Below, piece after piece: positions 1 to 64,000 of a stretch of DNA of 64,000 nt (positions are counted from its first letter, which is position 1; each line of letters begins with the position of its first letter). The position numbers were made by a program, and so were the translations under genes. Source of the stretch: Pseudomonadales bacterium (lineage in GTDB: Bacteria; Pseudomonadota; Gammaproteobacteria; Pseudomonadales; JANQJO01); the NCBI GenBank assembly GCA_028281605.1, contig JANQJO010000060.1, positions 5-64,004 on the forward strand, given 5' to 3'. Under the pieces are notes generated by a model. That model worked only from the letters and a program-made list of their open reading frames with translations. It was not told where the DNA came from and made no database searches.

Positions 1-155
1 TTTGGGGCAGCGAGCCCCAACAAACTATTCTGAATGCCCACAACAATTTTAAATGAAAAAAATTTGCATTTTTTTACATGATTGGGTATTCTGAAAATCT
101 GCATTTACACAATTTAAATTACATACTCCGAAATAAATTTTGGTGAGAGGCATTC

Positions 156-1916
156 TTAATGCATAAATCGATAGTCTCGTCTAGGTATATTATTAATCAT
201 GCCAAATAAAGTAGTAGGTAGCAAATCTTCTTGACTGAAAAACCATAAACTGTTTTCAATAAAATCCAAAGAGATTTGCTCCAAAGGAAGCTTTCTTGCT
301 TTTGCTCCCTCATTCAAACGCAAAGCTATTTCCCCTAGCGTCATTTCTTCTACTGAATCAAAAGAATCAGATATTTCCAAAATAAGATCATAAAAGTCAG
401 TCCTATCATGAATGCTTAAATTCATTCTATCCAAATCTTTGATCAGCATTTTGGTGAGTTTAACTGGGTTTTCATAACCAGTATGTGTCAATACTTCGGT
501 CATTATCCTGCGATTGAGCTTATCAAACTTTTTTAATTTTTTATCTACATCCAATTCAATCACAGCGTTCACCAATTGCTGAAAATTATCAATTTCCTTT
601 AAAGGTATTTTTGATATCTCCCCAAGCAAGACAATACCTTCTGTTGGTAAACCTTTTACAGTCATCCCTACAGTTGATTGCTCATGTTCATCCAATTCAT
701 CATAATAAAAAGAAAAATCCATACCGGACAAATAATGAATGATCAAACCATCTTCAGCAACTGGCATTGTATTATTAAAAAAGATTCTCCAATTGCTAGG
801 GCCTTCTATCCAAGCCCAACGAGCATTAAACGCTAAATTATCCAATAATCCCTCACCTTCGCTACTCTTACCATCCACATCTATAATCATGGCCTTCGAG
901 TTAGCCATATCGATTGTCACTTTTGTACCTATAATATTAGAAAACTTACCGATAAATTGTATTTCAGGTTCCTTCAGCAAATGAGCAAAAAAATTCAAAG
1001 TACGATAGCGCAAAGCAGTTGAACGTGCAGGAATTTTAACCGAGTTTTTATAGTGATCAACAACAATTAAATCTTTATATAACACCATGCCTCCCCAACG
1101 CAAAACAACCTCCAATAGCAAAGATACCCGAATGGGTCCATCCTTATAACCTAACAATTTAGCAGTAATGTGTTTTTGGCTGTTAACTTTCACCCTAAGT
1201 AAATTCGTTAAAATACCCGTTTGTATCTCAAAACGATAGTCAACCAACAAGTTTTCACTCAACTGCTGATTTTTTTGAATAATCTGGAAACTTTCTATAT
1301 CACTGTAATCATCAATATTGTAATCTAAACGAAAGTTTTTGGAGAAAACAGTACCAGAGACCGGGTCAAAAGCAACATAATCTTTTACGCCATTGTCAGT
1401 ACTATCATCAATGTTGCCAGAAGAAACTGTCGTTAAATAAACACGATAAGCTTGCTGCTCAATATGAATCACCATTTCAATCAAATCTGATGGTATATCA
1501 GGCTCATTGGATTGCAAAAACTGTGCTGTCAATGCTTTTACACCAACATCACTGAGCATCAACAATAATTCATCATGCTTATCCAAGAAACCCAAGCGTC
1601 GAGGCTTTGCTTGAAATGATCCTGTCCCACAATATACTAAACCAGACTCATTCAATTCATCTATTTGAAACGTAATCGGTTTCAGTTGAGTATCAATAAA
1701 AGCAAATACCCTGAGTTGATCTACAGGCACGCCCAATAAAGATTTTGGTAATTCATGCCCATTTACGATAATCACAAGCTCATTTAAAGTGGTTGCAGAT
1801 GAACCTGTCGAACTTAATACAACATTACGGCTTTTATCATATACTTTATATTCACTCTTAACACTTTCGCTGAACAAAATAAGAACAACTGTCAGCCATG
1901 CTGGTAAGTTTCTCAT
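156..1916 (-). CDS. hypothetical exported protein (586 aa), no domain recognised
   Basis: Uninterrupted 1.76-kb ORF. The N-terminus MRNLPAWLTVVLILFSESVKS resembles a signal peptide. AT-rich relative to core genes. Confidence 0.55.
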   Translation of the reverse strand: MRNLPAWLTVVLILFSESVKSEYKVYDKSRNVVLSSTGSSATTLNELVIIVNGHELPKSLLGVPVDQLRVFAFIDTQLKPITFQIDELNESGLVYCGTGSFQAKPRRLGFLDKHDELLLMLSDVGVKALTAQFLQSNEPDIPSDLIEMVIHIEQQAYRVYLTTVSSGNIDDSTDNGVKDYVAFDPVSGTVFSKNFRLDYNIDDYSDIESFQIIQKNQQLSENLLVDYRFEIQTGILTNLLRVKVNSQKHITAKLLGYKDGPIRVSLLLEVVLRWGGMVLYKDLIVVDHYKNSVKIPARSTALRYRTLNFFAHLLKEPEIQFIGKFSNIIGTKVTIDMANSKAMIIDVDGKSSEGEGLLDNLAFNARWAWIEGPSNWRIFFNNTMPVAEDGLIIHYLSGMDFSFYYDELDEHEQSTVGMTVKGLPTEGIVLLGEISKIPLKEIDNFQQLVNAVIELDVDKKLKKFDKLNRRIMTEVLTHTGYENPVKLTKMLIKDLDRMNLSIHDRTDFYDLILEISDSFDSVEEMTLGEIALRLNEGAKARKLPLEQISLDFIENSLWFFSQEDLLPTTLFGMINNIPRRDYRFMH

Positions 1917-2044
1917 ATTTAAACCACATTTCAGTTGTATAATTTAAAAGAGATATATAGTAAAGACTAAAGAGATCTGTAAAGCTTTATGTAGAACGAA
2001 TACCAAATACAGGATTCATATGACTAGAACAATTGTTTTCATTT

Positions 2045-2145
2045 AGGAACGTGCATGAAATAACGTTAACATTTAGAGCGAATGTATGTTTGAGCATAGC
2101 GAGTTCAGGGGCGACAAATGTTAACGTTATTTCATGCACGTTCCT
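2045..2145 (-). repeat. 101-bp hairpin repeat, copy 1 (inverted relative to copies 2 and 3)
   Basis: Perfect 30-bp arms: AGGAACGTGCATGAAATAACGTTAACATTT at 2045-2074 and its reverse complement at 2116-2145. The centre is the reverse complement of the conserved centre of the copies at 37440 and 50409. Confidence 0.85.
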
Positions 2146-2277
2146 TACCTTAAGCTGCGCCCTTATATAGTTTATATTAAAATAATTGTTCCTTGCTTAC
2201 AGTATTTTGACACTCAGCTTATAATATACAGCCGACATCCAAAGGAATCATCTAAAAAATACACAAGGAGACAAAAA

Positions 2278-4008
2278 ATGAGAACAAGTGAATACCTCCT
2301 AGGCACACAACGTGGCAAACCCACCGAAGCTGAAACCATTAGCCATCAATTAATGATACGCAGCGGCATGATACGTCAACTCGCTTCCGGTTTATATAAC
2401 TGGATGCCATTAGGGTTACGAGTACTACGCAAAGTCGAAGCCATCGTTCGTAAAGAAATGGACCTCTCGGGCGCTCTAGAGGTACTGATGCCAATTGTAC
2501 AACCGAGTGAGCTTTGGCAAGAATCCTCCCGGCTTGAACAGTACGGCCCTGAACTGTTGCGTCTACAAGATCGCCATGAAAGGCCTTTTTGCTTAGGTCC
2601 AACTCATGAAGAGGTGATAACCGATCTTATTCGTCGTGAAATCCAAAGCTACAAACAGTTGCCTTTAAACCTTTATCAAATACAAACTAAATTCCGTGAT
2701 GAAATCAGACCCAGGTTTGGGGTGATGCGAGCACGCGAGTTTATCATGAAGGATGCTTATTCTTTTCATCTGGACACCGACTGTCTGGCACAAACGTATA
2801 AAATTATGCATCAAACCTATTGTAGAATTTTCGAACGTATTGGTTTGGATTTTCGACCTGTACTCGCTGACACGGGTTCAATCGGTGGATATGCCTCTCA
2901 CGAATTTCACGTGCTTGCTGAATCTGGTGAAGACAGTATCGCTTTTAGTAATGAAAGTAATTATGCGGCTAATGTTGAATTGGCCGAAGCTGTGATGCCA
3001 GATATTGAACACTCTACTCCCAAACAAAACTTAACCGAGATAGACACCCCTAACATACAAAGTATTGAAGACTTATGCGAGCAACTCAAAGAGCCCGCAG
3101 AGAAAATACTAAAAACACTCATTGTTAAAGCCACTCCTGAAGCTGACAGTGCTTATATCGCGATATGTTTGCGTGGGGATCATGAACTTAACCCCATAAA
3201 AGCGGAAAAACATCCTTGGGTGCAAGCTCCCTTACAATTTGTCAACACACAAACACTGGCGACAGAAACCCAATTACCTGCCGGTTATTTAGGCCCTATC
3301 GATATCAACCTACCCATTTTAGTTGATCACAGTGCCGGCACCTTGGTTGATTTCATTTGTGGCGCTAATAAAAAAAATCTGCATTTCACTGGCGCCAACT
3401 GGGGTCGCGACTGCCCTACTCACGGGACTCACGACTTACGCAAAGTTATCACAGGTGATCCATCACCTGACGGTCATGGCACACTACAAATCAAACGTGG
3501 TATTGAAGTCGGACATATTTTTCAATTAGGTAACAAATACAGTCAAGCACTCAAGGCCACAGTCTTAAATGAGCAAGGTAAGGCTACAACATTGGAAATG
3601 GGTTGTTATGGTATTGGCATCAGCCGTATTGTGGCTGCCACCATAGAGCAACACCATGATGAAACCGGCATTATTTGGCCTGACGCTATTGCCCCATTTA
3701 CTGTAGGTATAATTCCCTTAAACTATGAAAAATCCAAACAGGTCAAGTCGACTACAGAATCTCTTTATAATCAATTTATTGCACTAGGAATTGACACCTT
3801 ACTTGATGACCGACCAGAGAGGCCTGGTGTTAAATTCACGGATATAGAGCTGATCGGCATTCCTCATCAATTAATCATTGGTGAAAAAAGTTTAGGGCGT
3901 GAGGTTATAGAATATAAAAACCGAAAAACACAAGAAAAAGCAGATATTCCCATACAGAATATTGTAGAGTTTATACAACAGCAATTACAAAATGGAGTTG
4001 GCCTATAA
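2278..4008 (+). CDS. proS: prolyl-tRNA synthetase
   Basis: ProRS-type sequence ([56 protein letters not shown]). Start moved from the track ATG at 2134, which lies inside the hairpin repeat, to the ATG at 2278 preceded by AAGGAG at 2265-2270. Confidence 0.95.
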
Positions 4009-4351
4009 GCCGGGTTCTGTCAAGAACAACCATTTATCTAGGGCGTGTGTCACCACACGCCTCAAGCGACCTACCCGACCCCAACGCGGACCACGTTTTA
4101 AAGGGTCCTATTTGGTCTTGCTCCAGATGGGGTTTACCCTGCCACGGCGTGTTACCACCCGTGCGGTGTGCTCTTACCACACCTTTTCACCCTTACCTAG
4201 CTTACGAGCCAGGCGGTTTCTTTTCTGCGGCACTTTCCGTAAGCTCACGCTCCCCAGGAATTACCTGGCATCTCGTCCTATGGAGCCCGGACTTTCCTCT
4301 CTTAAGGCGCAATTAATAAATTGGCAAAAGAGCGATTGCTCAGCCAACTCC
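3994..4351 (-). ncRNA. rnpB: RNase P RNA, bacterial type A
   Basis: The reverse complement carries universally conserved blocks: GAGGAAAGTCCGGGCTCCATAGG, GGTAAGGGTGAAAAGGTGTGGTAAGAGCACACCG and ACAGAACCCGGCTTATAGG. The P1 stem GGAGTTGGC...GCCAACTCC closes the ends. The ORFs at 3992-4354 and 4047-4316 are therefore spurious. Confidence 0.92.
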
Positions 4352-4419
4352 TAAGCTGTACTCTAACGTGTTTCGAACAAAAGATGCAAACCAAAAGGGT
4401 ATTTTAAATAGGTCGTACC

Positions 4420-5454
4420 ATGAAAAAGCTTTGTATTGTACGTTTTTCAGCCTTGGGTGATGTAATTTTATGCTCTTGTGTGGTTGATCTGATCGCACGA
4501 GCTCAGCCAGATTGGTCTATTACCTGGTTAACACACCCTGTGTTTACTACTTTGTTTAAAGATATCAAAGGAATTCATTGGCTCAATATCACCAAACCAC
4601 AGCGCCTCAAAGACTATTGGCACACGCGCAATCAACTCAAGGACAAACATTTTGATGCAGCCCTGTGTATGCAAGCCAGTTTTAGAACTAACCTCATTTA
4701 TCCTCTCATCAAAGCCGACTTAAAAATTGGCTTTGACGATAAACGCGGTCGCGACGGCCACCGCTTATTTGTTGATCAACAAATAGACTATCAAGACAAC
4801 CATTTATTTGAGGGGTTTCTGCAATTTGCCAAGGCTCTAGAGGTTAACATTGACCTACCCTTACGCTGGCCTATCCATGTTCCTACAGGTGCACAAACTT
4901 GGGCTGGTAAGCGACTCAGTGAAAACACCAATTGGATTGCCATTAACCCTGCTGCTTCGAAATCGGAACGAACCTGGCCATTGGAATACCAAATACAGTT
5001 AATCAACACCATTCATCGTCAGACGCATTACAACGTTGTTTTAACTGGGGGCTTAAATCCGGTGGAGCTGAGTTTGGCTGAGCGCATTCAACAGAGCATC
5101 CTCAACCCTAAACGCCTACTTAATTTGGTCGGTCAAAGTTCTTTGCTAGAATTGGCTGCTTTATACCAAAGAGTCAAGTGCTTGATTGCTCCTGATACAG
5201 GCCCTATTCATTTGGCTTGCGCTTTAGGTACGCCTGTGGTTGGTTTATATGCGGTCGCTCGACCTGCTTTGAGTGGCCCCTACGGTCAGGCCATTGAGGT
5301 TATTGATGCATACCCTGAAGCTGTAGAAAAATACCTACGTAAGTCCATTAATGAGGTTCACTGGCATCAAAGAGTGCATCACCCTAAAGTCATGAATCTG
5401 ATTAAACCAGAGCGCGTATTTACAGCACTGACTCATCTAACACAACTATCTTGA
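4420..5454 (+). CDS. glycosyltransferase family 9 (LPS heptosyltransferase-like)
   Basis: N-terminus MKKLCIVRFSALGDVILCS and C-terminal DTGPIHLACALGTPVVGLY are typical GT9 motifs. Confidence 0.75.
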   Translation: MKKLCIVRFSALGDVILCSCVVDLIARAQPDWSITWLTHPVFTTLFKDIKGIHWLNITKPQRLKDYWHTRNQLKDKHFDAALCMQASFRTNLIYPLIKADLKIGFDDKRGRDGHRLFVDQQIDYQDNHLFEGFLQFAKALEVNIDLPLRWPIHVPTGAQTWAGKRLSENTNWIAINPAASKSERTWPLEYQIQLINTIHRQTHYNVVLTGGLNPVELSLAERIQQSILNPKRLLNLVGQSSLLELAALYQRVKCLIAPDTGPIHLACALGTPVVGLYAVARPALSGPYGQAIEVIDAYPEAVEKYLRKSINEVHWHQRVHHPKVMNLIKPERVFTALTHLTQLS

Positions 5455-5528
5455 CTCTTTTACCCTATGTTGCCAAAACAGTAATTTAAAAGTATAGTCT
5501 TACGCCTGTAGTATTTTAAGGTACAGTA

Positions 5529-5906
5529 ATGGAGTACAAGTTCATGTATTTTTACAGGTTATCCTGCTTAGTCATTTTACTCACTTTAAATGCTTGCGTG
5601 CACAAACAGCGCATTATCGTTGATACAAAAAATATCAACATGGACCAGTATCAGACTGATTTAAAAGAGTGCCAACAGTATGCACAACAAGTACATACTG
5701 GTAAAGATATCACTAAAGGAGTGGTAGGCGGTGCCCTTATCGGTGGACTGATTGGAGCTGCCGTCGGTAACAGCGACACCGCTAAAAAAGCCGCTGGTGC
5801 TGGTGCTGTATCAAGAGGAGCCAAAAAAGGCAGCAAAGCCACAGCAGAAAAATCTAAAGTGGTAAAAAACTGTTTACGAGGTCGAGGGTATCAAGTTTTG
5901 AACTAA
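5529..5906 (+). CDS. glycine-zipper outer-membrane lipoprotein
   Basis: Lipobox LTLNAC after a hydrophobic leader. Glycine-zipper segment GVVGGALIGGLIGAAVGN. Confidence 0.6.
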   Translation: MEYKFMYFYRLSCLVILLTLNACVHKQRIIVDTKNINMDQYQTDLKECQQYAQQVHTGKDITKGVVGGALIGGLIGAAVGNSDTAKKAAGAGAVSRGAKKGSKATAEKSKVVKNCLRGRGYQVLN

Positions 5907-5953
5907 TGATACGCATAGTTTGAGTCACAACTAAACTGTCGCAAGATTCGTTT

Positions 5954-6406
5954 TTATTGATAGCTTATGCTAAAGTCTGATAAACCCTTGATTGCTATTT
6001 CTATATTTTGATCTGATCGCAGTTCAAAAGCATTAAAACCACTGCGAGATAAATAAAACAATTGGTCTTTTAAGATATCTCCTACTGCGCGCAGTTCTTG
6101 CTTATAACCTGCTTCTCGTATGATGCGAGCAAGTGAGTAGCCTCGACCGTCTGTAAAGACTGGAAAATCAATTGCAATCAGTTTAACCACGGTAAAGGCA
6201 TCGGCCACTTCAGTCAGCTCTGTGGTGTTGGGTATCAACAGTCCTAATGTTTTTTCTGACTGTATTAACTCGCTTTTTTGGGCTTTCCATAGATCCAGTG
6301 GTACAATAATGTGTTTTTGATCGGCTTGGTGAATAGGGTTGTCAGCCGTTAATGTGATCCAGTGATCCTGAACAATTGTGTGGTCTTTAATGAGGTTTGT
6401 TTGCAT
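5954..6406 (-). CDS. DUF934-family protein (sulfite-reductase associated)
   Basis: Sits directly downstream of cysI, as in many proteobacteria. Start re-set to the ATG at 6406 (MQTNLIKDH) because the track ORF overlaps the cysI 3-prime end. Confidence 0.65.
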   Translation of the reverse strand: MQTNLIKDHTIVQDHWITLTADNPIHQADQKHIIVPLDLWKAQKSELIQSEKTLGLLIPNTTELTEVADAFTVVKLIAIDFPVFTDGRGYSLARIIREAGYKQELRAVGDILKDQLFYLSRSGFNAFELRSDQNIEIAIKGLSDFSISYQ

Positions 6407-6416
6407 AGCTTTAGGG

Positions 6417-8099
6417 TTATTTTTCATCATTAGATTTGTAAATGGCTTCTCGGAAGGGCTCAATGCCAATGCGTAAGAGCACTTCAGCGAAGGATTCATC
6501 GGCCACGCGCAATTGAACGTAGAGTTTGATAATTTTATCGATAACATCGACAACTTCATTACGCTCAAACGATGGGCCTAGAATTTTACCAATGTTGGCG
6601 TCTTGGTAGGAGGAACCTGCGAGTAAGATTTGATAGTACTCACGGCCTTTTTTATCTACACCTAAAATGCCAATATTGCCTACATGGTGGTGTCCGCAGG
6701 CGTTCATACAACCTGAAATGTTTAAGTCGATGGGGCCTAAATCGTGTAAGTAATCCAGTTTGTCAAAGTGTCGCTGAATGTCTTCAGCCACAGGAATGGA
6801 TTTTGCGTTAGCTAAGGCGCAAAAGTCACCACCAGGACAACAAATCATATCGGTGAGTCGGCCAATATTGGCTGTCGCGAAACCTAGAGCTTTTAGTTTT
6901 TCCCAGACCTCAAACAGGTGTAGGGTTCTAACGTGAGCTAAAACCAGGTTTTGCCGATGAGAAACCCTGATTTCGCCCAGGCTGTATTGATCGGCCAGAT
7001 CGGCCACAGCCAACATATGATCTCCACTGATATCTCCCGGAGCGTGTCCTGTCATTTTTAAAGATAAAATCACACAGTGATATCCCGGTGTTTTGTGGGG
7101 ATGAGTATTGGTCTTAAGCCAGTGGGTAAAGCCCGCATGGTTTTCTTTTTGTGTGGCTAAGGCTTTGTCTTCGGCTTGTTGTTTTGTATCGTCAATGTTT
7201 TCATATTGAGTTGTGTTGAAAAAAGCTTGCATGTGTTCAATGGTTTCAGGAGTGAGACGTTTGTTGCTATTTTTGAAGTCCCGCCATTGTTGTTCCACTT
7301 TTTCTCGAAAGGCTTCAATGCCCATGGCTTTGACTAATATTTTGATACGGGCTTTGTATTTGTTGTCACGCCGACCGTAGCGATTGTAGACTCTGAGTAT
7401 AGCCTCGAGATAAGAAAGCAAGTCTGACTTTGGTAAAAAAACACGCACTGTTTGCCCGATTAAAGGTGTCCGGCCCAGGCCTCCACCGACTAGGACTTCG
7501 AAACCCACTTCGCCTTGTTCGTTGCGTACCAAGTTGAGGCCAATGTCATGCACTTTTACTGCGGCACGATCGGTGCTGGCATGACCGTTAACCGCAATTT
7601 TGAACTTTCTCGGTAAATAAGCGAACTCTGGATGAAAGGTTGACCATTGGCGTATAATTTCACAGTAAGGGCGAGGGTCTTCAATTTCGTCTGGCGTGAC
7701 GCCTGCAAATTCATCGGTTGTTACGTTTCGTATACAGTTGCCACTGGTTTGGATGGCGTGCATTTGCACGGTTGCTAGGTCAGCTAGTATGTTAGGGACT
7801 TGTTCTAGTTTAGGCCAATTAAACTGGATATTTTGCCGTGTGCTGAAATGACCATAGTTCTTGTCATATTTTTGCGCGATTGTACCCAGCATACGGAGTT
7901 GTGTAGAGTTTAATAAGCCATAGGGAATGGCAACTCGCAGCATGGGGGCGTGTCTTTGAATGTACAGCCCATTTTGTAGCCTTAGGGGTAGAAACTCTTG
8001 TTCTGACAGTTGGCCGTTTAGATAGCGTTGTGTTTGATCTCTAAATTGGGCAACACGCTCATCGATTATTTTTTGATCGCACTTGTTATAGATATACAT
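6417..8099 (-). CDS. cysI: sulfite/nitrite reductase hemoprotein (siroheme 4Fe-4S)
   Basis: Nitrite/sulfite reductase repeats. Cys cluster MICCPGGDFCALA ... SGCMNACGHHHVGNIGILG. Confidence 0.85.
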   Translation of the reverse strand: MYIYNKCDQKIIDERVAQFRDQTQRYLNGQLSEQEFLPLRLQNGLYIQRHAPMLRVAIPYGLLNSTQLRMLGTIAQKYDKNYGHFSTRQNIQFNWPKLEQVPNILADLATVQMHAIQTSGNCIRNVTTDEFAGVTPDEIEDPRPYCEIIRQWSTFHPEFAYLPRKFKIAVNGHASTDRAAVKVHDIGLNLVRNEQGEVGFEVLVGGGLGRTPLIGQTVRVFLPKSDLLSYLEAILRVYNRYGRRDNKYKARIKILVKAMGIEAFREKVEQQWRDFKNSNKRLTPETIEHMQAFFNTTQYENIDDTKQQAEDKALATQKENHAGFTHWLKTNTHPHKTPGYHCVILSLKMTGHAPGDISGDHMLAVADLADQYSLGEIRVSHRQNLVLAHVRTLHLFEVWEKLKALGFATANIGRLTDMICCPGGDFCALANAKSIPVAEDIQRHFDKLDYLHDLGPIDLNISGCMNACGHHHVGNIGILGVDKKGREYYQILLAGSSYQDANIGKILGPSFERNEVVDVIDKIIKLYVQLRVADESFAEVLLRIGIEPFREAIYKSNDEK

Positions 8100-8519
8100 A
8101 TTCAGTTTCAGTTGTTTGTTACAATGTTTTTGTATTTGGCTGTGATTGGCCTATGGTTGTATGGGTTATTGGATTGTAGGCCCATCATACTGTTTCTTAT
8201 GGATGCGCTCAAGTGTTACTCTAGCAGTGGATCAGTCTTAATGGCAAATAAGCTGTTAGCATATGGATATAGCCCAATGAATTTGGATTGCTGGCCTCAT
8301 ACTCTGGAGTAAGGGTAACCGTACATGCATCCGTTCAAAATGGGCAGATTATTTCCTGTGCCTTACCTAAGAAGTTGAGACCATGGTATCTTAGGCGGGT
8401 GGCATCCACAAGCCGTCAATTACATGTACAAAAGAAGTGTTCTATTTCAATTTAATGTAAATGATGTGCTATAGCGCTCGGTATGTTATTTTCTACATTC
8501 TTATGATATAGCTGTAATT

Positions 8520-10130
8520 TTAAGAGCTGCAAGACAGCATTGAACAACCGGCGCGATGGCGAGCCCATTCAGGCCTTTTTTCAGCATAATGTTCTTTGCC
8601 TGCTTGTTCTGCATAAGGTTGGCGTAGGACGTCCAATAAATCTTTAATCATAGTGTAATCATTTTGCTCGGCTTTATCGATGGCCAGTTGTGCTAAGTAG
8701 TTACGCAAAACGTATTTAGGGTTAACGGCATTCATTTGTTGTCGTCGGCTGTTATTGGATTGATTGTCCTGACGTATACGTTGTAAGTATCGGTGTAGCC
8801 ATTGTTCCAAAGTTTTTGTCACTTTAGAGTTTAGTTGTGAGGTTTGGTAAAATGTACCTTTGAAGGGTTCGATTAGGTGAGTATTATTGATAGACTCTAT
8901 TGGGCTTTGATCACTTATTGTCAGTTGAGCAAGATTGCGAAAAAACAGTGTCATATCAATTTCAGCTGATTGCAATAATGTGAGTAATTCGGAAAGGAGT
9001 GTGGAATCTGTTTTGGGGTTAAAAGTGAGAAGTCCCAGTTTGTTTACCATCATTTGTTGCCAACTATGTTTGAAGTGTGATGCATAGTGTGTCAATGTTT
9101 CTTGCAGAGGCTCGTGGGTTTTAAATAGAGGTGACAAGGCGTTGGCGAGCTGATTGAGATTCCACAGTGCAATGTGTGGCTGATTGCCAAAGCAGTAACG
9201 GCGGTTCTCATTATCGGTGGTATTAGGTGTCCAGTGAGGGTCATAATTTTCGAGCCAGCCGTAAGGGCCGTAATCGATGGTAAGCCCTAAAACAGACATA
9301 TTGTCTGTGTTCATCACGCCGTGGACAAAACCAACTCGCATCCAGTGTACAATCATTTCTGCGGTTTTTGTGCAAATTTCTTCAAACCACTTGAGGTATA
9401 CAGATTTTGAAGGTGGGCCTAAGTGGGGAAAGTCGGTTGTGATGGTGTAATCGACGTGACGTTTGAGCAAATCAATTTCGTCGCGAGCTGTTAGTATTTG
9501 GAAATGGCCGAAACGGGTAAAAGAGGGTGCCACTCGACAGACAATAGCGCCTGGTTCAGCTTTGGGGTGGCCGTCATAAAACATATCACGTATGACGGGT
9601 TGGCCTGTGCTGATTAGGCTTAAAGCACGTGTTGTGGGTATACCTAAGTGGTACATGGCTTCACTGCAGAGAAACTCCCGTACAGATGAGCGTAGCACTG
9701 CAAAGCCATCAGCTTTACGTGAGTAAGGTGTTGGGCCCGCGCCTTTGAGTTGTAATGTCCAGCGCTCTCCTTTTGTATTTAAAATTTCTCCGAGATTGAT
9801 GGCGCGACCATCACCCAGTTGTCCAGCCCAATGGCCAAATTGATGACCTCCATAGCAAGAGGCGTAAGGGTGCATTCCAGACAGTAGGCGGTTACCTGAA
9901 AAAACTTCGAGAAAATCAGAAGACTCGCATGTTTCAGTAGATAGTTCTAATACTTGCGCGACTTCTTGAGCATAAGCGATTAAATGAGGTTTGGGTGGTT
10001 TGCTTGGTGTTGCAAAAGAGTAGCAGCAATTTTTAACGTGCCTGCTGAAGTTTTGAGTTTGGGTATCAGCAGGTAAGAGCGATGTGTAACTGTTATCGAA
10101 AAGTAGTGATGTGAGGTCTTTTTCGCTCAT
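8520..10130 (-). CDS. selO: protein adenylyltransferase SelO (YdiU family)
   Basis: SelO-like blocks (YGGHQFGHWAGQLGDGRAINLGE, HGVMNTDNMSVLGLTIDYGPYGW). ATG at 10130 chosen; the track start at 10148 is a TTG. Confidence 0.85.
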   Translation of the reverse strand: MSEKDLTSLLFDNSYTSLLPADTQTQNFSRHVKNCCYSFATPSKPPKPHLIAYAQEVAQVLELSTETCESSDFLEVFSGNRLLSGMHPYASCYGGHQFGHWAGQLGDGRAINLGEILNTKGERWTLQLKGAGPTPYSRKADGFAVLRSSVREFLCSEAMYHLGIPTTRALSLISTGQPVIRDMFYDGHPKAEPGAIVCRVAPSFTRFGHFQILTARDEIDLLKRHVDYTITTDFPHLGPPSKSVYLKWFEEICTKTAEMIVHWMRVGFVHGVMNTDNMSVLGLTIDYGPYGWLENYDPHWTPNTTDNENRRYCFGNQPHIALWNLNQLANALSPLFKTHEPLQETLTHYASHFKHSWQQMMVNKLGLLTFNPKTDSTLLSELLTLLQSAEIDMTLFFRNLAQLTISDQSPIESINNTHLIEPFKGTFYQTSQLNSKVTKTLEQWLHRYLQRIRQDNQSNNSRRQQMNAVNPKYVLRNYLAQLAIDKAEQNDYTMIKDLLDVLRQPYAEQAGKEHYAEKRPEWARHRAGCSMLSCSS

Positions 10131-10144
10131 ATTAAAATTAATTG

Positions 10145-10975
10145 TCAAGCGGTTACATTGCTGTAGTTGGAAGAGATTTGAGCAATACTTTCTGAGTTAT
10201 TTTTAATTTGTTCTTTAATATCTTTCTCTTTTTGTAGAGTTATATGGTTTTCTACATCGGGATTGGTTGCGAACATGATTTGTTGAGGGGTTAAACCAAA
10301 GAGCTTGATGTCTTGTTCTTGTTTTTGCAAGATTATTGCTACTTCTGCCATAAAATAGCTGTAGAATAAATGCGGTGGATTTTCTGTTGCTATCTTATTT
10401 TCTAAAACTTTTAGGGTAAAGTGCATCAAAGGTGTTTCTCCGGCTGTATTGGTTTTTGTTAAATCAATATGTTGTGCTAAGTTGCTGACAAAGATCTTGG
10501 CCGTTAATTGTGGTGTAGTATTATTTGCTAAAATGTTGTTTTTTGATAAAAGAAATAAAAAGCTTTTGATTAAGCTTTCGACTGTGATGATATGATGAGC
10601 AAGCGTATTACCTTTATTGTTTGGTTTAAAATTATTTAAGCCTGTTTGGACTAACCATTGGTTAAATTTGTCTTTATCCAGATAATGAGAATCATCTGGA
10701 GTAATTTCAGATAATCCTCTAGGTTTGAAATTGCATGAATAGAAACTTTCATTGGATGAGGTTGGGGTTAGTGATCTTGATGTTTCTATGGATTGTAGTC
10801 CGTTAAATCCTGTGTGTGATAAAAGAGATCTATAATAGGGGTGGCGTTTTTTTATCTGTTGTATGAGATGATCTGTGAATGATTTGATCTGTTTAATGAT
10901 CTTTGAACAATTGAGTTTACTTGTTTGATCAGGGTCATATGTTGTGGCCCTTGGGGATTGGAAAAGTCTTAGCAT
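10145..10975 (-). CDS. AT-rich hypothetical protein with two ankyrin-like repeats
   Basis: NKGNTLAHHI and TAGETPLMHF resemble the G-x-TPLH core of ANK repeats. Low GC. The stop abuts the selO start. Confidence 0.45.
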   Translation of the reverse strand: MLRLFQSPRATTYDPDQTSKLNCSKIIKQIKSFTDHLIQQIKKRHPYYRSLLSHTGFNGLQSIETSRSLTPTSSNESFYSCNFKPRGLSEITPDDSHYLDKDKFNQWLVQTGLNNFKPNNKGNTLAHHIITVESLIKSFLFLLSKNNILANNTTPQLTAKIFVSNLAQHIDLTKTNTAGETPLMHFTLKVLENKIATENPPHLFYSYFMAEVAIILQKQEQDIKLFGLTPQQIMFATNPDVENHITLQKEKDIKEQIKNNSESIAQISSNYSNVTA

Positions 10976-11281
10976 CGTTATTGTGGCTACCCTTTGCTTT
11001 ATACTGCCATTGTTTTGTTTTCTAGAACAAAATAAGTTGACTAATGGCTTTTATGTGTTTTTTCTGTATTTAATCTTACCAGATGGTTGGGTTATTTATC
11101 AACGATATGAAGAACTCTATGAGTTAGATGAGTTTGTGACGTCTGTGCTTGTTTTCTTATGTGGCGCCATGCTACAGTAATTGCCGCTTATAAATTCGTA
11201 GGCTTAGTATAAATTAGGGAATTTTTTGCTAATTAAAGCAATATAATTAAGGCTGGTAGTAAGGGAGTGATAGGGATCATC

Positions 11282-13702
11282 ATGTGTGCTGAAAAAATGA
11301 GGGCTTTAGCAGGAGTTCTTATCAATGTCATACTTTGTTGTTTATTGTTTGCCTGTGGTGGGGCTGAAGATCGCAGAGAAAAGTATCTTAATAAGGCACA
11401 AACTCAATTTGATGTGGGCGATTATATTAAAGCTCGATTGGAAGTTAAAAATGCCTTGCAAATTGATCCCAATCACGCTGATGCTCGGTTTTTAATGGGA
11501 GAGATAGAAGCAGCCACCAAAAATTGGCCACAAGCGTTTGCTAATTATTCAAAAGTGCTTGAATTATCTCCAGAGCATCAGCCAGCTAGACTGAAATTGT
11601 CTGAACTTTATCTCTTAAATGGAAATTTAACTAAAGCTTTAGAGCAAGCAGAAGCTGTACTTGCGCGTGAGCCTGAGCAATTGCGAGCGACAGTTCTGCG
11701 TGCAGCAGTGCAGTTGCGCCAGGGGGATTTTGTCTCTGCTAAGCAGGGCTTGACGGCAGTACTTGGGCGGGAGCCGACCGATGAACAAGCTCGTCTTGTG
11801 TTGGCTTCTCTCTATATGCAACAGCAGCAACCTGAGCAAGCGGTCGAAACCCTTTTGATCGGTTTAAAACACACGCCTAACGATTTGCCTCAAACATTGA
11901 TGTTGGCCGATGTTTATATAAAAAATAATCGTCCTGTGGAAGCTGTAGCGACCTTGCGTAGAATCATTGAACTTGAACCTAAACGAGCTAAGCCAAGATT
12001 GATCTTAGTGCAATACTTGGAGCAGTTAGAACGGTTTGAACAAGCGGAAGCTGAATTGAGGCAAGCCATTGAGCAAAGCCCAGCCAATGAGCCTTTAAAA
12101 TTGGCTTTGGTTCAATTTATCGCTCGACATGAAGGTGAACAGCAAGCTTTGCAAACCTTACAGGCTTTTATTGCAAAACAAACTTCTCAAGAATACCTCT
12201 TAAAATTTGCACTTGCCGAGGTGTATGAGCGTCAACATTTAACATCACGTGCACAGCAAACATTGGAATCTTTGTTTGATCATGAAAACCCTGATGTACC
12301 GCTCGAGGCACGAGTCAAGTTGGCTAAGCTGATGTTTAAGCAAAAACAAGTGGCGCAGGCCCAAGATTTATTAACACAGGTATTGGAAGAGAGTCGTAAC
12401 CACACAGAAGCCTTGTTTTTACGCAGTGAATTGAAACTTCAGCAGTCTGATGCTGATGGTGCTGTTTCTGATTTACGTTTGTTGCTTAAGCAGCAGCCTG
12501 ATGCCTTGCCTGCTTATAAACAATTAGCCAAAGCGTATCTGCTTAAGCAAGAAAAAGTGTTGGCAAAGGATGTGCTGAAAAGAGCCCTGTCTTTTGCCCC
12601 CCACGATAGCCAAACCAGCTTATTATTGGCGCAGATTGAAAGTGGGCAGGGTCAATTACAAACGGCTATGAATACGCTCAAAAAGGGACTGAATCATAAC
12701 CCAGATGATAAGCACTTGATAAAAGCAGCCCTACAGGTGGCTGTGGTTGATAAAAACTTTAAGCAGGCGCATGGACTAGTGGAACGTTTCAAAAATCTTG
12801 CGATGACTGATACTGATACAGCAGAGGCCAGTTTGATGCAAGCAACCATCTTGCACGCACAAGGTGATGTTTCGGCGGCTATTAAAGCGTATCAAGCTGC
12901 ACTGGTGCATATGCCCACTTCAATTCCTGTGTTAAAACCCTTTGCAAAGCTGTTGGTGCGAGAGCAGCAAATGCAACAAGCAGAACAGTTGTTGCAGCAA
13001 GCGCTTGCTAAAGCGCCTAACGATGCAGCACTGCATAATTTGCAAGCGGAGGTCTTTATGGCTTTGAAGCGTTTTAATCAGGCGATAGTCTCTTTAGAGC
13101 AAGCCATTAAACTCAAACCCCAGTGGGCCACGCCTTACGGCAATCTTGGTTTGTGTTATGAAAGTCAAAAAAAGCCGAGCGAGGCTATTGTGGCTTATCA
13201 GCGCGGACTCAACAGCACTGAAGATAAACACTTAGGTTTTCGTATGGCTTTGCTGCATCAGCAGCAACAGCAATACGATGCAGCTATTGCAGCCTATGAG
13301 CGCTTAGTCACACGTTATCCTGATTTTGATGTTGCTGCCAATAATTTGGCCATGTTATTGGCCGATGCAAAGCGCTCTAATCCCAGTTCAGCGGATTTAA
13401 TGAGGGCCAAAGAGTTGGTGGTGCGGTTAGCAGCAAGCGATTTACCGATGTTTCAAGACACCGCTGCTTGGGTATATTATCGTTTGGGCGAGTTAGATCA
13501 GGCACTGTCCTTGCTCAGTCGCGCAGCTGAACAATTGAAGGATGAACCTAGCGTTCATTATCATTTAGGGGTTGTGCAACATGCCAAAGGAGACCTTGTT
13601 GCAGCAAAAACACAGCTGAGCAAAGCCCTTGCGGTAGGTGGGTTATCTGCAATGAATGCTGAGCATGCTCATCAACTCTTAGAGCAAATGCAAAAGATTT
13701 AA
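11282..13702 (+). CDS. PEP-CTERM-system-type TPR-repeat lipoprotein
   Basis: Lipobox LLFACGG, followed by about 800 aa of TPR repeats. First gene of the EPS export cluster. Start is uncertain (11282 or 11297). Confidence 0.7.
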   Translation: MCAEKMRALAGVLINVILCCLLFACGGAEDRREKYLNKAQTQFDVGDYIKARLEVKNALQIDPNHADARFLMGEIEAATKNWPQAFANYSKVLELSPEHQPARLKLSELYLLNGNLTKALEQAEAVLAREPEQLRATVLRAAVQLRQGDFVSAKQGLTAVLGREPTDEQARLVLASLYMQQQQPEQAVETLLIGLKHTPNDLPQTLMLADVYIKNNRPVEAVATLRRIIELEPKRAKPRLILVQYLEQLERFEQAEAELRQAIEQSPANEPLKLALVQFIARHEGEQQALQTLQAFIAKQTSQEYLLKFALAEVYERQHLTSRAQQTLESLFDHENPDVPLEARVKLAKLMFKQKQVAQAQDLLTQVLEESRNHTEALFLRSELKLQQSDADGAVSDLRLLLKQQPDALPAYKQLAKAYLLKQEKVLAKDVLKRALSFAPHDSQTSLLLAQIESGQGQLQTAMNTLKKGLNHNPDDKHLIKAALQVAVVDKNFKQAHGLVERFKNLAMTDTDTAEASLMQATILHAQGDVSAAIKAYQAALVHMPTSIPVLKPFAKLLVREQQMQQAEQLLQQALAKAPNDAALHNLQAEVFMALKRFNQAIVSLEQAIKLKPQWATPYGNLGLCYESQKKPSEAIVAYQRGLNSTEDKHLGFRMALLHQQQQQYDAAIAAYERLVTRYPDFDVAANNLAMLLADAKRSNPSSADLMRAKELVVRLAASDLPMFQDTAAWVYYRLGELDQALSLLSRAAEQLKDEPSVHYHLGVVQHAKGDLVAAKTQLSKALAVGGLSAMNAEHAHQLLEQMQKI

Positions 13703-13717
13703 GGTGTTTAAGATTGT

Positions 13718-14308
13718 ATGAGACAAGTTTTTATTGTATTAACAAGCTTGATGATGTTTGCAAGCGCTACATTAGCAGAATCCACTCAAACCAAAGTGAA
13801 GCAGGCGCTTAGCCTAGGTTCGACGGAGTATCTTGTTCAGCCGGGGGATGTTCTGCGTATTTCCGTTTGGAAGGAGCAAGATTTACAAAGTGATGTGTTG
13901 ATACAGCCCGATGGCCGTTTTGCTTTTCCTTTGATTGGTAAGGTTGATGCGCGGGGTAAATCTGCCGGTCAATTGACCCGAGAATTGGAGAAGAAAATCA
14001 GTCGTTTTATAGCCGATGCGTCAGTGACAGTGATGGTCGCACAAGCCTTGGGTAATAAAGTGTTTGTCATTGGCCAAGTGAAACGCCCGGGTGAGTTTAT
14101 GATGACGCGTAATACGGATGTTTTACAATCATTAAGTATGGCAGGAGGCTTGGCACCGTTTGCAAAAAGTAGCCATATTCGTATTATTCGTCGCCGTGAT
14201 TCTGGTGAGCAAGTAGCTTTTAAATTTGATTATAACGATGTCATGCACGGTAAAAAGCTAAAGCAAAATATTGTCCTGCGGGGGGGTGATGTCATAATTG
14301 TGCCTTAA
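13718..14308 (+). CDS. polysaccharide export protein (Wza/EpsE-like periplasmic part)
   Basis: Signal peptide. Poly_export-type motif PGDVLRISVWKEQDL and an SLBB-like C-terminus. Confidence 0.8.
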   Translation: MRQVFIVLTSLMMFASATLAESTQTKVKQALSLGSTEYLVQPGDVLRISVWKEQDLQSDVLIQPDGRFAFPLIGKVDARGKSAGQLTRELEKKISRFIADASVTVMVAQALGNKVFVIGQVKRPGEFMMTRNTDVLQSLSMAGGLAPFAKSSHIRIIRRRDSGEQVAFKFDYNDVMHGKKLKQNIVLRGGDVIIVP

Positions 14309-14327
14309 AAACAGATCTGGATCAGGG

Positions 14328-15527
14328 ATGATGTATTTGCGCTTGATTGGATGGATGGTAATGGTCAAGGCTCAATCGGTATTGGCTTCACAGTGGTATT
14401 GGCAACCCCATTTTAGTGTAGCAACAGAGTATAATGACAACCCTTTGCTCAGTAATACTCTGATTACAGAGACAAGCTCTGCGGTGACTCAAGCAGGCTT
14501 TAACGTAGGCGTGCGTGATCAAAGTCGTATGTTGCAGCTGTCACCTCGTTTTCGTTCGAGTGATTACAGTGATGATGCGTTGGCCCTGGATCGAGACGAT
14601 GGTTATTTAGATGTGAAAAGTCGCATCAATACCTTGCGTTCTGAGTTTCGCATAGACTTGTCTTATGCCGATGAAAGCACACGCACCAGTGAATTGTTTG
14701 ATACCGGTCAATTGCAGGTCAGAATTCCAGTGACACGATTGACTGTAAGACCTGCTTGGGACTATCTTGTTTCTCAGAACAACACGCTCAGAATCAGTGC
14801 ATCAAATCAACGTACCGAGTATGACGAAGGTGAGTTAAACGGATTGTTTGACTATCACTACGATCAGTTGGGTGTGGTTTGGGAGCAACAAAGAGGTGGT
14901 GCAGCAAGAGCAATTAATACGATTTATGCTGGTGTTTTTTGGTCTGAATACGACGTCGGTTCTGTTGCCAGCTTCTTTATTGCTAATCGTTCTCAGACGC
15001 AAGGTGTGCATCTTGGTTATACTCATTACTATACGCCTTTCTTGTCTTTTAATGTGCAGATAGGGATGCGTGAGACGGACTTTACGTTTAATTTAAGCGG
15101 CCAGGCGCTCACAACAGAGGACCGAGGGGAAACTCTGAGTGTGAGTGCCAAACAAGTATTTGCAAAGAGTCAGTTGACGGCAACGGCGATGCGTTCGATC
15201 ATACCCAGCAGTGCTGGAACTTTGTCAGAAAGGGATGAGGTCGTTGGTCGCTATAGGTACGATTTATCTTCTGGCTTGTCTTTGCAATGTTCTTTTAGGT
15301 GGTTTGAAAATAGATTCTTACAGGATTTTGTTACTGCTCTAAGGGAAGAACAGCGGCAGTATGAAGCGTTTGATGTGGGTTTGAATTGGCATTTCAGCCC
15401 GGTTTGGTCTTTGCACAGCAGTGTGCGAGTCAACGCCCAGCAGTATGATGATAATGAAAGTACCGATTCAACGCGCGTGCTGCTTTCACTGCGTTATACC
15501 GGTTTGCAGCAATCCATAGCACGATGA
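14328..15527 (+). CDS. putative outer-membrane beta-barrel protein of the EPS locus (EpsL-like)
   Basis: Signal-like N-terminus. Alternating beta-strand pattern, aromatic-rich, ending ...SLRYTGLQQSIAR. Position in the cluster supports the call. ATG at 14328 chosen. Confidence 0.45.
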   Translation: MMYLRLIGWMVMVKAQSVLASQWYWQPHFSVATEYNDNPLLSNTLITETSSAVTQAGFNVGVRDQSRMLQLSPRFRSSDYSDDALALDRDDGYLDVKSRINTLRSEFRIDLSYADESTRTSELFDTGQLQVRIPVTRLTVRPAWDYLVSQNNTLRISASNQRTEYDEGELNGLFDYHYDQLGVVWEQQRGGAARAINTIYAGVFWSEYDVGSVASFFIANRSQTQGVHLGYTHYYTPFLSFNVQIGMRETDFTFNLSGQALTTEDRGETLSVSAKQVFAKSQLTATAMRSIIPSSAGTLSERDEVVGRYRYDLSSGLSLQCSFRWFENRFLQDFVTALREEQRQYEAFDVGLNWHFSPVWSLHSSVRVNAQQYDDNESTDSTRVLLSLRYTGLQQSIAR

Positions 15528-15539
15528 GGGTCAAGCGTT

Positions 15540-17342
15540 ATGTATGAAGAAGACACAGCAGGTTATACGCAAAGAAGTTTTCGTGAAACGTTAGAGGTGA
15601 TGTCAAGGCGTAAAGCACAAATGATATTGACAGGCTTGATGATCGTGCTCTTGACAGTGATTTTAGCCTTTGGTTTACCTCCTATTTATCGCTCTTCAAG
15701 TACGATTTTAATTGAGCAGCAAGAAATTCCTCAAGATCTTGTGCGTTCCACCATCACCAGTTATGCCGATCAGCGTATCCAAATGATCAGTCAACGTGTG
15801 ATGACCAGTGCCAATTTGTGGTCGATTGTTGAAAAATACGATTTGTACAGTAAGGCAAGAAAAAAAGAACCGCGAGAAGTGGTGATTGAAGACATGCGTG
15901 AGGATGTTGTTATGGATACCATCAGTGCTGAAGTGGTGGATCCAAGAAGTGGTCGCCCCACACAAGCAACCATTGCTTTTGGCTTGGCTTATGAAAGCCT
16001 CAACCCGCAGCGAGCACAAAAAGTTGCGAATGAATTAACTACCTTATTTTTGAATGAAAACTTAAAGACACGTGTACGCATGACAGAAGAGACTTCGATT
16101 TTTTTAAAGGAAGAAGCTAAAAAATTGGAGCAAATGATAGCTGACCTAGAGCGCCAGTTAGCCGACTTTAAGCAAAAAAATGTGACCCGTTTGCCTGAAT
16201 TGTCACAGCTGAATATGACCTTAATGGATCGTACAGAACGAGAGTTGTTTGAAGTGGATCGAAGCTTAAGGTCTTTGGACGAACGTAAAATTTATCTTGA
16301 ATCGGAATTGGCACAAATGAGTCCAAGTGCCACGGTGATTTCTCAAACCGGTGAACGTGTTTTAGGTACTGCCGGGCGTCTTAAGGTGTTAGAAGCTGAA
16401 TATGTGAAGCGTTCTTCAGTGTATTTACCAGATCACCCGGATATTCGAAAGTTGAAGAAAGAAATCGCAGCCTTGCGTTTAGAATTGGGTAAAGAGCCAG
16501 GTACGGAGCCAGTGCAAGACTCTACTGAAGAGATTCGTACACAGCTGATGGCCACAAGCAGTGAGTTGGCACTGGCTCGACAAAAATACTCAAAAAGCCA
16601 TCCTGATGTGTTGCGTTTAGAAAGAACCGTCGCTGAACTTGAGTTGGTTTATCAACAAGCACAACAACGCAGTGTAAATCAGTCATTGATTAGAAAGTTA
16701 CACTCTGACAATCCGGCGTATATTCAGCTGGCCGCGCAATTAAGGGCCGCTGAGTCTGAACATTATTCTTTGCGCCAAAAACGTGATGAGTTGCAAAGTA
16801 AATTAGAAGATTTAGAAAATCGTTTGCTTAAAACCCCACAAATTGAGCGTGAATACAAGCGTTTAACTCGTGACTATGATCATGCGATCTTAAAATACCG
16901 TGAAATTAAAGCCAAGCAAATGGAAGCTAACCTGGCAGAATCTTTAGAAGTAGAGCGTAAAGGCGAGCGTTTTACTCTGATTGAACCTCCATTGTTGCCG
17001 GAAAAACCAGTTAAACCGAATCGTTTGGTGATTTTATGTGTAGGCTTTGTGTTTGCTCTAATCGGTGCGATTGGTTTAGCTTTTGTGTTGGATGCCATTG
17101 ATGGTAAAGTACATGGATATAAGCATTTACGCAGCTTTTTGGGTAGCACGGTTGGGCAATCTCCTGTGGTTGTGGTTCCTTTTATTTTAACTGAAAAAGA
17201 TATGCTTAAGAAACGGCGTTATGTGACTGCTGCTGCCATTTCAACGTTTGTTGGGGTTGCGATTATAGTAGGGTGTTTTCATGCGTTTGTAATGCCTATG
17301 GATACTTTTTGGTATGTTATGATGAGACGTTTGGGGGTTTAA
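15540..17342 (+). CDS. polysaccharide chain-length determinant (Wzz/GumC/EpsF-like)
   Basis: N-terminal and C-terminal TM segments flank a long coiled-coil periplasmic domain. Proline-rich motif PLLPEKPVKPNR precedes the last TM segment. Confidence 0.8.
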   Translation: MYEEDTAGYTQRSFRETLEVMSRRKAQMILTGLMIVLLTVILAFGLPPIYRSSSTILIEQQEIPQDLVRSTITSYADQRIQMISQRVMTSANLWSIVEKYDLYSKARKKEPREVVIEDMREDVVMDTISAEVVDPRSGRPTQATIAFGLAYESLNPQRAQKVANELTTLFLNENLKTRVRMTEETSIFLKEEAKKLEQMIADLERQLADFKQKNVTRLPELSQLNMTLMDRTERELFEVDRSLRSLDERKIYLESELAQMSPSATVISQTGERVLGTAGRLKVLEAEYVKRSSVYLPDHPDIRKLKKEIAALRLELGKEPGTEPVQDSTEEIRTQLMATSSELALARQKYSKSHPDVLRLERTVAELELVYQQAQQRSVNQSLIRKLHSDNPAYIQLAAQLRAAESEHYSLRQKRDELQSKLEDLENRLLKTPQIEREYKRLTRDYDHAILKYREIKAKQMEANLAESLEVERKGERFTLIEPPLLPEKPVKPNRLVILCVGFVFALIGAIGLAFVLDAIDGKVHGYKHLRSFLGSTVGQSPVVVVPFILTEKDMLKKRRYVTAAAISTFVGVAIIVGCFHAFVMPMDTFWYVMMRRLGV

Positions 17343-17345
17343 GCC

Positions 17346-18200
17346 ATGGAGCAGGTTGAACAGGCACTTAAACGTGCTAAGGTAGAACAACAGCATCAAG
17401 CTTTTGAGCAGGGGAGTTCTAGTGGTCACCAGCCTTGTTCTGTTGAGGCTCAGTTTTCTGCTACTGATAAGCGTATTTGCTATACACAAACACACAGAAT
17501 TGTGTTTGATGAACGTGTGTTAAACGAGGAGCGCATTATTGCAGGGCGTACTCATTATACGCATGAGTCAAATAAAATCAGTAGTGCGTATAAAATTTTG
17601 CGTACTCAAGTATTGCAACGTTTAAAAGCTCGTCATTGTAACAATTTTGGTATTGTCAGTGCCAACCCAGGAGAGGGTAAGTCATTGACGGCTATCAATT
17701 TAGCGATCAGTTTAGCCCAGGAAGTGCAGCATACAGTATTATTGGTTGATTTTGATTTAAAGAACCCTTCTATTCACACGTATTTTAAGTATTGTCCTGG
17801 GTATTGTTTGAATGATTATTTATTTAATGATGTGCCTTTGCCAGAGATTATGTTCAATCCTGGTATTGAAGGACTAGTGGTTTTGCCAGGTTCGGACAGT
17901 GTGCCCAACTCTTCTGAGATGTTATCCTCTCCAAAAGTAGGGCAGTTGGTTGAGGAGCTAAAATCTCGTTATGCTGAGCGTATTGTTATTTTTGATTTAC
18001 CTTCTTTGCTCAGTAGTGATGATGTTATGGCGTTTTCTCCGTATGTTGATTCTGTCTTGTTAGTTGTTGAAGACGGTAGAACGACACAGGATGAATTGAT
18101 GCAGTCTCTAGAGTATCTCGGTGAAACTGAGATTTTAGCAACAGTGTTGAATAAATCTAAGAGCAATAAGCTTAAGTTGCCTCGGGCCGTGAAGAGATGA
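17346..18200 (+). CDS. EPS-locus tyrosine-autokinase-like P-loop ATPase (EpsG/CapB-like)
   Basis: Walker A SANPGEGKS, A-prime LLVDFDL, Walker B VIFDLPS. Confidence 0.75.
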   Translation: MEQVEQALKRAKVEQQHQAFEQGSSSGHQPCSVEAQFSATDKRICYTQTHRIVFDERVLNEERIIAGRTHYTHESNKISSAYKILRTQVLQRLKARHCNNFGIVSANPGEGKSLTAINLAISLAQEVQHTVLLVDFDLKNPSIHTYFKYCPGYCLNDYLFNDVPLPEIMFNPGIEGLVVLPGSDSVPNSSEMLSSPKVGQLVEELKSRYAERIVIFDLPSLLSSDDVMAFSPYVDSVLLVVEDGRTTQDELMQSLEYLGETEILATVLNKSKSNKLKLPRAVKR

Positions 18201-19405
18201 ACATTGTTGAGACAAAAGTCTGTGTGCTAGGTTTAGGTTACATTGGTTTGCCTACAGCTTCTTTGTTGGGAACGAAAGGGTTTGAAGTGCAAGGTGTCGA
18301 TATTGACCCTAGCATTGTTAAAACGATTAATGAAGGTAATATTCATATTCATGAGCCGGATTTAGATATTTTAGTTAAATCGGCGGTGCAATCAGGGCGT
18401 TTAAAAGCGGCGGCTGAGCCTGGCGAGGCTGATGTTTTTATTTTGACAGTGCCGACTCCTTTAAAAGAAAACCGTGAACCGGATTTAAGTTATGTTGAGG
18501 CGGCTGTGTTGAGTATCACGCCTTATCTTAAACCAGGTAATATAGTGATTCTTGAATCGACTTGCCCGGTTGGAACCACTTTAGAGGTTGTTGTGACGTT
18601 TTTGCAGGAATCCCATTATGAGGTGGGTCGAGATATCTATGTTGCGTATTGTCCTGAGCGTGTTCTGCCGGGTCGAATTTTAATAGAATTGGTTGAGAAC
18701 GATCGTATTGTTGGAGGTATTAATGAAGCTTCCACTGATAAAGCGATTGAGTTTTATAAGAGCTTTGTACGTGGGGAAGTGTTAGCCACTGATGCGACTA
18801 CAGCAGAGTTAGCCAAGTTATCAGAAAATACTTTTCGTGATGTGAACATTGCTTTGGCCAATGAACTTTCCATGGTGGCGCATCAAGAGGGGGTTAATAT
18901 TTGGGAGTTATTGCGCTTGGCTAACCGTCATCCTCGTGTCAATATATTGCAGCCAGGGCCTGGTGTAGGGGGGCATTGTATTGCTGTTGATCCTTGGTTT
19001 ATCGTAGCGCGTTCTCAGGAGCAAGCACGCTTAATTCGAACAGCTCGAGAGGTGAATGATTACAAGCCATACTGGGTGATAGAGCGAGTTAAAGCCAGTG
19101 CCAATAAATTCAAACGCCCGGTGATTGGTTGTTTGGGTTTGGCTTTTAAAGCGGATGTTGGGGATTTGCGTGAATCACCTGCGCTAGAGATTGTTAAGCA
19201 ATTACAGGCTGAGCGAGTGGGGGAGTTATTAATCTCTGAGCCTAATTTGCAAACATATGATGCATTTGAACTCAAGCCACCAGAGTTTGTGATAGCTAAG
19301 TCGGATATTGTGTTGGTATTAGTTGATCATAAGCAATTTCGTAGTTTAAAAGCACAAGATTTACATGAAAAAATATTAATTGATACACGTGGCATATTTC
19401 AATGA
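18197..19405 (+). CDS. wecC: UDP-N-acetyl-D-mannosamine dehydrogenase
   Basis: N-terminal Rossmann motif VLGLGYIGLP, catalytic region GGHCI, and pairing with wecB. Confidence 0.85.
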   Translation: MNIVETKVCVLGLGYIGLPTASLLGTKGFEVQGVDIDPSIVKTINEGNIHIHEPDLDILVKSAVQSGRLKAAAEPGEADVFILTVPTPLKENREPDLSYVEAAVLSITPYLKPGNIVILESTCPVGTTLEVVVTFLQESHYEVGRDIYVAYCPERVLPGRILIELVENDRIVGGINEASTDKAIEFYKSFVRGEVLATDATTAELAKLSENTFRDVNIALANELSMVAHQEGVNIWELLRLANRHPRVNILQPGPGVGGHCIAVDPWFIVARSQEQARLIRTAREVNDYKPYWVIERVKASANKFKRPVIGCLGLAFKADVGDLRESPALEIVKQLQAERVGELLISEPNLQTYDAFELKPPEFVIAKSDIVLVLVDHKQFRSLKAQDLHEKILIDTRGIFQ

Positions 19406-20601
19406 CACTGAAGGTCATGACGGTTTTTGGTACCAGACCAGAGGCAATTAAAATGGCCCCTTTGGTGTTGGGTTTAGAGCAAATGTCTTGCTTTGAGTCT
19501 GTGGTGTGTGTGACCGCACAGCATCGCAACATGTTAGATCAAGTGTTGTCGGTGTTTGAGATTGAGCCTCAGTATGATTTGGATCTGATGTCGATCGATC
19601 AGGATTTATATGATGTGACAGCTAGTGTATTGTTGGGTATGCGTGACGTGTTGTCAGAGGCTTGTCCGGATATTGTGTTAGTACATGGTGATACCACCAC
19701 GTGTTTGGCGGCAAGTTTGGCGGCTTTTTATCAAAATATTCCGATTGGGCATGTTGAAGCAGGTTTGCGTACGGGGGATTTACAGGCGCCGTTTCCTGAA
19801 GAAGCCAATCGTTTATTAGTCGATGGCCTCAGTCATTATCATTTTGTACCGACGCAGCGTGCTAAACAATGTTTGTTGTCTGAGAATATCAGTGAAAGTC
19901 GGGTGTTTGTAACAGGCAATACAGTTATTGATGCTTTGTTGTATGTGCGTGATAAGGTTATTACGTATCCCATTGTACGGTGGCAGCAGTTGTTTGGTTT
20001 GGATTTGTTTGAGCGTATTATGAGTGCGCGTCGATTTCTAATTTTAATCACAGGTCATCGTAGAGAAAATTTTGGGCAGGGCTTTATTAATTTGTGTACG
20101 GCGATTAAGGTTTTGGCGCAGCGACATCCGAATTGGGATTTGGTGTATCCAGTGCATTTGAATCCTAATGTGCAGCGTCCAGTGCGTGCAATGCTTTCGA
20201 GGTTAGACAATGTTTTTTTAATTGGTCCACAAGAATACGAGGCTTTTGTTTGGTTGATGCAGCGGTGTGATTTGATTGTGACGGACTCAGGAGGAATTCA
20301 AGAAGAAGGGCCGGCTCTGGGCAAACCCGTATTAGTGACACGTGAAGTCACTGAGCGCCCTGAGGCAGTTGAGGCTAAAACAGTGATGTTGGTTGGGACA
20401 GACAGTGGTAAAATTATTAACAGTGTGGAGCAAGTGTTATTAGATCCGGCAATGTATCAATCGATGTCAACGGCGCATAATCCTTATGGGGATGGGCAGG
20501 CAGCGGCTTGCATTTTAGAGGTTTTACAGCGCATGTCACATTCATCAAATGCATTAAAGCAGTTTAGCATACAAAGGCCTAAATTCAATATAAATATGTA
20601 G
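19402..20601 (+). CDS. wecB: UDP-N-acetylglucosamine 2-epimerase (non-hydrolysing)
   Basis: VFGTRPEAIKMAP, HVEAGLRT, DSGGIQEE motifs. ATGA overlap with wecC. Confidence 0.9.
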   Translation: MTLKVMTVFGTRPEAIKMAPLVLGLEQMSCFESVVCVTAQHRNMLDQVLSVFEIEPQYDLDLMSIDQDLYDVTASVLLGMRDVLSEACPDIVLVHGDTTTCLAASLAAFYQNIPIGHVEAGLRTGDLQAPFPEEANRLLVDGLSHYHFVPTQRAKQCLLSENISESRVFVTGNTVIDALLYVRDKVITYPIVRWQQLFGLDLFERIMSARRFLILITGHRRENFGQGFINLCTAIKVLAQRHPNWDLVYPVHLNPNVQRPVRAMLSRLDNVFLIGPQEYEAFVWLMQRCDLIVTDSGGIQEEGPALGKPVLVTREVTERPEAVEAKTVMLVGTDSGKIINSVEQVLLDPAMYQSMSTAHNPYGDGQAAACILEVLQRMSHSSNALKQFSIQRPKFNINM

Positions 20602-20648
20602 CGCATATATTAACAACTTTTCACGCAAAAAGTGTCCTAAATTAAAAT

Positions 20649-21956
20649 TTAGGGGCCAACATTTCGAGCGATCTCGCTGAGTAGACTGGTCCAGGCTCGT
20701 AGAGCGTTGGTGCTACCTGTCCAAGCCGCACTTGCTTCACCTTGGATTTGTTGCAGACGAATGCTGTCTCGTTGGTTTTCAGTAGTGATGCTTTCTTGAA
20801 CGCTCTGTAGTGCTTGAATTGCTACATCTATTTGGGCTTTTGTGATGGTTGTTGGCTCTCCATCTTGAGGGGGTTCTATGCCTAAACCGCCGTCTTCGGG
20901 ACGGTCGTAGATGGTCGCATCACCAGGTCTGCTGTTTTGAACTTCGATTAGGAGATTCTCTACGCTTTCAGGGATTTCGACCCTTTCATTTCCGTGAACT
21001 GTATCGTCGCTCTTAAATTGACTTTTTAAGGCTTCTAATTGGGTTTTAGCATCATTGTATCGGTCGAGATCTTTGTTTTTACCCTCAAGAATCTTAATAC
21101 GGCCTTCTAACACTTTTTGATCGGCTTCTGCAATGATCAAAAAGACCAAAAAAACCAGCTGTAGGGTTGTTAGCCCCTGACCAAGGCTATCTTGGATTTG
21201 TGAGAAGAGGCCAGAGTCATTTTGTAGAGCGTTTGCTATGTCTTCTGCAGATTCACCTTCGGCTGTTCTTTTGAGGACTTCTTCTTCGACGTCGGTTGGA
21301 ATTTCGTCATCACCAATGCCTAAGATTTCTCTTATCTCTTCAGAGACTTGACTGACTGCCTCTTCAAGGTCGACTAGGGCTTCTTTATACGCTTCGACAG
21401 TACTTACTCCTTCACCTGTGTAAGTACCAGAACCAATCTCGTTACCGTCTTGATCAAATATGACTACTTCATCTCCTCTGACCTCCCATGTTGCATCGGG
21501 TGGAATTTGATCGTAACCTGAATCAGGGTCAATTTTAATGTTTTCAGCGTTGTGTTCAACTGATAGCAGAGCCAGTAATTGCTCTTCATTAATAGCTAAC
21601 AATTGTTCTGTGGTCATTTCACCCATATAAGGTGCTAGTATCATCAGTTGTTCTGGGCTCATTTCGCTGATATCACTGGCAGAGATAAAGAGAATATCTC
21701 CAGCATTTGATATTTCTTTAAGCCTTGTTTTTAGTTGAGTTGGTGTTAAATCAAGGAGGCCGTTTAGTAAATTAGGTCTGGAAGGATTTTCTTTTTGGTC
21801 GGCATTGACTGTATCATCTGTGCTATCTGTATCTGTATCTGTACTGCTTGTAGCTGCAGCTTCGGCTTGTGCTTTATGCACAGCAGTACTGGTATTTATT
21901 GAGGCAGATGATGAGAAGCCTGTGTTACCATATGATGTGTCGGTACCAAGTGCCAT
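20649..21956 (-). CDS. acidic hypothetical protein with one central hydrophobic segment and C-terminal coiled coil
   Basis: 435-aa ORF with no signal peptide. D/E/T-rich N-terminus (TDTDTDSTDD), TM-like LTTLQLVFLVFLIIAEA, then heptad-like region. Confidence 0.55.
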   Translation of the reverse strand: MALGTDTSYGNTGFSSSASINTSTAVHKAQAEAAATSSTDTDTDSTDDTVNADQKENPSRPNLLNGLLDLTPTQLKTRLKEISNAGDILFISASDISEMSPEQLMILAPYMGEMTTEQLLAINEEQLLALLSVEHNAENIKIDPDSGYDQIPPDATWEVRGDEVVIFDQDGNEIGSGTYTGEGVSTVEAYKEALVDLEEAVSQVSEEIREILGIGDDEIPTDVEEEVLKRTAEGESAEDIANALQNDSGLFSQIQDSLGQGLTTLQLVFLVFLIIAEADQKVLEGRIKILEGKNKDLDRYNDAKTQLEALKSQFKSDDTVHGNERVEIPESVENLLIEVQNSRPGDATIYDRPEDGGLGIEPPQDGEPTTITKAQIDVAIQALQSVQESITTENQRDSIRLQQIQGEASAAWTGSTNALRAWTSLLSEIARNVGP

Positions 21957-22222
21957 TGACTTACCTCAAGTTATATTTGCTTATCCGCTTGATTACTATC
22001 TAAAGTGTATTCTTTAAATCTGTTAATTTTTATTTTAAGTGGGGTAAGAAGAATAATGGATATAACTATTGTTATAAAATGCCCTTTGAACTCGAAAAAT
22101 AGTAACTGCAATGAGTACTTTTTTGCTTTATTGTCTTTGGCTTATAGATGAACCTATAGGACTTTTGTTATACTGGCACGGTTTGCGGTTTGTCTAATTT
22201 TTTAGAGTGAGGGTTGTTTTTA

Positions 22223-22609
22223 ATGAGTTATTCAATGTATTTGAAAGCTTACCGGCGTCATAGTTTAAGCTTTTTTTTCTTGAGTTTTGTGGTTTTTGTG
22301 ATGTCTGGCTGTGCTCCGGCTTTGCTTGCAGGTGGCGCTGCGGCTGGCTATTATGTTGGCAAGGATCAACGTTCTGTGGGCGAAATCTTAGATGATGCAG
22401 GTATTACGGCTGCTATTAATGCTAAATTTGTTAAAGACCCTAATGTCAGTGCCTTTGATATTAATGTTGATACTCGTAATGGGGTTGTTACTCTTTATGG
22501 TAGTGTTGCCAATACAGATATTGAAGATCAAGCTATTTACCTTGCTCAACAAGTGAAAGGAGTTAGAAAAATCATTTCTAAGCTTACTGTAGTTCAAAAA
22601 TCAGGCTAG
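22223..22609 (+). CDS. BON-domain lipoprotein (OsmY-like)
   Basis: Lipobox VMSGC. BON motif VDTRNGVVTLYGSV...VKGVRKI. ATG at 22223 lies after GAGGG. Confidence 0.75.
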   Translation: MSYSMYLKAYRRHSLSFFFLSFVVFVMSGCAPALLAGGAAAGYYVGKDQRSVGEILDDAGITAAINAKFVKDPNVSAFDINVDTRNGVVTLYGSVANTDIEDQAIYLAQQVKGVRKIISKLTVVQKSG

Positions 22610-23601
22610 GGTGCGGTTGTGAGTTCTAATATACGGTTGGACTGTTGGTTTTTAGTAAAAAGTTGTGATTGTAAATGTAGGAACATGAGACATTCGCTGA
22701 GTATCATTTGTGAGCATTTTTTGAATTGTAAATTAAACAGTACATGTTGGCTATGGGGGTGTTGTTCACGATCAAAAAAAGCTGTTGCGTAAGGGTGTTC
22801 CATGTCTTTGAGCCGATTTGCAAGTAAAGTTGATTGTGAGAATAAAGGGTCGGCTTCGCCTGCTGCAATAAAAATAGGGGGCAATTGGTAGTGTAGGTAA
22901 CGAATTGGAGAGGCCAGAGGTATCCACTCTTCGTAAAGATCATCATGGCTTTGGCCAAATAACATAGCATGCCAGTAGCGCATCAACGGCAGATGAGCGA
23001 ATATGCCATGATCTAAGTCGTAAACACCGTATAAGAGAAGCAGTCCTTTTAAGGTTTTGGTTGGCACCAGTGTTTTAAGCCCTAAAGCACTGCGTAAATA
23101 AGGGTGAGCAAGGGCTGTGCTGTAAGTGCTGATTAAGTTTGCCCCTGTTGTATCACCCATCAGAAACAAGCGCTCGTTTTGACCTTTGTAACGGTCGGCC
23201 TGCTGGTATATCCAGTGAGCTGCCTGAGCAATGTCTTGCACTTGATCACCGTAGGTGTATTTGGGAGCCAGTCTGTAGTTGATGTTAAAGACTAGGTAGC
23301 CGTAACTGGCTATTTTTCTGCAAACGGCACTGCACAGAGATTTATCTCCAGCAACAAAACTACCACCGTGAACGTAGATGACTACAGGGCTAGTCGTGTC
23401 AGTTTGTTTGTCCTGGCCGTTTGTTTTTGGTTGAAATATGTCCAGAACTTGTTCGCTGTGTGGCCCATAGCTGATGTTGGTGAGGCTTTTAACATTATGA
23501 ATGTGAGGATTTAGAACCAGTTGACGGTATTTAGTAAATACTTCTAGGGGTTGGTACAGCGTTTTGAGGGTATAGCCCAATATTGGTGAAATAACTTTCA
23601 T
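22606..23601 (-). CDS. alpha/beta hydrolase (HSL/esterase-like)
   Basis: HGG oxyanion motif (VIYVHGGSF). The nucleophile-elbow-like segment reads GDTTGAN where GDSAG is usual. Confidence 0.7.
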   Translation of the reverse strand: MKVISPILGYTLKTLYQPLEVFTKYRQLVLNPHIHNVKSLTNISYGPHSEQVLDIFQPKTNGQDKQTDTTSPVVIYVHGGSFVAGDKSLCSAVCRKIASYGYLVFNINYRLAPKYTYGDQVQDIAQAAHWIYQQADRYKGQNERLFLMGDTTGANLISTYSTALAHPYLRSALGLKTLVPTKTLKGLLLLYGVYDLDHGIFAHLPLMRYWHAMLFGQSHDDLYEEWIPLASPIRYLHYQLPPIFIAAGEADPLFSQSTLLANRLKDMEHPYATAFFDREQHPHSQHVLFNLQFKKCSQMILSECLMFLHLQSQLFTKNQQSNRILELTTAP

Positions 23602-23697
23602 TGTGTGTCCGTACTGTATGAAGTTTTTAAAGTGTTTAACAACGATTATACCTGTTTACAAACCAGCCTTGAATATAGGGCGTGTTGAAAGTTTCAT

Positions 23698-23723
23698 AAA
23701 TTGGGGTTCGAGGACTAGCCGAA
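23698..23723 (+). repeat. left inverted repeat flanking the TA module (inverted copy of the lpxB 3-prime end)
   Basis: AAATTGGGGTTCGAGGACTAGCCGAA is about 24/26 identical to the reverse complement of 24513-24538. It also forms the hairpin TTGGGGTTCG-N9-CGAACCCCAA. Confidence 0.8.
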
Positions 23724-23755
23724 CCCCAAATCGCAACAGAAAACATTGAGTCTGC

Positions 23756-24157
23756 TTAATCCTCAGAAAACAAGCGCTTGGCAAGTGCTAGGTAATCGAT
23801 CACAGTGACGGCCTCGATTGTTGTACCATAGAGGTGCCCAAAATCCTTCTTATCCCCTGTCAATAAATAATCGCATTGATGGGCAATGGCTGCACCGAGA
23901 ATGGGTCTATCCTTTTCCGTCAACGTCACGTCGGCTTGTAAAGGCACACTCGGCAGACAGGCTATCTTCGTTGTAATATCTAAAAAGCTGGTATACCACT
24001 GAGGACGCTTACGCCGAATATTACGACGTGCTTCCTCATGGGCATAATCACTGGTCACCAAAGTATGCGTATCAGCGAGCCGTTGAATAAATCGGTGAAT
24101 ATTACTGCTAGGATTGCTGGCCGAAAACAAAACATTCGCATCAAGAAAAAGCTTCAT
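23756..24157 (-). CDS. PIN-domain toxin (VapC-like)
   Basis: MKLFLDANVLF, ...LLTGDKKDF. Acidic PIN residues are present. Confidence 0.75.
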   Translation of the reverse strand: MKLFLDANVLFSASNPSSNIHRFIQRLADTHTLVTSDYAHEEARRNIRRKRPQWYTSFLDITTKIACLPSVPLQADVTLTEKDRPILGAAIAHQCDYLLTGDKKDFGHLYGTTIEAVTVIDYLALAKRLFSED

Positions 24158-24167
24158 GTAAAGAATC

Positions 24168-24410
24168 TCAGTGCGCTTTATCTAAAAAATCACCAAGTGC
24201 CTCATCTTGCTCAGCAAATTCAGCAATACGCTCTTCGCTATACATCTCAATTGGAAACACCGCCGCAGGTCGTAACACAATTTCTCCGGCCTCATTGATC
24301 TGCGCAATCAACTGCTGCTTACCTAAAAGCCCCAACTCCTTACGAAAAGAAGCCGGCAGGGTTAAGGTACCACGCTCAGTCAAAGGGATAATTTCTTCTT
24401 TCATAGACAT
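24168..24410 (-). CDS. AbrB/SpoVT-type antitoxin (VapB-like)
   Basis: ERGTLTLPASFRKELGL looped-hinge-helix motif. Lies directly upstream of the PIN gene. Confidence 0.7.
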   Translation of the reverse strand: MSMKEEIIPLTERGTLTLPASFRKELGLLGKQQLIAQINEAGEIVLRPAAVFPIEMYSEERIAEFAEQDEALGDFLDKAH

Positions 24411-24512
24411 AAAACTAGCATATTTACCGTATTACTGCAATATAGTATTCAAGAAATACCGCAAATTAATATAAAACAACCCGTTTGACGGCGGTTCAAC
24501 TTGTACTTTTCG

Positions 24513-24538
24513 TTCGGTTAGTCCTCGAACCCCAAATT
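24513..24538 (-). repeat. right inverted repeat (native lpxB 3-prime end including stop codon)
   Basis: TTCGGTTAGTCCTCGAACCCCAAATT, the partner of 23698-23723. Confidence 0.8.
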
Positions 24539-25678
24539 GGCCAAAATCGCATCTGCAGCTTTTTGACCCGCATTTAATCGTAAAGAGTGGTGAATAGTGG
24601 TAAATGTTTCATTGCACTCTTGTGATAAGCCTTCTTGTAGCTGTTGCAGTACCAGTGGCGTAATTTGTGTGGCTGTACATTGATTTTGTATTAACTCTGG
24701 CACCAATGCTTTGCCGGCTAATAAGTTTGGTAGAGAGACAAAAGGTACTTTAATGCGTGGTGCAATTAAGGCATGTGTGAGTGGGTGCCATTTATAAGCA
24801 ACTACCATGGGTTTTTTGAGTAACATTGCTTCTAAAGTGGCTGTTCCTGAAGCCAACAGAACGGTATCTGCGGCTCGCATTGCGTCGATGCTTTGTCCCT
24901 CAATACAATGTACTTTTTCTTTAAGCTTGGCACTTTGTGTGTTTAGGGTTTGTAAAAACTGTTGTTGTCTGGCTGTATTGACCAGCGGTACTAAAAAATG
25001 CACTTCAGGCAATTGGTTTGAAATTTGTTGCATGGCGGCGATAAAAACCGGTGCTAAATATTTCAGTTCACCTCTCCTGGAACCTGGCAGTACAGCTACA
25101 ATTTTTGCTGTTGGTGACAGTCCAAATAAGCTGCGTGCAGTTGTTGGATCTTGTGCTTGAACTGGAATTTGGTCTGCAAAACTGTGTCCAATGCAGTGAC
25201 AGGGCATTTGATGTTCATCATAAAAGGCTTTTTCAAAAGGAAATAATGCTAACATGATGTCTATTGTTTTTTTAATGTTGTGTATGCGCTTGCTGCGCCA
25301 GGCCCATACACTGGGGCTGACAACATGCACTGTTGGAATGTTGCTTAAGTGTTTCACCTTGCTGGCAAGCCCTAAATTAAAATCTGGTGCATCTATGCCT
25401 ATAAAAGCGGTAGGGTTGAGTGCAACAATGCGGGTTGCCAGTTCTTTACGTAATAACAATAAGCGGGGTAGTTGAGCTAGTACTTCCGTGATGCCCATCA
25501 CGGATAAAGATTCTAAAGGATACCACACTTCTAAACCAGCGGCTTGCATGGCTGCACCACCAATGCCGTAAAACCTGGCTTGTGGGCACTGAGACTTAAT
25601 TGCTTGTATGATTTGTGCGGCTAATAAGTCGCCTGAGATTTCTCCTGCAACTAGAACATAGGTGTGTTCAGAGTTCAT
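24518..25678 (-). CDS. lpxB: lipid-A-disaccharide synthase
   Basis: VAGEISGDLLAA N-terminus and conserved position after lpxA. ATG at 25678 chosen. Confidence 0.9.
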   Translation of the reverse strand: MNSEHTYVLVAGEISGDLLAAQIIQAIKSQCPQARFYGIGGAAMQAAGLEVWYPLESLSVMGITEVLAQLPRLLLLRKELATRIVALNPTAFIGIDAPDFNLGLASKVKHLSNIPTVHVVSPSVWAWRSKRIHNIKKTIDIMLALFPFEKAFYDEHQMPCHCIGHSFADQIPVQAQDPTTARSLFGLSPTAKIVAVLPGSRRGELKYLAPVFIAAMQQISNQLPEVHFLVPLVNTARQQQFLQTLNTQSAKLKEKVHCIEGQSIDAMRAADTVLLASGTATLEAMLLKKPMVVAYKWHPLTHALIAPRIKVPFVSLPNLLAGKALVPELIQNQCTATQITPLVLQQLQEGLSQECNETFTTIHHSLRLNAGQKAADAILANLGFED

Positions 25679-25679
25679 A

Positions 25680-26474
25680 TTATCTGACAATACCTCGCTG
25701 AGAGCTTTGCAATGTGGAAATAAACAGTTGTAATTCTGCTGAACGAGGCTCAAGCTGTTTTAGTTTAAGAATGGCTTGCTCTAAACTAATGCCTTGCTTG
25801 TAGACAATTTTATAAGCTGTACGCAGCTGCATAATCAGCTTAGGGTCTAGGCCTCTGCGTCTCATGTTTTCGAAGTTCATTCCTCTGGCTTTGGCCATAT
25901 TGCCTTGTACTAAGACAAAAGCAGGCACATCTTTGTTAATCGCGGTGCACATGCCTGACATACTGTAAGACCCGATTTGACAAAATTGGTGCACGGCTGT
26001 AAACCCGCCTAAAATGGCGTGATCTTGTACTATGACATGACCGGCTATGGTTGCGTTGTTAGCAAAAATAGTATGGTTACCAATAACACAATCGTGTGCT
26101 ATATGTACATATGCCATAAAAAGGTTATGGTTGCCGATGGTGGTTTCGCTACGATCTTGTACGGTTCCTCTTTGTAAGGTTACAAATTCACGTACAATGT
26201 TGTTGTCCCCCATGACTAAGCGCGTGGGTTCTCCTTTGTATTTTTTATCTTGGCAGGCTTCTCCTATTGAGGAAAATTGAAAGAAACGATTACCTTTGCC
26301 AATGTGAGTAGGGCCTTGAATCACGACGTGTGGCCCTATGACTGAACCTGAATCAATTTGTACACCAGCTCCAATGACGCAATAGGGACCGACCTCAACA
26401 TCGCTGGCTAGTTGTGCTTTTGGGTCAATGATGGCCGTTGGGTGAATGGATGAGGGTAATGATACGTGAGTCAA
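25680..26474 (-). CDS. lpxA: acyl-ACP--UDP-GlcNAc O-acyltransferase
   Basis: Hexapeptide repeats, IHPTAIIDP start, conserved lpxD-fabZ-lpxA-lpxB order. Confidence 0.92.
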   Translation of the reverse strand: MTHVSLPSSIHPTAIIDPKAQLASDVEVGPYCVIGAGVQIDSGSVIGPHVVIQGPTHIGKGNRFFQFSSIGEACQDKKYKGEPTRLVMGDNNIVREFVTLQRGTVQDRSETTIGNHNLFMAYVHIAHDCVIGNHTIFANNATIAGHVIVQDHAILGGFTAVHQFCQIGSYSMSGMCTAINKDVPAFVLVQGNMAKARGMNFENMRRRGLDPKLIMQLRTAYKIVYKQGISLEQAILKLKQLEPRSAELQLFISTLQSSQRGIVR

Positions 26475-26530
26475 GTTGAAATGTCCTTTTCTGCCGCTTT
26501 CTCTGTATACTCTATGCGTTCAACACGCGT

Positions 26531-27016
26531 CTAACATGCATCCAACGTTTTTTTTTCTGCTGCTTTTTCTGCTACTACTTTTTCTGCTACTAAAAGCTCT
26601 GCTTCGGCAACCAATTGGTCTTCAACTTCAGCTTTGCAGTCAAAGACCCAAAGCCCTCTTTTTTTACTGACTTTTCGGGCGTATAACCATAATTGATCTC
26701 CTGGTAATACAGGTCTGCGAAAACGCGCTTTGTTGATACCAGCGATCATATACAAAGAGCCTACAATATCATTGTAAGGGGGCTCTCCTATGGTTTTAAA
26801 TCCTAAAACACCACATGCTTGTGCTAACGCTTCTATAATGAGCACCCCTGGCATCACTGGGTTTTCAGGGAAGTGGCCTTGAAAAAAAGGTTCATTAATA
26901 CTCAAATTTTTGTAAGCCTTAATGGATTCATTTTCAATGCACTCTACTACCCGGTCAACAAATAGAAAAGGGTAACGGTGTGGTAAATACTGTGTGATCG
27001 TGTTGATATCTGTCAT
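26531..27016 (-). CDS. fabZ: 3-hydroxyacyl-ACP dehydratase FabZ with a short K/E/A-rich C-terminal tail
   Basis: [29 protein letters not shown]. The tail [13 protein letters not shown] is encoded by imperfect tandem repeats of 12-15 nt (core TTTTTCTGCT) at about 26548-26593. Confidence 0.92.
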
Positions 27017-27035
27017 TATCTTTTGTTTACACTTG

Positions 27036-28046
27036 TCATTTTTGGAGCCTACGTAATCGAGCAACCAGTTTGCGCCATTTTGACTGAGGCCAAAGGCCCG
27101 TACCAGAAGCGTAAGTCCCGGCTTGCTTGATGCTTTTAGTCACTTGAGCTTGCATACCGATGTGTGTGCCTTCTGCAATTGAAATATGACCAGCTAGGCC
27201 TGCTTGGCCGGCAATGGTACAGCGCTCACCAATATGAGTACTCCCAGCAATGCCGACACACCCTGCAATAGCCGAATAGGCACCAATATGGCAATTGTGT
27301 GCTATTTGAACTAGATTGTCGATAATAACACCTTCTTCAATCACTGTATTATCCAAAGCACCACGATCAATACAAGTATTGGCGCCGATTTCAACCCCAT
27401 CGCCAATGGTTAAGCCCCCTAATTGCGCAATTTTATGCCAACGCCCTTCATCAGGAGCAAAGCCAAAGCCATCGGCTCCCAGGACGGCACCGCTGTGAAT
27501 AAGGCAGTATTTGCCTATGCGTACTTTATCATAAACACTGACTCGTGGGTGCAAATGGGTTCCTTTCCTGATTTGACAATCCGCACCGACACTGATGTGG
27601 CTTCTCAGAATAACCTCAGGCCCAATTTGAGTCCTAGGACCAATGTGACAATAGGGTCCAATATACGCACTTGAGTCAACATGTGCTGTTTCGTGAATCT
27701 CGGATGATGGGTGTATACCTTTTTTGCCTTGAAGTGTGTCTTGTAAAAACCAATGAGAGGCCTGAGCATAGGCGTGGTAGGGGTCGGAGGTGACGATTAG
27801 GGTTGTATGATTGATGTCGGGGTAAAGGTCGTTTTCTAGACTGTCTTGGCTGATGAGCACAGCACCGGCGGCTGTTGTTTTAAGTAAGGAACGGTAGTGT
27901 TTGTTGGCTAAGAATGACAACTCGGACGCTTGAGCAGAGCGTAATGTTGCTAAACCGTACAAGACTTTTTGTGTGTTACCAATGACTTTGGCTTTTAAGC
28001 GTCTGCCAATTTCTTCAGCTGTCAGTGCTTTTGTTGGTGCTTTCAT
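27036..28046 (-). CDS. lpxD: UDP-3-O-acylglucosamine N-acyltransferase
   Basis: N-terminal LpxD domain plus hexapeptide repeats. Synteny supports the call. Confidence 0.92.
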
Positions 28047-28062
28047 GTTGGCGTTTTCATAT

Positions 28063-28569
28063 TTATTTGCTTAATTGATTGATTGTTGTAGTAATTTCTT
28101 TAGATATATCGTAGGCCTCGCCTGCATAAATCAAGGCTTGCCGGTGTAATACGATGTCATAGCCACCTTCTTGTATGACTTTTTTAACAGCCTGTTCAAA
28201 TTTTGGTTTGAGCTCTTTTACAATGGCCTGTTGTCCTTCTTGTTGTCGTTTTTGATATTTTTGAACTAAAAAATTATAATCAATGTTTTTGTCTTCTATA
28301 GTTTTGAGCAGTTTGCTTTTGGCTGTTTCAGTCATAATGGGGCCGTCGCGTTCGGCTTGTTGTTTGAGTTCTTTTAACTCATCTTGTAGTTTTTCAATTT
28401 TTTTCTGTTCTTTTTTAAGTTCTTTTTTAAGTTCGGCTAACTTTTTCTTGGCAATGTCTGATTGCATTAAAGCGACCAAATTGTCTGCCACGGCGATGTT
28501 GAAGGATGCTGCTTGAGTATGAGAGGTTGTCAACATCAAAAAGAGTAGCATGTTCACGGTAACAGCCAT
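28063..28569 (-). CDS. skp: periplasmic chaperone Skp (OmpH)
   Basis: Signal peptide, then a K/E/Q-rich coiled-coil protein between bamA and lpxD. Start is uncertain (28569 or 28551). Confidence 0.75.
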
Positions 28570-28740
28570 GAGCGATATCTTAAGTGTCACCCCAAGTGAT
28601 GAAAGAGGTATTTTCACGGTAGAATATAAGTTTTTCAATGGCCTGGATTGTAATGAGGTTGATAACATAGTTTGTGCTCCGTTCTGGTTGAGTTTAAAAT
28701 GAATCCTTGTAGACTGGCCTTAAGTTTGTGTTGGTTTGTG

Positions 28741-31104
28741 CTAAAAAGTTTGGCCTAGCGTGAAATCGAACACTTGGGTTTCGTCATCATCGCCTTCATT
28801 AAAAGCTTTTGCAAAGGTAAAGGTCAAGGGGCCTATGGCTGTGATCCAGACCAAACCGATGCCGGCTGAATAGCGTAATTGATCGATCTCAATAGGCAAA
28901 CTACCTTCATCGTCTGGGGTGGGTTCATTGTCTCGGTTGGTGTCGAACACTTGGCCGGCGTCTATAAAAAAAGCGGTACGTACAGTGCGCTTGTCTTTGA
29001 CAAAAGGCGTTGGAAAAATAAACTCCATCGAGCTTTCTGTGAGAAAATTTCCTCCAAAAGGATCTGGGCTGGTGGTATTATCCCGAGGCCCTAGGCTGCG
29101 TGTTTCAAAGCCACGCACGGAACCGACTCCTCCAGAAAAGAAGTGTTTGTAAAAGGGAAGGCTGTCTGTTTCTGCATAACCGTCACCAAAGCCAAGTTCT
29201 GTTCTCAAGCGCAGGGTCCATATATTGGAGAGAGGAAGATAACGCTCTGCTTGATAGACCAGCTTGTAATATTCCAGCTCACTGCCAGGAATAGACAATT
29301 CCAGAGATAATCGGTTCAAAGAGCCTCGGGTAGGCAGTAAACCTCGATTTAAAGTGCTGCGCCGCCAGCTGCTGGTCAGCAAAAAGGTTTCGAAACTGTC
29401 TGATTGTAAATCAGGTGCGGGTGGACTGGGTTGATAATTAATAAAATCACGTGCCAGTTGAGCTGCGTCGTTTTGGGCGAAAATGGTAGTGGTGTCCAAA
29501 CCAAGAGAAAAACTTAAGCGTTCGTTTTCGTTGATGGGGTACCCAAAGCTCAAGTTGGCGCCATAGGCATCAGTGCGATAGCTAGATAAATCGCTTTCAG
29601 AAAAATCGGTTTCACTGAAATAAAAATTGTAGCCTCGACTGACGCCGTCAATTGTATAGTAGGGGTCTAAAAATCTAAAGCTGTAAGAGTTACGTAAATC
29701 AGTGCGCTGGAGTGAAAACTCTACTTGATTGCCAGTACCTAAAAAGTTACGTTGACTGACATTGGCCCCAAAGACCAAGCCGGTGCCTCCTTGATAACCG
29801 ATGCTAGCGCCAATTGAGCCTGAAGGTTGTTCTTCAACCGTAAAGTTTACATCGACCTGATCGTCTGTGCCGACGACTTTAGGGTTTCTGACCTTAACCC
29901 CTTTAAAGAACCCAAGGCGTTGTAAGCGTAGCTTGGATAATTCAATTTTTTCTGTTGAAGCCCAGGTTCCTTCCATTTGGCGCATTTCTCGGCGCATCAC
30001 GTGATCGGCTGTTTTGTTGTTGCCATTAAAATTGATGCGACGTACATAGACTCTTTTGCCTGGTTCAACTAAAAAAGATACTTTTACTGTGTTTTTGTCC
30101 TGGTTAAGCTGGGGAATGCCCTTTACCTTGGCGAAGGTATAACCGACATTCCCGAGCTTTTTTCTGATTAAATCTTCTGTCAGGGTAATTTGTTTGCGTG
30201 AAAAAATGGCACCGGATTTGACTTTGATTAAATTTTTGACCTCTGTTTCTGGGAAGGGTAATTCACCGGTAATGTCCACTGTATCGATGGTGAATTTTTC
30301 ACCTTCATTAAGGCTGATGGAGATATAGATGTGTTCTTTACTGGGGTCGATTGAAACTTGGGTTGACTCTATGTTGAAGTTAATATAGCCACGGTCCATA
30401 TAATAAGAACGTAGGGTTTCTAAGTCACCCGCTAGGCGTTCTCTAGCGTATTTGTTATCCCCTTTAAAGAAGGATGTCAGGTGTGTTTTTTTTAACTGAA
30501 ACAGTTCCAGCAACACTTCATCTTTGACAAGGTGATTGCCGATGATGTTGATGTGTTTGATCAGGGCCACTTCGCCTTCTTCAATGTGAATATTTAAAGC
30601 CACACGGTTGCGTGGCTGTGCGACCACTTCTGGGGTAACCTTGGCACCGTAGCGACCTTGAGCGACGTATTGACGTTCTAATCCATTTTTAACGTGGGCC
30701 AGTGTGGCTCGTTGAAACACGCTACCTTTAGCTAGGCCTTCTTGTTTTAAACCTTCCTCTAAATCTTCCGTTTTAATGAATTTGTTGCCTTTAATGTCAA
30801 TACGGCTAATGGAGGGTCTTTCTGATACTTTGACGATCAGAGTTTGGTCCTCTTGTTCTATACGCACGTCTTGAAAATTGCCGGTTTTGTATAGGGCTCT
30901 GATGGCAGTAGCGACCTGTTCTGGGGTGGCTTTGTCACCGATATCAAGGGGCAGTTTACGGTATATTTTGCTGACAGAGATGCGTTGGAGGCCATCTACA
31001 CGAATGTCTTTAATCACAAACGTTTCAAAGGCAAAACTTACCGAAACAGGTAAGAAGCTGGTTAAAAGGCCAAATACCGCCGAGCAAAAATGTCGCTTTA
31101 TCAT
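28741..31104 (-). CDS. bamA: outer membrane protein assembly factor BamA
   Basis: Five POTRA-length repeats plus a C-terminal barrel ending FDFTLGQTF. Confidence 0.95.
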   Translation of the reverse strand: MIKRHFCSAVFGLLTSFLPVSVSFAFETFVIKDIRVDGLQRISVSKIYRKLPLDIGDKATPEQVATAIRALYKTGNFQDVRIEQEDQTLIVKVSERPSISRIDIKGNKFIKTEDLEEGLKQEGLAKGSVFQRATLAHVKNGLERQYVAQGRYGAKVTPEVVAQPRNRVALNIHIEEGEVALIKHINIIGNHLVKDEVLLELFQLKKTHLTSFFKGDNKYARERLAGDLETLRSYYMDRGYINFNIESTQVSIDPSKEHIYISISLNEGEKFTIDTVDITGELPFPETEVKNLIKVKSGAIFSRKQITLTEDLIRKKLGNVGYTFAKVKGIPQLNQDKNTVKVSFLVEPGKRVYVRRINFNGNNKTADHVMRREMRQMEGTWASTEKIELSKLRLQRLGFFKGVKVRNPKVVGTDDQVDVNFTVEEQPSGSIGASIGYQGGTGLVFGANVSQRNFLGTGNQVEFSLQRTDLRNSYSFRFLDPYYTIDGVSRGYNFYFSETDFSESDLSSYRTDAYGANLSFGYPINENERLSFSLGLDTTTIFAQNDAAQLARDFINYQPSPPAPDLQSDSFETFLLTSSWRRSTLNRGLLPTRGSLNRLSLELSIPGSELEYYKLVYQAERYLPLSNIWTLRLRTELGFGDGYAETDSLPFYKHFFSGGVGSVRGFETRSLGPRDNTTSPDPFGGNFLTESSMEFIFPTPFVKDKRTVRTAFFIDAGQVFDTNRDNEPTPDDEGSLPIEIDQLRYSAGIGLVWITAIGPLTFTFAKAFNEGDDDETQVFDFTLGQTF

Positions 31105-31144
31105 AAAGTTAAATAATAATCATCCTGTTAATACTTAAGGTCTA

Positions 31145-32512
31145 TTATCGTGCCAAGCGTGCCAGATCGTTATAAAAGGCTATGGCCATAAGCATAGATA
31201 AGATGCCCAGACCAAGGCTCAAACTGATTGTTTGTGCTTTTTCAGATAAAGGTTTGCCTCGTAACCACTCAAATAGACCGAACAAAATATGCCCACCGTC
31301 TAAAACGGGAATAGGCAGTAAGTTTAATACGCCCAAACTAATACTCAAGTAGGCCAGGAAATTTAAAAAAGGTTCAAGACCATAACTGGCTGTGTCGGCT
31401 GCTATTTGTGCAATAGTAATGGGGCCACTTAAATTTTCTACTGATACTTTGCCAATGATCATTTTGCCTAGTGTTGATAAAGTGACCTCGATGCGTTCCA
31501 AAGTCTTTGCTGAGGCTTGCCAAGCCGATTCTAGTATACCGTAGTTTATTTTTCGATACATGCCTTCGGTTGACATCATTTCTAGAGCGGCTGCACCTAT
31601 GCGCCCGATGGGCTTACCTTGTGGGCCATCTATTGTTTCGGGTGTGATGGTTAAGGTGATGGTTTGTGTTTGTCGTTGTACTTCTATAGACAAAGTTTGA
31701 GCTGGATGTGCCCTAACGACATTAACCCATGCTCGCCAGGATGTGATTGCTTCTTCATTTGCACGGGTAACAAGATCACCCTTTTGTAAGCCGGCTTCTT
31801 GAGCAGGGCTGTTAGGTAGTACTTCACCGATGGTGGCCGTAATGTCTGGCATATAGGTGTGTAAACCTAGGTAGTTGAGAGGGGAGGTATCGCGCAGTGC
31901 ATTATGCATAAAATTTTGAATTGGAATGCGCCTGATAAAGGTTTGATTGGTATCAGGTGGGCGTGTTTCAAAGAGTATTTCGCCGCTATCTCCCAGCCGA
32001 CTGACGAGAGCAAAATTAATGGCTTCCCAGCTATTTGTGGGTTTGTTATCCACGCTGATTATTTCTTCACCATAAATAAAGTCTGCTTGATAGGCCGGTG
32101 TATCTGACTCTAAGTGACCGACTTTAGGGATTAAAGTTGTGATGCCACTTAAAAATAAAAGCCAATAAAGCAAACCGGCGAAGGCTAGGTTGATAAAAGG
32201 CCCTGCCGCATAGACGGCTATGCGTTGATGTACAGGTCTTTGGCTGAATTCTTCTTGTTGAAGCGCTGCTGGTACTTCAGCTTCTCTGGCATCGAGTAGT
32301 TTAACGTAACCACCTAAAGGGAGGCTGGCAATACAGTATTCTGTTTCCTGTTTATCACGCCAGCTGATCAATGGTTTGCCAAAGCCAACGGAGAATCTCA
32401 ATACTTTAACCTTGATCAGGCGCGCCACCCAAAAGTGGCCGAATTCATGAATGGTGACTAGCACTCCGAGGGCCACGATGAAAGATAAGATGGTTTTTAA
32501 CAGCTCATACAT
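31145..32512 (-). CDS. rseP: RIP site-2 metalloprotease RseP
   Basis: HEFGHFWVAR zinc motif, PDZ region, LNLLPIPVLDGGH. Confidence 0.92.
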   Translation of the reverse strand: MYELLKTILSFIVALGVLVTIHEFGHFWVARLIKVKVLRFSVGFGKPLISWRDKQETEYCIASLPLGGYVKLLDAREAEVPAALQQEEFSQRPVHQRIAVYAAGPFINLAFAGLLYWLLFLSGITTLIPKVGHLESDTPAYQADFIYGEEIISVDNKPTNSWEAINFALVSRLGDSGEILFETRPPDTNQTFIRRIPIQNFMHNALRDTSPLNYLGLHTYMPDITATIGEVLPNSPAQEAGLQKGDLVTRANEEAITSWRAWVNVVRAHPAQTLSIEVQRQTQTITLTITPETIDGPQGKPIGRIGAAALEMMSTEGMYRKINYGILESAWQASAKTLERIEVTLSTLGKMIIGKVSVENLSGPITIAQIAADTASYGLEPFLNFLAYLSISLGVLNLLPIPVLDGGHILFGLFEWLRGKPLSEKAQTISLSLGLGILSMLMAIAFYNDLARLAR

Positions 32513-33732
32513 GGGTATCGTTTCTCACAGTGTTTGATGGTTTGTTGTGCGGCTGATCTGGCTTGCGCATCAGCTTCTAGAATATCGGATAAGTCTTCTA
32601 CTGTATTAGTGGCAAGTGAAGTTAAACACTTTTCAACAACTTCAACGATTTGGGTAAACCCGATGCGTTGTTTTAAAAAGGCGCAAACTGCTTCTTCGTT
32701 TGCAGCGTTTAAAATGGCCGGTGCGGTTCCACCTGTGATCATCGCTTGTCTGGCCAAGCGCAGGCTTGGAAATTTGTGGCTGTCGGGTGGGTAAAATTGT
32801 AAATGAGTCAGAGAAAGTGGGTCCAGTGGAGTGACACCTGAACGGGTACGTTGAGGCCAGCTGAGTCCATGGCTGATCATGACTCTTAAGTCTGAGGGTG
32901 CCATTTGCGCGATAATAGCACCATCAATATACTCCACCATAGAATGTACGACGCCTTGTGGGTGAATGATCACTTGTATATCATCTGGTTGTAGTCCAAA
33001 TAACCAGCAGGCTTCAATGAGTTCTAAGCCTTTGTTCATCATAGTAGCAGAGTCTATGGAAATTTTAGGCCCCATAGACCACACTGGGTGTGCTAAGGCT
33101 TGTTGAGGTGTTACTTTGTCAAGCTCTTGGCTGGAAAGTTTCCAAAAGGGTCCTCCTGAGGCTGTTAGGAACACTTTTTTTACATGACCGGTTTTTGAGA
33201 GTTCTTTAGGGGCTAAGGTACGTTGGTGGCTGCTGGGTAAACATTGAAAAATAGCGTTGTGTTCACTGTCAATAGGTAGTAGAACGGCGTTGTTGTTTTG
33301 AGTGGCTTTGGTGAGTAACTCACCGGCAATGACCAGTGATTCTTTGTTGGCCAGAAGAATTCTTTTGCCGGTTTGGGCTGCGGCTAGGGTTGGGGGCAAG
33401 CCGGCTGCGCCGACAATGGCGGATACAACAGTGTCTACGCTTTTGTCGGCGACTAAACTGATTAATTTATCTTCACCAGTCAGTACTTGTGTGGGAGAAT
33501 TGACTGTTTTAAGCTGTTGTTGCAGTTGTGTGGCAGCCTTAGGGCAGGCTAAATGAGCATAGCGGGGCTTATGGCTGCGACACTGCTCGTATAGGAGTTT
33601 GTTGTTTTGGTTGGCAGCCAGTGCCAGTACTTTAAAGGTTTCAGGGTGTTGTTGGATGACATCGAGTGTATTGATACCCACGCTGCCGGTTGAACCCAGT
33701 ACAAGAATAGATTGTCCAGTGTGCTCATTCAT
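32497..33732 (-). CDS. dxr: 1-deoxy-D-xylulose 5-phosphate reductoisomerase
   Basis: LGSTGSVG NADPH motif, LANKESLV, IDSEHNAIFQCL. Confidence 0.95.
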   Translation of the reverse strand: MNEHTGQSILVLGSTGSVGINTLDVIQQHPETFKVLALAANQNNKLLYEQCRSHKPRYAHLACPKAATQLQQQLKTVNSPTQVLTGEDKLISLVADKSVDTVVSAIVGAAGLPPTLAAAQTGKRILLANKESLVIAGELLTKATQNNNAVLLPIDSEHNAIFQCLPSSHQRTLAPKELSKTGHVKKVFLTASGGPFWKLSSQELDKVTPQQALAHPVWSMGPKISIDSATMMNKGLELIEACWLFGLQPDDIQVIIHPQGVVHSMVEYIDGAIIAQMAPSDLRVMISHGLSWPQRTRSGVTPLDPLSLTHLQFYPPDSHKFPSLRLARQAMITGGTAPAILNAANEEAVCAFLKQRIGFTQIVEVVEKCLTSLATNTVEDLSDILEADAQARSAAQQTIKHCEKRYPCMSC

Positions 33733-33747
33733 TTTATTTTACTGTCC

Positions 33748-35679
33748 TTAAGTGTTTAGGCATGAAATGAATGCGAGTTGTGTTTCAATTTTTTTTTGAG
33801 TATTTTGATTGCAAGTATTAAGAGCTCTGATAAGCAAGCGATGTGCTGTTGTTGTATCGCCTATTCGTAGATATGAGAGAGCAGAGTCAAAATGCGAGTT
33901 AGATTGTGTATACAATTTGAAAAGCAAATTTTCAGCTTCAGGACATCCTTGCGCGTCTCTTTTTTGAAGTAAATTCATGGCTTGTTTCCAATTACGCTGA
34001 TCTTGATTATTGTTTGTCAATTCGTTAAAAATTTTTAGGGCTTCATTCCATGACTTTTTAAGTTGTTCAGATATTTCAAGCAGTTGTTCAGATATTTCAA
34101 GCAAAAGTTTTTGGGCTCGTGATTGATGCTCAGGTGATGTAGATTCTGATTGTGCAAGCGGAGCTAAAATAGCTTTGGCTTGTTCATGCTCTCCTTGCAG
34201 GATATATTTTTCAGCATTCCTTAGTTCTTCTTCGGTGCGCTTATATTTTTTTACGGCATCTTCATAGGTGTTTTCGTATATCCATTCGCTTAAAGTTGCC
34301 ATACACTGGCGAAAATGTATTGATAATTTGGGTTTGTTGTTGGAGCCAATTTCTGTGACATTTGCATTAGCCTGTTTCAATATTGTATGGTTTATATTAT
34401 TGAAAAAAGTTTGTATTTTTTGTAGAAGCATATCTAAATGTAATCTGAGTGTGAGTAGGATACCAGGAAATGTTTTTTGGATAGTACGGAACAACCAAAA
34501 GCAAACAAAAATTAAAGAAGTTATACTCGGCAGGGCATCGCTGGAGAACAAGATTCGTTTACTTATTATAATATCCGTAATGTTTATCGTATTTATGATA
34601 AACTGATATAAAGAGGCGTTAATAAATTTGGCGATTTTGTTTTGTTGCCACATATCTTGAAGGTCAAGTGTGTTTGAGCAAATAAAGTGAGTCTTATATT
34701 TACCCAGACCGTTGTTTATTAAGTAATGCTTGGGCGCACAGCCATTGGGTTCATCTGTTATGAAAAAGTTCATTTCTCTGTTTAAACAGCATTGTGGTGA
34801 TAGAGCAAATTTATAGAGATTGATCATGAGCATAGCAGACCAGTAGACCAATAGAACTGAATAAAACTTGCAAGCACTAAGGGTTAGTTTACGTAGTGTT
34901 TTATAGGTTAATTGGGCCATTCTCATCCAATAAAGTTTTTTTAATTTTGCTTGTGACACGCCGTGGTTTAGTTCTTCAACCAAACTTCGCATGAGAAGTG
35001 TCTTTCTTGTTTGCCTTGCGTTTATGTCCCGGACCATTGTATCAAGATTACATAAAGAATGAGCTAATAAGTCCTTAGTGTTGCTCAAGGAAAAAGGGTA
35101 CGTATTATAAGTAATTTGGGAGTTTTTGTCAGTAAAAGTAATTTGCAACGGCATTTTATTTATGTCAGGAGCCGGTATGTATTTTATTATTGCTGTCCGA
35201 TCTTTCTGCTGTGTTGAGTATTGGGTGTTGTCTTGGCCTTGAATGTTCTCTCTTTGAAGTTTATATCCAGAAGGTTCTAATTTATTTGTGTAAGGCCTGG
35301 CCAACTCTCTGGTTTGGTCTGATAATGCAATTAACCAAGTCCAGGAAACTTTCATTATTGTTTTAATATTACTCTTTGGGCCTTGGAGGAGAAGGTAACG
35401 TATAATTTTCGTTTGTGCTGTTTTTGGTATATCTGCCCATCTAAGTTTGTAATTTTTTTCTACCGAGGAAGCTGGGAGATGGGGTTGTGTTATAACTTTT
35501 GTCATGAGAGCTTGACTGCCACTGTTGTTTGGTGGTTCTGTTGCTAATCTAAAGTGATCGACTTTGGTTGTAAGAGTAGTAGATTGATGATGAGAATCAT
35601 TTGCCTGACTGTTACCGGGTCGTTCCCACAGGTTCCGTAATACACGATCGACAGTGATGGTTCTATTGAATGCCTGCAT
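33748..35679 (-). CDS. AT-rich hypothetical protein (643 aa) inserted between cdsA and dxr
   Basis: Long ORF at about 28-35% GC against about 47% in the flanking genes. Q/N/K-rich, with hydrophobic segments mid-protein and a helical-repeat-like C-terminus. No domain recognised. Confidence 0.6.
   Translation of the reverse strand: MQAFNRTITVDRVLRNLWERPGNSQANDSHHQSTTLTTKVDHFRLATEPPNNSGSQALMTKVITQPHLPASSVEKNYKLRWADIPKTAQTKIIRYLLLQGPKSNIKTIMKVSWTWLIALSDQTRELARPYTNKLEPSGYKLQRENIQGQDNTQYSTQQKDRTAIIKYIPAPDINKMPLQITFTDKNSQITYNTYPFSLSNTKDLLAHSLCNLDTMVRDINARQTRKTLLMRSLVEELNHGVSQAKLKKLYWMRMAQLTYKTLRKLTLSACKFYSVLLVYWSAMLMINLYKFALSPQCCLNREMNFFITDEPNGCAPKHYLINNGLGKYKTHFICSNTLDLQDMWQQNKIAKFINASLYQFIINTINITDIIISKRILFSSDALPSITSLIFVCFWLFRTIQKTFPGILLTLRLHLDMLLQKIQTFFNNINHTILKQANANVTEIGSNNKPKLSIHFRQCMATLSEWIYENTYEDAVKKYKRTEEELRNAEKYILQGEHEQAKAILAPLAQSESTSPEHQSRAQKLLLEISEQLLEISEQLKKSWNEALKIFNELTNNNQDQRNWKQAMNLLQKRDAQGCPEAENLLFKLYTQSNSHFDSALSYLRIGDTTTAHRLLIRALNTCNQNTQKKIETQLAFISCLNT
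34061..34102 (-). repeat. perfect 2 x 21-bp in-frame tandem duplication
   Basis: AGTTGTTCAGATATTTCAAGC occurs twice and encodes LLEISEQ LLEISEQ. Confidence 0.9.
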
Positions 35680-36502
35680 ATAAGTTCCCCCAGAAAGTTA
35701 GTAATGTAAAAATAGGCAAAGCAGCTGTTAAACCATCAATTCGATCTAGAACACCACCATGTCCAGGTAAGAGTGTACCACTGTCCTTTCTACCGCTGGC
35801 ACGTTTGATCATGCTTTCAAATAGGTCGCCGATTATACTGGTTGTGGCTGTTAGCAGTGATAAGCAAACGAAATACAGAGCTTGTTTGAAAGTGAATAGG
35901 TTGAAGGTATCAGCCAGTATCCATCCCACACAACTGCTTATACACAATACACAGAGGACACTGCCGATAACGCCTTCAATGGATTTGCCGGGACTGACTT
36001 TAGGTGCCAGTTTATGACGACCCCAGCGTTTGCCTGTAAAATAAGCTGTGGTATCTGTTATCCAGACCAAGGACATAGCATAAAGTACCCAGTACTGGCC
36101 GTGTTCGGGGATGGTTTTTAAAGTAAGTAAAGCGCTCCAAGTAGGGATTAGCAATAAACAACCTATGCCGTACATCTTGTATGGAGTATGCCATTGTTGC
36201 TGGTATTTAGGGTAGTGCCAAATCCAGCGTAAACCGCTGATCCAGCTAATGCTGTTGAGTAGACACAGCCCTAATAATACCGAGGTTGGAGCGTGGTATA
36301 AAGTAAATAGGATTGACGCGATGACCAATAGATAAGTGAGACGCTTGTTTAGTGTTAAGCGCATTAAATGAACCCATTCCCAAGCGGCTAATAAAACCAT
36401 TACTCCTAGCCACGTAGCAAAAAGAGCGCGGGAGGTGTAAAGAATACCTACTAATGCTAAGGGTAGTAGAAAAGTAGTAGTTAGAATTCTTTGCTTTAAC
36501 AC
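35663..36502 (-). CDS. cdsA: phosphatidate cytidylyltransferase
   Basis: Multi-TM protein with the signature SMIKRASGRKDSGTLLPGHGGVLDRID. Confidence 0.9.
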   Translation of the reverse strand: MLKQRILTTTFLLPLALVGILYTSRALFATWLGVMVLLAAWEWVHLMRLTLNKRLTYLLVIASILFTLYHAPTSVLLGLCLLNSISWISGLRWIWHYPKYQQQWHTPYKMYGIGCLLLIPTWSALLTLKTIPEHGQYWVLYAMSLVWITDTTAYFTGKRWGRHKLAPKVSPGKSIEGVIGSVLCVLCISSCVGWILADTFNLFTFKQALYFVCLSLLTATTSIIGDLFESMIKRASGRKDSGTLLPGHGGVLDRIDGLTAALPIFTLLTFWGNLYAGIQ

Positions 36503-37293
36503 GCTAATTTTGTTGTTTTGTTGGCTTCAAGGGTTTGTTCGGAATTTTTACTTGTTGTGGTTGCTGTCAATGTCTTAAGTTGCTCACCAGTATAACCGAA
36601 GCGCCTTTGACGTGTTTTAAATTCTGCCATAGCAGTATATAAACTGTCTTCATTGAAGTCAGGCCATAGGGTAGGACAAAAGTATAATTCAGAGTATGCC
36701 AGTTGCCACAGTAAGAAATTACTGATGCGGTGCTCTCCACTGGTGCGAATACAAAGGTCAATAGGAGGGAGTGCCGATAGGTTCATATGTTGGCCGAATA
36801 CATTTTCATCAATATCAGTTGGATGGATCTCACCTTTTACGGCTGTTTGGGCTAATTTACGAGCGGCTTGTGTAATGTCCCAGCGGCCACCGTAGTTAAT
36901 AGCGGCGCAGAGTGTCATTTGTGTATTGGAAGCTGTTAGGCGCATGGCCATTTGCATGCGTGTTTGCAGATTTTGACTAAAGGCGCTGAGGTCCCCAATG
37001 AATTGGATTTTGATGCCGTTTTCATGCAGTTCTTCGATTTCTTCTTCTAGAGCTTGCACAAAAAGTTGCATAAGGTCAGATATTTCTCGTTCAGGTCTGC
37101 GCCAATTTTCGCTGCTGAATGCAAATACAGTGAGCGCTTCTATGCCTGTTGTAGCACAGCCTTCAATGGTTCTGCGCAGTGCTTTAGAGCCTGCCCGATG
37201 CCCTTCGATGCTGGGAAGATTTCTTTGCTTAGCCCAGCGGTTGTTGCCATCCATGATAATAGCAATGTGCCGTACGGAGTTGTTCACTTGCAT
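36496..37293 (-). CDS. uppS: undecaprenyl diphosphate synthase
   Basis: HIAIIMDGNNRWA, FAFSSENWRRP, RTSGEHRISNFLLWQ. ATG at 37293 chosen. Confidence 0.92.
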   Translation of the reverse strand: MQVNNSVRHIAIIMDGNNRWAKQRNLPSIEGHRAGSKALRRTIEGCATTGIEALTVFAFSSENWRRPEREISDLMQLFVQALEEEIEELHENGIKIQFIGDLSAFSQNLQTRMQMAMRLTASNTQMTLCAAINYGGRWDITQAARKLAQTAVKGEIHPTDIDENVFGQHMNLSALPPIDLCIRTSGEHRISNFLLWQLAYSELYFCPTLWPDFNEDSLYTAMAEFKTRQRRFGYTGEQLKTLTATTTSKNSEQTLEANKTTKLAC

Positions 37294-37439
37294 GGTGCAG
37301 CCCTCTTCTTTAGGTTGGAGCAAACCAGGGTCACTGGGTACTGGAATATAAAGAGAGGGTTATTTTACTGTATTTTTATCAATCTACCTATACTTTTAAT
37401 ATATTCAATCAGTATTACGTGAAAATGGAGAGATTGATT

Positions 37440-37540
37440 AGGAACGTGCATGAAATAATTTTAGCATTTGTTGCTCCTGAACTCGCTTTGCTCAAACATG
37501 CATCTGCTCTAAATGTTAAAATTATTTTGTGCACGTTACT
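37440..37540 (+). repeat. 101-bp hairpin repeat, copy 2
   Basis: 30-bp arms with 4 mismatches, 3 of them G-T. Conserved centre TGCTCCTGAACTCGCTTTGCTCAAACATGCATCTGCTC. It ends on the first base of the usp stop codon. Confidence 0.85.
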
Positions 37541-38472
37541 CACTTTATGGGCGATTCAAATCCGCTTGGTTTAAGTGTGATGACCGATGAATCTATTAAA
37601 TGCAAAATAGACTCCGCAGTGTTTCCAATTAATAAGCCAGGGATTCCACTGCGTGCAACGGTGCCCATCACGACAACGTCAATTGTTTTCTTGCGCACAA
37701 AGATAGGTATATGATCGACTGGATTACCTTTAATCAAGTGGCTGTGTATCTTATGTCCCTCATAGCAGGCTATTAATTCATCGAGATGAGTGCGATTGGC
37801 TTGTTCTTCTTCTTTTAATAGTGTGGTAAGTTTGTTTTCTGAAATTTTTAAAAAAGCACTGTAGCGCATGGCATTTTCAGAATATAGAGACCAGCAGGAT
37901 AATACATGTAATTCGCTATTTTCCCATTTTGCTAAGGATGTGGCTAAATCCATAATGAGTGCATTCAATGCTTTTCCTTCTTCATAACTGTCTAAGCCTA
38001 GGTCAACAGCTGCCAAAATTTTTTGAGAGTGACCCTGATCTTTTGATCTGAGCAACCATACAGGTTGAGGGCATTTACGCATCAAGTGAAAGTCACTGCT
38101 GTCAAAACTATCGGGATGATCATTGGCTACCTTGATCAGCAGATCATGTTTTTCCAAAATGACTTGACGTACGATTTCAATGAAATCCCGCCCGATTGCG
38201 ACTTTTACATTGACGTGAATCGTGTTACCCAGCTGTTCAGTAATTTTCTCAAGGACTTCCTCTCTTTGGGTGACTAGCATTGTGATCAGTTCCTCTGGCT
38301 TTATGATGCCTTTATACTCTGAGATTGTTTCTTTCGGAGGGCTAATTACATCCATAAGTGTCAGACGTGCATTGTTTTTTTTCGCGAGTGCCACACCTCG
38401 GGCAAGTGCTGGATTGTTTTCTGGATGCTCGTCATCACTGACAATGATTAAGATATTTTTAAAGCGTTGCAT
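37540..38472 (-). CDS. tandem-domain universal stress protein (UspE-like)
   Basis: Two USP domains, the second ending VVMGTVARSGIPGLLIGNTAE. ATG at 38472 lies after AGGAG. Confidence 0.8.
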   Translation of the reverse strand: MQRFKNILIIVSDDEHPENNPALARGVALAKKNNARLTLMDVISPPKETISEYKGIIKPEELITMLVTQREEVLEKITEQLGNTIHVNVKVAIGRDFIEIVRQVILEKHDLLIKVANDHPDSFDSSDFHLMRKCPQPVWLLRSKDQGHSQKILAAVDLGLDSYEEGKALNALIMDLATSLAKWENSELHVLSCWSLYSENAMRYSAFLKISENKLTTLLKEEEQANRTHLDELIACYEGHKIHSHLIKGNPVDHIPIFVRKKTIDVVVMGTVARSGIPGLLIGNTAESILHLIDSSVITLKPSGFESPIK

Positions 38473-38517
38473 GGTCTTTTCTCCTATCAATAATTTACCG
38501 TGAAAATGCGATTTTCA

Positions 38518-41500
38518 TCACCTAGGGTGACGAAAATCGCATCGCTCATGGCTGTTTTCAGGTACCGGTGTTGTGCGTGCTGGGGCAGTGCGTCCTATCA
38601 GGTAGATCAGTATACCTATTGAGACCGGCCAAAATGAACCCCAGAGGGCATGATCAGAAAATACGTCAGCGGTAAAAAGCTTGGCTTGGGGAATGATATA
38701 CACCGTGCCCATAGCTAACAATACGAGTGTCCCGTAAGCAAAAAAACGTGGATTGATCACTGCTGCCGTAGTCATCATGGTTGTAGTCACAGTGGATTCG
38801 CGACCTGCTCGCTGCATCAAATCGATAAAGCGTAACATCAATAATGTTGTTCCAATTGCTGTGATTGGTAGCAATTGTGTGAACCAGCCCAACTCTGATG
38901 CTGAGTTTTTGAGTGCCGACTTTGCTAGAATGCCGCCGGTGAGAGGTAAGCCGACCATTGCAAGTGCAAGCATTACAATGGTTGACCAAAGCAGCCAGCG
39001 TGTGCTTGAGTTGGGAGATAGCTGAGGTGTGAATCCCACACTTAAAAACAAGGCACTTTTGGTGAGAGCATGATGTACTGCATAAAGTAGCAATGCGGAT
39101 GAGAGGGTTGGCCAAAGTGAGGGCATTAACAATCCTACACCTGTCCCAGCGGCGAGTATGCCCATTTGGCTGATTGTTGAATACGCCAGTAGTGTTTTAG
39201 GGTTGCGTTGTATGATACCGGCAATGACGGCAAGAAAAGTACCGCCTAAGCCCAATGTTATCAAGGTTGCGCCCACTTCAACAAGCCTTACCTCGCCCAG
39301 TGGTAGGAAGCGCCACCAGCCAAGTAACCCAGCTTTGACCATTAAACCACTTAGCAGTGCACTGGCTGGTATGGGGGCTACCGGGTGAGCACGAGGCAGC
39401 CAGAAGTGGGTGGTCAGTAATCCAGCTTTAATACCAAATCCAAACAATAATAACCAGCTGACCCAAAATGGTTGTGCACTTTTGTTAATATCAGCAAGGG
39501 TCCCGCTACCGCCATGGATGTTCAAACCGACAAGTGCAACAAATAACAGTACTTCACCGATCACTACCCATTGCATGTAGGTTTTGCCTGCCTCCATTGC
39601 TTTGACTGTGCCTGAATGAATAATCAAGCCGTAGGCTGCGAAACTCATTAAAGTAAAAAAGGTGATGAAACTAAAAAGGTCTTGCGATACGGTTAAGCCA
39701 AAACTACCGCTCATGCAGAGCAGGAAAAACAGCGTATAACGGAACACATATTTGTCATTTGCCAGATAGTCCCTACCATAGACGCCGGCCAATAACCATA
39801 AAAGTGCAGCCAACAACAGTATGATTTGGGCATTTTGATCGAATAATGTGTTCGATTCGGGCGACATGAATAGGGTCGTCAGTAGTGTGGGCAATGCTGC
39901 CCAGGGGGCACTGCGGATGCATACCCGACGTGTAGTGGGTATTAATAATCCAAGCATTAATAATAAAGGTATCATCACAATCCATTCGAGCTGTGGAAGC
40001 GGCAAGTTCACCGTGACCATTGTACTGACTAATGCCCGGCCATATTCTCTTGCGGTGATCAATTCCACCCAGCTCAGTGGACTGATCGATAGGCTAGCGA
40101 AGAGGCCGGCCGCTAGCATTAGGGCAGTTGTTATCATCGGTGGTAGTAAGAGCATCCAATGTGTTTCCAACGCGTGCTGTCTGCGTGGCCAGGCATCGAT
40201 GGGAGGTTTAAACCAAGCGATATGGAGCATGGGCAAGAAGTAGAGCGCGTTCAGCAAACTGCTTGCAGCGAGAATGAAGAGTACCCAATAAGCTTCGACT
40301 TCTAAGGAACCTGTACCGAGATACCACTTGGAAACAAAGCCTGCCACAGGGGGCAGTCCGATCATACCCAAAGCTGCGATGGTAAACGCTGTCGTGGTGA
40401 GCGGCATGCGCCGTCCAACACCGCTCATGTCACTGACTTTGTGGATGCCTAGCGTTTCTGCAAAATTGCCTGCACAAAAAAACAGGGTGATTTTCATCAC
40501 GCCTTGGTGGACGAGATGCACCATACCACCAATAGTCGCAATCGGTCCAGCAATAGCGGTGCCTAGTGCGATGTAAGAGACTTGACTGACCGTTGAATAG
40601 GCCAAACGTTTTTTAATATCGTTTTGAAACAATGCTCGGATTGAGCCATAGACAATAGTGAAAGCGGCAAGACCCGCCAAGATGGTGGTGAGTCCTAGGT
40701 CGCGTGTGAATTCAATTCCATAAACATCGTATATGACGCGAATAATGCCAAAGGCACCAGCCTTGACCACGGCAACTGCGTGGAGCAGTGCACTGACTGG
40801 CGCTGGTGCCGCCATGGCAATGGGTAACCAGCCGTGCAAGGGTACTAAGGCCGCCTTCACACCAAGCCCTGCGATCAGTAAGGCAAAAATCATTTTAAGA
40901 TGCCCGGGGTCGAGTTGTGGCATTGCCGAGAGTACCCCTGTGGCTGTAAAATCCAAGGGCCCAGTGAGAGCCTTGAGCCACACAACCCCTGCCAGTAAGA
41001 GCATACCACCTATCATCGTGTAAATAAGATAGATACGTCCGGCTCTGAGTGAAGCAGCATTACCTTTGTGTACTACCAATGGATAGGTGGTCAGTGTCAG
41101 CAGTTCATAAAATATGAGAAAAGTAATTAAGTTACCTGCTAGAGCGATTCCCAACGTTGCCGCCACGCACAGACTGAAGAAACCAAAGAAACGGCTACGG
41201 TTTTCTGTACCTTCAAGGTAACCAATGGCGTAGAGAGTGGTTAATAACCAGAGTATGCCAGATAGACTAACAAACAATAGCGATAACGCATCCGCGTGCA
41301 ATACCAAGTCCATCTCTGGCAGTAGTGACAAACGTGTCTCAAAAACTTCACCAGCATAGACGCCACTGATCAATAACCCAATTAAAGCAAGGCATGAGAC
41401 ATTGCCGATGAGGTTGAGGACTCGGCGTTGCCAAAGGCGTTGCTCACCGGTGCAGAAGATCAACAGTCCGGGAATAAAGGCAGAGAGGACAATCAGCATG

Positions 41501-41523
41501 GGTAGCAAGCTGTTGAGATTCAC
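38518..41523 (-). CDS. fused double antiporter-like subunit (two NuoL/M/N-MrpA/D-type modules, about 1000 aa)
   Basis: Two successive proton-conducting-transporter modules (..HLVHQGVMKITLFFCAGN.. and ..THFWLPRAHPVAPIPASALLSG..AYSTISQMG..). The GTG at 41523 overlaps the upstream stop (GTGA). Confidence 0.8.
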   Translation of the reverse strand: MNLNSLLPMLIVLSAFIPGLLIFCTGEQRLWQRRVLNLIGNVSCLALIGLLISGVYAGEVFETRLSLLPEMDLVLHADALSLLFVSLSGILWLLTTLYAIGYLEGTENRSRFFGFFSLCVAATLGIALAGNLITFLIFYELLTLTTYPLVVHKGNAASLRAGRIYLIYTMIGGMLLLAGVVWLKALTGPLDFTATGVLSAMPQLDPGHLKMIFALLIAGLGVKAALVPLHGWLPIAMAAPAPVSALLHAVAVVKAGAFGIIRVIYDVYGIEFTRDLGLTTILAGLAAFTIVYGSIRALFQNDIKKRLAYSTVSQVSYIALGTAIAGPIATIGGMVHLVHQGVMKITLFFCAGNFAETLGIHKVSDMSGVGRRMPLTTTAFTIAALGMIGLPPVAGFVSKWYLGTGSLEVEAYWVLFILAASSLLNALYFLPMLHIAWFKPPIDAWPRRQHALETHWMLLLPPMITTALMLAAGLFASLSISPLSWVELITAREYGRALVSTMVTVNLPLPQLEWIVMIPLLLMLGLLIPTTRRVCIRSAPWAALPTLLTTLFMSPESNTLFDQNAQIILLLAALLWLLAGVYGRDYLANDKYVFRYTLFFLLCMSGSFGLTVSQDLFSFITFFTLMSFAAYGLIIHSGTVKAMEAGKTYMQWVVIGEVLLFVALVGLNIHGGSGTLADINKSAQPFWVSWLLLFGFGIKAGLLTTHFWLPRAHPVAPIPASALLSGLMVKAGLLGWWRFLPLGEVRLVEVGATLITLGLGGTFLAVIAGIIQRNPKTLLAYSTISQMGILAAGTGVGLLMPSLWPTLSSALLLYAVHHALTKSALFLSVGFTPQLSPNSSTRWLLWSTIVMLALAMVGLPLTGGILAKSALKNSASELGWFTQLLPITAIGTTLLMLRFIDLMQRAGRESTVTTTMMTTAAVINPRFFAYGTLVLLAMGTVYIIPQAKLFTADVFSDHALWGSFWPVSIGILIYLIGRTAPARTTPVPENSHERCDFRHPR

Positions 41524-43043
41524 TGTACGCCTCCTGCGTTTGCAAGGTGAAGTTCGATACTGCCTTCGAGCAGATTGAGTATCCACTGGGCATTAAAGCC
41601 TAATAAGATGGCTAACATCGCCAGTGCCAGTCCAGGCATGGCCAGATTGACTTGCAGTGAGTGTCTCTCTGGTACTGTTTTCATAGGCCCTGTACTTTTT
41701 TCTGTGCTTGCTTGACTGAAAGCTATGTTGATCACGCGACCGATATAAGCTGCAGCCAATAGACCACCACCGAGCATGACGACGACCCACCACCATTGCC
41801 CGTTCTCTATAGCTGCATTGAGTAGCAGCCATTTAGCGATAAAGCCACCACTGGGTGGTAAGCCAATCAGGCTGACACCAGCAAGGGCGAAGGTGAGCAA
41901 AGCGAGAGGCTGATAACACACCAGCCCTTGCAGCTTATCAATTTTGTCGTGGCCACAGCTAGCTAAAATATTGCCTGCTGCTAAAAACATGGCTGCTTTG
42001 GCCAATGCATGGGCGATGATAAAGTAGGTCACTGCGGTGACTGCTGCATTGCTTAAGGGGGTTGGTGAGCTGCCGGTCAGTGCCAGTGGAAACAGCATAA
42101 ATAAGTATCCCAATTGTGCGACCGTTGAATAGGCGATCAGCAGCTTTAAGCGTTGCGTGCGAAAAGCAGCGAAAGAGCCCCAGAGAATTGCAGCGGCACC
42201 CAGTACCCCAAGGAAATTTGCAGTGATCCCTGTCACAGTTGGGTTGAGCACATCCAGCCAGAAGCGCATCAGCAGGTAAAAAGATGCCTTAACCACAAGG
42301 GCAGATAAGGCAGCGCTTACAGGCGCGGGTGCATTAGCGTGTGCTGGGGGTAACCAAAAATGTAAGGGGAATAACGCTGTTTTAAGCACTAGACCAACAC
42401 TGATTAAACACAGCGCTGATCCAGTCAGTGGTGAAGCCTGTGTTTGTGTGGCCAGTTGTGCTAGGTCCAGTGTACCATAAGCACGATAGAGTAGTACTAC
42501 GCCTAATAGATAACACAATGAGCCTAACAGCCCTACTAGAGCATAACGCAGGGCGGCGACTAATGCTGTGCGTGTGCCGGTAAGGGCGACTAGAGCAACG
42601 GCGGCTAAGCCAATCATCTCCAGTGCCACATAAATGTTAAAGGCGTCTGCGGCTATAAAGGCAGCGTTGAGCCCCGCCACTAACAGCCACCACAGTGGCC
42701 AGAAACGTGTGCTTGTAGCGACATCTGAAAAATACCAGATGCTGTAAAGGTTAAGGACTAACACCAGCACTGTAGTGGTCAACAGTAGTATTAAAGAAAG
42801 ACCGTCTACTACCAAATCGATACCCAAGGGTGCGCCCCAGCCGCCCAGGGTGTAGCGATAAAGACCGTCAGCATCCGGTATGGCTAATAATAACAGGATG
42901 ACGATCAGCGTCTGTATTGTGGCAAACATTGTGCTGATGCTCGTGCGCCAGCGGTGCGAGTTGATGATCACACTGACTATGGCTGCGAGTAGGGGTAACC
43001 CTACTGTCATTGGCAATAACATCATTATACTAAAGTGAGTCAT
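41520..43043 (-). CDS. mrpD: Mrp/Mnh antiporter subunit D
   Basis: NuoN/MrpD-like protein: FPLHFWLPPAHANAPAPVSA, AYSTVAQLGY. Confidence 0.85.
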   Translation of the reverse strand: MTHFSIMMLLPMTVGLPLLAAIVSVIINSHRWRTSISTMFATIQTLIVILLLLAIPDADGLYRYTLGGWGAPLGIDLVVDGLSLILLLTTTVLVLVLNLYSIWYFSDVATSTRFWPLWWLLVAGLNAAFIAADAFNIYVALEMIGLAAVALVALTGTRTALVAALRYALVGLLGSLCYLLGVVLLYRAYGTLDLAQLATQTQASPLTGSALCLISVGLVLKTALFPLHFWLPPAHANAPAPVSAALSALVVKASFYLLMRFWLDVLNPTVTGITANFLGVLGAAAILWGSFAAFRTQRLKLLIAYSTVAQLGYLFMLFPLALTGSSPTPLSNAAVTAVTYFIIAHALAKAAMFLAAGNILASCGHDKIDKLQGLVCYQPLALLTFALAGVSLIGLPPSGGFIAKWLLLNAAIENGQWWWVVVMLGGGLLAAAYIGRVINIAFSQASTEKSTGPMKTVPERHSLQVNLAMPGLALAMLAILLGFNAQWILNLLEGSIELHLANAGGVQ

Positions 43044-43336
43044 TGTGGTTGGTCTTTTGAGGTTGTATTGTCAAGTTGGTGAATTTGCAGTGCTAGCCAA
43101 AGGCACAGTGCAGTGCCTGCTACGGCCACTACAATACCGGTGAGTACCATCGCGTGAGGTAATGGATCGGTGATTGTGCCGTGACGCGCAGTTGCCAGTA
43201 GCACCATAAATACGCCGATGCCCATAATATTGATTGCAATGAGTTTACGAATAATGTGTGCAGCGGCAATAACACCGAACAAGCCGATGCCAAACAGCAC
43301 GATACCAGCAATACTATAGAGTAGGTCTTGGGTCAT
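43040..43336 (-). CDS. mrpC: Mrp/Mnh antiporter subunit C (NuoK-like)
   Basis: 98-aa protein with 3 TM segments. 4-nt overlaps on both sides. Confidence 0.8.
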   Translation of the reverse strand: MTQDLLYSIAGIVLFGIGLFGVIAAAHIIRKLIAINIMGIGVFMVLLATARHGTITDPLPHAMVLTGIVVAVAGTALCLWLALQIHQLDNTTSKDQPQ

Positions 43337-44091
43337 TGATTGTTACCTTTCATGGTAAACTCTACCATGGCTTTTAATTGAGTGAAGAGCAGCAATAAAG
43401 TGGCAGCAATTGATACGGTGGCCGCGACTTCTATGATCAAAATGAATGAACCGGCATAGGGGGTGGGATACTGTAGCGTTGTGCCTGTTATGATCGCGTT
43501 AGCTGCTGCAACCATAACAAACATCAGCAACCCAAGACTCAATGAGATGCGTACGCTTGCCGTTTGCCAAATAAAACGGTGATGTCCTGCCAAGGACAAC
43601 GCCACACCAGCGCCGGCAACGACGGCGCCTGCTTGGAAGGCTCCACCTGGTGTGTAGGCACCGGTCCACAGCAGGTAGCCACCCATCACTATTGCCAGAG
43701 GGATTAGCCATTTCAGCAGACCGACCAGAACCGGGTTGACTGAATGGGGATGCATGTTGGATAGAAACTGTATTTTGGCTGTTGCAGCAGGTATAGGGAG
43801 TCGGTCTGGCAGTATCGAGACGGCAACGATCAGTAATACCGCGATTTCTAACAAGGTGTCATAGCTGCGAAAATTGAGCAGTACGGCTGTAACGGGATTT
43901 TCCACTCCGCTGAGATTGAGTTTGTTCGTTGCTAGAGTTGCAAGATCAGGCGCTGCTTTCTCCGATCTGATGATGACAAAGGCTAGGGCGGCACTGAGTA
44001 CAGTAATGAGGATTCCCAGTAGGTAGCGAGTAGCAGATGAGAGTCCAGCACTGCTCAGTTTGTGTTCCTGAAATTCTAATTTAAGAAACAT
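43333..44091 (-). CDS. mrpB: Mrp/Mnh antiporter subunit B
   Basis: MnhB-like polytopic protein (NPVTAVLLNFRSYDTLLE). Start is uncertain. Confidence 0.7.
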   Translation of the reverse strand: MFLKLEFQEHKLSSAGLSSATRYLLGILITVLSAALAFVIIRSEKAAPDLATLATNKLNLSGVENPVTAVLLNFRSYDTLLEIAVLLIVAVSILPDRLPIPAATAKIQFLSNMHPHSVNPVLVGLLKWLIPLAIVMGGYLLWTGAYTPGGAFQAGAVVAGAGVALSLAGHHRFIWQTASVRISLSLGLLMFVMVAAANAIITGTTLQYPTPYAGSFILIIEVAATVSIAATLLLLFTQLKAMVEFTMKGNNQ

Positions 44092-44356
44092 GGTTTGTTC
44101 TCTCTGTTTTTGCTGCTGCATCATGCAATTGGCGCCAGGCAACTAAAAGCAGTGCTCCGGTGAGTCCTGCGCCAATAGCTGCTTCAGCAATTGCGACATC
44201 CCAGGCACTCAATCGTGCCCAGGTGATTGTTACCAATAAGCCAAGACTCACATAAAGGACAATAGCGGTGAACATCTCGCGCACTAAAAGTGACAATCCG
44301 GCTAAAGTAATGATTCCACCAGCCAGTACGGCATCTATAGCTATTTCAATGCTCAT
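44081..44356 (-). CDS. small Mrp membrane subunit (DUF4040 / MrpA C-terminal-like)
   Basis: 91-aa protein with 3 TM segments. ATG at 44356 lies after GGAGG. Position is equivalent to MbhD/E-type subunits. Confidence 0.6.
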   Translation of the reverse strand: MSIEIAIDAVLAGGIITLAGLSLLVREMFTAIVLYVSLGLLVTITWARLSAWDVAIAEAAIGAGLTGALLLVAWRQLHDAAAKTERTNHVS

Positions 44357-44669
44357 CTTTACCTCCATGCTGTGTTGGAATATGATTGACACAATGAGTT
44401 AGGCTGTAATTGGCAATGATGAAACTGGCTACGGCACCGGAGATCATGACAAACAGCCAGGTGAGTATCAATTGCAATGCATCAAATCCTGAAGCCGCTT
44501 GTGGCACTAAACCCACGCTGATGAGGCCTAAGCCCAAGTTGTCTGCTTTGGTTAAGGCATGCAGACGGCTAAAAACGTCGGGAAAACGAAGTAACCCTAA
44601 GGTGCCGGCAACAAAGAAAAAAAGTCCCATCAGTGTTGTCGTGATTGTCAATACATCCCATACGTTCAT
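44346..44669 (-). CDS. mrpG: Mrp/Mnh antiporter subunit G
   Basis: 107 aa. GTLGLLRFPDVFSRLHALTKADNLG is a typical MnhG motif. Confidence 0.78.
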   Translation of the reverse strand: MNVWDVLTITTTLMGLFFFVAGTLGLLRFPDVFSRLHALTKADNLGLGLISVGLVPQAASGFDALQLILTWLFVMISGAVASFIIANYSLTHCVNHIPTQHGGKDEH

Positions 44670-44923
44670 GATTTTTTACCCGCAAGTTTTACAAAAGTTA
44701 TTAAGGTCAGTGGTGCCAATAGCGCCAATACCAGAGCAGCATTCAGTAACGCGGCTTGCTGTTGGGCAATAGCCAACAGCATCAGTAACGCAACGCCTGC
44801 AGTGCCAAATAATTGTGCGGCGAGCATGCGATCGGCTGCTGTCGGTCCGCGTATCACGCGTCCGAGACCGGCGAGTAATGCGATGAGCAAGAGCCCAGCA
44901 ACTAGGGTAAGGTATACACTCAT
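44666..44923 (-). CDS. mrpF: Mrp/Mnh antiporter subunit F
   Basis: 85 aa, 3 TM segments. RVIRGPTAADRMLA is a typical MnhF motif. Confidence 0.78.
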   Translation of the reverse strand: MSVYLTLVAGLLLIALLAGLGRVIRGPTAADRMLAAQLFGTAGVALLMLLAIAQQQAALLNAALVLALLAPLTLITFVKLAGKKS

Positions 44924-45519
44924 ATGCTTTCTCCGATTTCTACCTTTGTTGACTCGGGTACGGCGCTGATCAGATTGAGACCAAATAGCGCTGCGACTCG
45001 GGTTTCACATTGCTGTAGAGTGTGATGGTTATCAGCACGAGTGTCCAATGCATGGATTGTCAGAGCGTTATGTTTCCATTCGACGCTTAGAGTACCGGGC
45101 AATAGACTGACAATATTCATAAAGAAAAATTGAGGCCGACCCGGTGGCAGGCTCATGGTGTAGCAGATAAACCCTGAATACAGACGTTTGTTTGGATGCA
45201 GGGCAAATAAAGCACTTTCCCATCCACCTCTTAGAGATTGCTCGAGGAAAAATGGGATGAATTGAAATAATGCGCTTATGCGTACGGATTGATAAGCGTT
45301 ATCTTCTGGTTTGTGTTGCGCTGGAAACAGTCGGATGGCACACCAGGTTGCCAAGGGGACCGCCACCATGCCAATTATCCAGGAGCGTGTATCTCCTTGG
45401 GTCAATAGTGTCCACAACAGAGCGAAGACCAGGGCGCATTTGAGCCACGCGAAAGGGTGCCTATGTGATCGTTGTGATGATGTCGCAGCTTTGCTCTTAT
45501 GTTGGTTTGTTGGTTTCAT
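44920..45519 (-). CDS. mrpE: Mrp/Mnh antiporter subunit E
   Basis: Start re-set to the ATG at 45519, which forms an ATGA overlap with the ATPase stop. MnhE-like size and TM pattern. Confidence 0.7.
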   Translation of the reverse strand: MKPTNQHKSKAATSSQRSHRHPFAWLKCALVFALLWTLLTQGDTRSWIIGMVAVPLATWCAIRLFPAQHKPEDNAYQSVRISALFQFIPFFLEQSLRGGWESALFALHPNKRLYSGFICYTMSLPPGRPQFFFMNIVSLLPGTLSVEWKHNALTIHALDTRADNHHTLQQCETRVAALFGLNLISAVPESTKVEIGESI

Positions 45520-48257
45520 GATTGTGCCTCTGTAGAGGCAGTTAATGAAAAAGTCGTTGCTTTGCGGCCGAAGCGCAAGTATTTTTCTAGCCCGACTGCT
45601 AGAGAAATCAGCATACCGCAAGCCAATATACGCAGCCAGGCATCCAAGCCGATAGGGGCTGTCTGAAACCACTGGTTCATCACTGGTAGATAGGTAAAGG
45701 CTAATTGCAGCAGTGCCATGACGCCGATACCCGACCAAATCCATGGGTTAGTGAATAAACCTATCGTAAACACTGAGCGTTGTAGTGAACGGCAATTCAT
45801 CAGATAAAAAGCTTCACCTACTACAAACATGGCAACGGCTACGGTGCGTGCCTCAACTTCACTGGCACCCCAGAGTAATTCTAGTTCATACAAACCAAAG
45901 GCTGCTAAACAGAGCAGGGACGAGACCAGCAAGATGCGCCACAGTAATATGTGATCGAGTATGGGGGCATTGGGACTATTAGGTGGCCGATGCATAATAT
46001 CAGCTTCCTTAGGTTCGAAGGCCAGCATCAGCCCCAAGCAAATGGCGGTGGTCATATTCACCCATAGGATATGAATGGGCAGCAAGGGCAAGGATATGCC
46101 CAATAGTACTGCTAATAAGATGACTAAGGCTTCTCCGCCATTTGTTGGTAAAGTCCAGACGATAAATTTTTTGAGATTATCAAAAACGCTTCGACCTTCC
46201 TCAACCGCTGCGCGCACAGTTGCAAAGTTATCATCTGTCAGCATCATATCAGAAGCTTCCCGTGCGACTTCGGTGCCATTCATCGCCATGGCGACACCGA
46301 TATCCGCGCGGCGTAAAGCGGGTGCGTCATTGACACCGTCACCGGTCATGGCCACGACTTGTCCTTGGTTTTGTAGTGTCTCGACTAAGGTCAATTTGTT
46401 TTCAGGGGTTACTCTGGCGAAAACTTTATATTGGTCTACTAATTGAGACCACTCTGAGGCTTCAGTTTGAGCAAGCTTTTGCCCAGTTACGGCCGAATTT
46501 TTATCGTTTTCATCGATAATGCCGAGTTGTTTGGCAATACTAGTGGCGGTGAGTGCGTGATCGCCTGTAATCATTTTTACATCAATCCCTGCACGGTGAC
46601 AGGCAGCAACGGCACGCATTGCCTCTGGGCGTGGTGGATCAATCATGGCTTGAAGACCTAAAAATTCGAGATTTTCATTGATAACGCTGTGATCGATTGT
46701 GTTGCTCTTATGCGGGACTGATTTACGTGCGAAAGCCAAGACTCGCAGCCCTCTTGCAGCCATGGATTCTGTGAGTTTTTGTATATTAACAGAGCCTATG
46801 GGTAAGGACTTACCGTCGGTATTTAGCCACGTGCTGCATTTGGGTAAGAGGCTTTCAAGAGAACCTTTTAAGTAGATGAGGTTGTGCTCCTGTCCTTTGT
46901 GCAAGGTTGCCATGTATTGATATTCCGACTGAAAGGGGATTGTATCCAGGTGTTCATCAATCTTATCGGGGTTCAATCCACCTTTGCGTGCGGCGACTAA
47001 TAAAGCGGCCTCTGTAGGATCACCACTAATCCGCCATTGGGGATGTTGAGCATCTGGTGCGTGTAAATTTGCTTCGTTACAAAACAGACCTGCTTGCAGC
47101 GTTGCCCATGCGGCTCGATTTTGGGCAATATCGACTGTGTCAGTACCTTGTTGAATCATACCTTCTGGATTGTAACCATTGCCTGTTACCTTAAGGTGCT
47201 GATTGCCTGCCCAGAGCTCTTTTACGGTCATCTCATTTTTGGTCAAAGTTCCGGTTTTATCGGAGCAGATGATGGTGGTGCTGCCCAGCGTTTCCACTGC
47301 GGGAAGATTTCGAATGATAGCGCGACGTTTAGCCATGCGCGACACACCGATGGCCAACATAATAGTAACCGCTGCTGGTAGGCCTTCAGGTATTGCGCCC
47401 ACTGCCAGTGCTACTGCGGCCATGAAGGCTTCTAAAGCCGGTTTGCCGTGCAACCAGCCAACAATCAAGGTGATTGTTGATAAAGCAACGATGGCGTAAA
47501 GTAAGAAATGGCTGAATTGTTTAATACGCTTAGTCAACGGCGTATCCAAGGTCTGTGTGGTGGCGATCAAGTTGGAGATTTTGCCTATTTCGGTATCATC
47601 GCCTGTAGCCGTGACCAACCCGAAGCCGCTGCCGTAGGTCACTAACGTGGAGGAGTAAGCCATATTATGCCGATCCCCCAAAACACTGTCTTGGGCTAGG
47701 GTGAGCGTATCTTTTTCGCTGGGTACTGATTCTCCGGTCAGGGCCGATTCGTCGATCTGTAAATCACGAACCTTAATCAAACGCATGTCGGCGCAAACTT
47801 TGTCTCCAGTTTGTAGGACCACCAAGTCTCCAGGTACTAGATCCTCAGCAGTGATGGTATTGCGTTTACCTGCCCGGATGACTGTCACGGTAGTGTGTAA
47901 ACTACCAGATAATGCGCTGATAGCCTGTAAGGCTTTAGCTTCCTGGATAAAACCGATAATGGCGTTGGCGATTACTACGGTAAAAATCACGGCTGCATCG
48001 ACCCATTCTTGAAGGGCTAATGTGACGCCGGTAGCGGCCAGTAAAATGTAAACTAGAGGTTGATGAAATTGCAACAAAAATCGCTTGATGGGTCCATCAC
48101 CTTGATGTTCGGTCAATTTGTTAGGTCCATAGTGTGCCTGCCGCTCTGAAAATTCGCTGGCTGAAAGGCCTTCTGTGAGATTTGCTTTGAGTCTTGCAGC
48201 CACTGCATCAACAGATTGGCTGTGCCAGGAATCAGTATGTTGCATTAGTTTCTCCAA
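45516..48257 (-). CDS. cation-transporting P-type ATPase (type II, Ca2+/Na+-like)
   Basis: ICSDKTGTLT phosphorylation site, TGES, MITGDH, TGDGVNDAPAL, about 10 TM segments. Confidence 0.92.
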   Translation of the reverse strand: MEKLMQHTDSWHSQSVDAVAARLKANLTEGLSASEFSERQAHYGPNKLTEHQGDGPIKRFLLQFHQPLVYILLAATGVTLALQEWVDAAVIFTVVIANAIIGFIQEAKALQAISALSGSLHTTVTVIRAGKRNTITAEDLVPGDLVVLQTGDKVCADMRLIKVRDLQIDESALTGESVPSEKDTLTLAQDSVLGDRHNMAYSSTLVTYGSGFGLVTATGDDTEIGKISNLIATTQTLDTPLTKRIKQFSHFLLYAIVALSTITLIVGWLHGKPALEAFMAAVALAVGAIPEGLPAAVTIMLAIGVSRMAKRRAIIRNLPAVETLGSTTIICSDKTGTLTKNEMTVKELWAGNQHLKVTGNGYNPEGMIQQGTDTVDIAQNRAAWATLQAGLFCNEANLHAPDAQHPQWRISGDPTEAALLVAARKGGLNPDKIDEHLDTIPFQSEYQYMATLHKGQEHNLIYLKGSLESLLPKCSTWLNTDGKSLPIGSVNIQKLTESMAARGLRVLAFARKSVPHKSNTIDHSVINENLEFLGLQAMIDPPRPEAMRAVAACHRAGIDVKMITGDHALTATSIAKQLGIIDENDKNSAVTGQKLAQTEASEWSQLVDQYKVFARVTPENKLTLVETLQNQGQVVAMTGDGVNDAPALRRADIGVAMAMNGTEVAREASDMMLTDDNFATVRAAVEEGRSVFDNLKKFIVWTLPTNGGEALVILLAVLLGISLPLLPIHILWVNMTTAICLGLMLAFEPKEADIMHRPPNSPNAPILDHILLWRILLVSSLLCLAAFGLYELELLWGASEVEARTVAVAMFVVGEAFYLMNCRSLQRSVFTIGLFTNPWIWSGIGVMALLQLAFTYLPVMNQWFQTAPIGLDAWLRILACGMLISLAVGLEKYLRFGRKATTFSLTASTEAQS

Positions 48258-48423
48258 GTGTCGTTTTCTCTTGCTTTGGGTATAAAGTTGCTTGTTTAAC
48301 CACTAATTAAAGATAATAGAGATTATGACAGACAATAAAAGTCGAATATTATTGAGCAAATGATCGTTTTATTCGATCTGTTGAGTTGGCTTGAAAAATA
48401 TAGAGCATGCCCATAAATAAGCA

Positions 48424-49329
48424 TTAATAGCTGAAAAGTGCACTGCGCGCGCTATCACAAATTGCCGCGACAGCAGGGTGTTTAACCTTGCGTTCGGCAG
48501 AAATAGCGTAGTATTTTTGTTTTATTTCATCAATTCTACCAATTACCCTAACATTGAAATTACTGCAAATTTCCTCTTCAATGGTGGATGACATAAAGAA
48601 GATGCCTGTGCCGGCTTGGCCAAAGGATTTCATCAAGGCACTGTCATCGAATTGTCCAAAAACAACTGGATGAATATCGTTTTCATGCAACCATCCGTCA
48701 ATTAATTGACGGATTGCGTATTGAGGTGTGGGCAGCAGTACCGGGGTATTGTGCAATGACTGGGGAAAATTATTCCTGCAAGTTTTTGCCAGCCGTGCAG
48801 CAGCAAAACAACTTAAGCCACTCTCTCCCAGTAAGTGGTTATATGCTTTGACACTGATTGCATTGGTCACGGGTGTGTCACTCAGAACCATATCGACTTT
48901 ATGAATCGCCAAGTCAGCTAACATGGTGTCAACGGCTCCCTCACGGCTGGTGAGGCTAATATCGTGAGGTAAGTGCAGGGCCGGCTCAATAATTTTATAA
49001 ACAATAGTTTTGGGTAAGGCGCTCGCTGCACCAACAATGAACTCTGACGGTCCTACGGCGGGCACACCGCGCAGGACATCACTCAATTCTCGACCGAGCT
49101 CAAATATTTCATCAGCGTAGTGTAACACCAGGCGGCCAGTTTCCGTTAACTGCAAGCCTCTTCCTACTTTATCAAATAAAGCGTTGCCGATTCGTTGCTC
49201 TAAGAGTGACAGTTGTCCACTGATGGTTTGTGGGGTGATGTGTAATTTCTCACTGGCTTTGGCGATACTGCCTTCATGAGCCACTGTCCAAAAGTAATGT
49301 AGATGTTTGTAATTCATGGTATCTGGCAT
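48424..49329 (-). CDS. nhaR: LysR-family regulator, NhaR-like
   Basis: NYKHLHYFWTVAHEGSIAKASEKLHITPQTISGQL resembles the E. coli NhaR N-terminus. Adjacent to the Na+/cation export operon. Confidence 0.75.
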   Translation of the reverse strand: MPDTMNYKHLHYFWTVAHEGSIAKASEKLHITPQTISGQLSLLEQRIGNALFDKVGRGLQLTETGRLVLHYADEIFELGRELSDVLRGVPAVGPSEFIVGAASALPKTIVYKIIEPALHLPHDISLTSREGAVDTMLADLAIHKVDMVLSDTPVTNAISVKAYNHLLGESGLSCFAAARLAKTCRNNFPQSLHNTPVLLPTPQYAIRQLIDGWLHENDIHPVVFGQFDDSALMKSFGQAGTGIFFMSSTIEEEICSNFNVRVIGRIDEIKQKYYAISAERKVKHPAVAAICDSARSALFSY

Positions 49330-49352
49330 GTTTGTTTCCTCTTGTAGTAATC

Positions 49353-49377
49353 AACACTTCGATATAATCGAAGTGTT
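49353..49377. promoter_or_regulatory. perfect 25-bp palindrome in the nhaR / hpf-like divergent intergenic region (candidate operator)
   Basis: AACACTTCGAT-ATA-ATCGAAGTGTT, located 24 bp upstream of the nhaR ORF start. Confidence 0.35.
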
Positions 49378-49470
49378 AAGTCAATAATAAACGATTTTTT
49401 CTTTATTTTATACCTTGCTATGCTGAATTTGAAAGTGTAACCAAGTAACTTGAATGAGGATTGATTGATC

Positions 49471-49842
49471 ATGATTGTAAAAATACACACTCGAGGTTTT
49501 CCACTGTCTAATGCGTTATATGACTACACTGATGCGAAAGTTAGATTGATACTGGGCCTTTATAGGAACAAACTTCGTCGTATCGATGTATTTTTGACTG
49601 ATGTGAATGGCCCCAAAGGAGGTGAAGATATGCGATGCAAGATAAAAATCAAGGCTGATGGGTATCCTTCCATCGTTGTCCACGAAACGGCTGAAGATTT
49701 GTATAATGCCATTAACATTTGCTTGCATAGAATCAAGCGTGCCATTGGTCGTCGTTTTGATCGTGCTTTACCACATCGTAAAGGGCTTATCGAATATGGG
49801 CATATTTATAAAGATGATCAGTTTCCCACAACTGTTATTTAG
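49471..49842 (+). CDS. HPF/RaiA-family ribosome-associated protein (short form)
   Basis: MIVKIHTRGFPLSNALYDY...ETAEDLYNAINICLHRIKRAIGRR follows the S30EA/HPF pattern. ATG at 49471 lies after GAGGA. Confidence 0.6.
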   Translation: MIVKIHTRGFPLSNALYDYTDAKVRLILGLYRNKLRRIDVFLTDVNGPKGGEDMRCKIKIKADGYPSIVVHETAEDLYNAINICLHRIKRAIGRRFDRALPHRKGLIEYGHIYKDDQFPTTVI

Positions 49843-49919
49843 AGAGCTTTGATGATATGATGGCTGATTAAGGAATGGTCACGAAATAACCATATATTCA
49901 TGATACACGGGGTGGGATA

Positions 49920-50363
49920 ATGCAAAGCGAGTATAGAAAGTGTTTTACCTTGTTGATGGCTGTTGCTATGTTGTTTTCAATGGTTCCGGTTTATGCTCAA
50001 CAAGATATAAGAAGTGCGTGTATTGCGCATAAAAAAAGCACTACTGGTACAGATAATGGACTTTGCCAAAGTTACGTGGGTGGATTTCTAGACGGGGCTC
50101 TGCTGACTGATACTGCGATCATCGATAATTTTATCAATGAGAAATCCAGTTTTTTTCAGCGTGCTTATCAAACAAGAGCTGCGAAAGTTCGAAAACCTTT
50201 GCCGGCTACCTATTTAGCTAAATTTTGTTTGCCTCAATCTGAAACATTTCCCAAAATTGTTGACACCATTATTGAAAATTTGGATAGCTCTTTGCTTGAG
50301 TTGAAACCACTCAACCATGTGACCTATGAAACAATTAAGCGCATATATCCATGTGAGGAGTAG
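49920..50363 (+). CDS. hypothetical periplasmic protein (147 aa, five Cys)
   Basis: Signal peptide LLMAVAMLFSMVPVYAQQ. No domain recognised. Confidence 0.55.
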   Translation: MQSEYRKCFTLLMAVAMLFSMVPVYAQQDIRSACIAHKKSTTGTDNGLCQSYVGGFLDGALLTDTAIIDNFINEKSSFFQRAYQTRAAKVRKPLPATYLAKFCLPQSETFPKIVDTIIENLDSSLLELKPLNHVTYETIKRIYPCEE

Positions 50364-50408
50364 GTTTGATAAAATCTTGCGATTATGAATAAGAATTCAT
50401 GCCTGTTT

Positions 50409-50509
50409 AGGAGGTGTCCCAGAATAAAGTTTACAAGCTTCGCTCCTGAACTCGCTGCGCTCAGACATGCATCCGCTCACATTGTAAGCTTTATTCTGGG
50501 ACACCTCCT
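50409..50509 (+). repeat. 101-bp hairpin repeat, copy 3 (divergent arms, conserved centre)
   Basis: 28-bp arms AGGAGGTGTCCCAGAATAAAGTTTACAA and TTGTAAGCTTTATTCTGGGACACCTCCT give 27 Watson-Crick pairs plus 1 T-G. Centre CGCTCCTGAACTCGCTGCGCTCAGACATGCATCCGCTC. Confidence 0.85.
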
Positions 50510-50679
50510 TAGACTAGACTGTAATGATGAGCTGTTTGATTAAATAGTTTTGATCAAAAAGCATCTGCTGGATGGTATTTCTGCGTAGCCAGTTGGTAAG
50601 TTAGACTCTGTAAATTCAATCAGTATCAGTTAAGCAGCGAGAAAAACCGCTGTTTCTGAATGGACACTAATTTAGAGAC

Positions 50680-51819
50680 TTACTTTTTCTCTGCTTCATT
50701 AATGACCCATTGATAATCGCCAACAGTTGTATGCAAGGTTGTGAGTGTTTTTTCTGTCATGCGTCTTTTTCTGATATTTAAAACAATATTAATGGCTTGG
50801 TGTAACATGTATGGAATGATATTTTGCTCCACAGGATCTCCCATGCGTAACCCGGGTCCCTTTTGTATTTCTGTCATAAAAGGTTGTAAATTTTCATCTA
50901 CCAGAAAATCAGCTCCATATACACCAAAGCAATCGCCTTGTTTGGGGTAATCTTGCAGTAATCTGGATTTACCTGCTTGGACAACGTGGGCTATGTATTG
51001 ACGAATCTTTGGCATCAACTGGTTTTGGCAAAACCCAAGTTCTGTTATGTTGGCTTCGTAAAGGTATTGATCGAGTTCGCTATAAGACCATTTATAACGT
51101 AGTGATGAATCAAATTCTGGATGCATTTTTTGTTGGTAATAATTAGTCATGTGTACCAAAGGGTTATCGAAGTCTTCATTTTTATAGGGCATTGCGGTTA
51201 ATCGTACTTTTCCTTGTGGGTAGAGCAATACCAGAAGTGGATCAATGCTGGCCAGTAACCAATAAACGCGAATGTCGAACTTTCTGTTGTGTATTAATAA
51301 AGGATTTTTAAGATAACGTTGAATCACCCGGTTTGCATCGTCATCATAATGACCCGGTGGGTAGAAATTGTTTGCTGCCAGCTGTCGGGTTTGCCAAAGA
51401 ATTTGGATGCCACGACCACGAGAATTGCCGCCAGGTTTGTAAATCCATGTGTTTTCTGGATCTTCTGTTTGAGGTTGTTGCTGCATAAAAGCATGTTGTT
51501 CTTTAGTATCATTCAAACAGTATGTTTCAGGAAAAAAGTCGTGCATGGAAATGCTTTTATCGGTGCTATAGATGTGATTCTTCTCATAGTGTTTGAGCGC
51601 TTCAGTGATGTGTCCTTTATTGGTGAGAATATTTTCATGAATAAAATGATTGAGTAGTTGAAAGGGTTGTAATGATTTTGCGTATTGTTTGGATTCCTTT
51701 CTGACCCATAATAAGTCAGCTTTTTCTGCACTACTTACCAAGTCAAAATCATAGTGAGTAAATATTCGAATGGCATTTTTAGAGCGTTTATCGGTGAAAA
51801 TTTTACTCTGTGGGTTCAT
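50680..51819 (-). CDS. tubulin-tyrosine-ligase-like (TTL family) ATP-grasp protein
   Basis: TTL-type blocks: QLLNHF..LTNK, WIYKPGGNSRGRGIQIL, RVIQRYLKNPLLIHNRKFDIRVYWLL, CFGVYGADFLVDENLQPFMTEIQKGPGL. ATG at 51819 lies after AAGGAC. Confidence 0.8.
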   Translation of the reverse strand: MNPQSKIFTDKRSKNAIRIFTHYDFDLVSSAEKADLLWVRKESKQYAKSLQPFQLLNHFIHENILTNKGHITEALKHYEKNHIYSTDKSISMHDFFPETYCLNDTKEQHAFMQQQPQTEDPENTWIYKPGGNSRGRGIQILWQTRQLAANNFYPPGHYDDDANRVIQRYLKNPLLIHNRKFDIRVYWLLASIDPLLVLLYPQGKVRLTAMPYKNEDFDNPLVHMTNYYQQKMHPEFDSSLRYKWSYSELDQYLYEANITELGFCQNQLMPKIRQYIAHVVQAGKSRLLQDYPKQGDCFGVYGADFLVDENLQPFMTEIQKGPGLRMGDPVEQNIIPYMLHQAINIVLNIRKRRMTEKTLTTLHTTVGDYQWVINEAEKK

Positions 51820-51910
51820 AATGTCCTTTAAGATATAAATAGATAGCAAGCAGAATACTAATAATAGATGCGAGAAAACCTATTAGTTGTAGAAAATCAT
51901 TCAATTTCTG

Positions 51911-52489
51911 CTAGCTCCTTGCCCGAGAAATCTGAAGAATTATGCAGATTGCGCCTACAACCAATGCAATGACTGTGGATTTGAGAACTATTAGGCCAAC
52001 AATTGAGATTATGCTACCTAAATACATGGGATGCCTAATAAATGAATATATTCCCGATGATACAAAATATTTTGCTTGAGGCGTTATGCTAAAGGCAGTT
52101 CTCAGATTGGCAAGCGAGAAAAGCGAAATTGTAATTCCTATTCCTAATACAATTAATGGCACTCCGATGTAAGTTGCTAGAATATCAGCTGCTGGTAGCA
52201 ATAGAAATGGTAGAAAGGAACCAAAAAGCGCAATAACATTTGGAAAAAACTCTAAAAATCTTCGTTTTATTGGGCCTGATAGCAGAAGAATAATTGCTGC
52301 TAGCAAAAAGTAAACAGCTGTTATCCCGTTATTAATTAGCGCATTAACAATGATAAAGGTTCCATCAACGCCCTTGACCTTTTGAAGGGTAGAAAAGCCT
52401 TCTTGGAGATTGGAAAGATAGTAAATTGAGGTACAGCTTAATATCGAGCTGATTAAATACGACTCGTATTTAAAAAATCTATTTAGCAC
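51911..52489 (-). CDS. isoprenylcysteine carboxyl methyltransferase (ICMT/Ste14/PEMT) family membrane protein
   Basis: Polytopic protein with C-terminal GIYSFIRHPMYLGSIISIVGL. GTG start after AAGGAC. Confidence 0.72.
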   Translation of the reverse strand: MLNRFFKYESYLISSILSCTSIYYLSNLQEGFSTLQKVKGVDGTFIIVNALINNGITAVYFLLAAIILLLSGPIKRRFLEFFPNVIALFGSFLPFLLLPAADILATYIGVPLIVLGIGITISLFSLANLRTAFSITPQAKYFVSSGIYSFIRHPMYLGSIISIVGLIVLKSTVIALVVGAICIILQISRARS

Positions 52490-52585
52490 AGTAAAGTCCT
52501 TGTTTTTTTGTTCATGCTAGTCCCTGATTCTTCTATTGAGAAATTACAACTTGCCTATCCCGTCATCGCGTATATAATATTGTTA

Positions 52586-52780
52586 TTAGGCGGAGTCCCC
52601 TGATACTTGTTGAAATGAAAGCTCCTTGATATTTGCATGTTCTATTGTAATATCAACCAAACTCCCATTTGCATCAAGATCGATATAAATGTTTTCGTTG
52701 ATTTCCTTAGTTTCATGCACTGATTGCTCAGAAAACTCTATTAAGGCAGTATCAGTATCCTCAAAGTATTTAATTTTCAC
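52586..52780 (-). CDS. DUF2283-like small protein (putative antitoxin)
   Basis: (M)KIKYFEDTDTALIEF...DLDANGSLVDITIEHA is a paralogue pattern of the ORF at 57379-57606. GTG start after AAGGAG. Confidence 0.6.
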   Translation of the reverse strand: MKIKYFEDTDTALIEFSEQSVHETKEINENIYIDLDANGSLVDITIEHANIKELSFQQVSGDSA

Positions 52781-52784
52781 TTAT

Positions 52785-52966
52785 TCACTCCTTAAAATTT
52801 CTATCAAAGAAAGCATTATGAACCGTCAAACCATCTTCAAGAAGGCGACCATCGCTTTGGACAAGTGACTGTACAGGGCAATTAACTGCTTGCTCAATCC
52901 ACTCCAGCTCTATGTCCGACCTGTCTTTTTTTGTCTTGTATGTAGAAAGTACTGAGTAAATTTCAC
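52785..52966 (-). pseudogene. DUF4258-like gene interrupted by a frameshift at an A7 run
   Basis: Two reading frames (VKFTQYFLHTRQKK.. then ..IELEWIEQAVNCPVQSLVQSDGRLLEDG..) join if the run at 52926-52932 changes length by one base. Same position relative to DUF2283 as 57590-57829. Confidence 0.4.
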
Positions 52967-52998
52967 GTTTCTCTTTACACCTAATGTTTTCTGTTGTC

Positions 52999-53097
52999 GT
53001 CTAACGCCGTTGTAAATTGCAGTTTTGGAGTTGCTACCTTTGTGCCACTAAGTACAAAAGGAGCGATGGAAAAACTGTCGATTTGACGACCTTAGTT
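52999..53097 (-). repeat. attC-like site (slightly degenerate)
   Basis: + strand GTCTAAC at 52999-53005. The arms CTAACGCCGTTGTAAATTGCAGTTTT and AAAACTGTCGATTTGACGACCTTAG pair imperfectly. Confidence 0.55.
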
Positions 53098-53121
53098 ATT
53101 TCTATGCATATGTTTCTTAGT

Positions 53122-53328
53122 TTAGCTAAACATTGGATAATCTGGATCTCCCTCCATACTTTGTTTCGTATTAGGATTAACCCAGTTAGAATACAATCCG
53201 TGTAGCTGTCCATTGGATATATTATCACAGGCTTCCTTTAGTTTTTCTGTGGTTTCTCTGATACGACTTGCACCGAAAAGCAAAATCCATAACCCACCAT
53301 AACCTCGGATAAAATTAACTCTCATCAC
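53122..53328 (-). CDS. doubtful 68-aa ORF
   Basis: Open frame only. It sits between a mazF 3-prime remnant and an attC, and no similarity was recognised. Confidence 0.2.
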   Translation of the reverse strand: MMRVNFIRGYGGLWILLFGASRIRETTEKLKEACDNISNGQLHGLYSNWVNPNTKQSMEGDPDYPMFS

Positions 53329-53332
53329 TTAA

Positions 53333-53374
53333 CAACAACTCAACCACAACCCATACAAACCTGCTCTAACTTCT
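53333..53374 (-). pseudogene. 42-nt remnant of a mazF-like 3-prime end
   Basis: About 86% identical to 56755-56795 (the C-terminal coding part of the mazF-like gene). The frame is broken. Confidence 0.6.
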
Positions 53375-53385
53375 GATAATTTTTA

Positions 53386-53790
53386 TTATGAGTTTCCAAT
53401 ATCTTGCTCTTCGGCATATTGAGCATATAGTAAATCAGCAAAATCCTGCTCATCAAGCTCATTAAGAACTAAGTCTCTAACCGCATCTGCAAGCAGTTCG
53501 TTATCACAGATTAGCTCATAATCATTTAGCGACAGATACTCTAACGCTACTGCAAGCCCTGTTCGCTTATTAGCATCTGGTAATGCGTGAGCAATAGCTA
53601 TACAAGATGCATATTTTGCAGCTATCTCGAAGACATCATTTAGACTTGAGTAAACAATCGCATTATCAATCCTTCCAAGTGCGCTTTGTAATTTGCCGAC
53701 ATCAACGGAGCCCTTCATCCCGGGTTCATGTTCTAAAATAAATGCGTTAATCTCAATGACTCTTTCAAATGGAAATTGAATCACATCCAT
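53386..53790 (-). CDS. doc: Fic/Doc-family toxin (death-on-curing)
   Basis: Fic motif variant HALPDANKRTG. Size is 134 aa. Confidence 0.85.
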   Translation of the reverse strand: MDVIQFPFERVIEINAFILEHEPGMKGSVDVGKLQSALGRIDNAIVYSSLNDVFEIAAKYASCIAIAHALPDANKRTGLAVALEYLSLNDYELICDNELLADAVRDLVLNELDEQDFADLLYAQYAEEQDIGNS

Positions 53791-53960
53791 TACATATCTG
53801 CCAATTTTTCAAATGTTTTTTTGTGCGTTCTTAATGCAAGCTTAGTTTCAGATTTTACAATTTGTTGCCCATGCACTCCAGATAAGTCTAACTTTTTATT
53901 TGCAGCAATCTTCGGCCTTTTTACTGCTTTTACGCCATATTTTTCAATTTTTTTGTTCAT
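53790..53960 (-). CDS. unannotated 56-aa ORF, putative Doc antitoxin
   Basis: MNKKIEKYGVKAVKRPKIAANKKLDLSGVHGQQIVKSETKLALRTHKKTFEKLADM. Its TAA overlaps the doc ATG (ATGTAATGG). It is below the ORF-track size cutoff. Confidence 0.5.
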   Translation of the reverse strand: MNKKIEKYGVKAVKRPKIAANKKLDLSGVHGQQIVKSETKLALRTHKKTFEKLADM

Positions 53961-54039
53961 ATCGACTCACTTAATTACAAATCACTTACATCTTGAACTA
54001 AAATTGCACATACTTACAATACTACCTAACACCTTCTTA

Positions 54040-54222
54040 CTAATCGTCTTCGCGCCACATTCTGCTATATAGAACATGCGTTAATGATACGAAAATTACC
54101 CCTAACGCAAGGATAAGCACTATGCTGATTATGGAAATCTCGTTTATCGAATATAGCCAATATAGAAAAGCAGCCAGGATGAGTATGAAAATTGAGCTAA
54201 TAGTGATTGATCGAAGGTTCAT
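54040..54222 (-). CDS. small two-TM membrane protein (possible immunity protein)
   Basis: MNLRSITISSIFILILAAFLYWLY..IISIVLILALGVIFVSL. Lies immediately downstream of the glycine-rich peptide gene. Confidence 0.45.
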   Translation of the reverse strand: MNLRSITISSIFILILAAFLYWLYSINEISIISIVLILALGVIFVSLTHVLYSRMWREDD

Positions 54223-54224
54223 CG

Positions 54225-54442
54225 CTACTTCCAAAAAGAGTCAAAAGCGACTTCTGCGCCGATGGCTAACATGAGACCACCCACAAACACACCGATACCA
54301 ACATAAACAGGAGCCCCTGGGCCACAGGCAAAACCTGCTGTAGCACCACCCGCCACAGAACCTAGCAAACTGCCACACTAAATGCTGCGCCTTCCATACC
54401 AGCTAGTGCAGATTGCAAATCTAGCATTTCATTACTTTCCAT
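54225..54442 (-). pseudogene. glycine-rich hydrophobic peptide gene (class II bacteriocin/microcin-like) split by a -1 frame change
   Basis: GGAG then ATG at 54442 gives MESNEMLDLQSALAGMEGAAFSVAVC, stopping at 54362. The -1 frame continues GSLLGSVAGGATAGFACGPGAPVYVGIGVFVGGLMLAIGAEVAFDSFWK. Confidence 0.4.
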
Positions 54443-54470
54443 TTATGACTCCTTTGTTTTTGGCATTTAG

Positions 54471-54548
54471 GTATAACGCCGCAATCACGGGTGCCATAAC
54501 CAGAGCGAAGCGGCGGTTATGGCATCCCTGTGTATTGCTTTGTTATGC
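54471..54548 (-). repeat. attC site (conserved family)
   Basis: GTATAAC...GTTATGC with paired arms GCCATAACC and GGTTATGGC. About 80-85% identical to the sites at 57308 and 60769. Confidence 0.8.
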
Positions 54549-54601
54549 TTTTCGCCGTATAATTGTACATAAGATCTGTACAAGTCATTATAAGGTGTAA
54601 T

Positions 54602-54832
54602 ATGGAAAATGTAAATATAACCGAACTTAGGGCTAACTTATTAAAATACTTAAAAAAAGCTCAATCAGGAGAGCAAATATTAATCACTTCCGGAGGGCAG
54701 GTGCTTGCAACTCTTGTGGCACCGATTGACCTTCGTAGGTCCTCCAAAAGAAAATTGAAACAGCTATCAAAAGCAGCCATTTTAAGAGATGTAATATCGC
54801 CTACTGAAGAAACATGGAACGCTGCTCAATGA
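54602..54832 (+). CDS. Phd/YefM-family antitoxin
   Basis: MENVNITELRANLLKYLKKAQSGEQILITSGGQVLATLV. Confidence 0.8.
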   Translation: MENVNITELRANLLKYLKKAQSGEQILITSGGQVLATLVAPIDLRRSSKRKLKQLSKAAILRDVISPTEETWNAAQ

Positions 54833-55224
54833 TACTACTTGATACATGCACCATAGTTTGGGACGCTTTGTCACCTAAAGATATAACTTCAAAAGCAAGG
54901 ACCACAATTGAAAACGCCGATAAAGAGAACTCCCTTTTAGTTTGTGATATTTCTTTTTGGGAAATATCAATGCTTATAAAACGCGGAAGAATAGAAATTG
55001 AGACTAATGCAACGGAATTAATTAATCTCTACCTATCATCAAGAAATATTCAAGTACAAAACATATCACCTGAAATTGCCGAGCTTTCCGTAAACTTAGG
55101 TGCGGAAATTAATAAAGATCCGGCCGATCGTCTAATATCCGCAACTTCGATTATTAGGAATGCAAGACTCGTAACTGCAGATGAAAATCTACGAAATGCT
55201 GAAATCCTTGATACCATTTGGTAA
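54829..55224 (+). CDS. vapC: PIN-domain toxin VapC
   Basis: MILLDTCTIVW..., ...DPADRLISATS..LVTADENL. ATGA overlap with the antitoxin. This is the only cassette oriented on the + strand. Confidence 0.85.
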   Translation: MILLDTCTIVWDALSPKDITSKARTTIENADKENSLLVCDISFWEISMLIKRGRIEIETNATELINLYLSSRNIQVQNISPEIAELSVNLGAEINKDPADRLISATSIIRNARLVTADENLRNAEILDTIW

Positions 55225-55327
55225 GCATAACGCCCGGCTCAGCGAGCAAATTTTGCTGGCAGTGGTTTTGCCGCACAGCGCAAAAGCGGTGACAGTAAAA
55301 TTTGTCCGTTGCAGCCGTTTGTTAGTC
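55225..55327 (-). repeat. attC site
   Basis: GCATAAC...GTTAGTC. It starts directly after the vapC stop. Confidence 0.7.
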
Positions 55328-55413
55328 CAAAACTCGCTCAATGTCTCTACTTAGAGATACGAAAACCTCTTCTGCCTCTTGTTTCTTCAATTTCGATAGT
55401 GGCTTATTAGGAG

Positions 55414-55548
55414 AATTAACCGCTTGAAAAACTCCACGTCGCGTTCACCCGCACCTAAAGTGGAGCACCTTTTGTGTTAAAGTGAAGCGAAGCGGAACAC
55501 ACAAAAGGCGCGGAGCTTTGGGTGTCGGCGTGCAGCGCTTTGTTAGCT
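55414..55548 (-). repeat. attC site (long, 135 bp)
   Basis: AATTAAC...GTTAGCT with inner paired blocks GCACCTTTTGTGTT and AACACACAAAAGGCGC. Confidence 0.6.
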
Positions 55549-55770
55549 TTGGCCTGGTAAAGAACCGTATTCTTTTTTAAATTCAATTTTTATATATTCT
55601 AGGAGCCCTTCAAGATTCTGCTGATCTGTATAAAGGTCAGCCATAACATCTTCATCGGTGGAATCTGGATCAGTTGATTCTATTTCTTTTAACCTTGATG
55701 TAATAGATTCGATAATCAAAGCCCAATCACCCATTGTCATTGGAATAGATAAGCTATCTAGTTTATTCAT
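55543..55770 (-). CDS. acidic 75-aa protein, Tsi2-like putative immunity protein
   Basis: Helical acidic protein ending ..EYGSLPGQS. Size, charge and position after the toxin resemble Tsi2 as I remember it. Its stop lies inside the attC. Confidence 0.5.
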   Translation of the reverse strand: MNKLDSLSIPMTMGDWALIIESITSRLKEIESTDPDSTDEDVMADLYTDQQNLEGLLEYIKIEFKKEYGSLPGQS

Positions 55771-55780
55771 TCTTTTCTCC

Positions 55781-56158
55781 TTAACTAACTTTTTTGCAGT
55801 AAACTGCTAATTCTTGTAACAACCCGAGATACTTTGTAAAAGGCATATTTGAAACTGGCGCGATCATGAAGTGATTAGCTCTGCCGGGGCGCAGGTCTTT
55901 TACCAACCGGAGTCCTGTTGGAATAGGCGTATTTCTCGCCAACTTCCAAGTATTGCGTTTATTTGGATCAAATGTTGATGAAAGAGAAACACCATTGCCA
56001 TTTGCAACTACTATTTCAATTCCATTTACCTTGTTAACCGCCACATCTTTAAATGCCCTTACATGATCGAGACGGGGCTGAGAGGAATTCCCAAATCGGT
56101 AAAGGTCAAGCAAAATGAAATCTGCTTCTTCAATGTACAAAAATTCCGGTCTTATCAT
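55781..56158 (-). CDS. Tse2-like putative toxin (125 aa)
   Basis: NGNGVSLSS...W.L...TPIPTGLRLVKD....ANHFMIAPVSNMPF..YLGLLQEL parallels the C-terminal half of P. aeruginosa Tse2 (..GGTSVF..IPDGTDIPPDLKV.QD...ATHYTIMPAKPM..), recalled from memory. Confidence 0.5.
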   Translation of the reverse strand: MIRPEFLYIEEADFILLDLYRFGNSSQPRLDHVRAFKDVAVNKVNGIEIVVANGNGVSLSSTFDPNKRNTWKLARNTPIPTGLRLVKDLRPGRANHFMIAPVSNMPFTKYLGLLQELAVYCKKVS

Positions 56159-56180
56159 TTCTTCTTCCTATATGTTTGAA

Positions 56181-56297
56181 TTAAAAGCTAACATAACGAC
56201 AAATTCCTATACCACTCTCTTGCTGTTCATAAAACTCTCGCCCACTAACCATATCTCCCACAGCTTCTTCTAATACTACTACATCTTCAATCTTCAT
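56181..56297 (-). pseudogene. RelE/ParE-family toxin gene truncated to 38 codons at a bare GTTAGC core site
   Basis: MKIEDVVVLEEAVGDMVSGREFYEQQESGIGICRYVSF stop. ATGA overlap with the upstream antitoxin. GCTAAC lies at 56187-56192 on the + strand. Confidence 0.5.
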
Positions 56298-56500
56298 GAC
56301 TTATAATACTCGCGAAGTTTATCAAGAGGTATAAAATTAGCCTCACCACTCTCGATTTTTCTTTTACGAACAGCTAATACATCAGTATGCCAATCAGGGG
56401 AGCTTATCTCAGAATCTTCATTTATCAAAGAACCCCACAGAGCCTCCATGGTTCTCAGCTTTTCTACAACACTCATATTTTCTATCTCACTGTTTTTCAT
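56294..56500 (-). CDS. addiction-module antitoxin component (TIGR02574/Unstab_antitox-like)
   Basis: MSVVEKLRTMEALWGSL....WHTDVLAVRKRKIESGEANFIP. Confidence 0.7.
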   Translation of the reverse strand: MKNSEIENMSVVEKLRTMEALWGSLINEDSEISSPDWHTDVLAVRKRKIESGEANFIPLDKLREYYKS

Positions 56501-56533
56501 ATCTAGTTTCTCCTAATTCTGATTTTTGCGTGA

Positions 56534-56658
56534 TGCTAACGCCCTAATAACTGGCCCAAAAAACCTTCCAGAGCCTACCCAAGAACTCCGTACTATCAGC
56601 AACCCCATTCTCAAAAGAACCCAAGGTTTTTTGGGTCCAGTTCATTAGTTGGTTATAT
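56534..56658 (-). repeat. attC site
   Basis: TGCTAAC...GTTATAT with arms CTGGCCCAAAAAACC and GGTTTTTTGGGTCCAG. Confidence 0.65.
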
Positions 56659-56730
56659 GGCACGGCCTCTTCTATCCAACTGCCTATTACTTATCAGTTT
56701 AGACAGACTATCAGAAGCCCCGAATAAAAA

Positions 56731-57079
56731 TTAAGCACCATCGCCTCCGCCTCGCAACAACTCAATCACAGCTACACGAACCTGCTCTAACTTCTCCTTT
56801 GTCACATCACCTACAATACGCTGAAACAACGATTGATTTGCTGTAAACAAATTTTCCAGGCCTAACATAACTCACTCTTTTCAAGCTACCTGACTGAAGA
56901 TCTACATCACTTACTTCTATTGCCGATGTATCAGAGTAAGGGTTACTGGTAATTTGTACACAAACCCAATCCCCACGACCAGAACATGCTAGAACCAGAG
57001 CCGGCCTTAACTTTGAAGCCGACAAATCAGAAAATGGAAAAGGAACCAGCACCACCGCACCTATTGAAGGTGTGACCAT
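56731..57079 (-). pseudogene. mazF: MazF/PemK-family toxin gene with a frameshift near 56850-56862
   Basis: The N-terminal part, VVLVPFPFSDLSASKLRPALVL...VRPGK, runs into a stop at 56807. Another frame continues ENLFTANQSLFQRIVGDVTKEKLEQVRVAVIELLRGG to the stop at 56731. Confidence 0.7.
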
Positions 57080-57270
57080 GCCTCATCCTCCTCTGGCTTT
57101 AACCAATCTGTTGATAAACTAGACTCAGACAGCAATGCTGTCTCAAGTGCTTCAAGCGGTGGCTCTTCAAGAATAGTGACCAATGCACGACGTACACCTT
57201 TCACTTTAAGTGGCTCCGCTAAATGAATCTGGCCTTTTTCATCAACCGTAGCTTCCACTGTACGTATCAT
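57061..57270 (-). CDS. small antitoxin-like protein upstream of mazF
   Basis: MIRTVEATVDEKGQIHLAEPLKVKGVRRALVTILEE. ATG at 57270 lies 8 nt after GAGGA. It overlaps the mazF start. Confidence 0.65.
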   Translation of the reverse strand: MIRTVEATVDEKGQIHLAEPLKVKGVRRALVTILEEPPLEALETALLSESSLSTDWLKPEEDEAWSHLQ

Positions 57271-57307
57271 TTTCAAATCCTCACTATATTTTCACTACTC
57301 AGATGCC

Positions 57308-57384
57308 TTATAACGCCGCTATCACAGGTGCCATAGCCGTAGCGAAGCGGAGGTTATGGCATCCTGTGGATAGCTTTGTTAGGC
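57308..57384 (-). repeat. attC site (conserved family)
   Basis: TTATAAC...GTTAGGC. The stop codon of the 57379 ORF lies inside it. Confidence 0.8.
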
Positions 57385-57606
57385 CATTCCTTTTTTCAAT
57401 ATTCCTTGGTCCAACTCAAGGGTATAGGACAGTATCGTATCAAGATTAATCCTATCTGATGCTTTGAGTATTTCTATTCCTACAAGTTTTCCGTCATTAG
57501 TGGTATCAATATTGATGCCTTCTGTTATTTCTATGGCACCCTCTGGTTCTTGATCACTTAGTTTTAAATACAAAGCATCAACTTCTTCATCATAATGTAC
57601 TTTCAT
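57379..57606 (-). CDS. DUF2283-family protein (putative antitoxin)
   Basis: MKVHYDEEVDALYLKLSD...DGKLVGIEILKAS. Confidence 0.7.
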   Translation of the reverse strand: MKVHYDEEVDALYLKLSDQEPEGAIEITEGINIDTTNDGKLVGIEILKASDRINLDTILSYTLELDQGILKKGMA

Positions 57607-57829
57607 TTTTTCTTCCTTTTTTCAGGGGGTAATTTGTAATCACAGTAATGGTATCACTTTCAACAGACATAACTACCTTTAAAGGATATTGAAAACCAGA
57701 TACCTCTCTTATAATTTCGTGTTCTCCATCCGCCAGATCTAAAGTACTTAATATATCTTCAATAGTAGATTGACTAATTTTATAAAGCTTTGCTCTTCTT
57801 TTTGCATGTCTTGAAAATTTTATTATCAC
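57590..57829 (-). CDS. DUF4258-family protein (putative toxin)
   Basis: (M)IIKFSRHAKRRAKLYKISQSTIEDIL. GTG start. It overlaps the DUF2283 gene by 17 nt. Confidence 0.65.
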   Translation of the reverse strand: MIIKFSRHAKRRAKLYKISQSTIEDILSTLDLADGEHEIIREVSGFQYPLKVVMSVESDTITVITNYPLKKGRKNESTL

Positions 57830-57874
57830 TTTACCTTATCTCTTAAATAGAGTTGTATCTTTGGAACTTTCTCG

Positions 57875-57952
57875 GCCTAACGCCCGCCACAACGGCGCGA
57901 GCTTGCGAGCGTCCGGCAGCCGAAGGCTGCGAATTGCTGGCGTTTGTTATAC
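57875..57952 (-). repeat. attC site
   Basis: GCCTAAC...GTTATAC. The stop codon of the TIR-like gene lies inside it. Confidence 0.75.
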
Positions 57953-58810
57953 GTGGGCATCACTTCTGAAGCCATCCATGTAATAAATATCATTGTGGCT
58001 CCACTTATCGATACCGTACACCTTGACTCCAGTGGCCACGATGAGAGATATCGAACTAGCTCCATGTAAGGGAGGTATGACGACATCCCTATCTACGAAA
58101 TATACGTCATGATCTCGAATTTTTACCTCTTTTAGATAGCTTTCCTTTGCACCATCTTCCCAAGCCTTAATTTCCGCTGGTGTTGCTGGCTTAGCAAAGG
58201 AAAAGAAATGGTGCTTTATAGATTCTAGAAGAGACTGAGATTGTTCGTTCGCCCTTTGAATATCATGATTCATACTCCAGATTTTTGATTGCGCATTGTG
58301 TAATTGCTGCCTTAATATTTCTGCTTCGCTGGTAGTTTCTCTTTTATTTTTTGATGCTTCTAACTTTTTAACGGACTGCTTTATTTTTGCACAACTTCCA
58401 GTTACTGCATCAGTTAAGTCAAGGTCTTGATCATCGTAGAAAGATGCGGTCACTCCGGCCAAATCTGTTGGTAAACGGAATGTGGTTCCAGCCGACTTAG
58501 GAACAAGAATAAAGCACTTTTCTAAACCAAGAGCACCAATGAACATACCCAGCTCTAGGACTACGTTGTCCCTAACAGAGCTGTACTCTTTTTCTCGTAT
58601 TAGAGTTTTATCGTCCGCATGGAAAACAAAAACCGCGTAATCAGCCTCTTTCGTTTTACCAATGAGAGTCGTAATAGCGATGGAAGACAAGTCGAAAGCA
58701 TTTTCCCAGAGCTTTACTCTCATTTCTTGCTCAAGCTTAATATGTACAGCTTCGGCAACTGATATAGCTTCAGATGAGGATGCTATAAATACTGATGGCT
58801 TATCACTCAT
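57947..58810 (-). CDS. TIR-like (COG4271/PF10137, Cap12/Pycsar-effector type) domain protein with coiled coil and unknown C-terminal domain, 287 aa
   Basis: KPSVFIASSSEAISVAEAVHIKLEQ..DYAVFVFHADD..RDNVVLELGMFIGALGLEKCFILVP..LPTDLAGVT. ATG at 58810 chosen, because the track TTG at 58909 lies inside the attC. Confidence 0.7.
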   Translation of the reverse strand: MSDKPSVFIASSSEAISVAEAVHIKLEQEMRVKLWENAFDLSSIAITTLIGKTKEADYAVFVFHADDKTLIREKEYSSVRDNVVLELGMFIGALGLEKCFILVPKSAGTTFRLPTDLAGVTASFYDDQDLDLTDAVTGSCAKIKQSVKKLEASKNKRETTSEAEILRQQLHNAQSKIWSMNHDIQRANEQSQSLLESIKHHFFSFAKPATPAEIKAWEDGAKESYLKEVKIRDHDVYFVDRDVVIPPLHGASSISLIVATGVKVYGIDKWSHNDIYYMDGFRSDAHV

Positions 58811-58836
58811 ATTTGTTTCCTTGCACGAATTTAAGC

Positions 58837-58908
58837 GTATAACGCTAAGCTCACCGGCGCTGATGTAGCGTAGCGGAATCGGCGTCCGAGTGCAGCGAAT
58901 TGTTAGCA
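58837..58908 (-). repeat. attC site
   Basis: GTATAAC...GTTAGCA. Confidence 0.75.
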
Positions 58909-59057
58909 ATATTATTGGGTTTTCGACGAACTAACCGATCGCCTACCTGAGTCTGATGGGTTTGATAGTCTTTACATATGGCATCAAGATCATAATTAAA
59001 TTGCTTGGAATGTTCGTCTCGGTAATATCTAATTTCTTCTACAATGGGATCTTTCAT
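58851..59057 (-). CDS. small protein downstream of the PIN gene (68 aa, C-terminus runs into attC)
   Basis: MKDPIVEEIRYYRDEHSKQFNYDLDAICKDYQ.... ATGA overlap with the PIN gene stop. Confidence 0.5.
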   Translation of the reverse strand: MKDPIVEEIRYYRDEHSKQFNYDLDAICKDYQTHQTQVGDRLVRRKPNNIANNSLHSDADSATLHQRR

Positions 59058-59530
59058 ACTTCATCTCCTAAGAACTCTTCTGGTGAACATATTTCTGGAC
59101 ATATCCAACCCCGACTTTCTATTATTTGCCTTATTTTCTTTCTTGTAAATGGGTTGTTTATGTGCTTGAAATTCCAAGTTACAATGACGTCCATTCCATT
59201 GGCTGCTGCAACTGCAATGTGTAGTGCGTCTTCAGGGCACTTTTCGGGAATTGCCTTATCAGTAAGTAACTGTTTAGCAAGTTCTTTTATTTCATCATCG
59301 ATTGCTAGCACCTGAAATTCGTCCAGCATTTCACGACGAAGTTTTGCTTGGACTTCATCGCCTTTTGATGCTTCTTGAATAACGATATCTGAAATAAATA
59401 CGCTATAGTCATTAAGATGATTCCAGAAATCCTGTGTAGATGCCTGATGAGCTGCAACTACAATGTTTTTCGATGGTCTTGCCACCAAATAACTAACAAC
59501 ACTGGTTTCTATGTATATATTTTGTCCCAT
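59054..59530 (-). CDS. PIN-domain protein (VapC-like)
   Basis: IYIETSVVSYL, ..ISDIVIQEA.., PEDALHIAVAAANGMDVIVTWNFKHI. Confidence 0.78.
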   Translation of the reverse strand: MGQNIYIETSVVSYLVARPSKNIVVAAHQASTQDFWNHLNDYSVFISDIVIQEASKGDEVQAKLRREMLDEFQVLAIDDEIKELAKQLLTDKAIPEKCPEDALHIAVAAANGMDVIVTWNFKHINNPFTRKKIRQIIESRGWICPEICSPEEFLGDEV

Positions 59531-59561
59531 TTGTTTATCGACTCAATGTAATTATTAGTGC

Positions 59562-60728
59562 TTATCTTGGCTCCGGTTTTTCAAATATGAAACGTGCTGA
59601 AAAAGGGCCTCGCCTGATTACCGGAGCACTTCCAAACAATGTAAAGTTCCATGGTTGTTCTATAAAACCTACTTCTGTAAATTTCTCAATCAACAGTTCC
59701 GCTGGCATATAAGAGTATGAAAAGGGCATACTTTCTCTTCGATTCAGAACATAATGCCCCCAATAGTCTTCTAGAGCTAGAACCTCAGCTTGTTCCTCAC
59801 AAGAAAGATCTAGATAATCGTTACTTATCGAAAAACAATCTTTTTTCCAAGGGCCATCAGGCCATATATCAGCAAATTCAAATCTTCTACTTACCTCGGT
59901 AAGCATCTGTCTATAAGTAAGGTGTGGAACGTCTCCATCACTATCCGTCGGTGCTTTGTGGTTACTCAAAAAGCCTTCTATAATGATTGCTACTCCACCA
60001 GGACGAAGAATTCTAAATATATTAACTATTTGTTTTTCCATTTGCCCTCGAGTCATGTGGTGAAGGCACCACTTTGTTACCACAACATCCCTAGAGTTGT
60101 CTTCTATGGGAACTTGAGAGGGGGTAGGTTGTATTCTATAATCTAACCGATCCTTATACTTTTCATCAGCTTCATGCCAATCATGAACATCAGTACCAAT
60201 AACTGTTACATCTTTTGAACCATATTGTGCATTCTGTAAATTTTCTATCCAGTTTAGATATGAAGCTTTGTCTGATACATTGTGAAAGTAGTCTAAAATT
60301 GCCTTGCCTAATTTATTTCTTCCAGCGCCTATATCGGCGATATCTAAGTACTGGTGTTCAGGGTGAATATAAAATAAGGGCTTTATTAATTTTAAATCCG
60401 AAGCATACAAAGCAATTTCGTTATAACTGTCTTCTACCGCTATATGATCGGCTAAATGATTTCCATGAGGTAACATTTCTTTCCAAAACTCCTCACACAC
60501 CTGATCAAGATCGTCGTCAATTCTATTTAGAATAAATTCAACTTCTCTTTGAGCCTTTTCGAGTGGGGAAATCTTTTTAGAGAAATATGTGAAGTAACTT
60601 GGTATGTTTGGCAGACGATAGTAGTCACTCAATATATCGGTTCGGTAGCGATGAGCTAACATCCTAATAAAGAGATTGGATACTTTATCATTTCTCAAAA
60701 TTTCTAAAGGGTTGCTTATGTTCCACAT
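59562..60728 (-). CDS. class I SAM-dependent methyltransferase-fold protein with unknown N- and C-terminal regions (388 aa)
   Basis: Motif I LDIADIGAGRNKLG, post-I VTVIGTDV, motif II DVVVTKWCLHHM, motif III LRPGGVAIIIEGF. No DPPY/NPPY-type DNA methyltransferase motif seen. Confidence 0.65.
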   Translation of the reverse strand: MWNISNPLEILRNDKVSNLFIRMLAHRYRTDILSDYYRLPNIPSYFTYFSKKISPLEKAQREVEFILNRIDDDLDQVCEEFWKEMLPHGNHLADHIAVEDSYNEIALYASDLKLIKPLFYIHPEHQYLDIADIGAGRNKLGKAILDYFHNVSDKASYLNWIENLQNAQYGSKDVTVIGTDVHDWHEADEKYKDRLDYRIQPTPSQVPIEDNSRDVVVTKWCLHHMTRGQMEKQIVNIFRILRPGGVAIIIEGFLSNHKAPTDSDGDVPHLTYRQMLTEVSRRFEFADIWPDGPWKKDCFSISNDYLDLSCEEQAEVLALEDYWGHYVLNRRESMPFSYSYMPAELLIEKFTEVGFIEQPWNFTLFGSAPVIRRGPFSARFIFEKPEPR

Positions 60729-60768
60729 ATTTATCGACCTTTAATTAGTACGAGAAATCGGCTTTGGG

Positions 60769-60845
60769 TGCTAACGCCGCCATCACAGGTGCCATAACCA
60801 AGGCGAAGCGACGGTTATGGTATCCTGTGGATGGCATTGTTAGCA
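60769..60845 (-). repeat. attC site (conserved family)
   Basis: TGCTAAC...GTTAGCA. The 354-aa ORF stops inside it at 60815. Confidence 0.8.
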
Positions 60846-61879
60846 TTTACCCGATAATTCATAACCTGACGATAATGCAGGCATTTGGTACTCTCTTCCT
60901 CTAAGAACACTTGATTTTCCACGTCAGGAAAACATTGCACAACACCTCGATGTCTAAATATCTCATCAGACAATGGATATCTAGCAAAAGGGTTATGGTA
61001 AACTTGTAAGCCATCCGTCAAACTTTCTTCGTGTTGATTTCTGGAACGAATTCGCTTTTCAGGTTTCCCATTCGGATCTGTTGCCCAGATTGAATATATT
61101 TCGGTGTGCACATCAGCATTGTCAACTATCGCGTTCAGTTTACCCCACGTAGCAGTACAACTAAATATAATCGCGCTTATTTGAGATAAAGAGTCATCCA
61201 TAAATATTCCTAGTGGAATCTCTGCTCCATTGTCTTTCTCTATAAAACCAAGTTCTTTAGCCGGAGGGCCTTCAGGATATCGTTCGGGATTTTTTAAATA
61301 TTCATCCTCATCGACATAGTAATCATACAATAGTGCCTTTATGGGTCGGTTGTATTGAAGATTGAACCCAGGTTGTTCAAATGGAGCGACAGCTATAACA
61401 AAAGCTTTATTTTTTACATGGTTTAACCTTGAGTATTTCTCATCATAAATTCTACATTTACTCAAAATACTATTTGATAAACGGATAATTGATTCCTTAT
61501 TCAGCTCATTAAATGAGATATCTTTGAGTTCTTCCTTTGTTAACATTCGATCCCATTCATTTGGTTTTAATTGTGCTGAATTGGCAGTAACGGCCTCAAC
61601 CAGAAATTGCTGATTTTTTAACTCCATACAAAAATCAGGTGAAGTATTTTTCCAATCAAAAATGGCTCCATATTCTTTGAAAACTGCATACAAGTATATT
61701 TCCCAAAAACACGAGTTGAATGTTTCTTGAAACTGTCTTACAAATTTACCATCTCGATCAGGAAACCCATCTGCCCACTCAATAAATTTGTTTCTTTCAG
61801 GCTCTTTCCAAGTAGCCAATACAGACTTGAAATTCTTGTGCTGCTTAGCAGTGTCAATTACAGGGTCAAAAAGCTTCAC
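60815..61879 (-). CDS. uncharacterised 354-aa cassette protein (possible PD-(D/E)xK-like N-terminal core)
   Basis: GTG start after GGAGG. FWEIYLYAVFKEYG ... SPDFCMELKNQQFLVEAVTAN is loosely nuclease-fold-like. Nothing else recognised. Confidence 0.55.
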   Translation of the reverse strand: MKLFDPVIDTAKQHKNFKSVLATWKEPERNKFIEWADGFPDRDGKFVRQFQETFNSCFWEIYLYAVFKEYGAIFDWKNTSPDFCMELKNQQFLVEAVTANSAQLKPNEWDRMLTKEELKDISFNELNKESIIRLSNSILSKCRIYDEKYSRLNHVKNKAFVIAVAPFEQPGFNLQYNRPIKALLYDYYVDEDEYLKNPERYPEGPPAKELGFIEKDNGAEIPLGIFMDDSLSQISAIIFSCTATWGKLNAIVDNADVHTEIYSIWATDPNGKPEKRIRSRNQHEESLTDGLQVYHNPFARYPLSDEIFRHRGVVQCFPDVENQVFLEEESTKCLHYRQVMNYRVNANNAIHRIP

Positions 61880-61899
61880 AACACCTCCAGTAGATAGAT

Positions 61900-61905
61900 G
61901 CTAAC
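61900..61905 (-). other. bare GCTAAC (GTTAGC) core junction upstream of the first cassette
   Basis: Same hexamer as the cassette-proximal end of the attC sites at 56535 and 60770, and of the bare junction at 56187. No convincing partner arm lies to the right. Confidence 0.45.
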
Positions 61906-62385
61906 ATTGTTCTTAGACAGAAAAATTCCGTGTTTAAACACAGATTTTTTCCATATAATATTCCAAATCTACAGCCAACAACTCTCTAAAAAAACTTAAA
62001 CCTCAACTAAGTAATGCCAAAACAATATAAGAAATTCGCTCTCTTGTCGTACCTCTTACTTGGACAATATCATCTACTGACTAGCTTTTATATACGGCTC
62101 CGGCCCATGGCTTATAAGAAGCCACTTATTTAAGATACCATGATTTCGACTTATCAACCAACATTGCATTTGTGCTCGAGAAGCCAAAGGATAAAAACAG
62201 TGTAGAGTTACCCTTAGCTCCAGAATTGGGGTCAGCAATCCAAATTCAATGAGCTGTAGTTTAAGATGGGATTGGACAACATCGACTCGTTAGTAAGGGA
62301 ATTACTACGAGCTGTTTGAATCTCCCCTCAAGTCAACAGAGGGTTTGGGCTTGAGATTGTCAAATATTCTGTTTAAAAAATTGAT

Positions 62386-63999
62386 TTAATTACTTTCGCT
62401 CATGCTGTAATCATAGCGCTTCATAGCGCAACGAGCGAGTGCATTGATGGGTTCATCGATGCGGACGTATCCTTGAACTTCCATTGCCATGCCTTGGATA
62501 ATTTCGTCCATTGCATCTAAAAACCGTTCTCGGCCTTGCGCGATGGCACTGTCTAGAAAGGCTTGCCCAGGGTAAAGTTCAGCGATTCTGGCTTGTTCGG
62601 CCTCATCGAAACGATTCGGGTTTTCTGCAACGAATGGCGTTAATTCATCGATCATATACTTCATGCCATCTTTATGGCAATCCATGCAAGAAGCACCATT
62701 GATCAACCTAAGATCGCCTTCTCCTGAAACACGATCATTACACGGTCCTCCCCTAGAAGGGTCGCATACAACAAAAGTAAACGCGTCCAGACGACGTTGA
62801 TTGAAGGCGCCTGCAATATAATAGCCGTCCATACCATTGGGCATTTCAAAAATAATTTCTGCGGCTGAGCCTGGTACTCGAATGGGTTGGCTGAGTTCTT
62901 GATCAAAACCTAAAATAGGATTGGAAAATAGGTTAGGGTTGAGAAAGGCAAAGGCATCCATAGAGCGCCAATATTGTCGGCCGTCTTCGGTTTTGGCTAA
63001 CCAAACAATTCGGTCGTTTTCATTGATTGAAATTTTATTTTTGACGGTAAAGAATTTATAAGAATCAATGCCATCATTTTTGACCACTTTGAGCTGGCTT
63101 TCCAAAGTACTGGCAAAACGAGGCAGTTCCATGATCCTGTTATAGACTCTGGGTCGGCTTATGTTATAAGCTAATTGGCATGCATCAATATAATCGTTAG
63201 AGAGGCCTTTTTGAAAATTACTGCTAACACCTTGACGTATACGTTCCCAGACTTCAGTGGATTCTAGAGTGTTATTCTCCCAATAGTTTCTAATATCGAT
63301 ACGATAAATTAACTTTAAATTTTCAATTGGGGTTGGGTTAACAATTGTTGGTGCGTAACGTGCGACGGCATTTAAGGCTTTGGATAGGCCAATACGATGC
63401 AGCTCCAGTTCCGCTGTGTTGGCGCCTTCGTTATAGGCTTGATGTAAAGAAATATAAGCCGCAAAGGCTTGGTCTTCCAGCGGCAGACTATTACGATTGT
63501 TGATAATTAATTCACCCAGAGTCTCTTCGTTGAAAGGGGCTTCTAATCCAGGTTGCTTGGCCGCGGGTACTTGTGCCGTTTCAGCCCATTGAGCGATAGC
63601 TTGCTGCATTAAAATTGCGCTATCGGCACAATTGAGCCCTTCAAAGCAGTTGTGCCGATCTACTGCAAGTCTGGCGACTAGGCGTGATTGTGTGGGATTT
63701 TGCAAAAATACCAGCTTGTTGGCTAGAGTGTGTGCTAAATTTGAGTCGAGATCCGAGTGTAGAGGCGGGATGCCTTGGGTATCGGAGCTGTGGCAGGCCG
63801 CACAGTTTTCACGTAAAGTTGGGTAAAGAGTTTGTTTGAATGCGGTTAAGGAGGTTTGGCTCGGGTACATGGTATTTTGTCCTGAGCTGACTCGTTCACT
63901 GACTAAGCCGCTTTCAGATGTAGGAAAGCCATTGCTACCACAACCACTCAAAATAATTGTAAATAGGATTGTTATAAGTGATAGAGTTGTTTTAGTCAA
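62386..63999 (-). CDS. putative lipoprotein with two CxxCH haem-binding motifs (c-type cytochrome-like), possibly 5-prime incomplete
   Basis: Lipobox ILSGCGS. CAACH and CMDCH motifs. The ORF starts at a TTG one base before the window end. Confidence 0.6.
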   Translation of the reverse strand: MTKTTLSLITILFTIILSGCGSNGFPTSESGLVSERVSSGQNTMYPSQTSLTAFKQTLYPTLRENCAACHSSDTQGIPPLHSDLDSNLAHTLANKLVFLQNPTQSRLVARLAVDRHNCFEGLNCADSAILMQQAIAQWAETAQVPAAKQPGLEAPFNEETLGELIINNRNSLPLEDQAFAAYISLHQAYNEGANTAELELHRIGLSKALNAVARYAPTIVNPTPIENLKLIYRIDIRNYWENNTLESTEVWERIRQGVSSNFQKGLSNDYIDACQLAYNISRPRVYNRIMELPRFASTLESQLKVVKNDGIDSYKFFTVKNKISINENDRIVWLAKTEDGRQYWRSMDAFAFLNPNLFSNPILGFDQELSQPIRVPGSAAEIIFEMPNGMDGYYIAGAFNQRRLDAFTFVVCDPSRGGPCNDRVSGEGDLRLINGASCMDCHKDGMKYMIDELTPFVAENPNRFDEAEQARIAELYPGQAFLDSAIAQGRERFLDAMDEIIQGMAMEVQGYVRIDEPINALARCAMKRYDYSMSESN

Positions 64000-64000
64000 T

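Follow-up and report, generated by a model that had tools for sequence, protein, structure and literature searches.

The region at 52500-61905 of the window (the whole 64-kb stretch of DNA that was analysed) is, with a probability of about 90%, a chromosomal array of ~11 integron gene cassettes without a nearby integrase gene. The ~9.4-kb array contains nine attC sites and belongs to a poorly sampled gammaproteobacterial lineage without a close sequenced relative. Its cassettes carry self-stabilising toxin–antitoxin pairs, a full-length homologue of the anti-phage protein PD-T7-5, a TIR effector-like protein and a methyltransferase. The array is a member of the published and well-documented CALIN category, which has thousands of known examples (PMC4889954; IntegronFinder 2.0), and not a new type of element. 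An earlier note had proposed an integrase-less integron cassette array, and this held on every point tested (attC model, strand, orientation and recombinase searches); it had missed that such arrays are common CALINs and that this one is visibly decaying.

Nine sites match an attC covariance model

A covariance model (R1), whose training set was limited to eight bona fide attC sites of class 1 integrons from plasmids, was run over the 64-kb window with filters off. The top ten matches comprised all nine proposed sites, all on the + strand, and site 60769 again as an echo on the minus strand. Scores were split, with four sites at 39–42 bits (E ~1e-8 to 1e-7) and five at 13–18 bits (E = 0.035–0.66 over the whole window), the latter carrying weight only by virtue of where they lie, their strand and their architecture. 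The best match outside the array reached 12.2 bits (E = 1 in the 64-kb window), and 1.2 Mb of unrelated genomes, used as a control, gave three matches only, the two strongest of which look like real attC sites. All nine are genuine attC-type recombination sites, and R1, which recognises them, had no training sequences other than bona fide attC sites. All were present at or near the positions first proposed, with two corrections: site 1 ends at 53101 (GTTATTT) rather than at 53097, and the hairpin thought to start at 55414 starts at ~55431, the AATTAAC motif lying 17 nt outside it.

The layout of the sites is canonical: the inverse core reads nnnTAAC / GTTAnnn, the hairpin is conserved, and all nine fold as long imperfect hairpins (−12.5 to −29 kcal/mol as single-stranded DNA). 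The L-box helix is 97.5% paired across the nine sites, with compensatory double changes in 6/9 helix pairs, while the TAAC/GTTA core is invariant in this helix comparison. The site at 55431 has ACTCCAC, without AAC, as its inner heptamer. As originally noted, the sites at 54471, 57308 and 60769 form a conserved group (mutual identity 81–86%); the other compared sites are 56–63% identical. The register of R box, 3-nt spacer, 5-bp stem, bulge, 6-bp stem and T bulge is also that of class 1 attC sites (arr-3, dfrA5, blaVIM-2), with the shared motifs TAACGCC..., a GCGAAGCG-type tip and ...TTTGTTA. This likeness is one of architecture and consensus, not of recent common descent, and the array differs from class 1 integrons in having genes unrelated to resistance and no Tn402/Tn21 context.

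REP- or MITE-like palindromes, or terminators, could also separate small genes, and the window does hold an unrelated palindromic repeat family (2043-2146 and 37438-37541), while a generic AAC...GTT hairpin scan picks up other hairpins as well. We regard this non-integron reading as extremely improbable, since the class 1 model gives E ~1e-8 to 1e-7 for sites of the array but only 12 bits for other palindromes, the bulges occupy canonical positions with all nine sites on one strand, sequences 56–63% identical keep their pairing through compensatory changes, and homologous genes elsewhere are attC-flanked cassettes. The R1 matches, the attC-flanked homologues and the compensatory pairing effectively refute it.

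The recombining strand and the orientation of the array

The bottom strands of attC sites have extrahelical G16, T20 and T23/24 with 6-bp spacing, and the bulged bases opposite the AAC triplet define the bottom strand (PMC5027507). In the array, bulges lie at positions 16 (17 in one site), 20 and 23/24 from the + strand 3′ end, opposite the AAC arm, and the first bulge and the distal T are both present in 7/9 sites. Since the bulges face the AAC triplet, the + strand is the recombining bottom strand; in agreement, one site scored 42 bits on + vs 14 bits on − under a bottom-strand model. Both results bear out the strand assigned in the earlier note, as does the direction of the genes for the integrase-side end: minus-strand cassette ORFs end in the sites, which places the integrase-proximal end on the right, at 61905, as claimed. 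Only 2 of ~22 ORFs are on the + strand, as reported previously.

Cassette content and decay

Cassettes are numbered from the right (Table 1). The five stop codons said to lie within downstream sites (55543, 57379, 57947, 58851 and 60815) were found there. ORFs ending inside sites, one inverted toxin–antitoxin cassette and one cassette without an ORF make up a layout that we count in favour of an integron cassette array.

Table 1. Features of the cassette array and its right junction, listed from right to left (window coordinates; R1 scores for attC sites; extrahelical bases are on the + strand).
Feature	Coordinates	Strand	Details	R1 bits	E
Terminator-like hairpin, then T run	61927..61944	−	Putative, from a consensus scan only; ~20 nt upstream of first cassette
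Possible attI-like simple site	61906..61925	+	ATTGTTCTTAGAC...; adjoins junction
Array-proximal junction	61899..61905	+	TGCTAAC (GTTAGCA on cassette strand); bare R′ half-site
Cassette 1	60775..61904	−	1130 bp; PD-T7-5 anti-phage homologue, ORF 60815-61879, 354 aa
attC of cassette 1	60769..60845	+ (bottom)	Extrahelical G16, T23; −23.6 kcal/mol	42.3	2e-8
Cassette 2	58843..60774	−	1932 bp; three genes (Pfam)
SAM methyltransferase-like gene (cassette 2)	59562-60728	−	Pfam
PIN gene (cassette 2)	59054-59530	−	Pfam
68-aa ORF (cassette 2)	58851-59057	−	
attC of cassette 2	58837..58908	+	Extrahelical C16, A20, T24; R1 match 58837-58907	39.2	1e-7
Cassette 3	57881..58842	−	962 bp; ORF 57947-58810, 287 aa
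attC of cassette 3	57875..57952	+	Weaker; extrahelical C16 only, branched tip; −18.5 kcal/mol	15.0	0.2
Cassette 4	57314..57880	−	567 bp; toxin–antitoxin pair, DUF4258 57590-57829 and DUF2283 57379-57606 (Pfam)
attC of cassette 4	57308..57384	+	Extrahelical G16, T23	42.2	2e-8
Cassette 5	56540..57313	−	774 bp; RelN-like antitoxin 57061-57276, PemK/MazF toxin 56731-57079 (NCBIfam)
attC of cassette 5	56534..56658	+	125 nt; extrahelical C16, T23; −18.2 kcal/mol	15.4	0.16
Cassette 6, truncated	56186..56539	−	Antitoxin 56294-56500 (Pfam PF09720); 38-aa toxin stub 56181-56297
Cassette 7	55437..56185	−	Tse2-like ADP-ribosyltransferase 55781-56158 (Pfam PF18648, E = 3e-6); 75-aa ORF 55543-55770
attC of cassette 7	55431..55548	+	Degenerate R′ box ACTCCAC; extrahelical C16, C20, T24; R1 match 55430-55548	13.0	0.66
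Cassette 8	55231-55436		~206 bp; no ORF
attC of cassette 8	55225..55327	+	−29.0 kcal/mol	13.6	0.46
Cassette 9	54477..55230	+	754 bp; inverted relative to the rest; Phd/YefM antitoxin 54604-54832, PIN/VapC toxin 54814-55224 (Pfam)
attC of cassette 9	54471..54548	+	Extrahelical T16, T20, T24	40.3	7e-8
Cassette 10, composite	53005..54476	−	1472 bp; Doc/Fic 53386-53790 (Pfam PF02661)
attC of cassette 10	52999..53101	+	Extrahelical G17, T24	18.0	0.035
Cassette 11	52500..53004	−	DUF4258-like ORF, apparently frameshifted; DUF2283 52586-52780 (Pfam PF10049)

The leader of the cassette 1 ORF is 25 nt long and contains a GGAGG ribosome-binding site; the ORF product aligned with PADLOC PD-T7-5 over 1-342 of 346 (E = 5.8e-123). 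Its closest relative (65% identity) is a single-gene cassette between two attC matches in a different array (L091). The cassette 3 protein begins with a TIR domain of the kind found in Cap12/PycTIR effectors (Pfam PF10137, E = 1.9e-25) and matched a PADLOC TIR effector (E = 6e-39), with a score below the curated cut-off for NCBIfam Cap12. In cassette 10, the minus-strand order is two small ORFs, a 56-aa ORF (53790-53960), Doc/Fic, a relic of a MazF C-terminus visible in translations at ~53329-53380, and a 68-aa ORF.

Signs of decay were a frameshifted PemK toxin, another toxin cut short at a bare junction, the R′ box without AAC at 55431 and the lack of a terminal attC. The PemK/MazF toxin of cassette 5 is split by a 1-nt frameshift, and the merged toxin scored 29.2 bits against PF02452 (cut-off 23.1). 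The toxin stub of cassette 6, which has no attC, ends at the bare junction AGCTAAC (56186-56192), whose flanks gave no hairpin in the fold test. This stub may be ParE-like, and a Pfam search returned no match in support of that identity. Both this junction and its counterpart at 61899-61905 exist as the earlier note described, each starting 1 nt before the position given there. For cassette 11, no terminal attC was recognisable and no hairpin was present in 52490-52600. Both frameshifts fall within homopolymeric A/T stretches, where sequencing error is a possible cause.

Absence of an integrase gene and the right junction

No integron integrase or other tyrosine recombinase was found in the 64-kb window or in 4 kb beyond its right end (68 kb read), which agrees with the absence of such an ORF noted earlier. 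Pfam searches of essentially every window ORF of at least 100 aa revealed no tyrosine recombinase, the best IntI1 tblastn match had E = 0.47, and a six-frame Pfam search of 61880-62400 gave no matches. No IS or transposase was found flanking the array. On the left, the array is bordered by the housekeeping genes PEMT and TTL, and on the right by a gene for a 556-aa protein with only three relatives and then by gcvH/gcvP; gcvH, gcvPA and gcvPB follow in the 4 kb beyond the window (contig L001). No GTDB species representative exceeds 62% identity to this GcvPA.

To the right of the junction at 61899..61905, there was no attC hairpin in 61880-61990 (z = −1.0) and no R1 match. The adjoining sequence at 61906..61925, a possible attI-like simple site, resembles the attI1 core TTTGTTTTAGGGC found next to the same ...TAAC junction in three class 1 integrons. 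No promoter was identified for the array, and the putative terminator-like hairpin lies just upstream of cassette 1.

Origin of the array and its closest known relatives

Like other CALINs, the array has at least two same-strand attC sites within 4 kb of each other, no intI or recognisable intI pseudogene nearby, no antibiotic-resistance genes in its cassettes and no flanking IS elements. It differs in being larger than most (nine attC sites, ~11 cassettes) and in belonging to a gammaproteobacterial lineage without a close sequenced relative. With sedentary chromosomal integrons such as the Vibrio cholerae superintegron it shares a chromosomal position among core genes, an attC subfamily >80% identical, many toxin–antitoxin cassettes (one inverted), anti-phage cassettes and, as in VCR2, three-bulge attC sites (positions 16, 20 and 24). 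In contrast to these integrons, it has no intI and no demonstrable attI or Pc promoter, spans only ~9.4 kb and is clearly decaying. Its most likely origin would be a once complete sedentary chromosomal integron that lost intI or became separated from it.

A less probable, though serious, alternative is a split integron, in which intI and attI moved elsewhere in the genome or one integrase serves several arrays; the array would then still be shuffled in trans and would not be a relic. Preservation is very good in four attC sites, three of which show the 81–86% identity typical of one-integrase arrays, an independent Logan contig (L001) breaks within the 57308..57384 attC repeat, which suggests further copies elsewhere, and about half of CALINs are in replicons that also encode IntI (PMC4889954). 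However, no IS or transposase flanks the array, and the lost AAC, the truncated and fused cassettes and the missing terminal attC argue against strong ongoing maintenance.

We consider it unlikely that the array was built by an integrase in trans at a secondary, GTT-containing genomic attG site, with neither intI nor a true attI ever present at the locus. A first cassette would have entered the attG site, and the attC sites so created would have received the later ones. Such insertion is documented experimentally and has been proposed as the source of small CALINs and SALINs (bioRxiv 10.1101/2022.09.11.507474), with which the array shares an integrase-less chromosomal setting and a bare half-site as first junction. 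Here, that half-site (61899-61905) lies next to non-coding DNA, and IntI1 tblastn and six-frame Pfam searches found no trace of an intI pseudogene. A more distant cassette 1 homologue in Rheinheimera soli (54% identity), followed by a single weaker attC-like match (19.5 bits, E = 0.017), may be an isolated cassette of this kind. Yet attG insertion has been put forward chiefly to explain elements of one or two cassettes, and SALINs have one or very few attC sites, whereas this array is long, with ~11 cassettes that share one orientation and attC sites of a homogeneous subfamily; the resemblance of the junction-adjacent sequence to the attI1 core is also a better fit to a former attI.

An integron integrase probably assembled the array through recombination between attC sites folded as single strands, with + as the bottom strand and a crossover at ...TAA/C on + (G/TTA on the cassette strand). 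From this strand and crossover, the newest cassette would be the rightmost and the cassette genes would read leftwards. The array would now be a passive cassette store, in which 4–5 cassettes with well-preserved attC sites could still be excised and moved, but only if an integrase were provided in trans, either encoded at another locus of the genome or brought in by a mobile integron, while the other cassettes are probably fixed in place and decaying.

A covariance model recovers the nine attC sites

The interval 52500-61905 had been read in the earlier note as a cassette array with nine attC sites (named here by start coordinate), and a check with an attC covariance model had been proposed. 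Rfam contains no attC family, and an Rfam scan at the gathering threshold returned RNase P RNA only. To make the test independent of the window, a covariance model, R1, was home-built from class 1 integrons from plasmids, which were located with the IntI1 protein. Eight loci (L082-L089) were retrieved, and in six the stretches separating the annotated cassette genes were read. R1 was trained on the bottom strands of the arr-3, dfrA5, blaVIM-2, aadB, aadA2, aacA4, dfrA12 and aac(6')-29a sites, without any window sequence, and comprises 16 base pairs spanning the R and L boxes. The whole window was searched with filters off; E-values are rough because calibration was shortened.

All nine sites were recovered, with scores of 13-42 bits (Table), and every one of them outranked every off-array match, the best of which reached 12.2 bits (E = 1). 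The ten highest-scoring matches in the window included the nine sites, all on the + strand, and the minus strand of site 60769, at only 14 bits. The control, 1.2 Mb of unrelated genomes, gave three matches and was judged clean. Only two of these were notable (L060, 4472-4540, 31 bits; L007, 18556-18630, 21 bits); they come from a metagenome-assembled genome and a single-cell genome, both unrelated, have canonical TAACG...TTGTTA ends and are probably real attC sites. Two metagenome scans, using patterns derived from the conserved subfamily of attC sites, gave no match. Generic scans for AAC...GTT hairpins were dropped because they were unspecific and missed sites with unpaired outer R-box bases, and A1, a MAFFT alignment covering five of the window sites, was not used for modelling because one site was misaligned.

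Table. attC sites, cassettes and flanking genes of the array, in window coordinates; attC sites are given by start, and bulges are counted from the 3′ end of the + strand.
Feature	Position	Strand	R1 (bits)	Bulges	Content and remarks
PEMT-like gene	51911-52489				left of the array, together with a TTL-family gene
Cassette 11	~52500-53004				DUF4258-like ORF with an apparent frameshift, and DUF2283; no terminal attC found
attC	52999	+	18.0	G17, T24	
Cassette 10	53005-54476				composite: small ORFs, Doc and its 56-aa partner, remnant of a MazF C-terminus
attC	54471	+	40.3	T16, T20, T24	
Cassette 9	54477-55230				Phd/PIN pair, inverted
attC	55225	+	13.6	first bulge only	
Cassette 8	55231-55436				no ORF
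attC	55431 (R1 match from 55430)	+	13.0	C16, C20, T24	
Cassette 7	55437-56185				Tse2-like ADP-ribosyltransferase and 75-aa ORF; attC has ACTCCAC, not nnnnAAC
Cassette 6	56186-56539				antitoxin and 38-aa toxin stub, which stops at the bare junction AGCTAAC; without attC
attC	56534	+	15.4	C16, T23	
Cassette 5	56540-57313				RelN-like antitoxin and PemK/MazF toxin split by a 1-nt frameshift
attC	57308	+	42.2	G16, T23	
Cassette 4	57314-57880				DUF4258/DUF2283 pair
attC	57875	+	15.0	first bulge only	
Cassette 3	57881-58842				N-terminal TIR, Cap12/PycTIR effector type
attC	58837	+	39.2	C16, A20, T24	
Cassette 2	58843-60774				methyltransferase-like, PIN, 68-aa ORF
attC	60769	+	42.3	G16, T23	
Cassette 1	60775-61904				PD-T7-5 anti-phage homologue (PADLOC E = 5.8e-123, full length)
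556-aa gene	62386-64056				right flank of the array

Site architecture orients the array

On the bottom strand, attC sites have 5′-RYYYAAC-3′ in R′ and carry their extrahelical bases on the arm opposite AAC, near positions 16, (20) and 23/24, the first and last being 6 bp apart (PMC5027507). As the core we required R′ 5′-RYYYAAC-3′ and R″ 5′-GTTRRRY-3′ on the bottom strand, with AAC and GTT invariant, and as the fold an imperfect hairpin of 57-141 bp in which the L boxes pair, the central spacer does not and the terminal structure varies. Eight of the nine sites read nnnTAAC...GTTAnnn, and TAAC and GTTA are invariant in the alignment. The heptamer pair had been reported earlier for every site; the exception is 55431-55548, where R′ is ACTCCAC. 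All nine sites (72-125 nt) form long imperfect hairpins, with DNA folds of -12.5 to -29 kcal/mol. The L helix is 97.5% paired and shows compensatory double changes in six of nine pairs, in an alignment that was fitted to the model and so favours structure. The outer three R-box pairs are frequently unpaired, as expected, because crossover between TAA and C brings in bases from the neighbouring cassette. Identity among the three conserved sites is 81-86%, close to the 80-85% first estimated, and 56-63% among the other sites compared.

Bulges were read directly from the sequence (Table), and the array sites carry them at the published positions (PMC5027507). Their register, in which a 3-nt spacer precedes a 5-bp stem, is the same as in the bona fide arr-3, dfrA5 and VIM-2 sites. 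Since the bulges are on the arm opposite AAC, the + strand is the bottom strand, the cassette genes are read from the minus strand and 61905 marks the integrase-proximal end, in agreement with the orientation proposed before. Cutting between TAA and C yields about eleven cassettes, again as anticipated. Additional attC sites were sought in 52490-52600, 54010-54100, 56160-56300 and 61880-61990, and none folds better than shuffled sequence; the latter two intervals contain the junctions 56187-56192 and 61900-61905, which are thus bare, as had been described.

The array is a CALIN without a nearby integrase

Pfam scans of essentially all window ORFs of at least 100 aa gave no match to PF00589, and tblastn of IntI1 against the window and L001, a Logan contig of the same organism, produced noise only (best E = 0.47), which bears out the claim that the window encodes no tyrosine recombinase. 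To the right of the array is a gap of 480 bp (61906-62385). An intI remnant in 61906-62386 was rejected, as stop codons fill all six frames and there is no Pfam match; a six-frame Pfam search of 61880-62400 was likewise empty. In the 4 kb beyond the window, intI is absent from L001, which carries gcvH, gcvPA and gcvPB there. No IS element or transposase was found near the array.

CALINs are defined as at least two clustered attC sites without a nearby intI (PMC4889954); we counted sites that share a strand and lie within less than 4 kb of the next one. The nine array sites are all on the + strand and their largest spacing is 1.86 kb (58908 to 60769). This clustering and the missing intI place the array within the published definition (PMC4889954). 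The initial observation is confirmed and its reading as an integrase-less integron cassette array is supported. A complete integron or sedentary chromosomal integron has an adjacent intI, which encodes a tyrosine recombinase with an extra domain specific to IntI, together with an integrase-proximal attI site and a Pc promoter directed into the cassettes. As intI is absent, the array was not filed as a complete integron. CALINs numbered 279 in complete genomes (PMC4889954) and 2961 in 21,105 genomes in a later count (bioRxiv 10.1101/2022.09.11.507474). Because they number in the thousands, the array opens no new question; as a well-resolved CALIN from gammaproteobacteria without a close sequenced relative, it extends known ranges.

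At 61899-61925, TGCTAAC joined to ATTGTTCTTAGAC resembles the attI1 junction of class 1 integrons, in which TAAC is joined to TTTGTTTTAGGGC; this is a resemblance only. attI sites are integrase-specific, and to our knowledge no model of them exists. A crude scan of the minus strand over 61700-62500 found no sigma-70-like promoter reading into the array, and a terminator-like hairpin was seen, also by crude scan, at 61944-61927; read on the cassette strand, it precedes the junction by about 20 nt.

Four origins of CALINs have been published: intI may be lost or separated from the array by rearrangement, cassettes may insert at secondary sites, or the array may reflect cassette genesis. We favour a former or split sedentary integron, because the array is long and oriented, its attC subfamily is homogeneous and its junction is attI-like. 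Pristine and damaged sites and genes are mixed, which suggests that an integrase no longer maintains the array locally, or does so only rarely. We consider it unlikely, at roughly one chance in eight, that the array is instead a working satellite platform rather than a dead relic, with the attI-like sequence at 61899-61925 as its dock and no integrase of its own. Such a platform would be loaded and unloaded by an integrase encoded elsewhere or on an incoming mobile element, and mobile integrons would then obtain ready-made anti-phage cassettes (PD-T7-5, TIR effector) from an uncultured gammaproteobacterial lineage in the environment. Intact sites, mutated sites and fused and truncated cassettes occur together at this locus and illustrate array decay after integrase loss.

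Defence cassettes and damaged genes

The cassette 1 protein aligns over residues 1-342 with positions 1-341 of the 346-position PADLOC profile of PD-T7-5, and is a full-length homologue of this anti-phage family, with a putative role in defence. It has 575 homologues at E <=1e-20. The closest, at 65% identity, is encoded by a single gene on contig L091 (ENA ERZ27262665, k141_517381) and is flanked by attC matches at 2440-2526 (43 bits) and 3586-3706 (23 bits). Its neighbours are different and include a ThsB-type TIR gene; positions 1455-7032 of this contig hold a second integrase-less array, with five attC matches, in which a GTPase-like gene is also present. In Rheinheimera soli (GCA_021290985.1; L095, 10001-11122), a homologue with 54% identity lies among core genes and is followed by a single attC-like R1 match (19.5 bits) and may represent a SALIN, an isolated cassette. 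These two contexts therefore indicate that the cassette 1 gene moves as a cassette at the level of the gene family.

PD-T7-5, a validated single-gene anti-phage family, and a TIR effector-like gene travel as integron cassettes here. Defence and toxin-antitoxin content has already been described for integron arrays, the content of this array matches it, and its defence cassettes fit the view that such arrays bank defence genes (bioRxiv 10.1101/2024.07.02.601719; PMC12614218).

When its frames are merged, the PemK/MazF toxin of cassette 5 matches PF02452. The frameshift in this gene (56731-57079) is of 1 nt in an A4T3 run, and that apparent in the DUF4258-like ORF (52783-52990) lies in an A7 run; either both genes are real pseudogenes or the homopolymers were misread in sequencing. 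The 38-aa toxin stub in cassette 6 is tentatively labelled ParE, a label for which Pfam gave no support.

Host chromosome and flanks

The window (G+C ~42%) is ordinary chromosome, with proS, RNase P RNA, sulfite reductase, an exopolysaccharide cluster, the conserved block lpxB-lpxA-fabZ-lpxD-skp-bamA-rseP-dxr-cdsA-uppS, a Mrp antiporter, a P-type ATPase, a LysR regulator and a hibernation factor. The independent 10.7-kb contig L001 matches the window at 100% identity from 57355 to 64000 and continues to 68076. Its end at 57355 falls inside the conserved attC 57308-57384, which suggests that this repeat has further copies that break short-read assembly.

The host organism is without a close sequenced relative. 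Its lineage is poorly sampled, with GcvPA at most 62% identical to that of any GTDB species representative; the best matches are uncultured Gammaproteobacteria, and none of these GcvPA relatives shows synteny with the array locus. For the 556-aa protein flanking the array, a set of 5.8 billion proteins contains only three relatives and the genome-contig database none. At its nearest homologue (L090, 57% identity), the downstream genes are unrelated and there is no attC.

Just left of the array are genes for a tubulin-tyrosine-ligase family protein (50680-51849; PF03133, E = 2e-50) and a Rap1a-like immunity protein (49920-50363), both unusual accessory genes on a bacterial chromosome. Elsewhere in the window, a REP- or MITE-like intergenic palindromic element of ~105 bp (TTAGGAACGTGCATGAAATAA...TTATTTCATGCACGTTCC) is present in two mutually inverted copies (2043-2146 and 37438-37541), the first of which folds at -34 kcal/mol; with only 12 bits from R1, these palindromes were rejected as attC sites. 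A 643-aa ORF (33748-35679, G+C ~35%), with a weak TPR match and no other family, sits between dxr and cdsA in the otherwise conserved gene block.

Follow-up and report, generated by a model that had tools for sequence, protein, structure and literature searches.

Within the analysed window of 64,000 nucleotides, the minus strand carries at positions 57947..58810 a coding sequence for a protein of 287 amino acids that combines an N-terminal TIR domain, a helical stalk and a C-terminal sensor-candidate domain, and ends with a TAA stop codon (57949-57947). The first-pass annotation of this DNA, which was made from the sequence alone, placed the start at the ATG at position 58810. This assignment agreed with the homologues, 35 out of 35 of which have Met1 in common in the aligned region and begin with the shared N-terminus Met-Ser-x-Lys-Pro. 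The Shine-Dalgarno-like sequence that had been noted just upstream was also found again. It reads AAGGAAAC (58815..58822, minus strand; 58822-58815 in reading direction), ends 4 nt 5' of the ATG and has a matching AAGGAAAT at the equivalent position in Marinomonas sp. TW1. Since all homologues share Met1 and the ribosome binding region is conserved in Marinomonas TW1, we consider the ATG start to be correct. A longer open reading frame of 320 amino acids begins with a TTG at 58909, which is indeed located inside the upstream attC site; this start was rejected in favour of the ATG on the same evidence. Comparison to three homologues resulted in dN values of 0.06-0.11 with saturated dS. Hence, this is a real gene under strong purifying selection.

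The gene was proposed to form a single-gene integron cassette between two attC sites, and our data support this proposal. The upstream site (58836..58913, minus strand) is the end of the preceding PIN-toxin cassette and was identified by repeat families and an nhmmer match (E 9e-15). On its 5' side the TIR-gene cassette begins at the R' core of this site, GTTATAC (58843-58837). The cassette's own attC (57875..57952, minus strand) was recognized by its repeat family and by nhmmer. The inverse core GTATAAC of this site (57952-57946) overlaps the TAA stop codon and its R' core GTTAGGC is located at 57881-57875. Between 54469 and 60848 six attC sites share one orientation. Both flanking sites are among them, and the nhmmer profile used for scoring was built from this set. 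Strict pattern-based attC finders did not recover the flanking sites, and none of the z-scores for folding of the attC strands was significant. The attC evidence therefore consists of the repeat family and a break in homology. Marinomonas sp. TW1 carries the same cassette with a related attC 3' of the gene, and nucleotide similarity to this locus is 77% from 58843 to 57891 and breaks off at both ends. Thus, the conserved span corresponds to the cassette including its attC, which is the strongest evidence for a mobile unit. One open reading frame, an own attC on the 3' side, the attC of the preceding cassette on the 5' side and co-orientation with the array are all present.

No promoter-like site was detected inside the cassette, and its expression hence depends on the position in the array. 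A tblastn search with an approximate IntI1 probe revealed no IntI-like open reading frame within the 64-kb window. Because of the orientation of the cassettes, intI would lie beyond position 64000 and thereby outside the window. Two cassettes upstream of the TIR gene a homologue of PD-T7-5 is encoded (60815-61879, E 6e-123). Other array neighbours are toxin-antitoxin-like cassettes of the PIN, Fic/Doc, Tse2-like and DUF2283 types. The TIR cassette had been described as devoid of a cyclase, SAVED or cNMP-binding partner. This holds true for the cassette and could be extended to the neighbouring cassettes, none of which contains such a gene.

Residues ~5-135 (58406..58798, minus strand) constitute a TIR domain of the PF10137 family, Cap12/PycTIR type, to which the protein had been assigned in the first-pass annotation. 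Pfam, PADLOC, PDB sequence and Foldseek matches all led to this assignment. PF10137 matched residues 7-126 over profile positions 2-118 out of 119 (E 1.3e-25, 90.1 bits versus a cutoff of 24.7). CBASS-TIR effector models of PADLOC matched with E values of about 1e-38 (best 6e-39) and the PycTIR model with 1.8e-29, the latter aligning via its TIR half only (positions 150-286 out of 288) and with no cyclase present. The best sequence match in the PDB was PycTIR (8jsj, E 1.6e-18), closely followed by SfSTING (7un8, E 6.7e-18). In a Foldseek search with the AF2 model the TIR-STING structures 9lmq and 7un8 were listed first (E 3e-9, probability 1.0, ~149 columns), and SARM1 and plant TIRs ranked after these.

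The NAD+ pocket of SfSTING is formed by F6, S10, W33, F37, L47, R78, N80 and the catalytic E84, and D110 comes in trans from the adjacent TIR of the filament (PMC9402430). In the HMMER alignment F8, S12, W35, F39, L49, R80, N82, E86 and D116 correspond to F6, S10, W33, F37, L47, R78, N80, E84 and D110 of SfSTING. Across 35 homologues 8 out of these 9 residues do not vary, the exception being L49 with a conservation of at least 90%. The conserved catalytic Glu, whose presence was suggested as a check of the TIR assignment, is thus found: E86 aligns to SfSTING E84 and belongs to the invariant positions. From this alignment, E86 is the predicted catalytic Glu and D116 the predicted trans-acting residue. 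Because equivalents of the SfSTING pocket and of the trans-acting Asp are conserved, the predicted NADase site looks intact. The predicted enzyme probably also requires TIR-TIR packing for activity, and the same conservation makes activation by oligomerization-driven packing of the TIR domains, by analogy to Cap12 TIR-STING, likely. Neither a secretion signal nor a delivery domain was found in the 287-aa protein.

The TIR domain is followed by a helical stalk of ~65 residues (residues ~137-205; 58196..58402, minus strand) in the AF2 secondary structure, in good agreement with the earlier prediction of a coiled coil of about 60-70 amino acids. Its two predicted helices span residues 137-154 and 162-205, the linker around 150-165 is variable, and the stalk matched only weakly to coiled-coil-type Pfam families. 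A QSxxW motif at residues 174-178 is conserved and is common to relatives carrying a DUF4062 head. The AF2 model of the full-length protein is of moderate confidence (pLDDT 77.5, pTM 0.52). The C-terminal sensor-candidate domain of ~85 amino acids (residues ~206-287; 57950..58195, minus strand) is compact in the AF2 model and is characterized by the motifs AKPATPxEIxxW ... PPLxGAxSIxxIV ... SHNxIYYMDGFR. If the C-terminal 90 residues were modelled alone, a compact and confident fold was obtained (pLDDT 89, pTM 0.81). This domain had been reported as one that could not be placed, and we likewise found no match in Pfam, no sequence match in the PDB and no fold match in the PDB by Foldseek (best E 2.4). 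Its proposed novelty is valid as far as annotation is concerned. It is not unique, however, as proteins of phages and proteins with other NADase heads belong to the same broad family. Identity of the C-terminal half to STING was considered and rejected, as neither fold nor sequence matched in the PDB. NCBIfam Cap12 equivalogs cover the TIR half only (positions 2-151 out of 312) and reach 96 bits versus a cutoff of 450. Since these models stop at the TIR half and the C-terminal domain has no PDB match, the protein is not a TIR-STING.

A profile of residues 196-287 was searched against 1.84 billion representative sequences, and 172 cluster representatives were found to carry the C-terminal domain. 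In several of these it is attached to other heads. BLASTP aligned residues 168-285 to the DUF4062-headed protein P0129 (E 9e-22) and residues 158-285 to P0132 (E 3e-19), which has a TIR-TM-type head matching the PADLOC TIR-TM model (E 6e-48). The aligned region, residues ~160-285 (57956..58333, minus strand), represents the shared stalk and sensor-candidate domain. DUF4062 heads were found in P0129, P0131, P0134, P0142, P0164, P0181 and P0219. A further DUF4062 protein that carries the stalk and sensor module is P0280. One case, P0238, consists of an AAA_35 ATPase fused to the C-terminal domain. In the proteins with other heads the domain is preceded by a similar helix with a QSxLW motif. Judged by these alignments, the stalk and the C-terminal domain are a swappable module that is reused on PF10137, DUF4062 and TIR-TM-type heads. 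Such modularity is typical of immune sensors. The sharing of this module across NADase heads is the new element of our analysis. The DUF4062-headed gene of V. parahaemolyticus was found at the border of a phage-like region.

The majority of the 172 clusters represent small proteins of ~140 amino acids, in which a charged helix at the N-terminus precedes the domain. Some of the small relatives possess an N-terminal membrane helix and some contain two or three tandem copies. Homology of this small stand-alone family to the C-terminal domain was supported by hhalign with a probability of 99.8%. A copy of the domain with 96 amino acids is encoded by the Streptomyces phage Coruscant, whose stand-alone homologue is HUN41_00204, and is supported by both sequence and fold; the Coruscant protein was a match of the C-terminal model in BFVD (TM 0.70). 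This copy sits among small genes without known function. On an IMG/VR contig a small relative was found near a terminase, and on a metagenomic contig another is placed beside Rad52-type, HTH_3 and PD-(D/E)XK genes. Two short contigs contain small relatives amid tightly packed small genes. Thus, wherever the context of small relatives could be read, it was phage or phage-like. The small stand-alone family is absent from PHROGs, and among 50,697 phage records the domain is rare, Coruscant being the only record found. A single-sequence search with the small protein P0140 matched nothing beyond itself.

More than 200 full-length homologues of ~287 amino acids with 55-90% identity were identified. 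They derive from Marinomonas, Marinobacter, Psychrobacter, Acinetobacter, Enterobacter and Klebsiella as well as from Vibrio, Photobacterium, Aliivibrio, Pseudomonas, Kangiella and Sulfurimonas. Salinisphaerales and Arcicella harbour more distant members, likewise of full length. Six different homologue contexts had no conserved neighbour gene in common, and no cyclase partner was found in any homologue context inspected. In V. parahaemolyticus the homologue is part of an array of small co-oriented genes typical of the chromosomal integron. The Kangiella homologue lies 4.5 kb from the Gabija gene gajA (E 1.5e-161), which is accompanied by a UvrD-like helicase. In Acinetobacter the gene is situated in an island, where it follows an integrase and Phage_CRI and precedes McrBC by ~0.6 kb. 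The Pseudomonas homologue is located beside a resolvase, with PIN_8 and AAA_15/21 genes 4-6 kb away, and that of Enterobacter adjoins icd among unknown small genes. Small plasmids are a further location. In A. baumannii the gene lies beside RelBE on a plasmid of 7.7 kb. A full-length member of K. pneumoniae (37% identity, E 1e-70) is carried by ColE1-type plasmids of 2,988 bp, on which only Rop and an HTH-domain protein are annotated otherwise, so that the TIR gene is the sole cargo.

Housekeeping contexts of the homologues had been named as evidence that would speak against a defence role. The neighbourhoods that we surveyed are not housekeeping operons but integron arrays, tiny plasmids, prophage-like regions and surroundings of Gabija or McrBC. 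About half of those inspected, among them the ones of Litoribrevibacter and Salinisphaerales, contain no known defence gene, and this counts against the defence reading. The TIR gene is therefore an autonomous and highly mobile gene that is often but not always found in the company of defence genes.

We consider it reasonably probable that the cassette encodes a self-contained and autoinhibited abortive-infection NADase system consisting of one gene. In the resting state the stalk would hold the protein as a small autoinhibited oligomer. Upon infection a phage-derived, probably multimeric, protein may bind to the C-terminal domain, and this binding would cluster and re-pack the TIR domains tethered by the stalk. 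The D116 loop of one TIR would then complete the E86 site of its neighbour, as in the filaments of SfSTING. The resulting hydrolysis of NAD+ would stop growth of the cell or kill it before release of the phage, which would amount to an anti-phage phenotype. Precedents for such a mechanism are the filaments of TIR-STING, SpbK acting on the YonE portal and KpSwz acting on the Bas14 portal. Further observations also count against this reading. Cap12 and PycTIR, the nearest characterized TIR relatives, are all activated by nucleotides and not by proteins, and PADLOC would not call the TIR gene a system. The moderate confidence of the full-length AF2 model and the lack of a detected promoter within the cassette weigh on the same side. 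The first-pass annotation had regarded the gene as a candidate for an undescribed one-gene abortive-infection protein. No account of this family was found in the full-text literature, in which papers on integron defence were only partly covered; in the preprint of Darracq on integron defence TIR is not mentioned. The family may be undescribed, and the concept is already known from SpbK, Swarozyc and Evangelion.

The nucleotide activation of the nearest relatives raises the question of whether the protein is an orphan second-messenger effector, with the C-terminal domain being a new nucleotide receptor in the manner of STING, SAVED, CARF and cNMP-binding domains. The trigger of the TIR domain would then be a cyclic nucleotide provided in trans by CBASS, Pycsar or type III CRISPR encoded elsewhere. 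Not only are the closest characterized TIRs, Cap12 TIR-STING and PycTIR, all signal-activated effectors, but the order of an N-terminal TIR and a C-terminal sensor also corresponds to that of TIR-STING. However, a cyclase was detected neither in the cassette nor in the array nor in the six homologue contexts, and on the 3-kb plasmid the gene is the only cargo. Against the PDB, the model of the C-terminal domain matched no fold of the STING, SAVED or CARF type, and the Cap12 equivalogs remained far below their cutoff. The occurrence of the domain in small stand-alone and tandem phage proteins is more in keeping with a protein-interaction module than with a nucleotide receptor, and we regard an orphan effector as quite improbable. 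The same plasmids, together with the PIN, Fic/Doc, Tse2-like and DUF2283-type cassettes around the TIR gene and RelBE beside the member on the 7.7-kb plasmid, would suit an addiction or competition toxin, that is a TIR NADase kept by integrons and small plasmids as a module for stabilization or interbacterial conflict. Yet the cassette contains neither a cognate antitoxin nor an immunity gene, nor is one conserved beside any homologue, and the protein has no means of delivery that could be recognized. A conserved sensor module that is common to phage-activated NADase heads points to a regulated trigger rather than to a constitutive toxin, and renders this role decidedly unlikely. Production of a signal comparable to that of ThsB, namely a messenger of the cADPR type that acts on an effector from another locus, appears highly improbable. 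TIRs of Thoeris act in this way according to a review, and SpbK also makes N1-cADPR (PMC12847820), but the characterized PF10137-type TIRs are terminal NAD+ hydrolases. In Thoeris the ThsB TIR is paired with a ThsA-type effector, whereas neither a ThsA-like nor another effector was linked to the TIR gene in any context. These three explanations are less likely because no partner was ever found linked to the gene and because the C-terminal domain behaves like a protein module.

A further reading concerns the origin of the sensor. It might descend from a phage early protein that was captured, with three NADase heads plugged onto one phage-derived module. This idea draws on the diversity of the domain, which is mostly found in small stand-alone or tandem proteins, several of them encoded by phages. 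Infection could then be detected by homotypic co-assembly with the phage homologue, similar to the 'integrated decoy' of plant NLRs. Alternatively, the sensor could share the binding target of the phage homologue. In the opposite scenario, the copies in phages might act as dominant-negative decoys and poison the sensor. We consider capture from a phage rather unlikely.

The closest analogues of the TIR cassette protein are SpbK, Swarozyc and TIR-STING. Cap12 TIR-STING (SfSTING, PDB 7UN8/9LMQ) resembles it in the N-terminal TIR of the PF10137 family, the C-terminal sensor and the NAD-pocket residues, including the trans-acting Asp, all of which have conserved equivalents. In contrast to Cap12, our protein lacks a STING domain by sequence as well as by fold and contains the stalk of ~65 residues as an insertion; furthermore, Cap12 is encoded in a CD-NTase operon, for which neither the cassette nor the array nor the homologue contexts offer a counterpart. 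PycTIR (PDB 8JSJ), the closest PDB sequence match of the TIR domain, has its TIR at the C-terminus behind a cyclic-nucleotide-binding region and is associated with a cyclase. Both features are missing in our protein and its TIR is N-terminal. SpbK of Bacillus subtilis is a one-gene TIR abortive-infection NADase that clusters on the SPbeta portal YonE (PMC12847820). As a one-gene TIR NADase with a multimeric phage protein as trigger it is an analogue of the mechanism proposed here, although no sequence relationship was detected and the two proteins differ in TIR subfamily and in the non-TIR region. The one-gene abortive-infection NADase that we favour is likely a new member of the anti-phage systems that consist of one gene, and not a stray component of CBASS or Pycsar. 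One-gene NADases with TIR or TIR-like domains are already known; what is new is the combination of a PF10137 head with a sensor module that lacks annotation, is related to phage proteins and also occurs on DUF4062 and TIR-TM heads.

If the proposed phenotype holds, a widespread one-gene NADase immune protein would be added to the known repertoire that is missed by current defence finders. Its hosts would include Vibrio, Klebsiella, Acinetobacter, Enterobacter, Pseudomonas and marine gammaproteobacteria. The unannotated sensor of ~85 amino acids on three kinds of NADase heads would represent a natural experiment in effector swapping. As the sensor is tied to phage early proteins, it could reveal a trigger or a class of phage counter-defence not known so far. 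Integron arrays and even ColE1 plasmids of 3 kb would then have to be considered as vehicles for immunity genes.

Swarozyc (KpSwz) and Evangelion are one-gene NADases with the domain order DUF4062 - stalk - AUX, and for Swarozyc activation by a portal was demonstrated experimentally, with KpSwz clustering on the Bas14 portal (bioRxiv 10.64898/2026.05.01.722283, 10.64898/2026.06.25.731849). They have the layout of head, helical stalk and C-terminal auxiliary domain, the single gene and the location in mobile elements or defence islands in common with the TIR protein. Their head is DUF4062 (PF13271), in contrast to PF10137 in the TIR protein, and DUF4062 is found only in the sister proteins that share its module. 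The AUX domain of Swarozyc was described as a winged-helix fold (bioRxiv 10.64898/2026.05.01.722283, 10.64898/2026.06.25.731849). Identity of AUX and the sensor was rejected as a probable explanation, with KpSwz being compared by its description. A DUF4062 plasmid protein of A. baumannii with a winged-helix-like C-terminus did not match the sensor profile, and the top sources of proteins combining DUF4062 with the sensor are Vibrio, Aeromonas and Pseudomonas rather than Klebsiella. Hence, the AUX domain and the sensor of the TIR protein are probably different domains despite the same design.

Two cassettes upstream of the TIR cassette gene, a minus-strand gene (60815-61879) encodes a 354-aa protein with strong homology to PD-T7-5, a single-gene defence system (PADLOC, E 5.8e-123). 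This protein also matched PD-T7-1 (PADLOC, 3.6e-45), and a Pfam search returned no match. The array that holds the TIR cassette has in this gene a second cassette for defence. The cassettes around the TIR gene (53386-60728) are in the main toxin-antitoxin-like. They comprise a Fic/Doc gene (53386-53790), a PIN gene on the plus strand, opposite to the other cassettes (54814-55224), a Tse2-like ADP-ribosyltransferase gene (55781-56158), a gene pair for 90-aa and 71-aa proteins (56807-57276), a DUF2283 pair of 79 and 75 aa (57379-57829), and a PIN toxin gene (59054-59530) partnered by a 68-aa protein (58851-59057). A SAM methyltransferase-like protein of 388 aa is encoded in this stretch as well (59562-60728).

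The C-terminal sensor-candidate domain of the TIR cassette protein has stand-alone homologues of 96-148 aa in phages, namely HUN41_00204 of Streptomyces phage Coruscant (locus L091, 3001-3291) and phage-encoded proteins at loci L090 (3359-3805) and L099 (8001-8414). All three are surrounded by small early or accessory genes, and none is represented in Pfam or PHROGs. The domain also occurs in tandem two- to three-copy and membrane-anchored forms (P0127, P0133, P0136, P0138). In P0134 (363 aa), which combines DUF4062, stalk and sensor domain, an additional C-terminal DUF3606 domain was found (PF12244, E 1.7e-12), a region that also matched the PADLOC candidate PDC-M03B. The 447-aa DUF4062 protein of Salmonella enterica (NZ_CP051374.1; locus L104, 2495-3838) has a C-terminal region unlike the sensor domain. 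Its gene is inserted amid a P2-like prophage region, with virion-morphogenesis genes on one side and baseplate genes on the other, the position of a classic P2 defence hotspot.

A full-length TIR family member, WP_181469692.1, is encoded on a ColE1-type plasmid of K. pneumoniae (NZ_CP055457.1, 82-948; also NZ_LR890214.1). Apart from this gene, the annotation of the 2,988-bp plasmid shows only genes for Rop and for a protein with an HTH domain, and the plasmid may be one of the smallest carriers of a candidate immune gene in nature.

Two neighbouring minus-strand genes (50680-52489) border the attC region on its low-coordinate side. They encode a member of the tubulin-tyrosine-ligase family (389 aa; PF03133, E 2e-50) and a 192-aa PEMT/ICMT-type membrane methyltransferase, a pairing uncommon in bacteria. 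Outside the integron, a near-perfect palindromic element of about 103 nt (arms GGAACGTGCATGAAATAA...TTATTTCATGCACGTTCC) occurs in two copies spaced 35 kb apart (2044-2146 and 37439-37541); these could be REP/MITE-like repeats or serve as regulatory sites.
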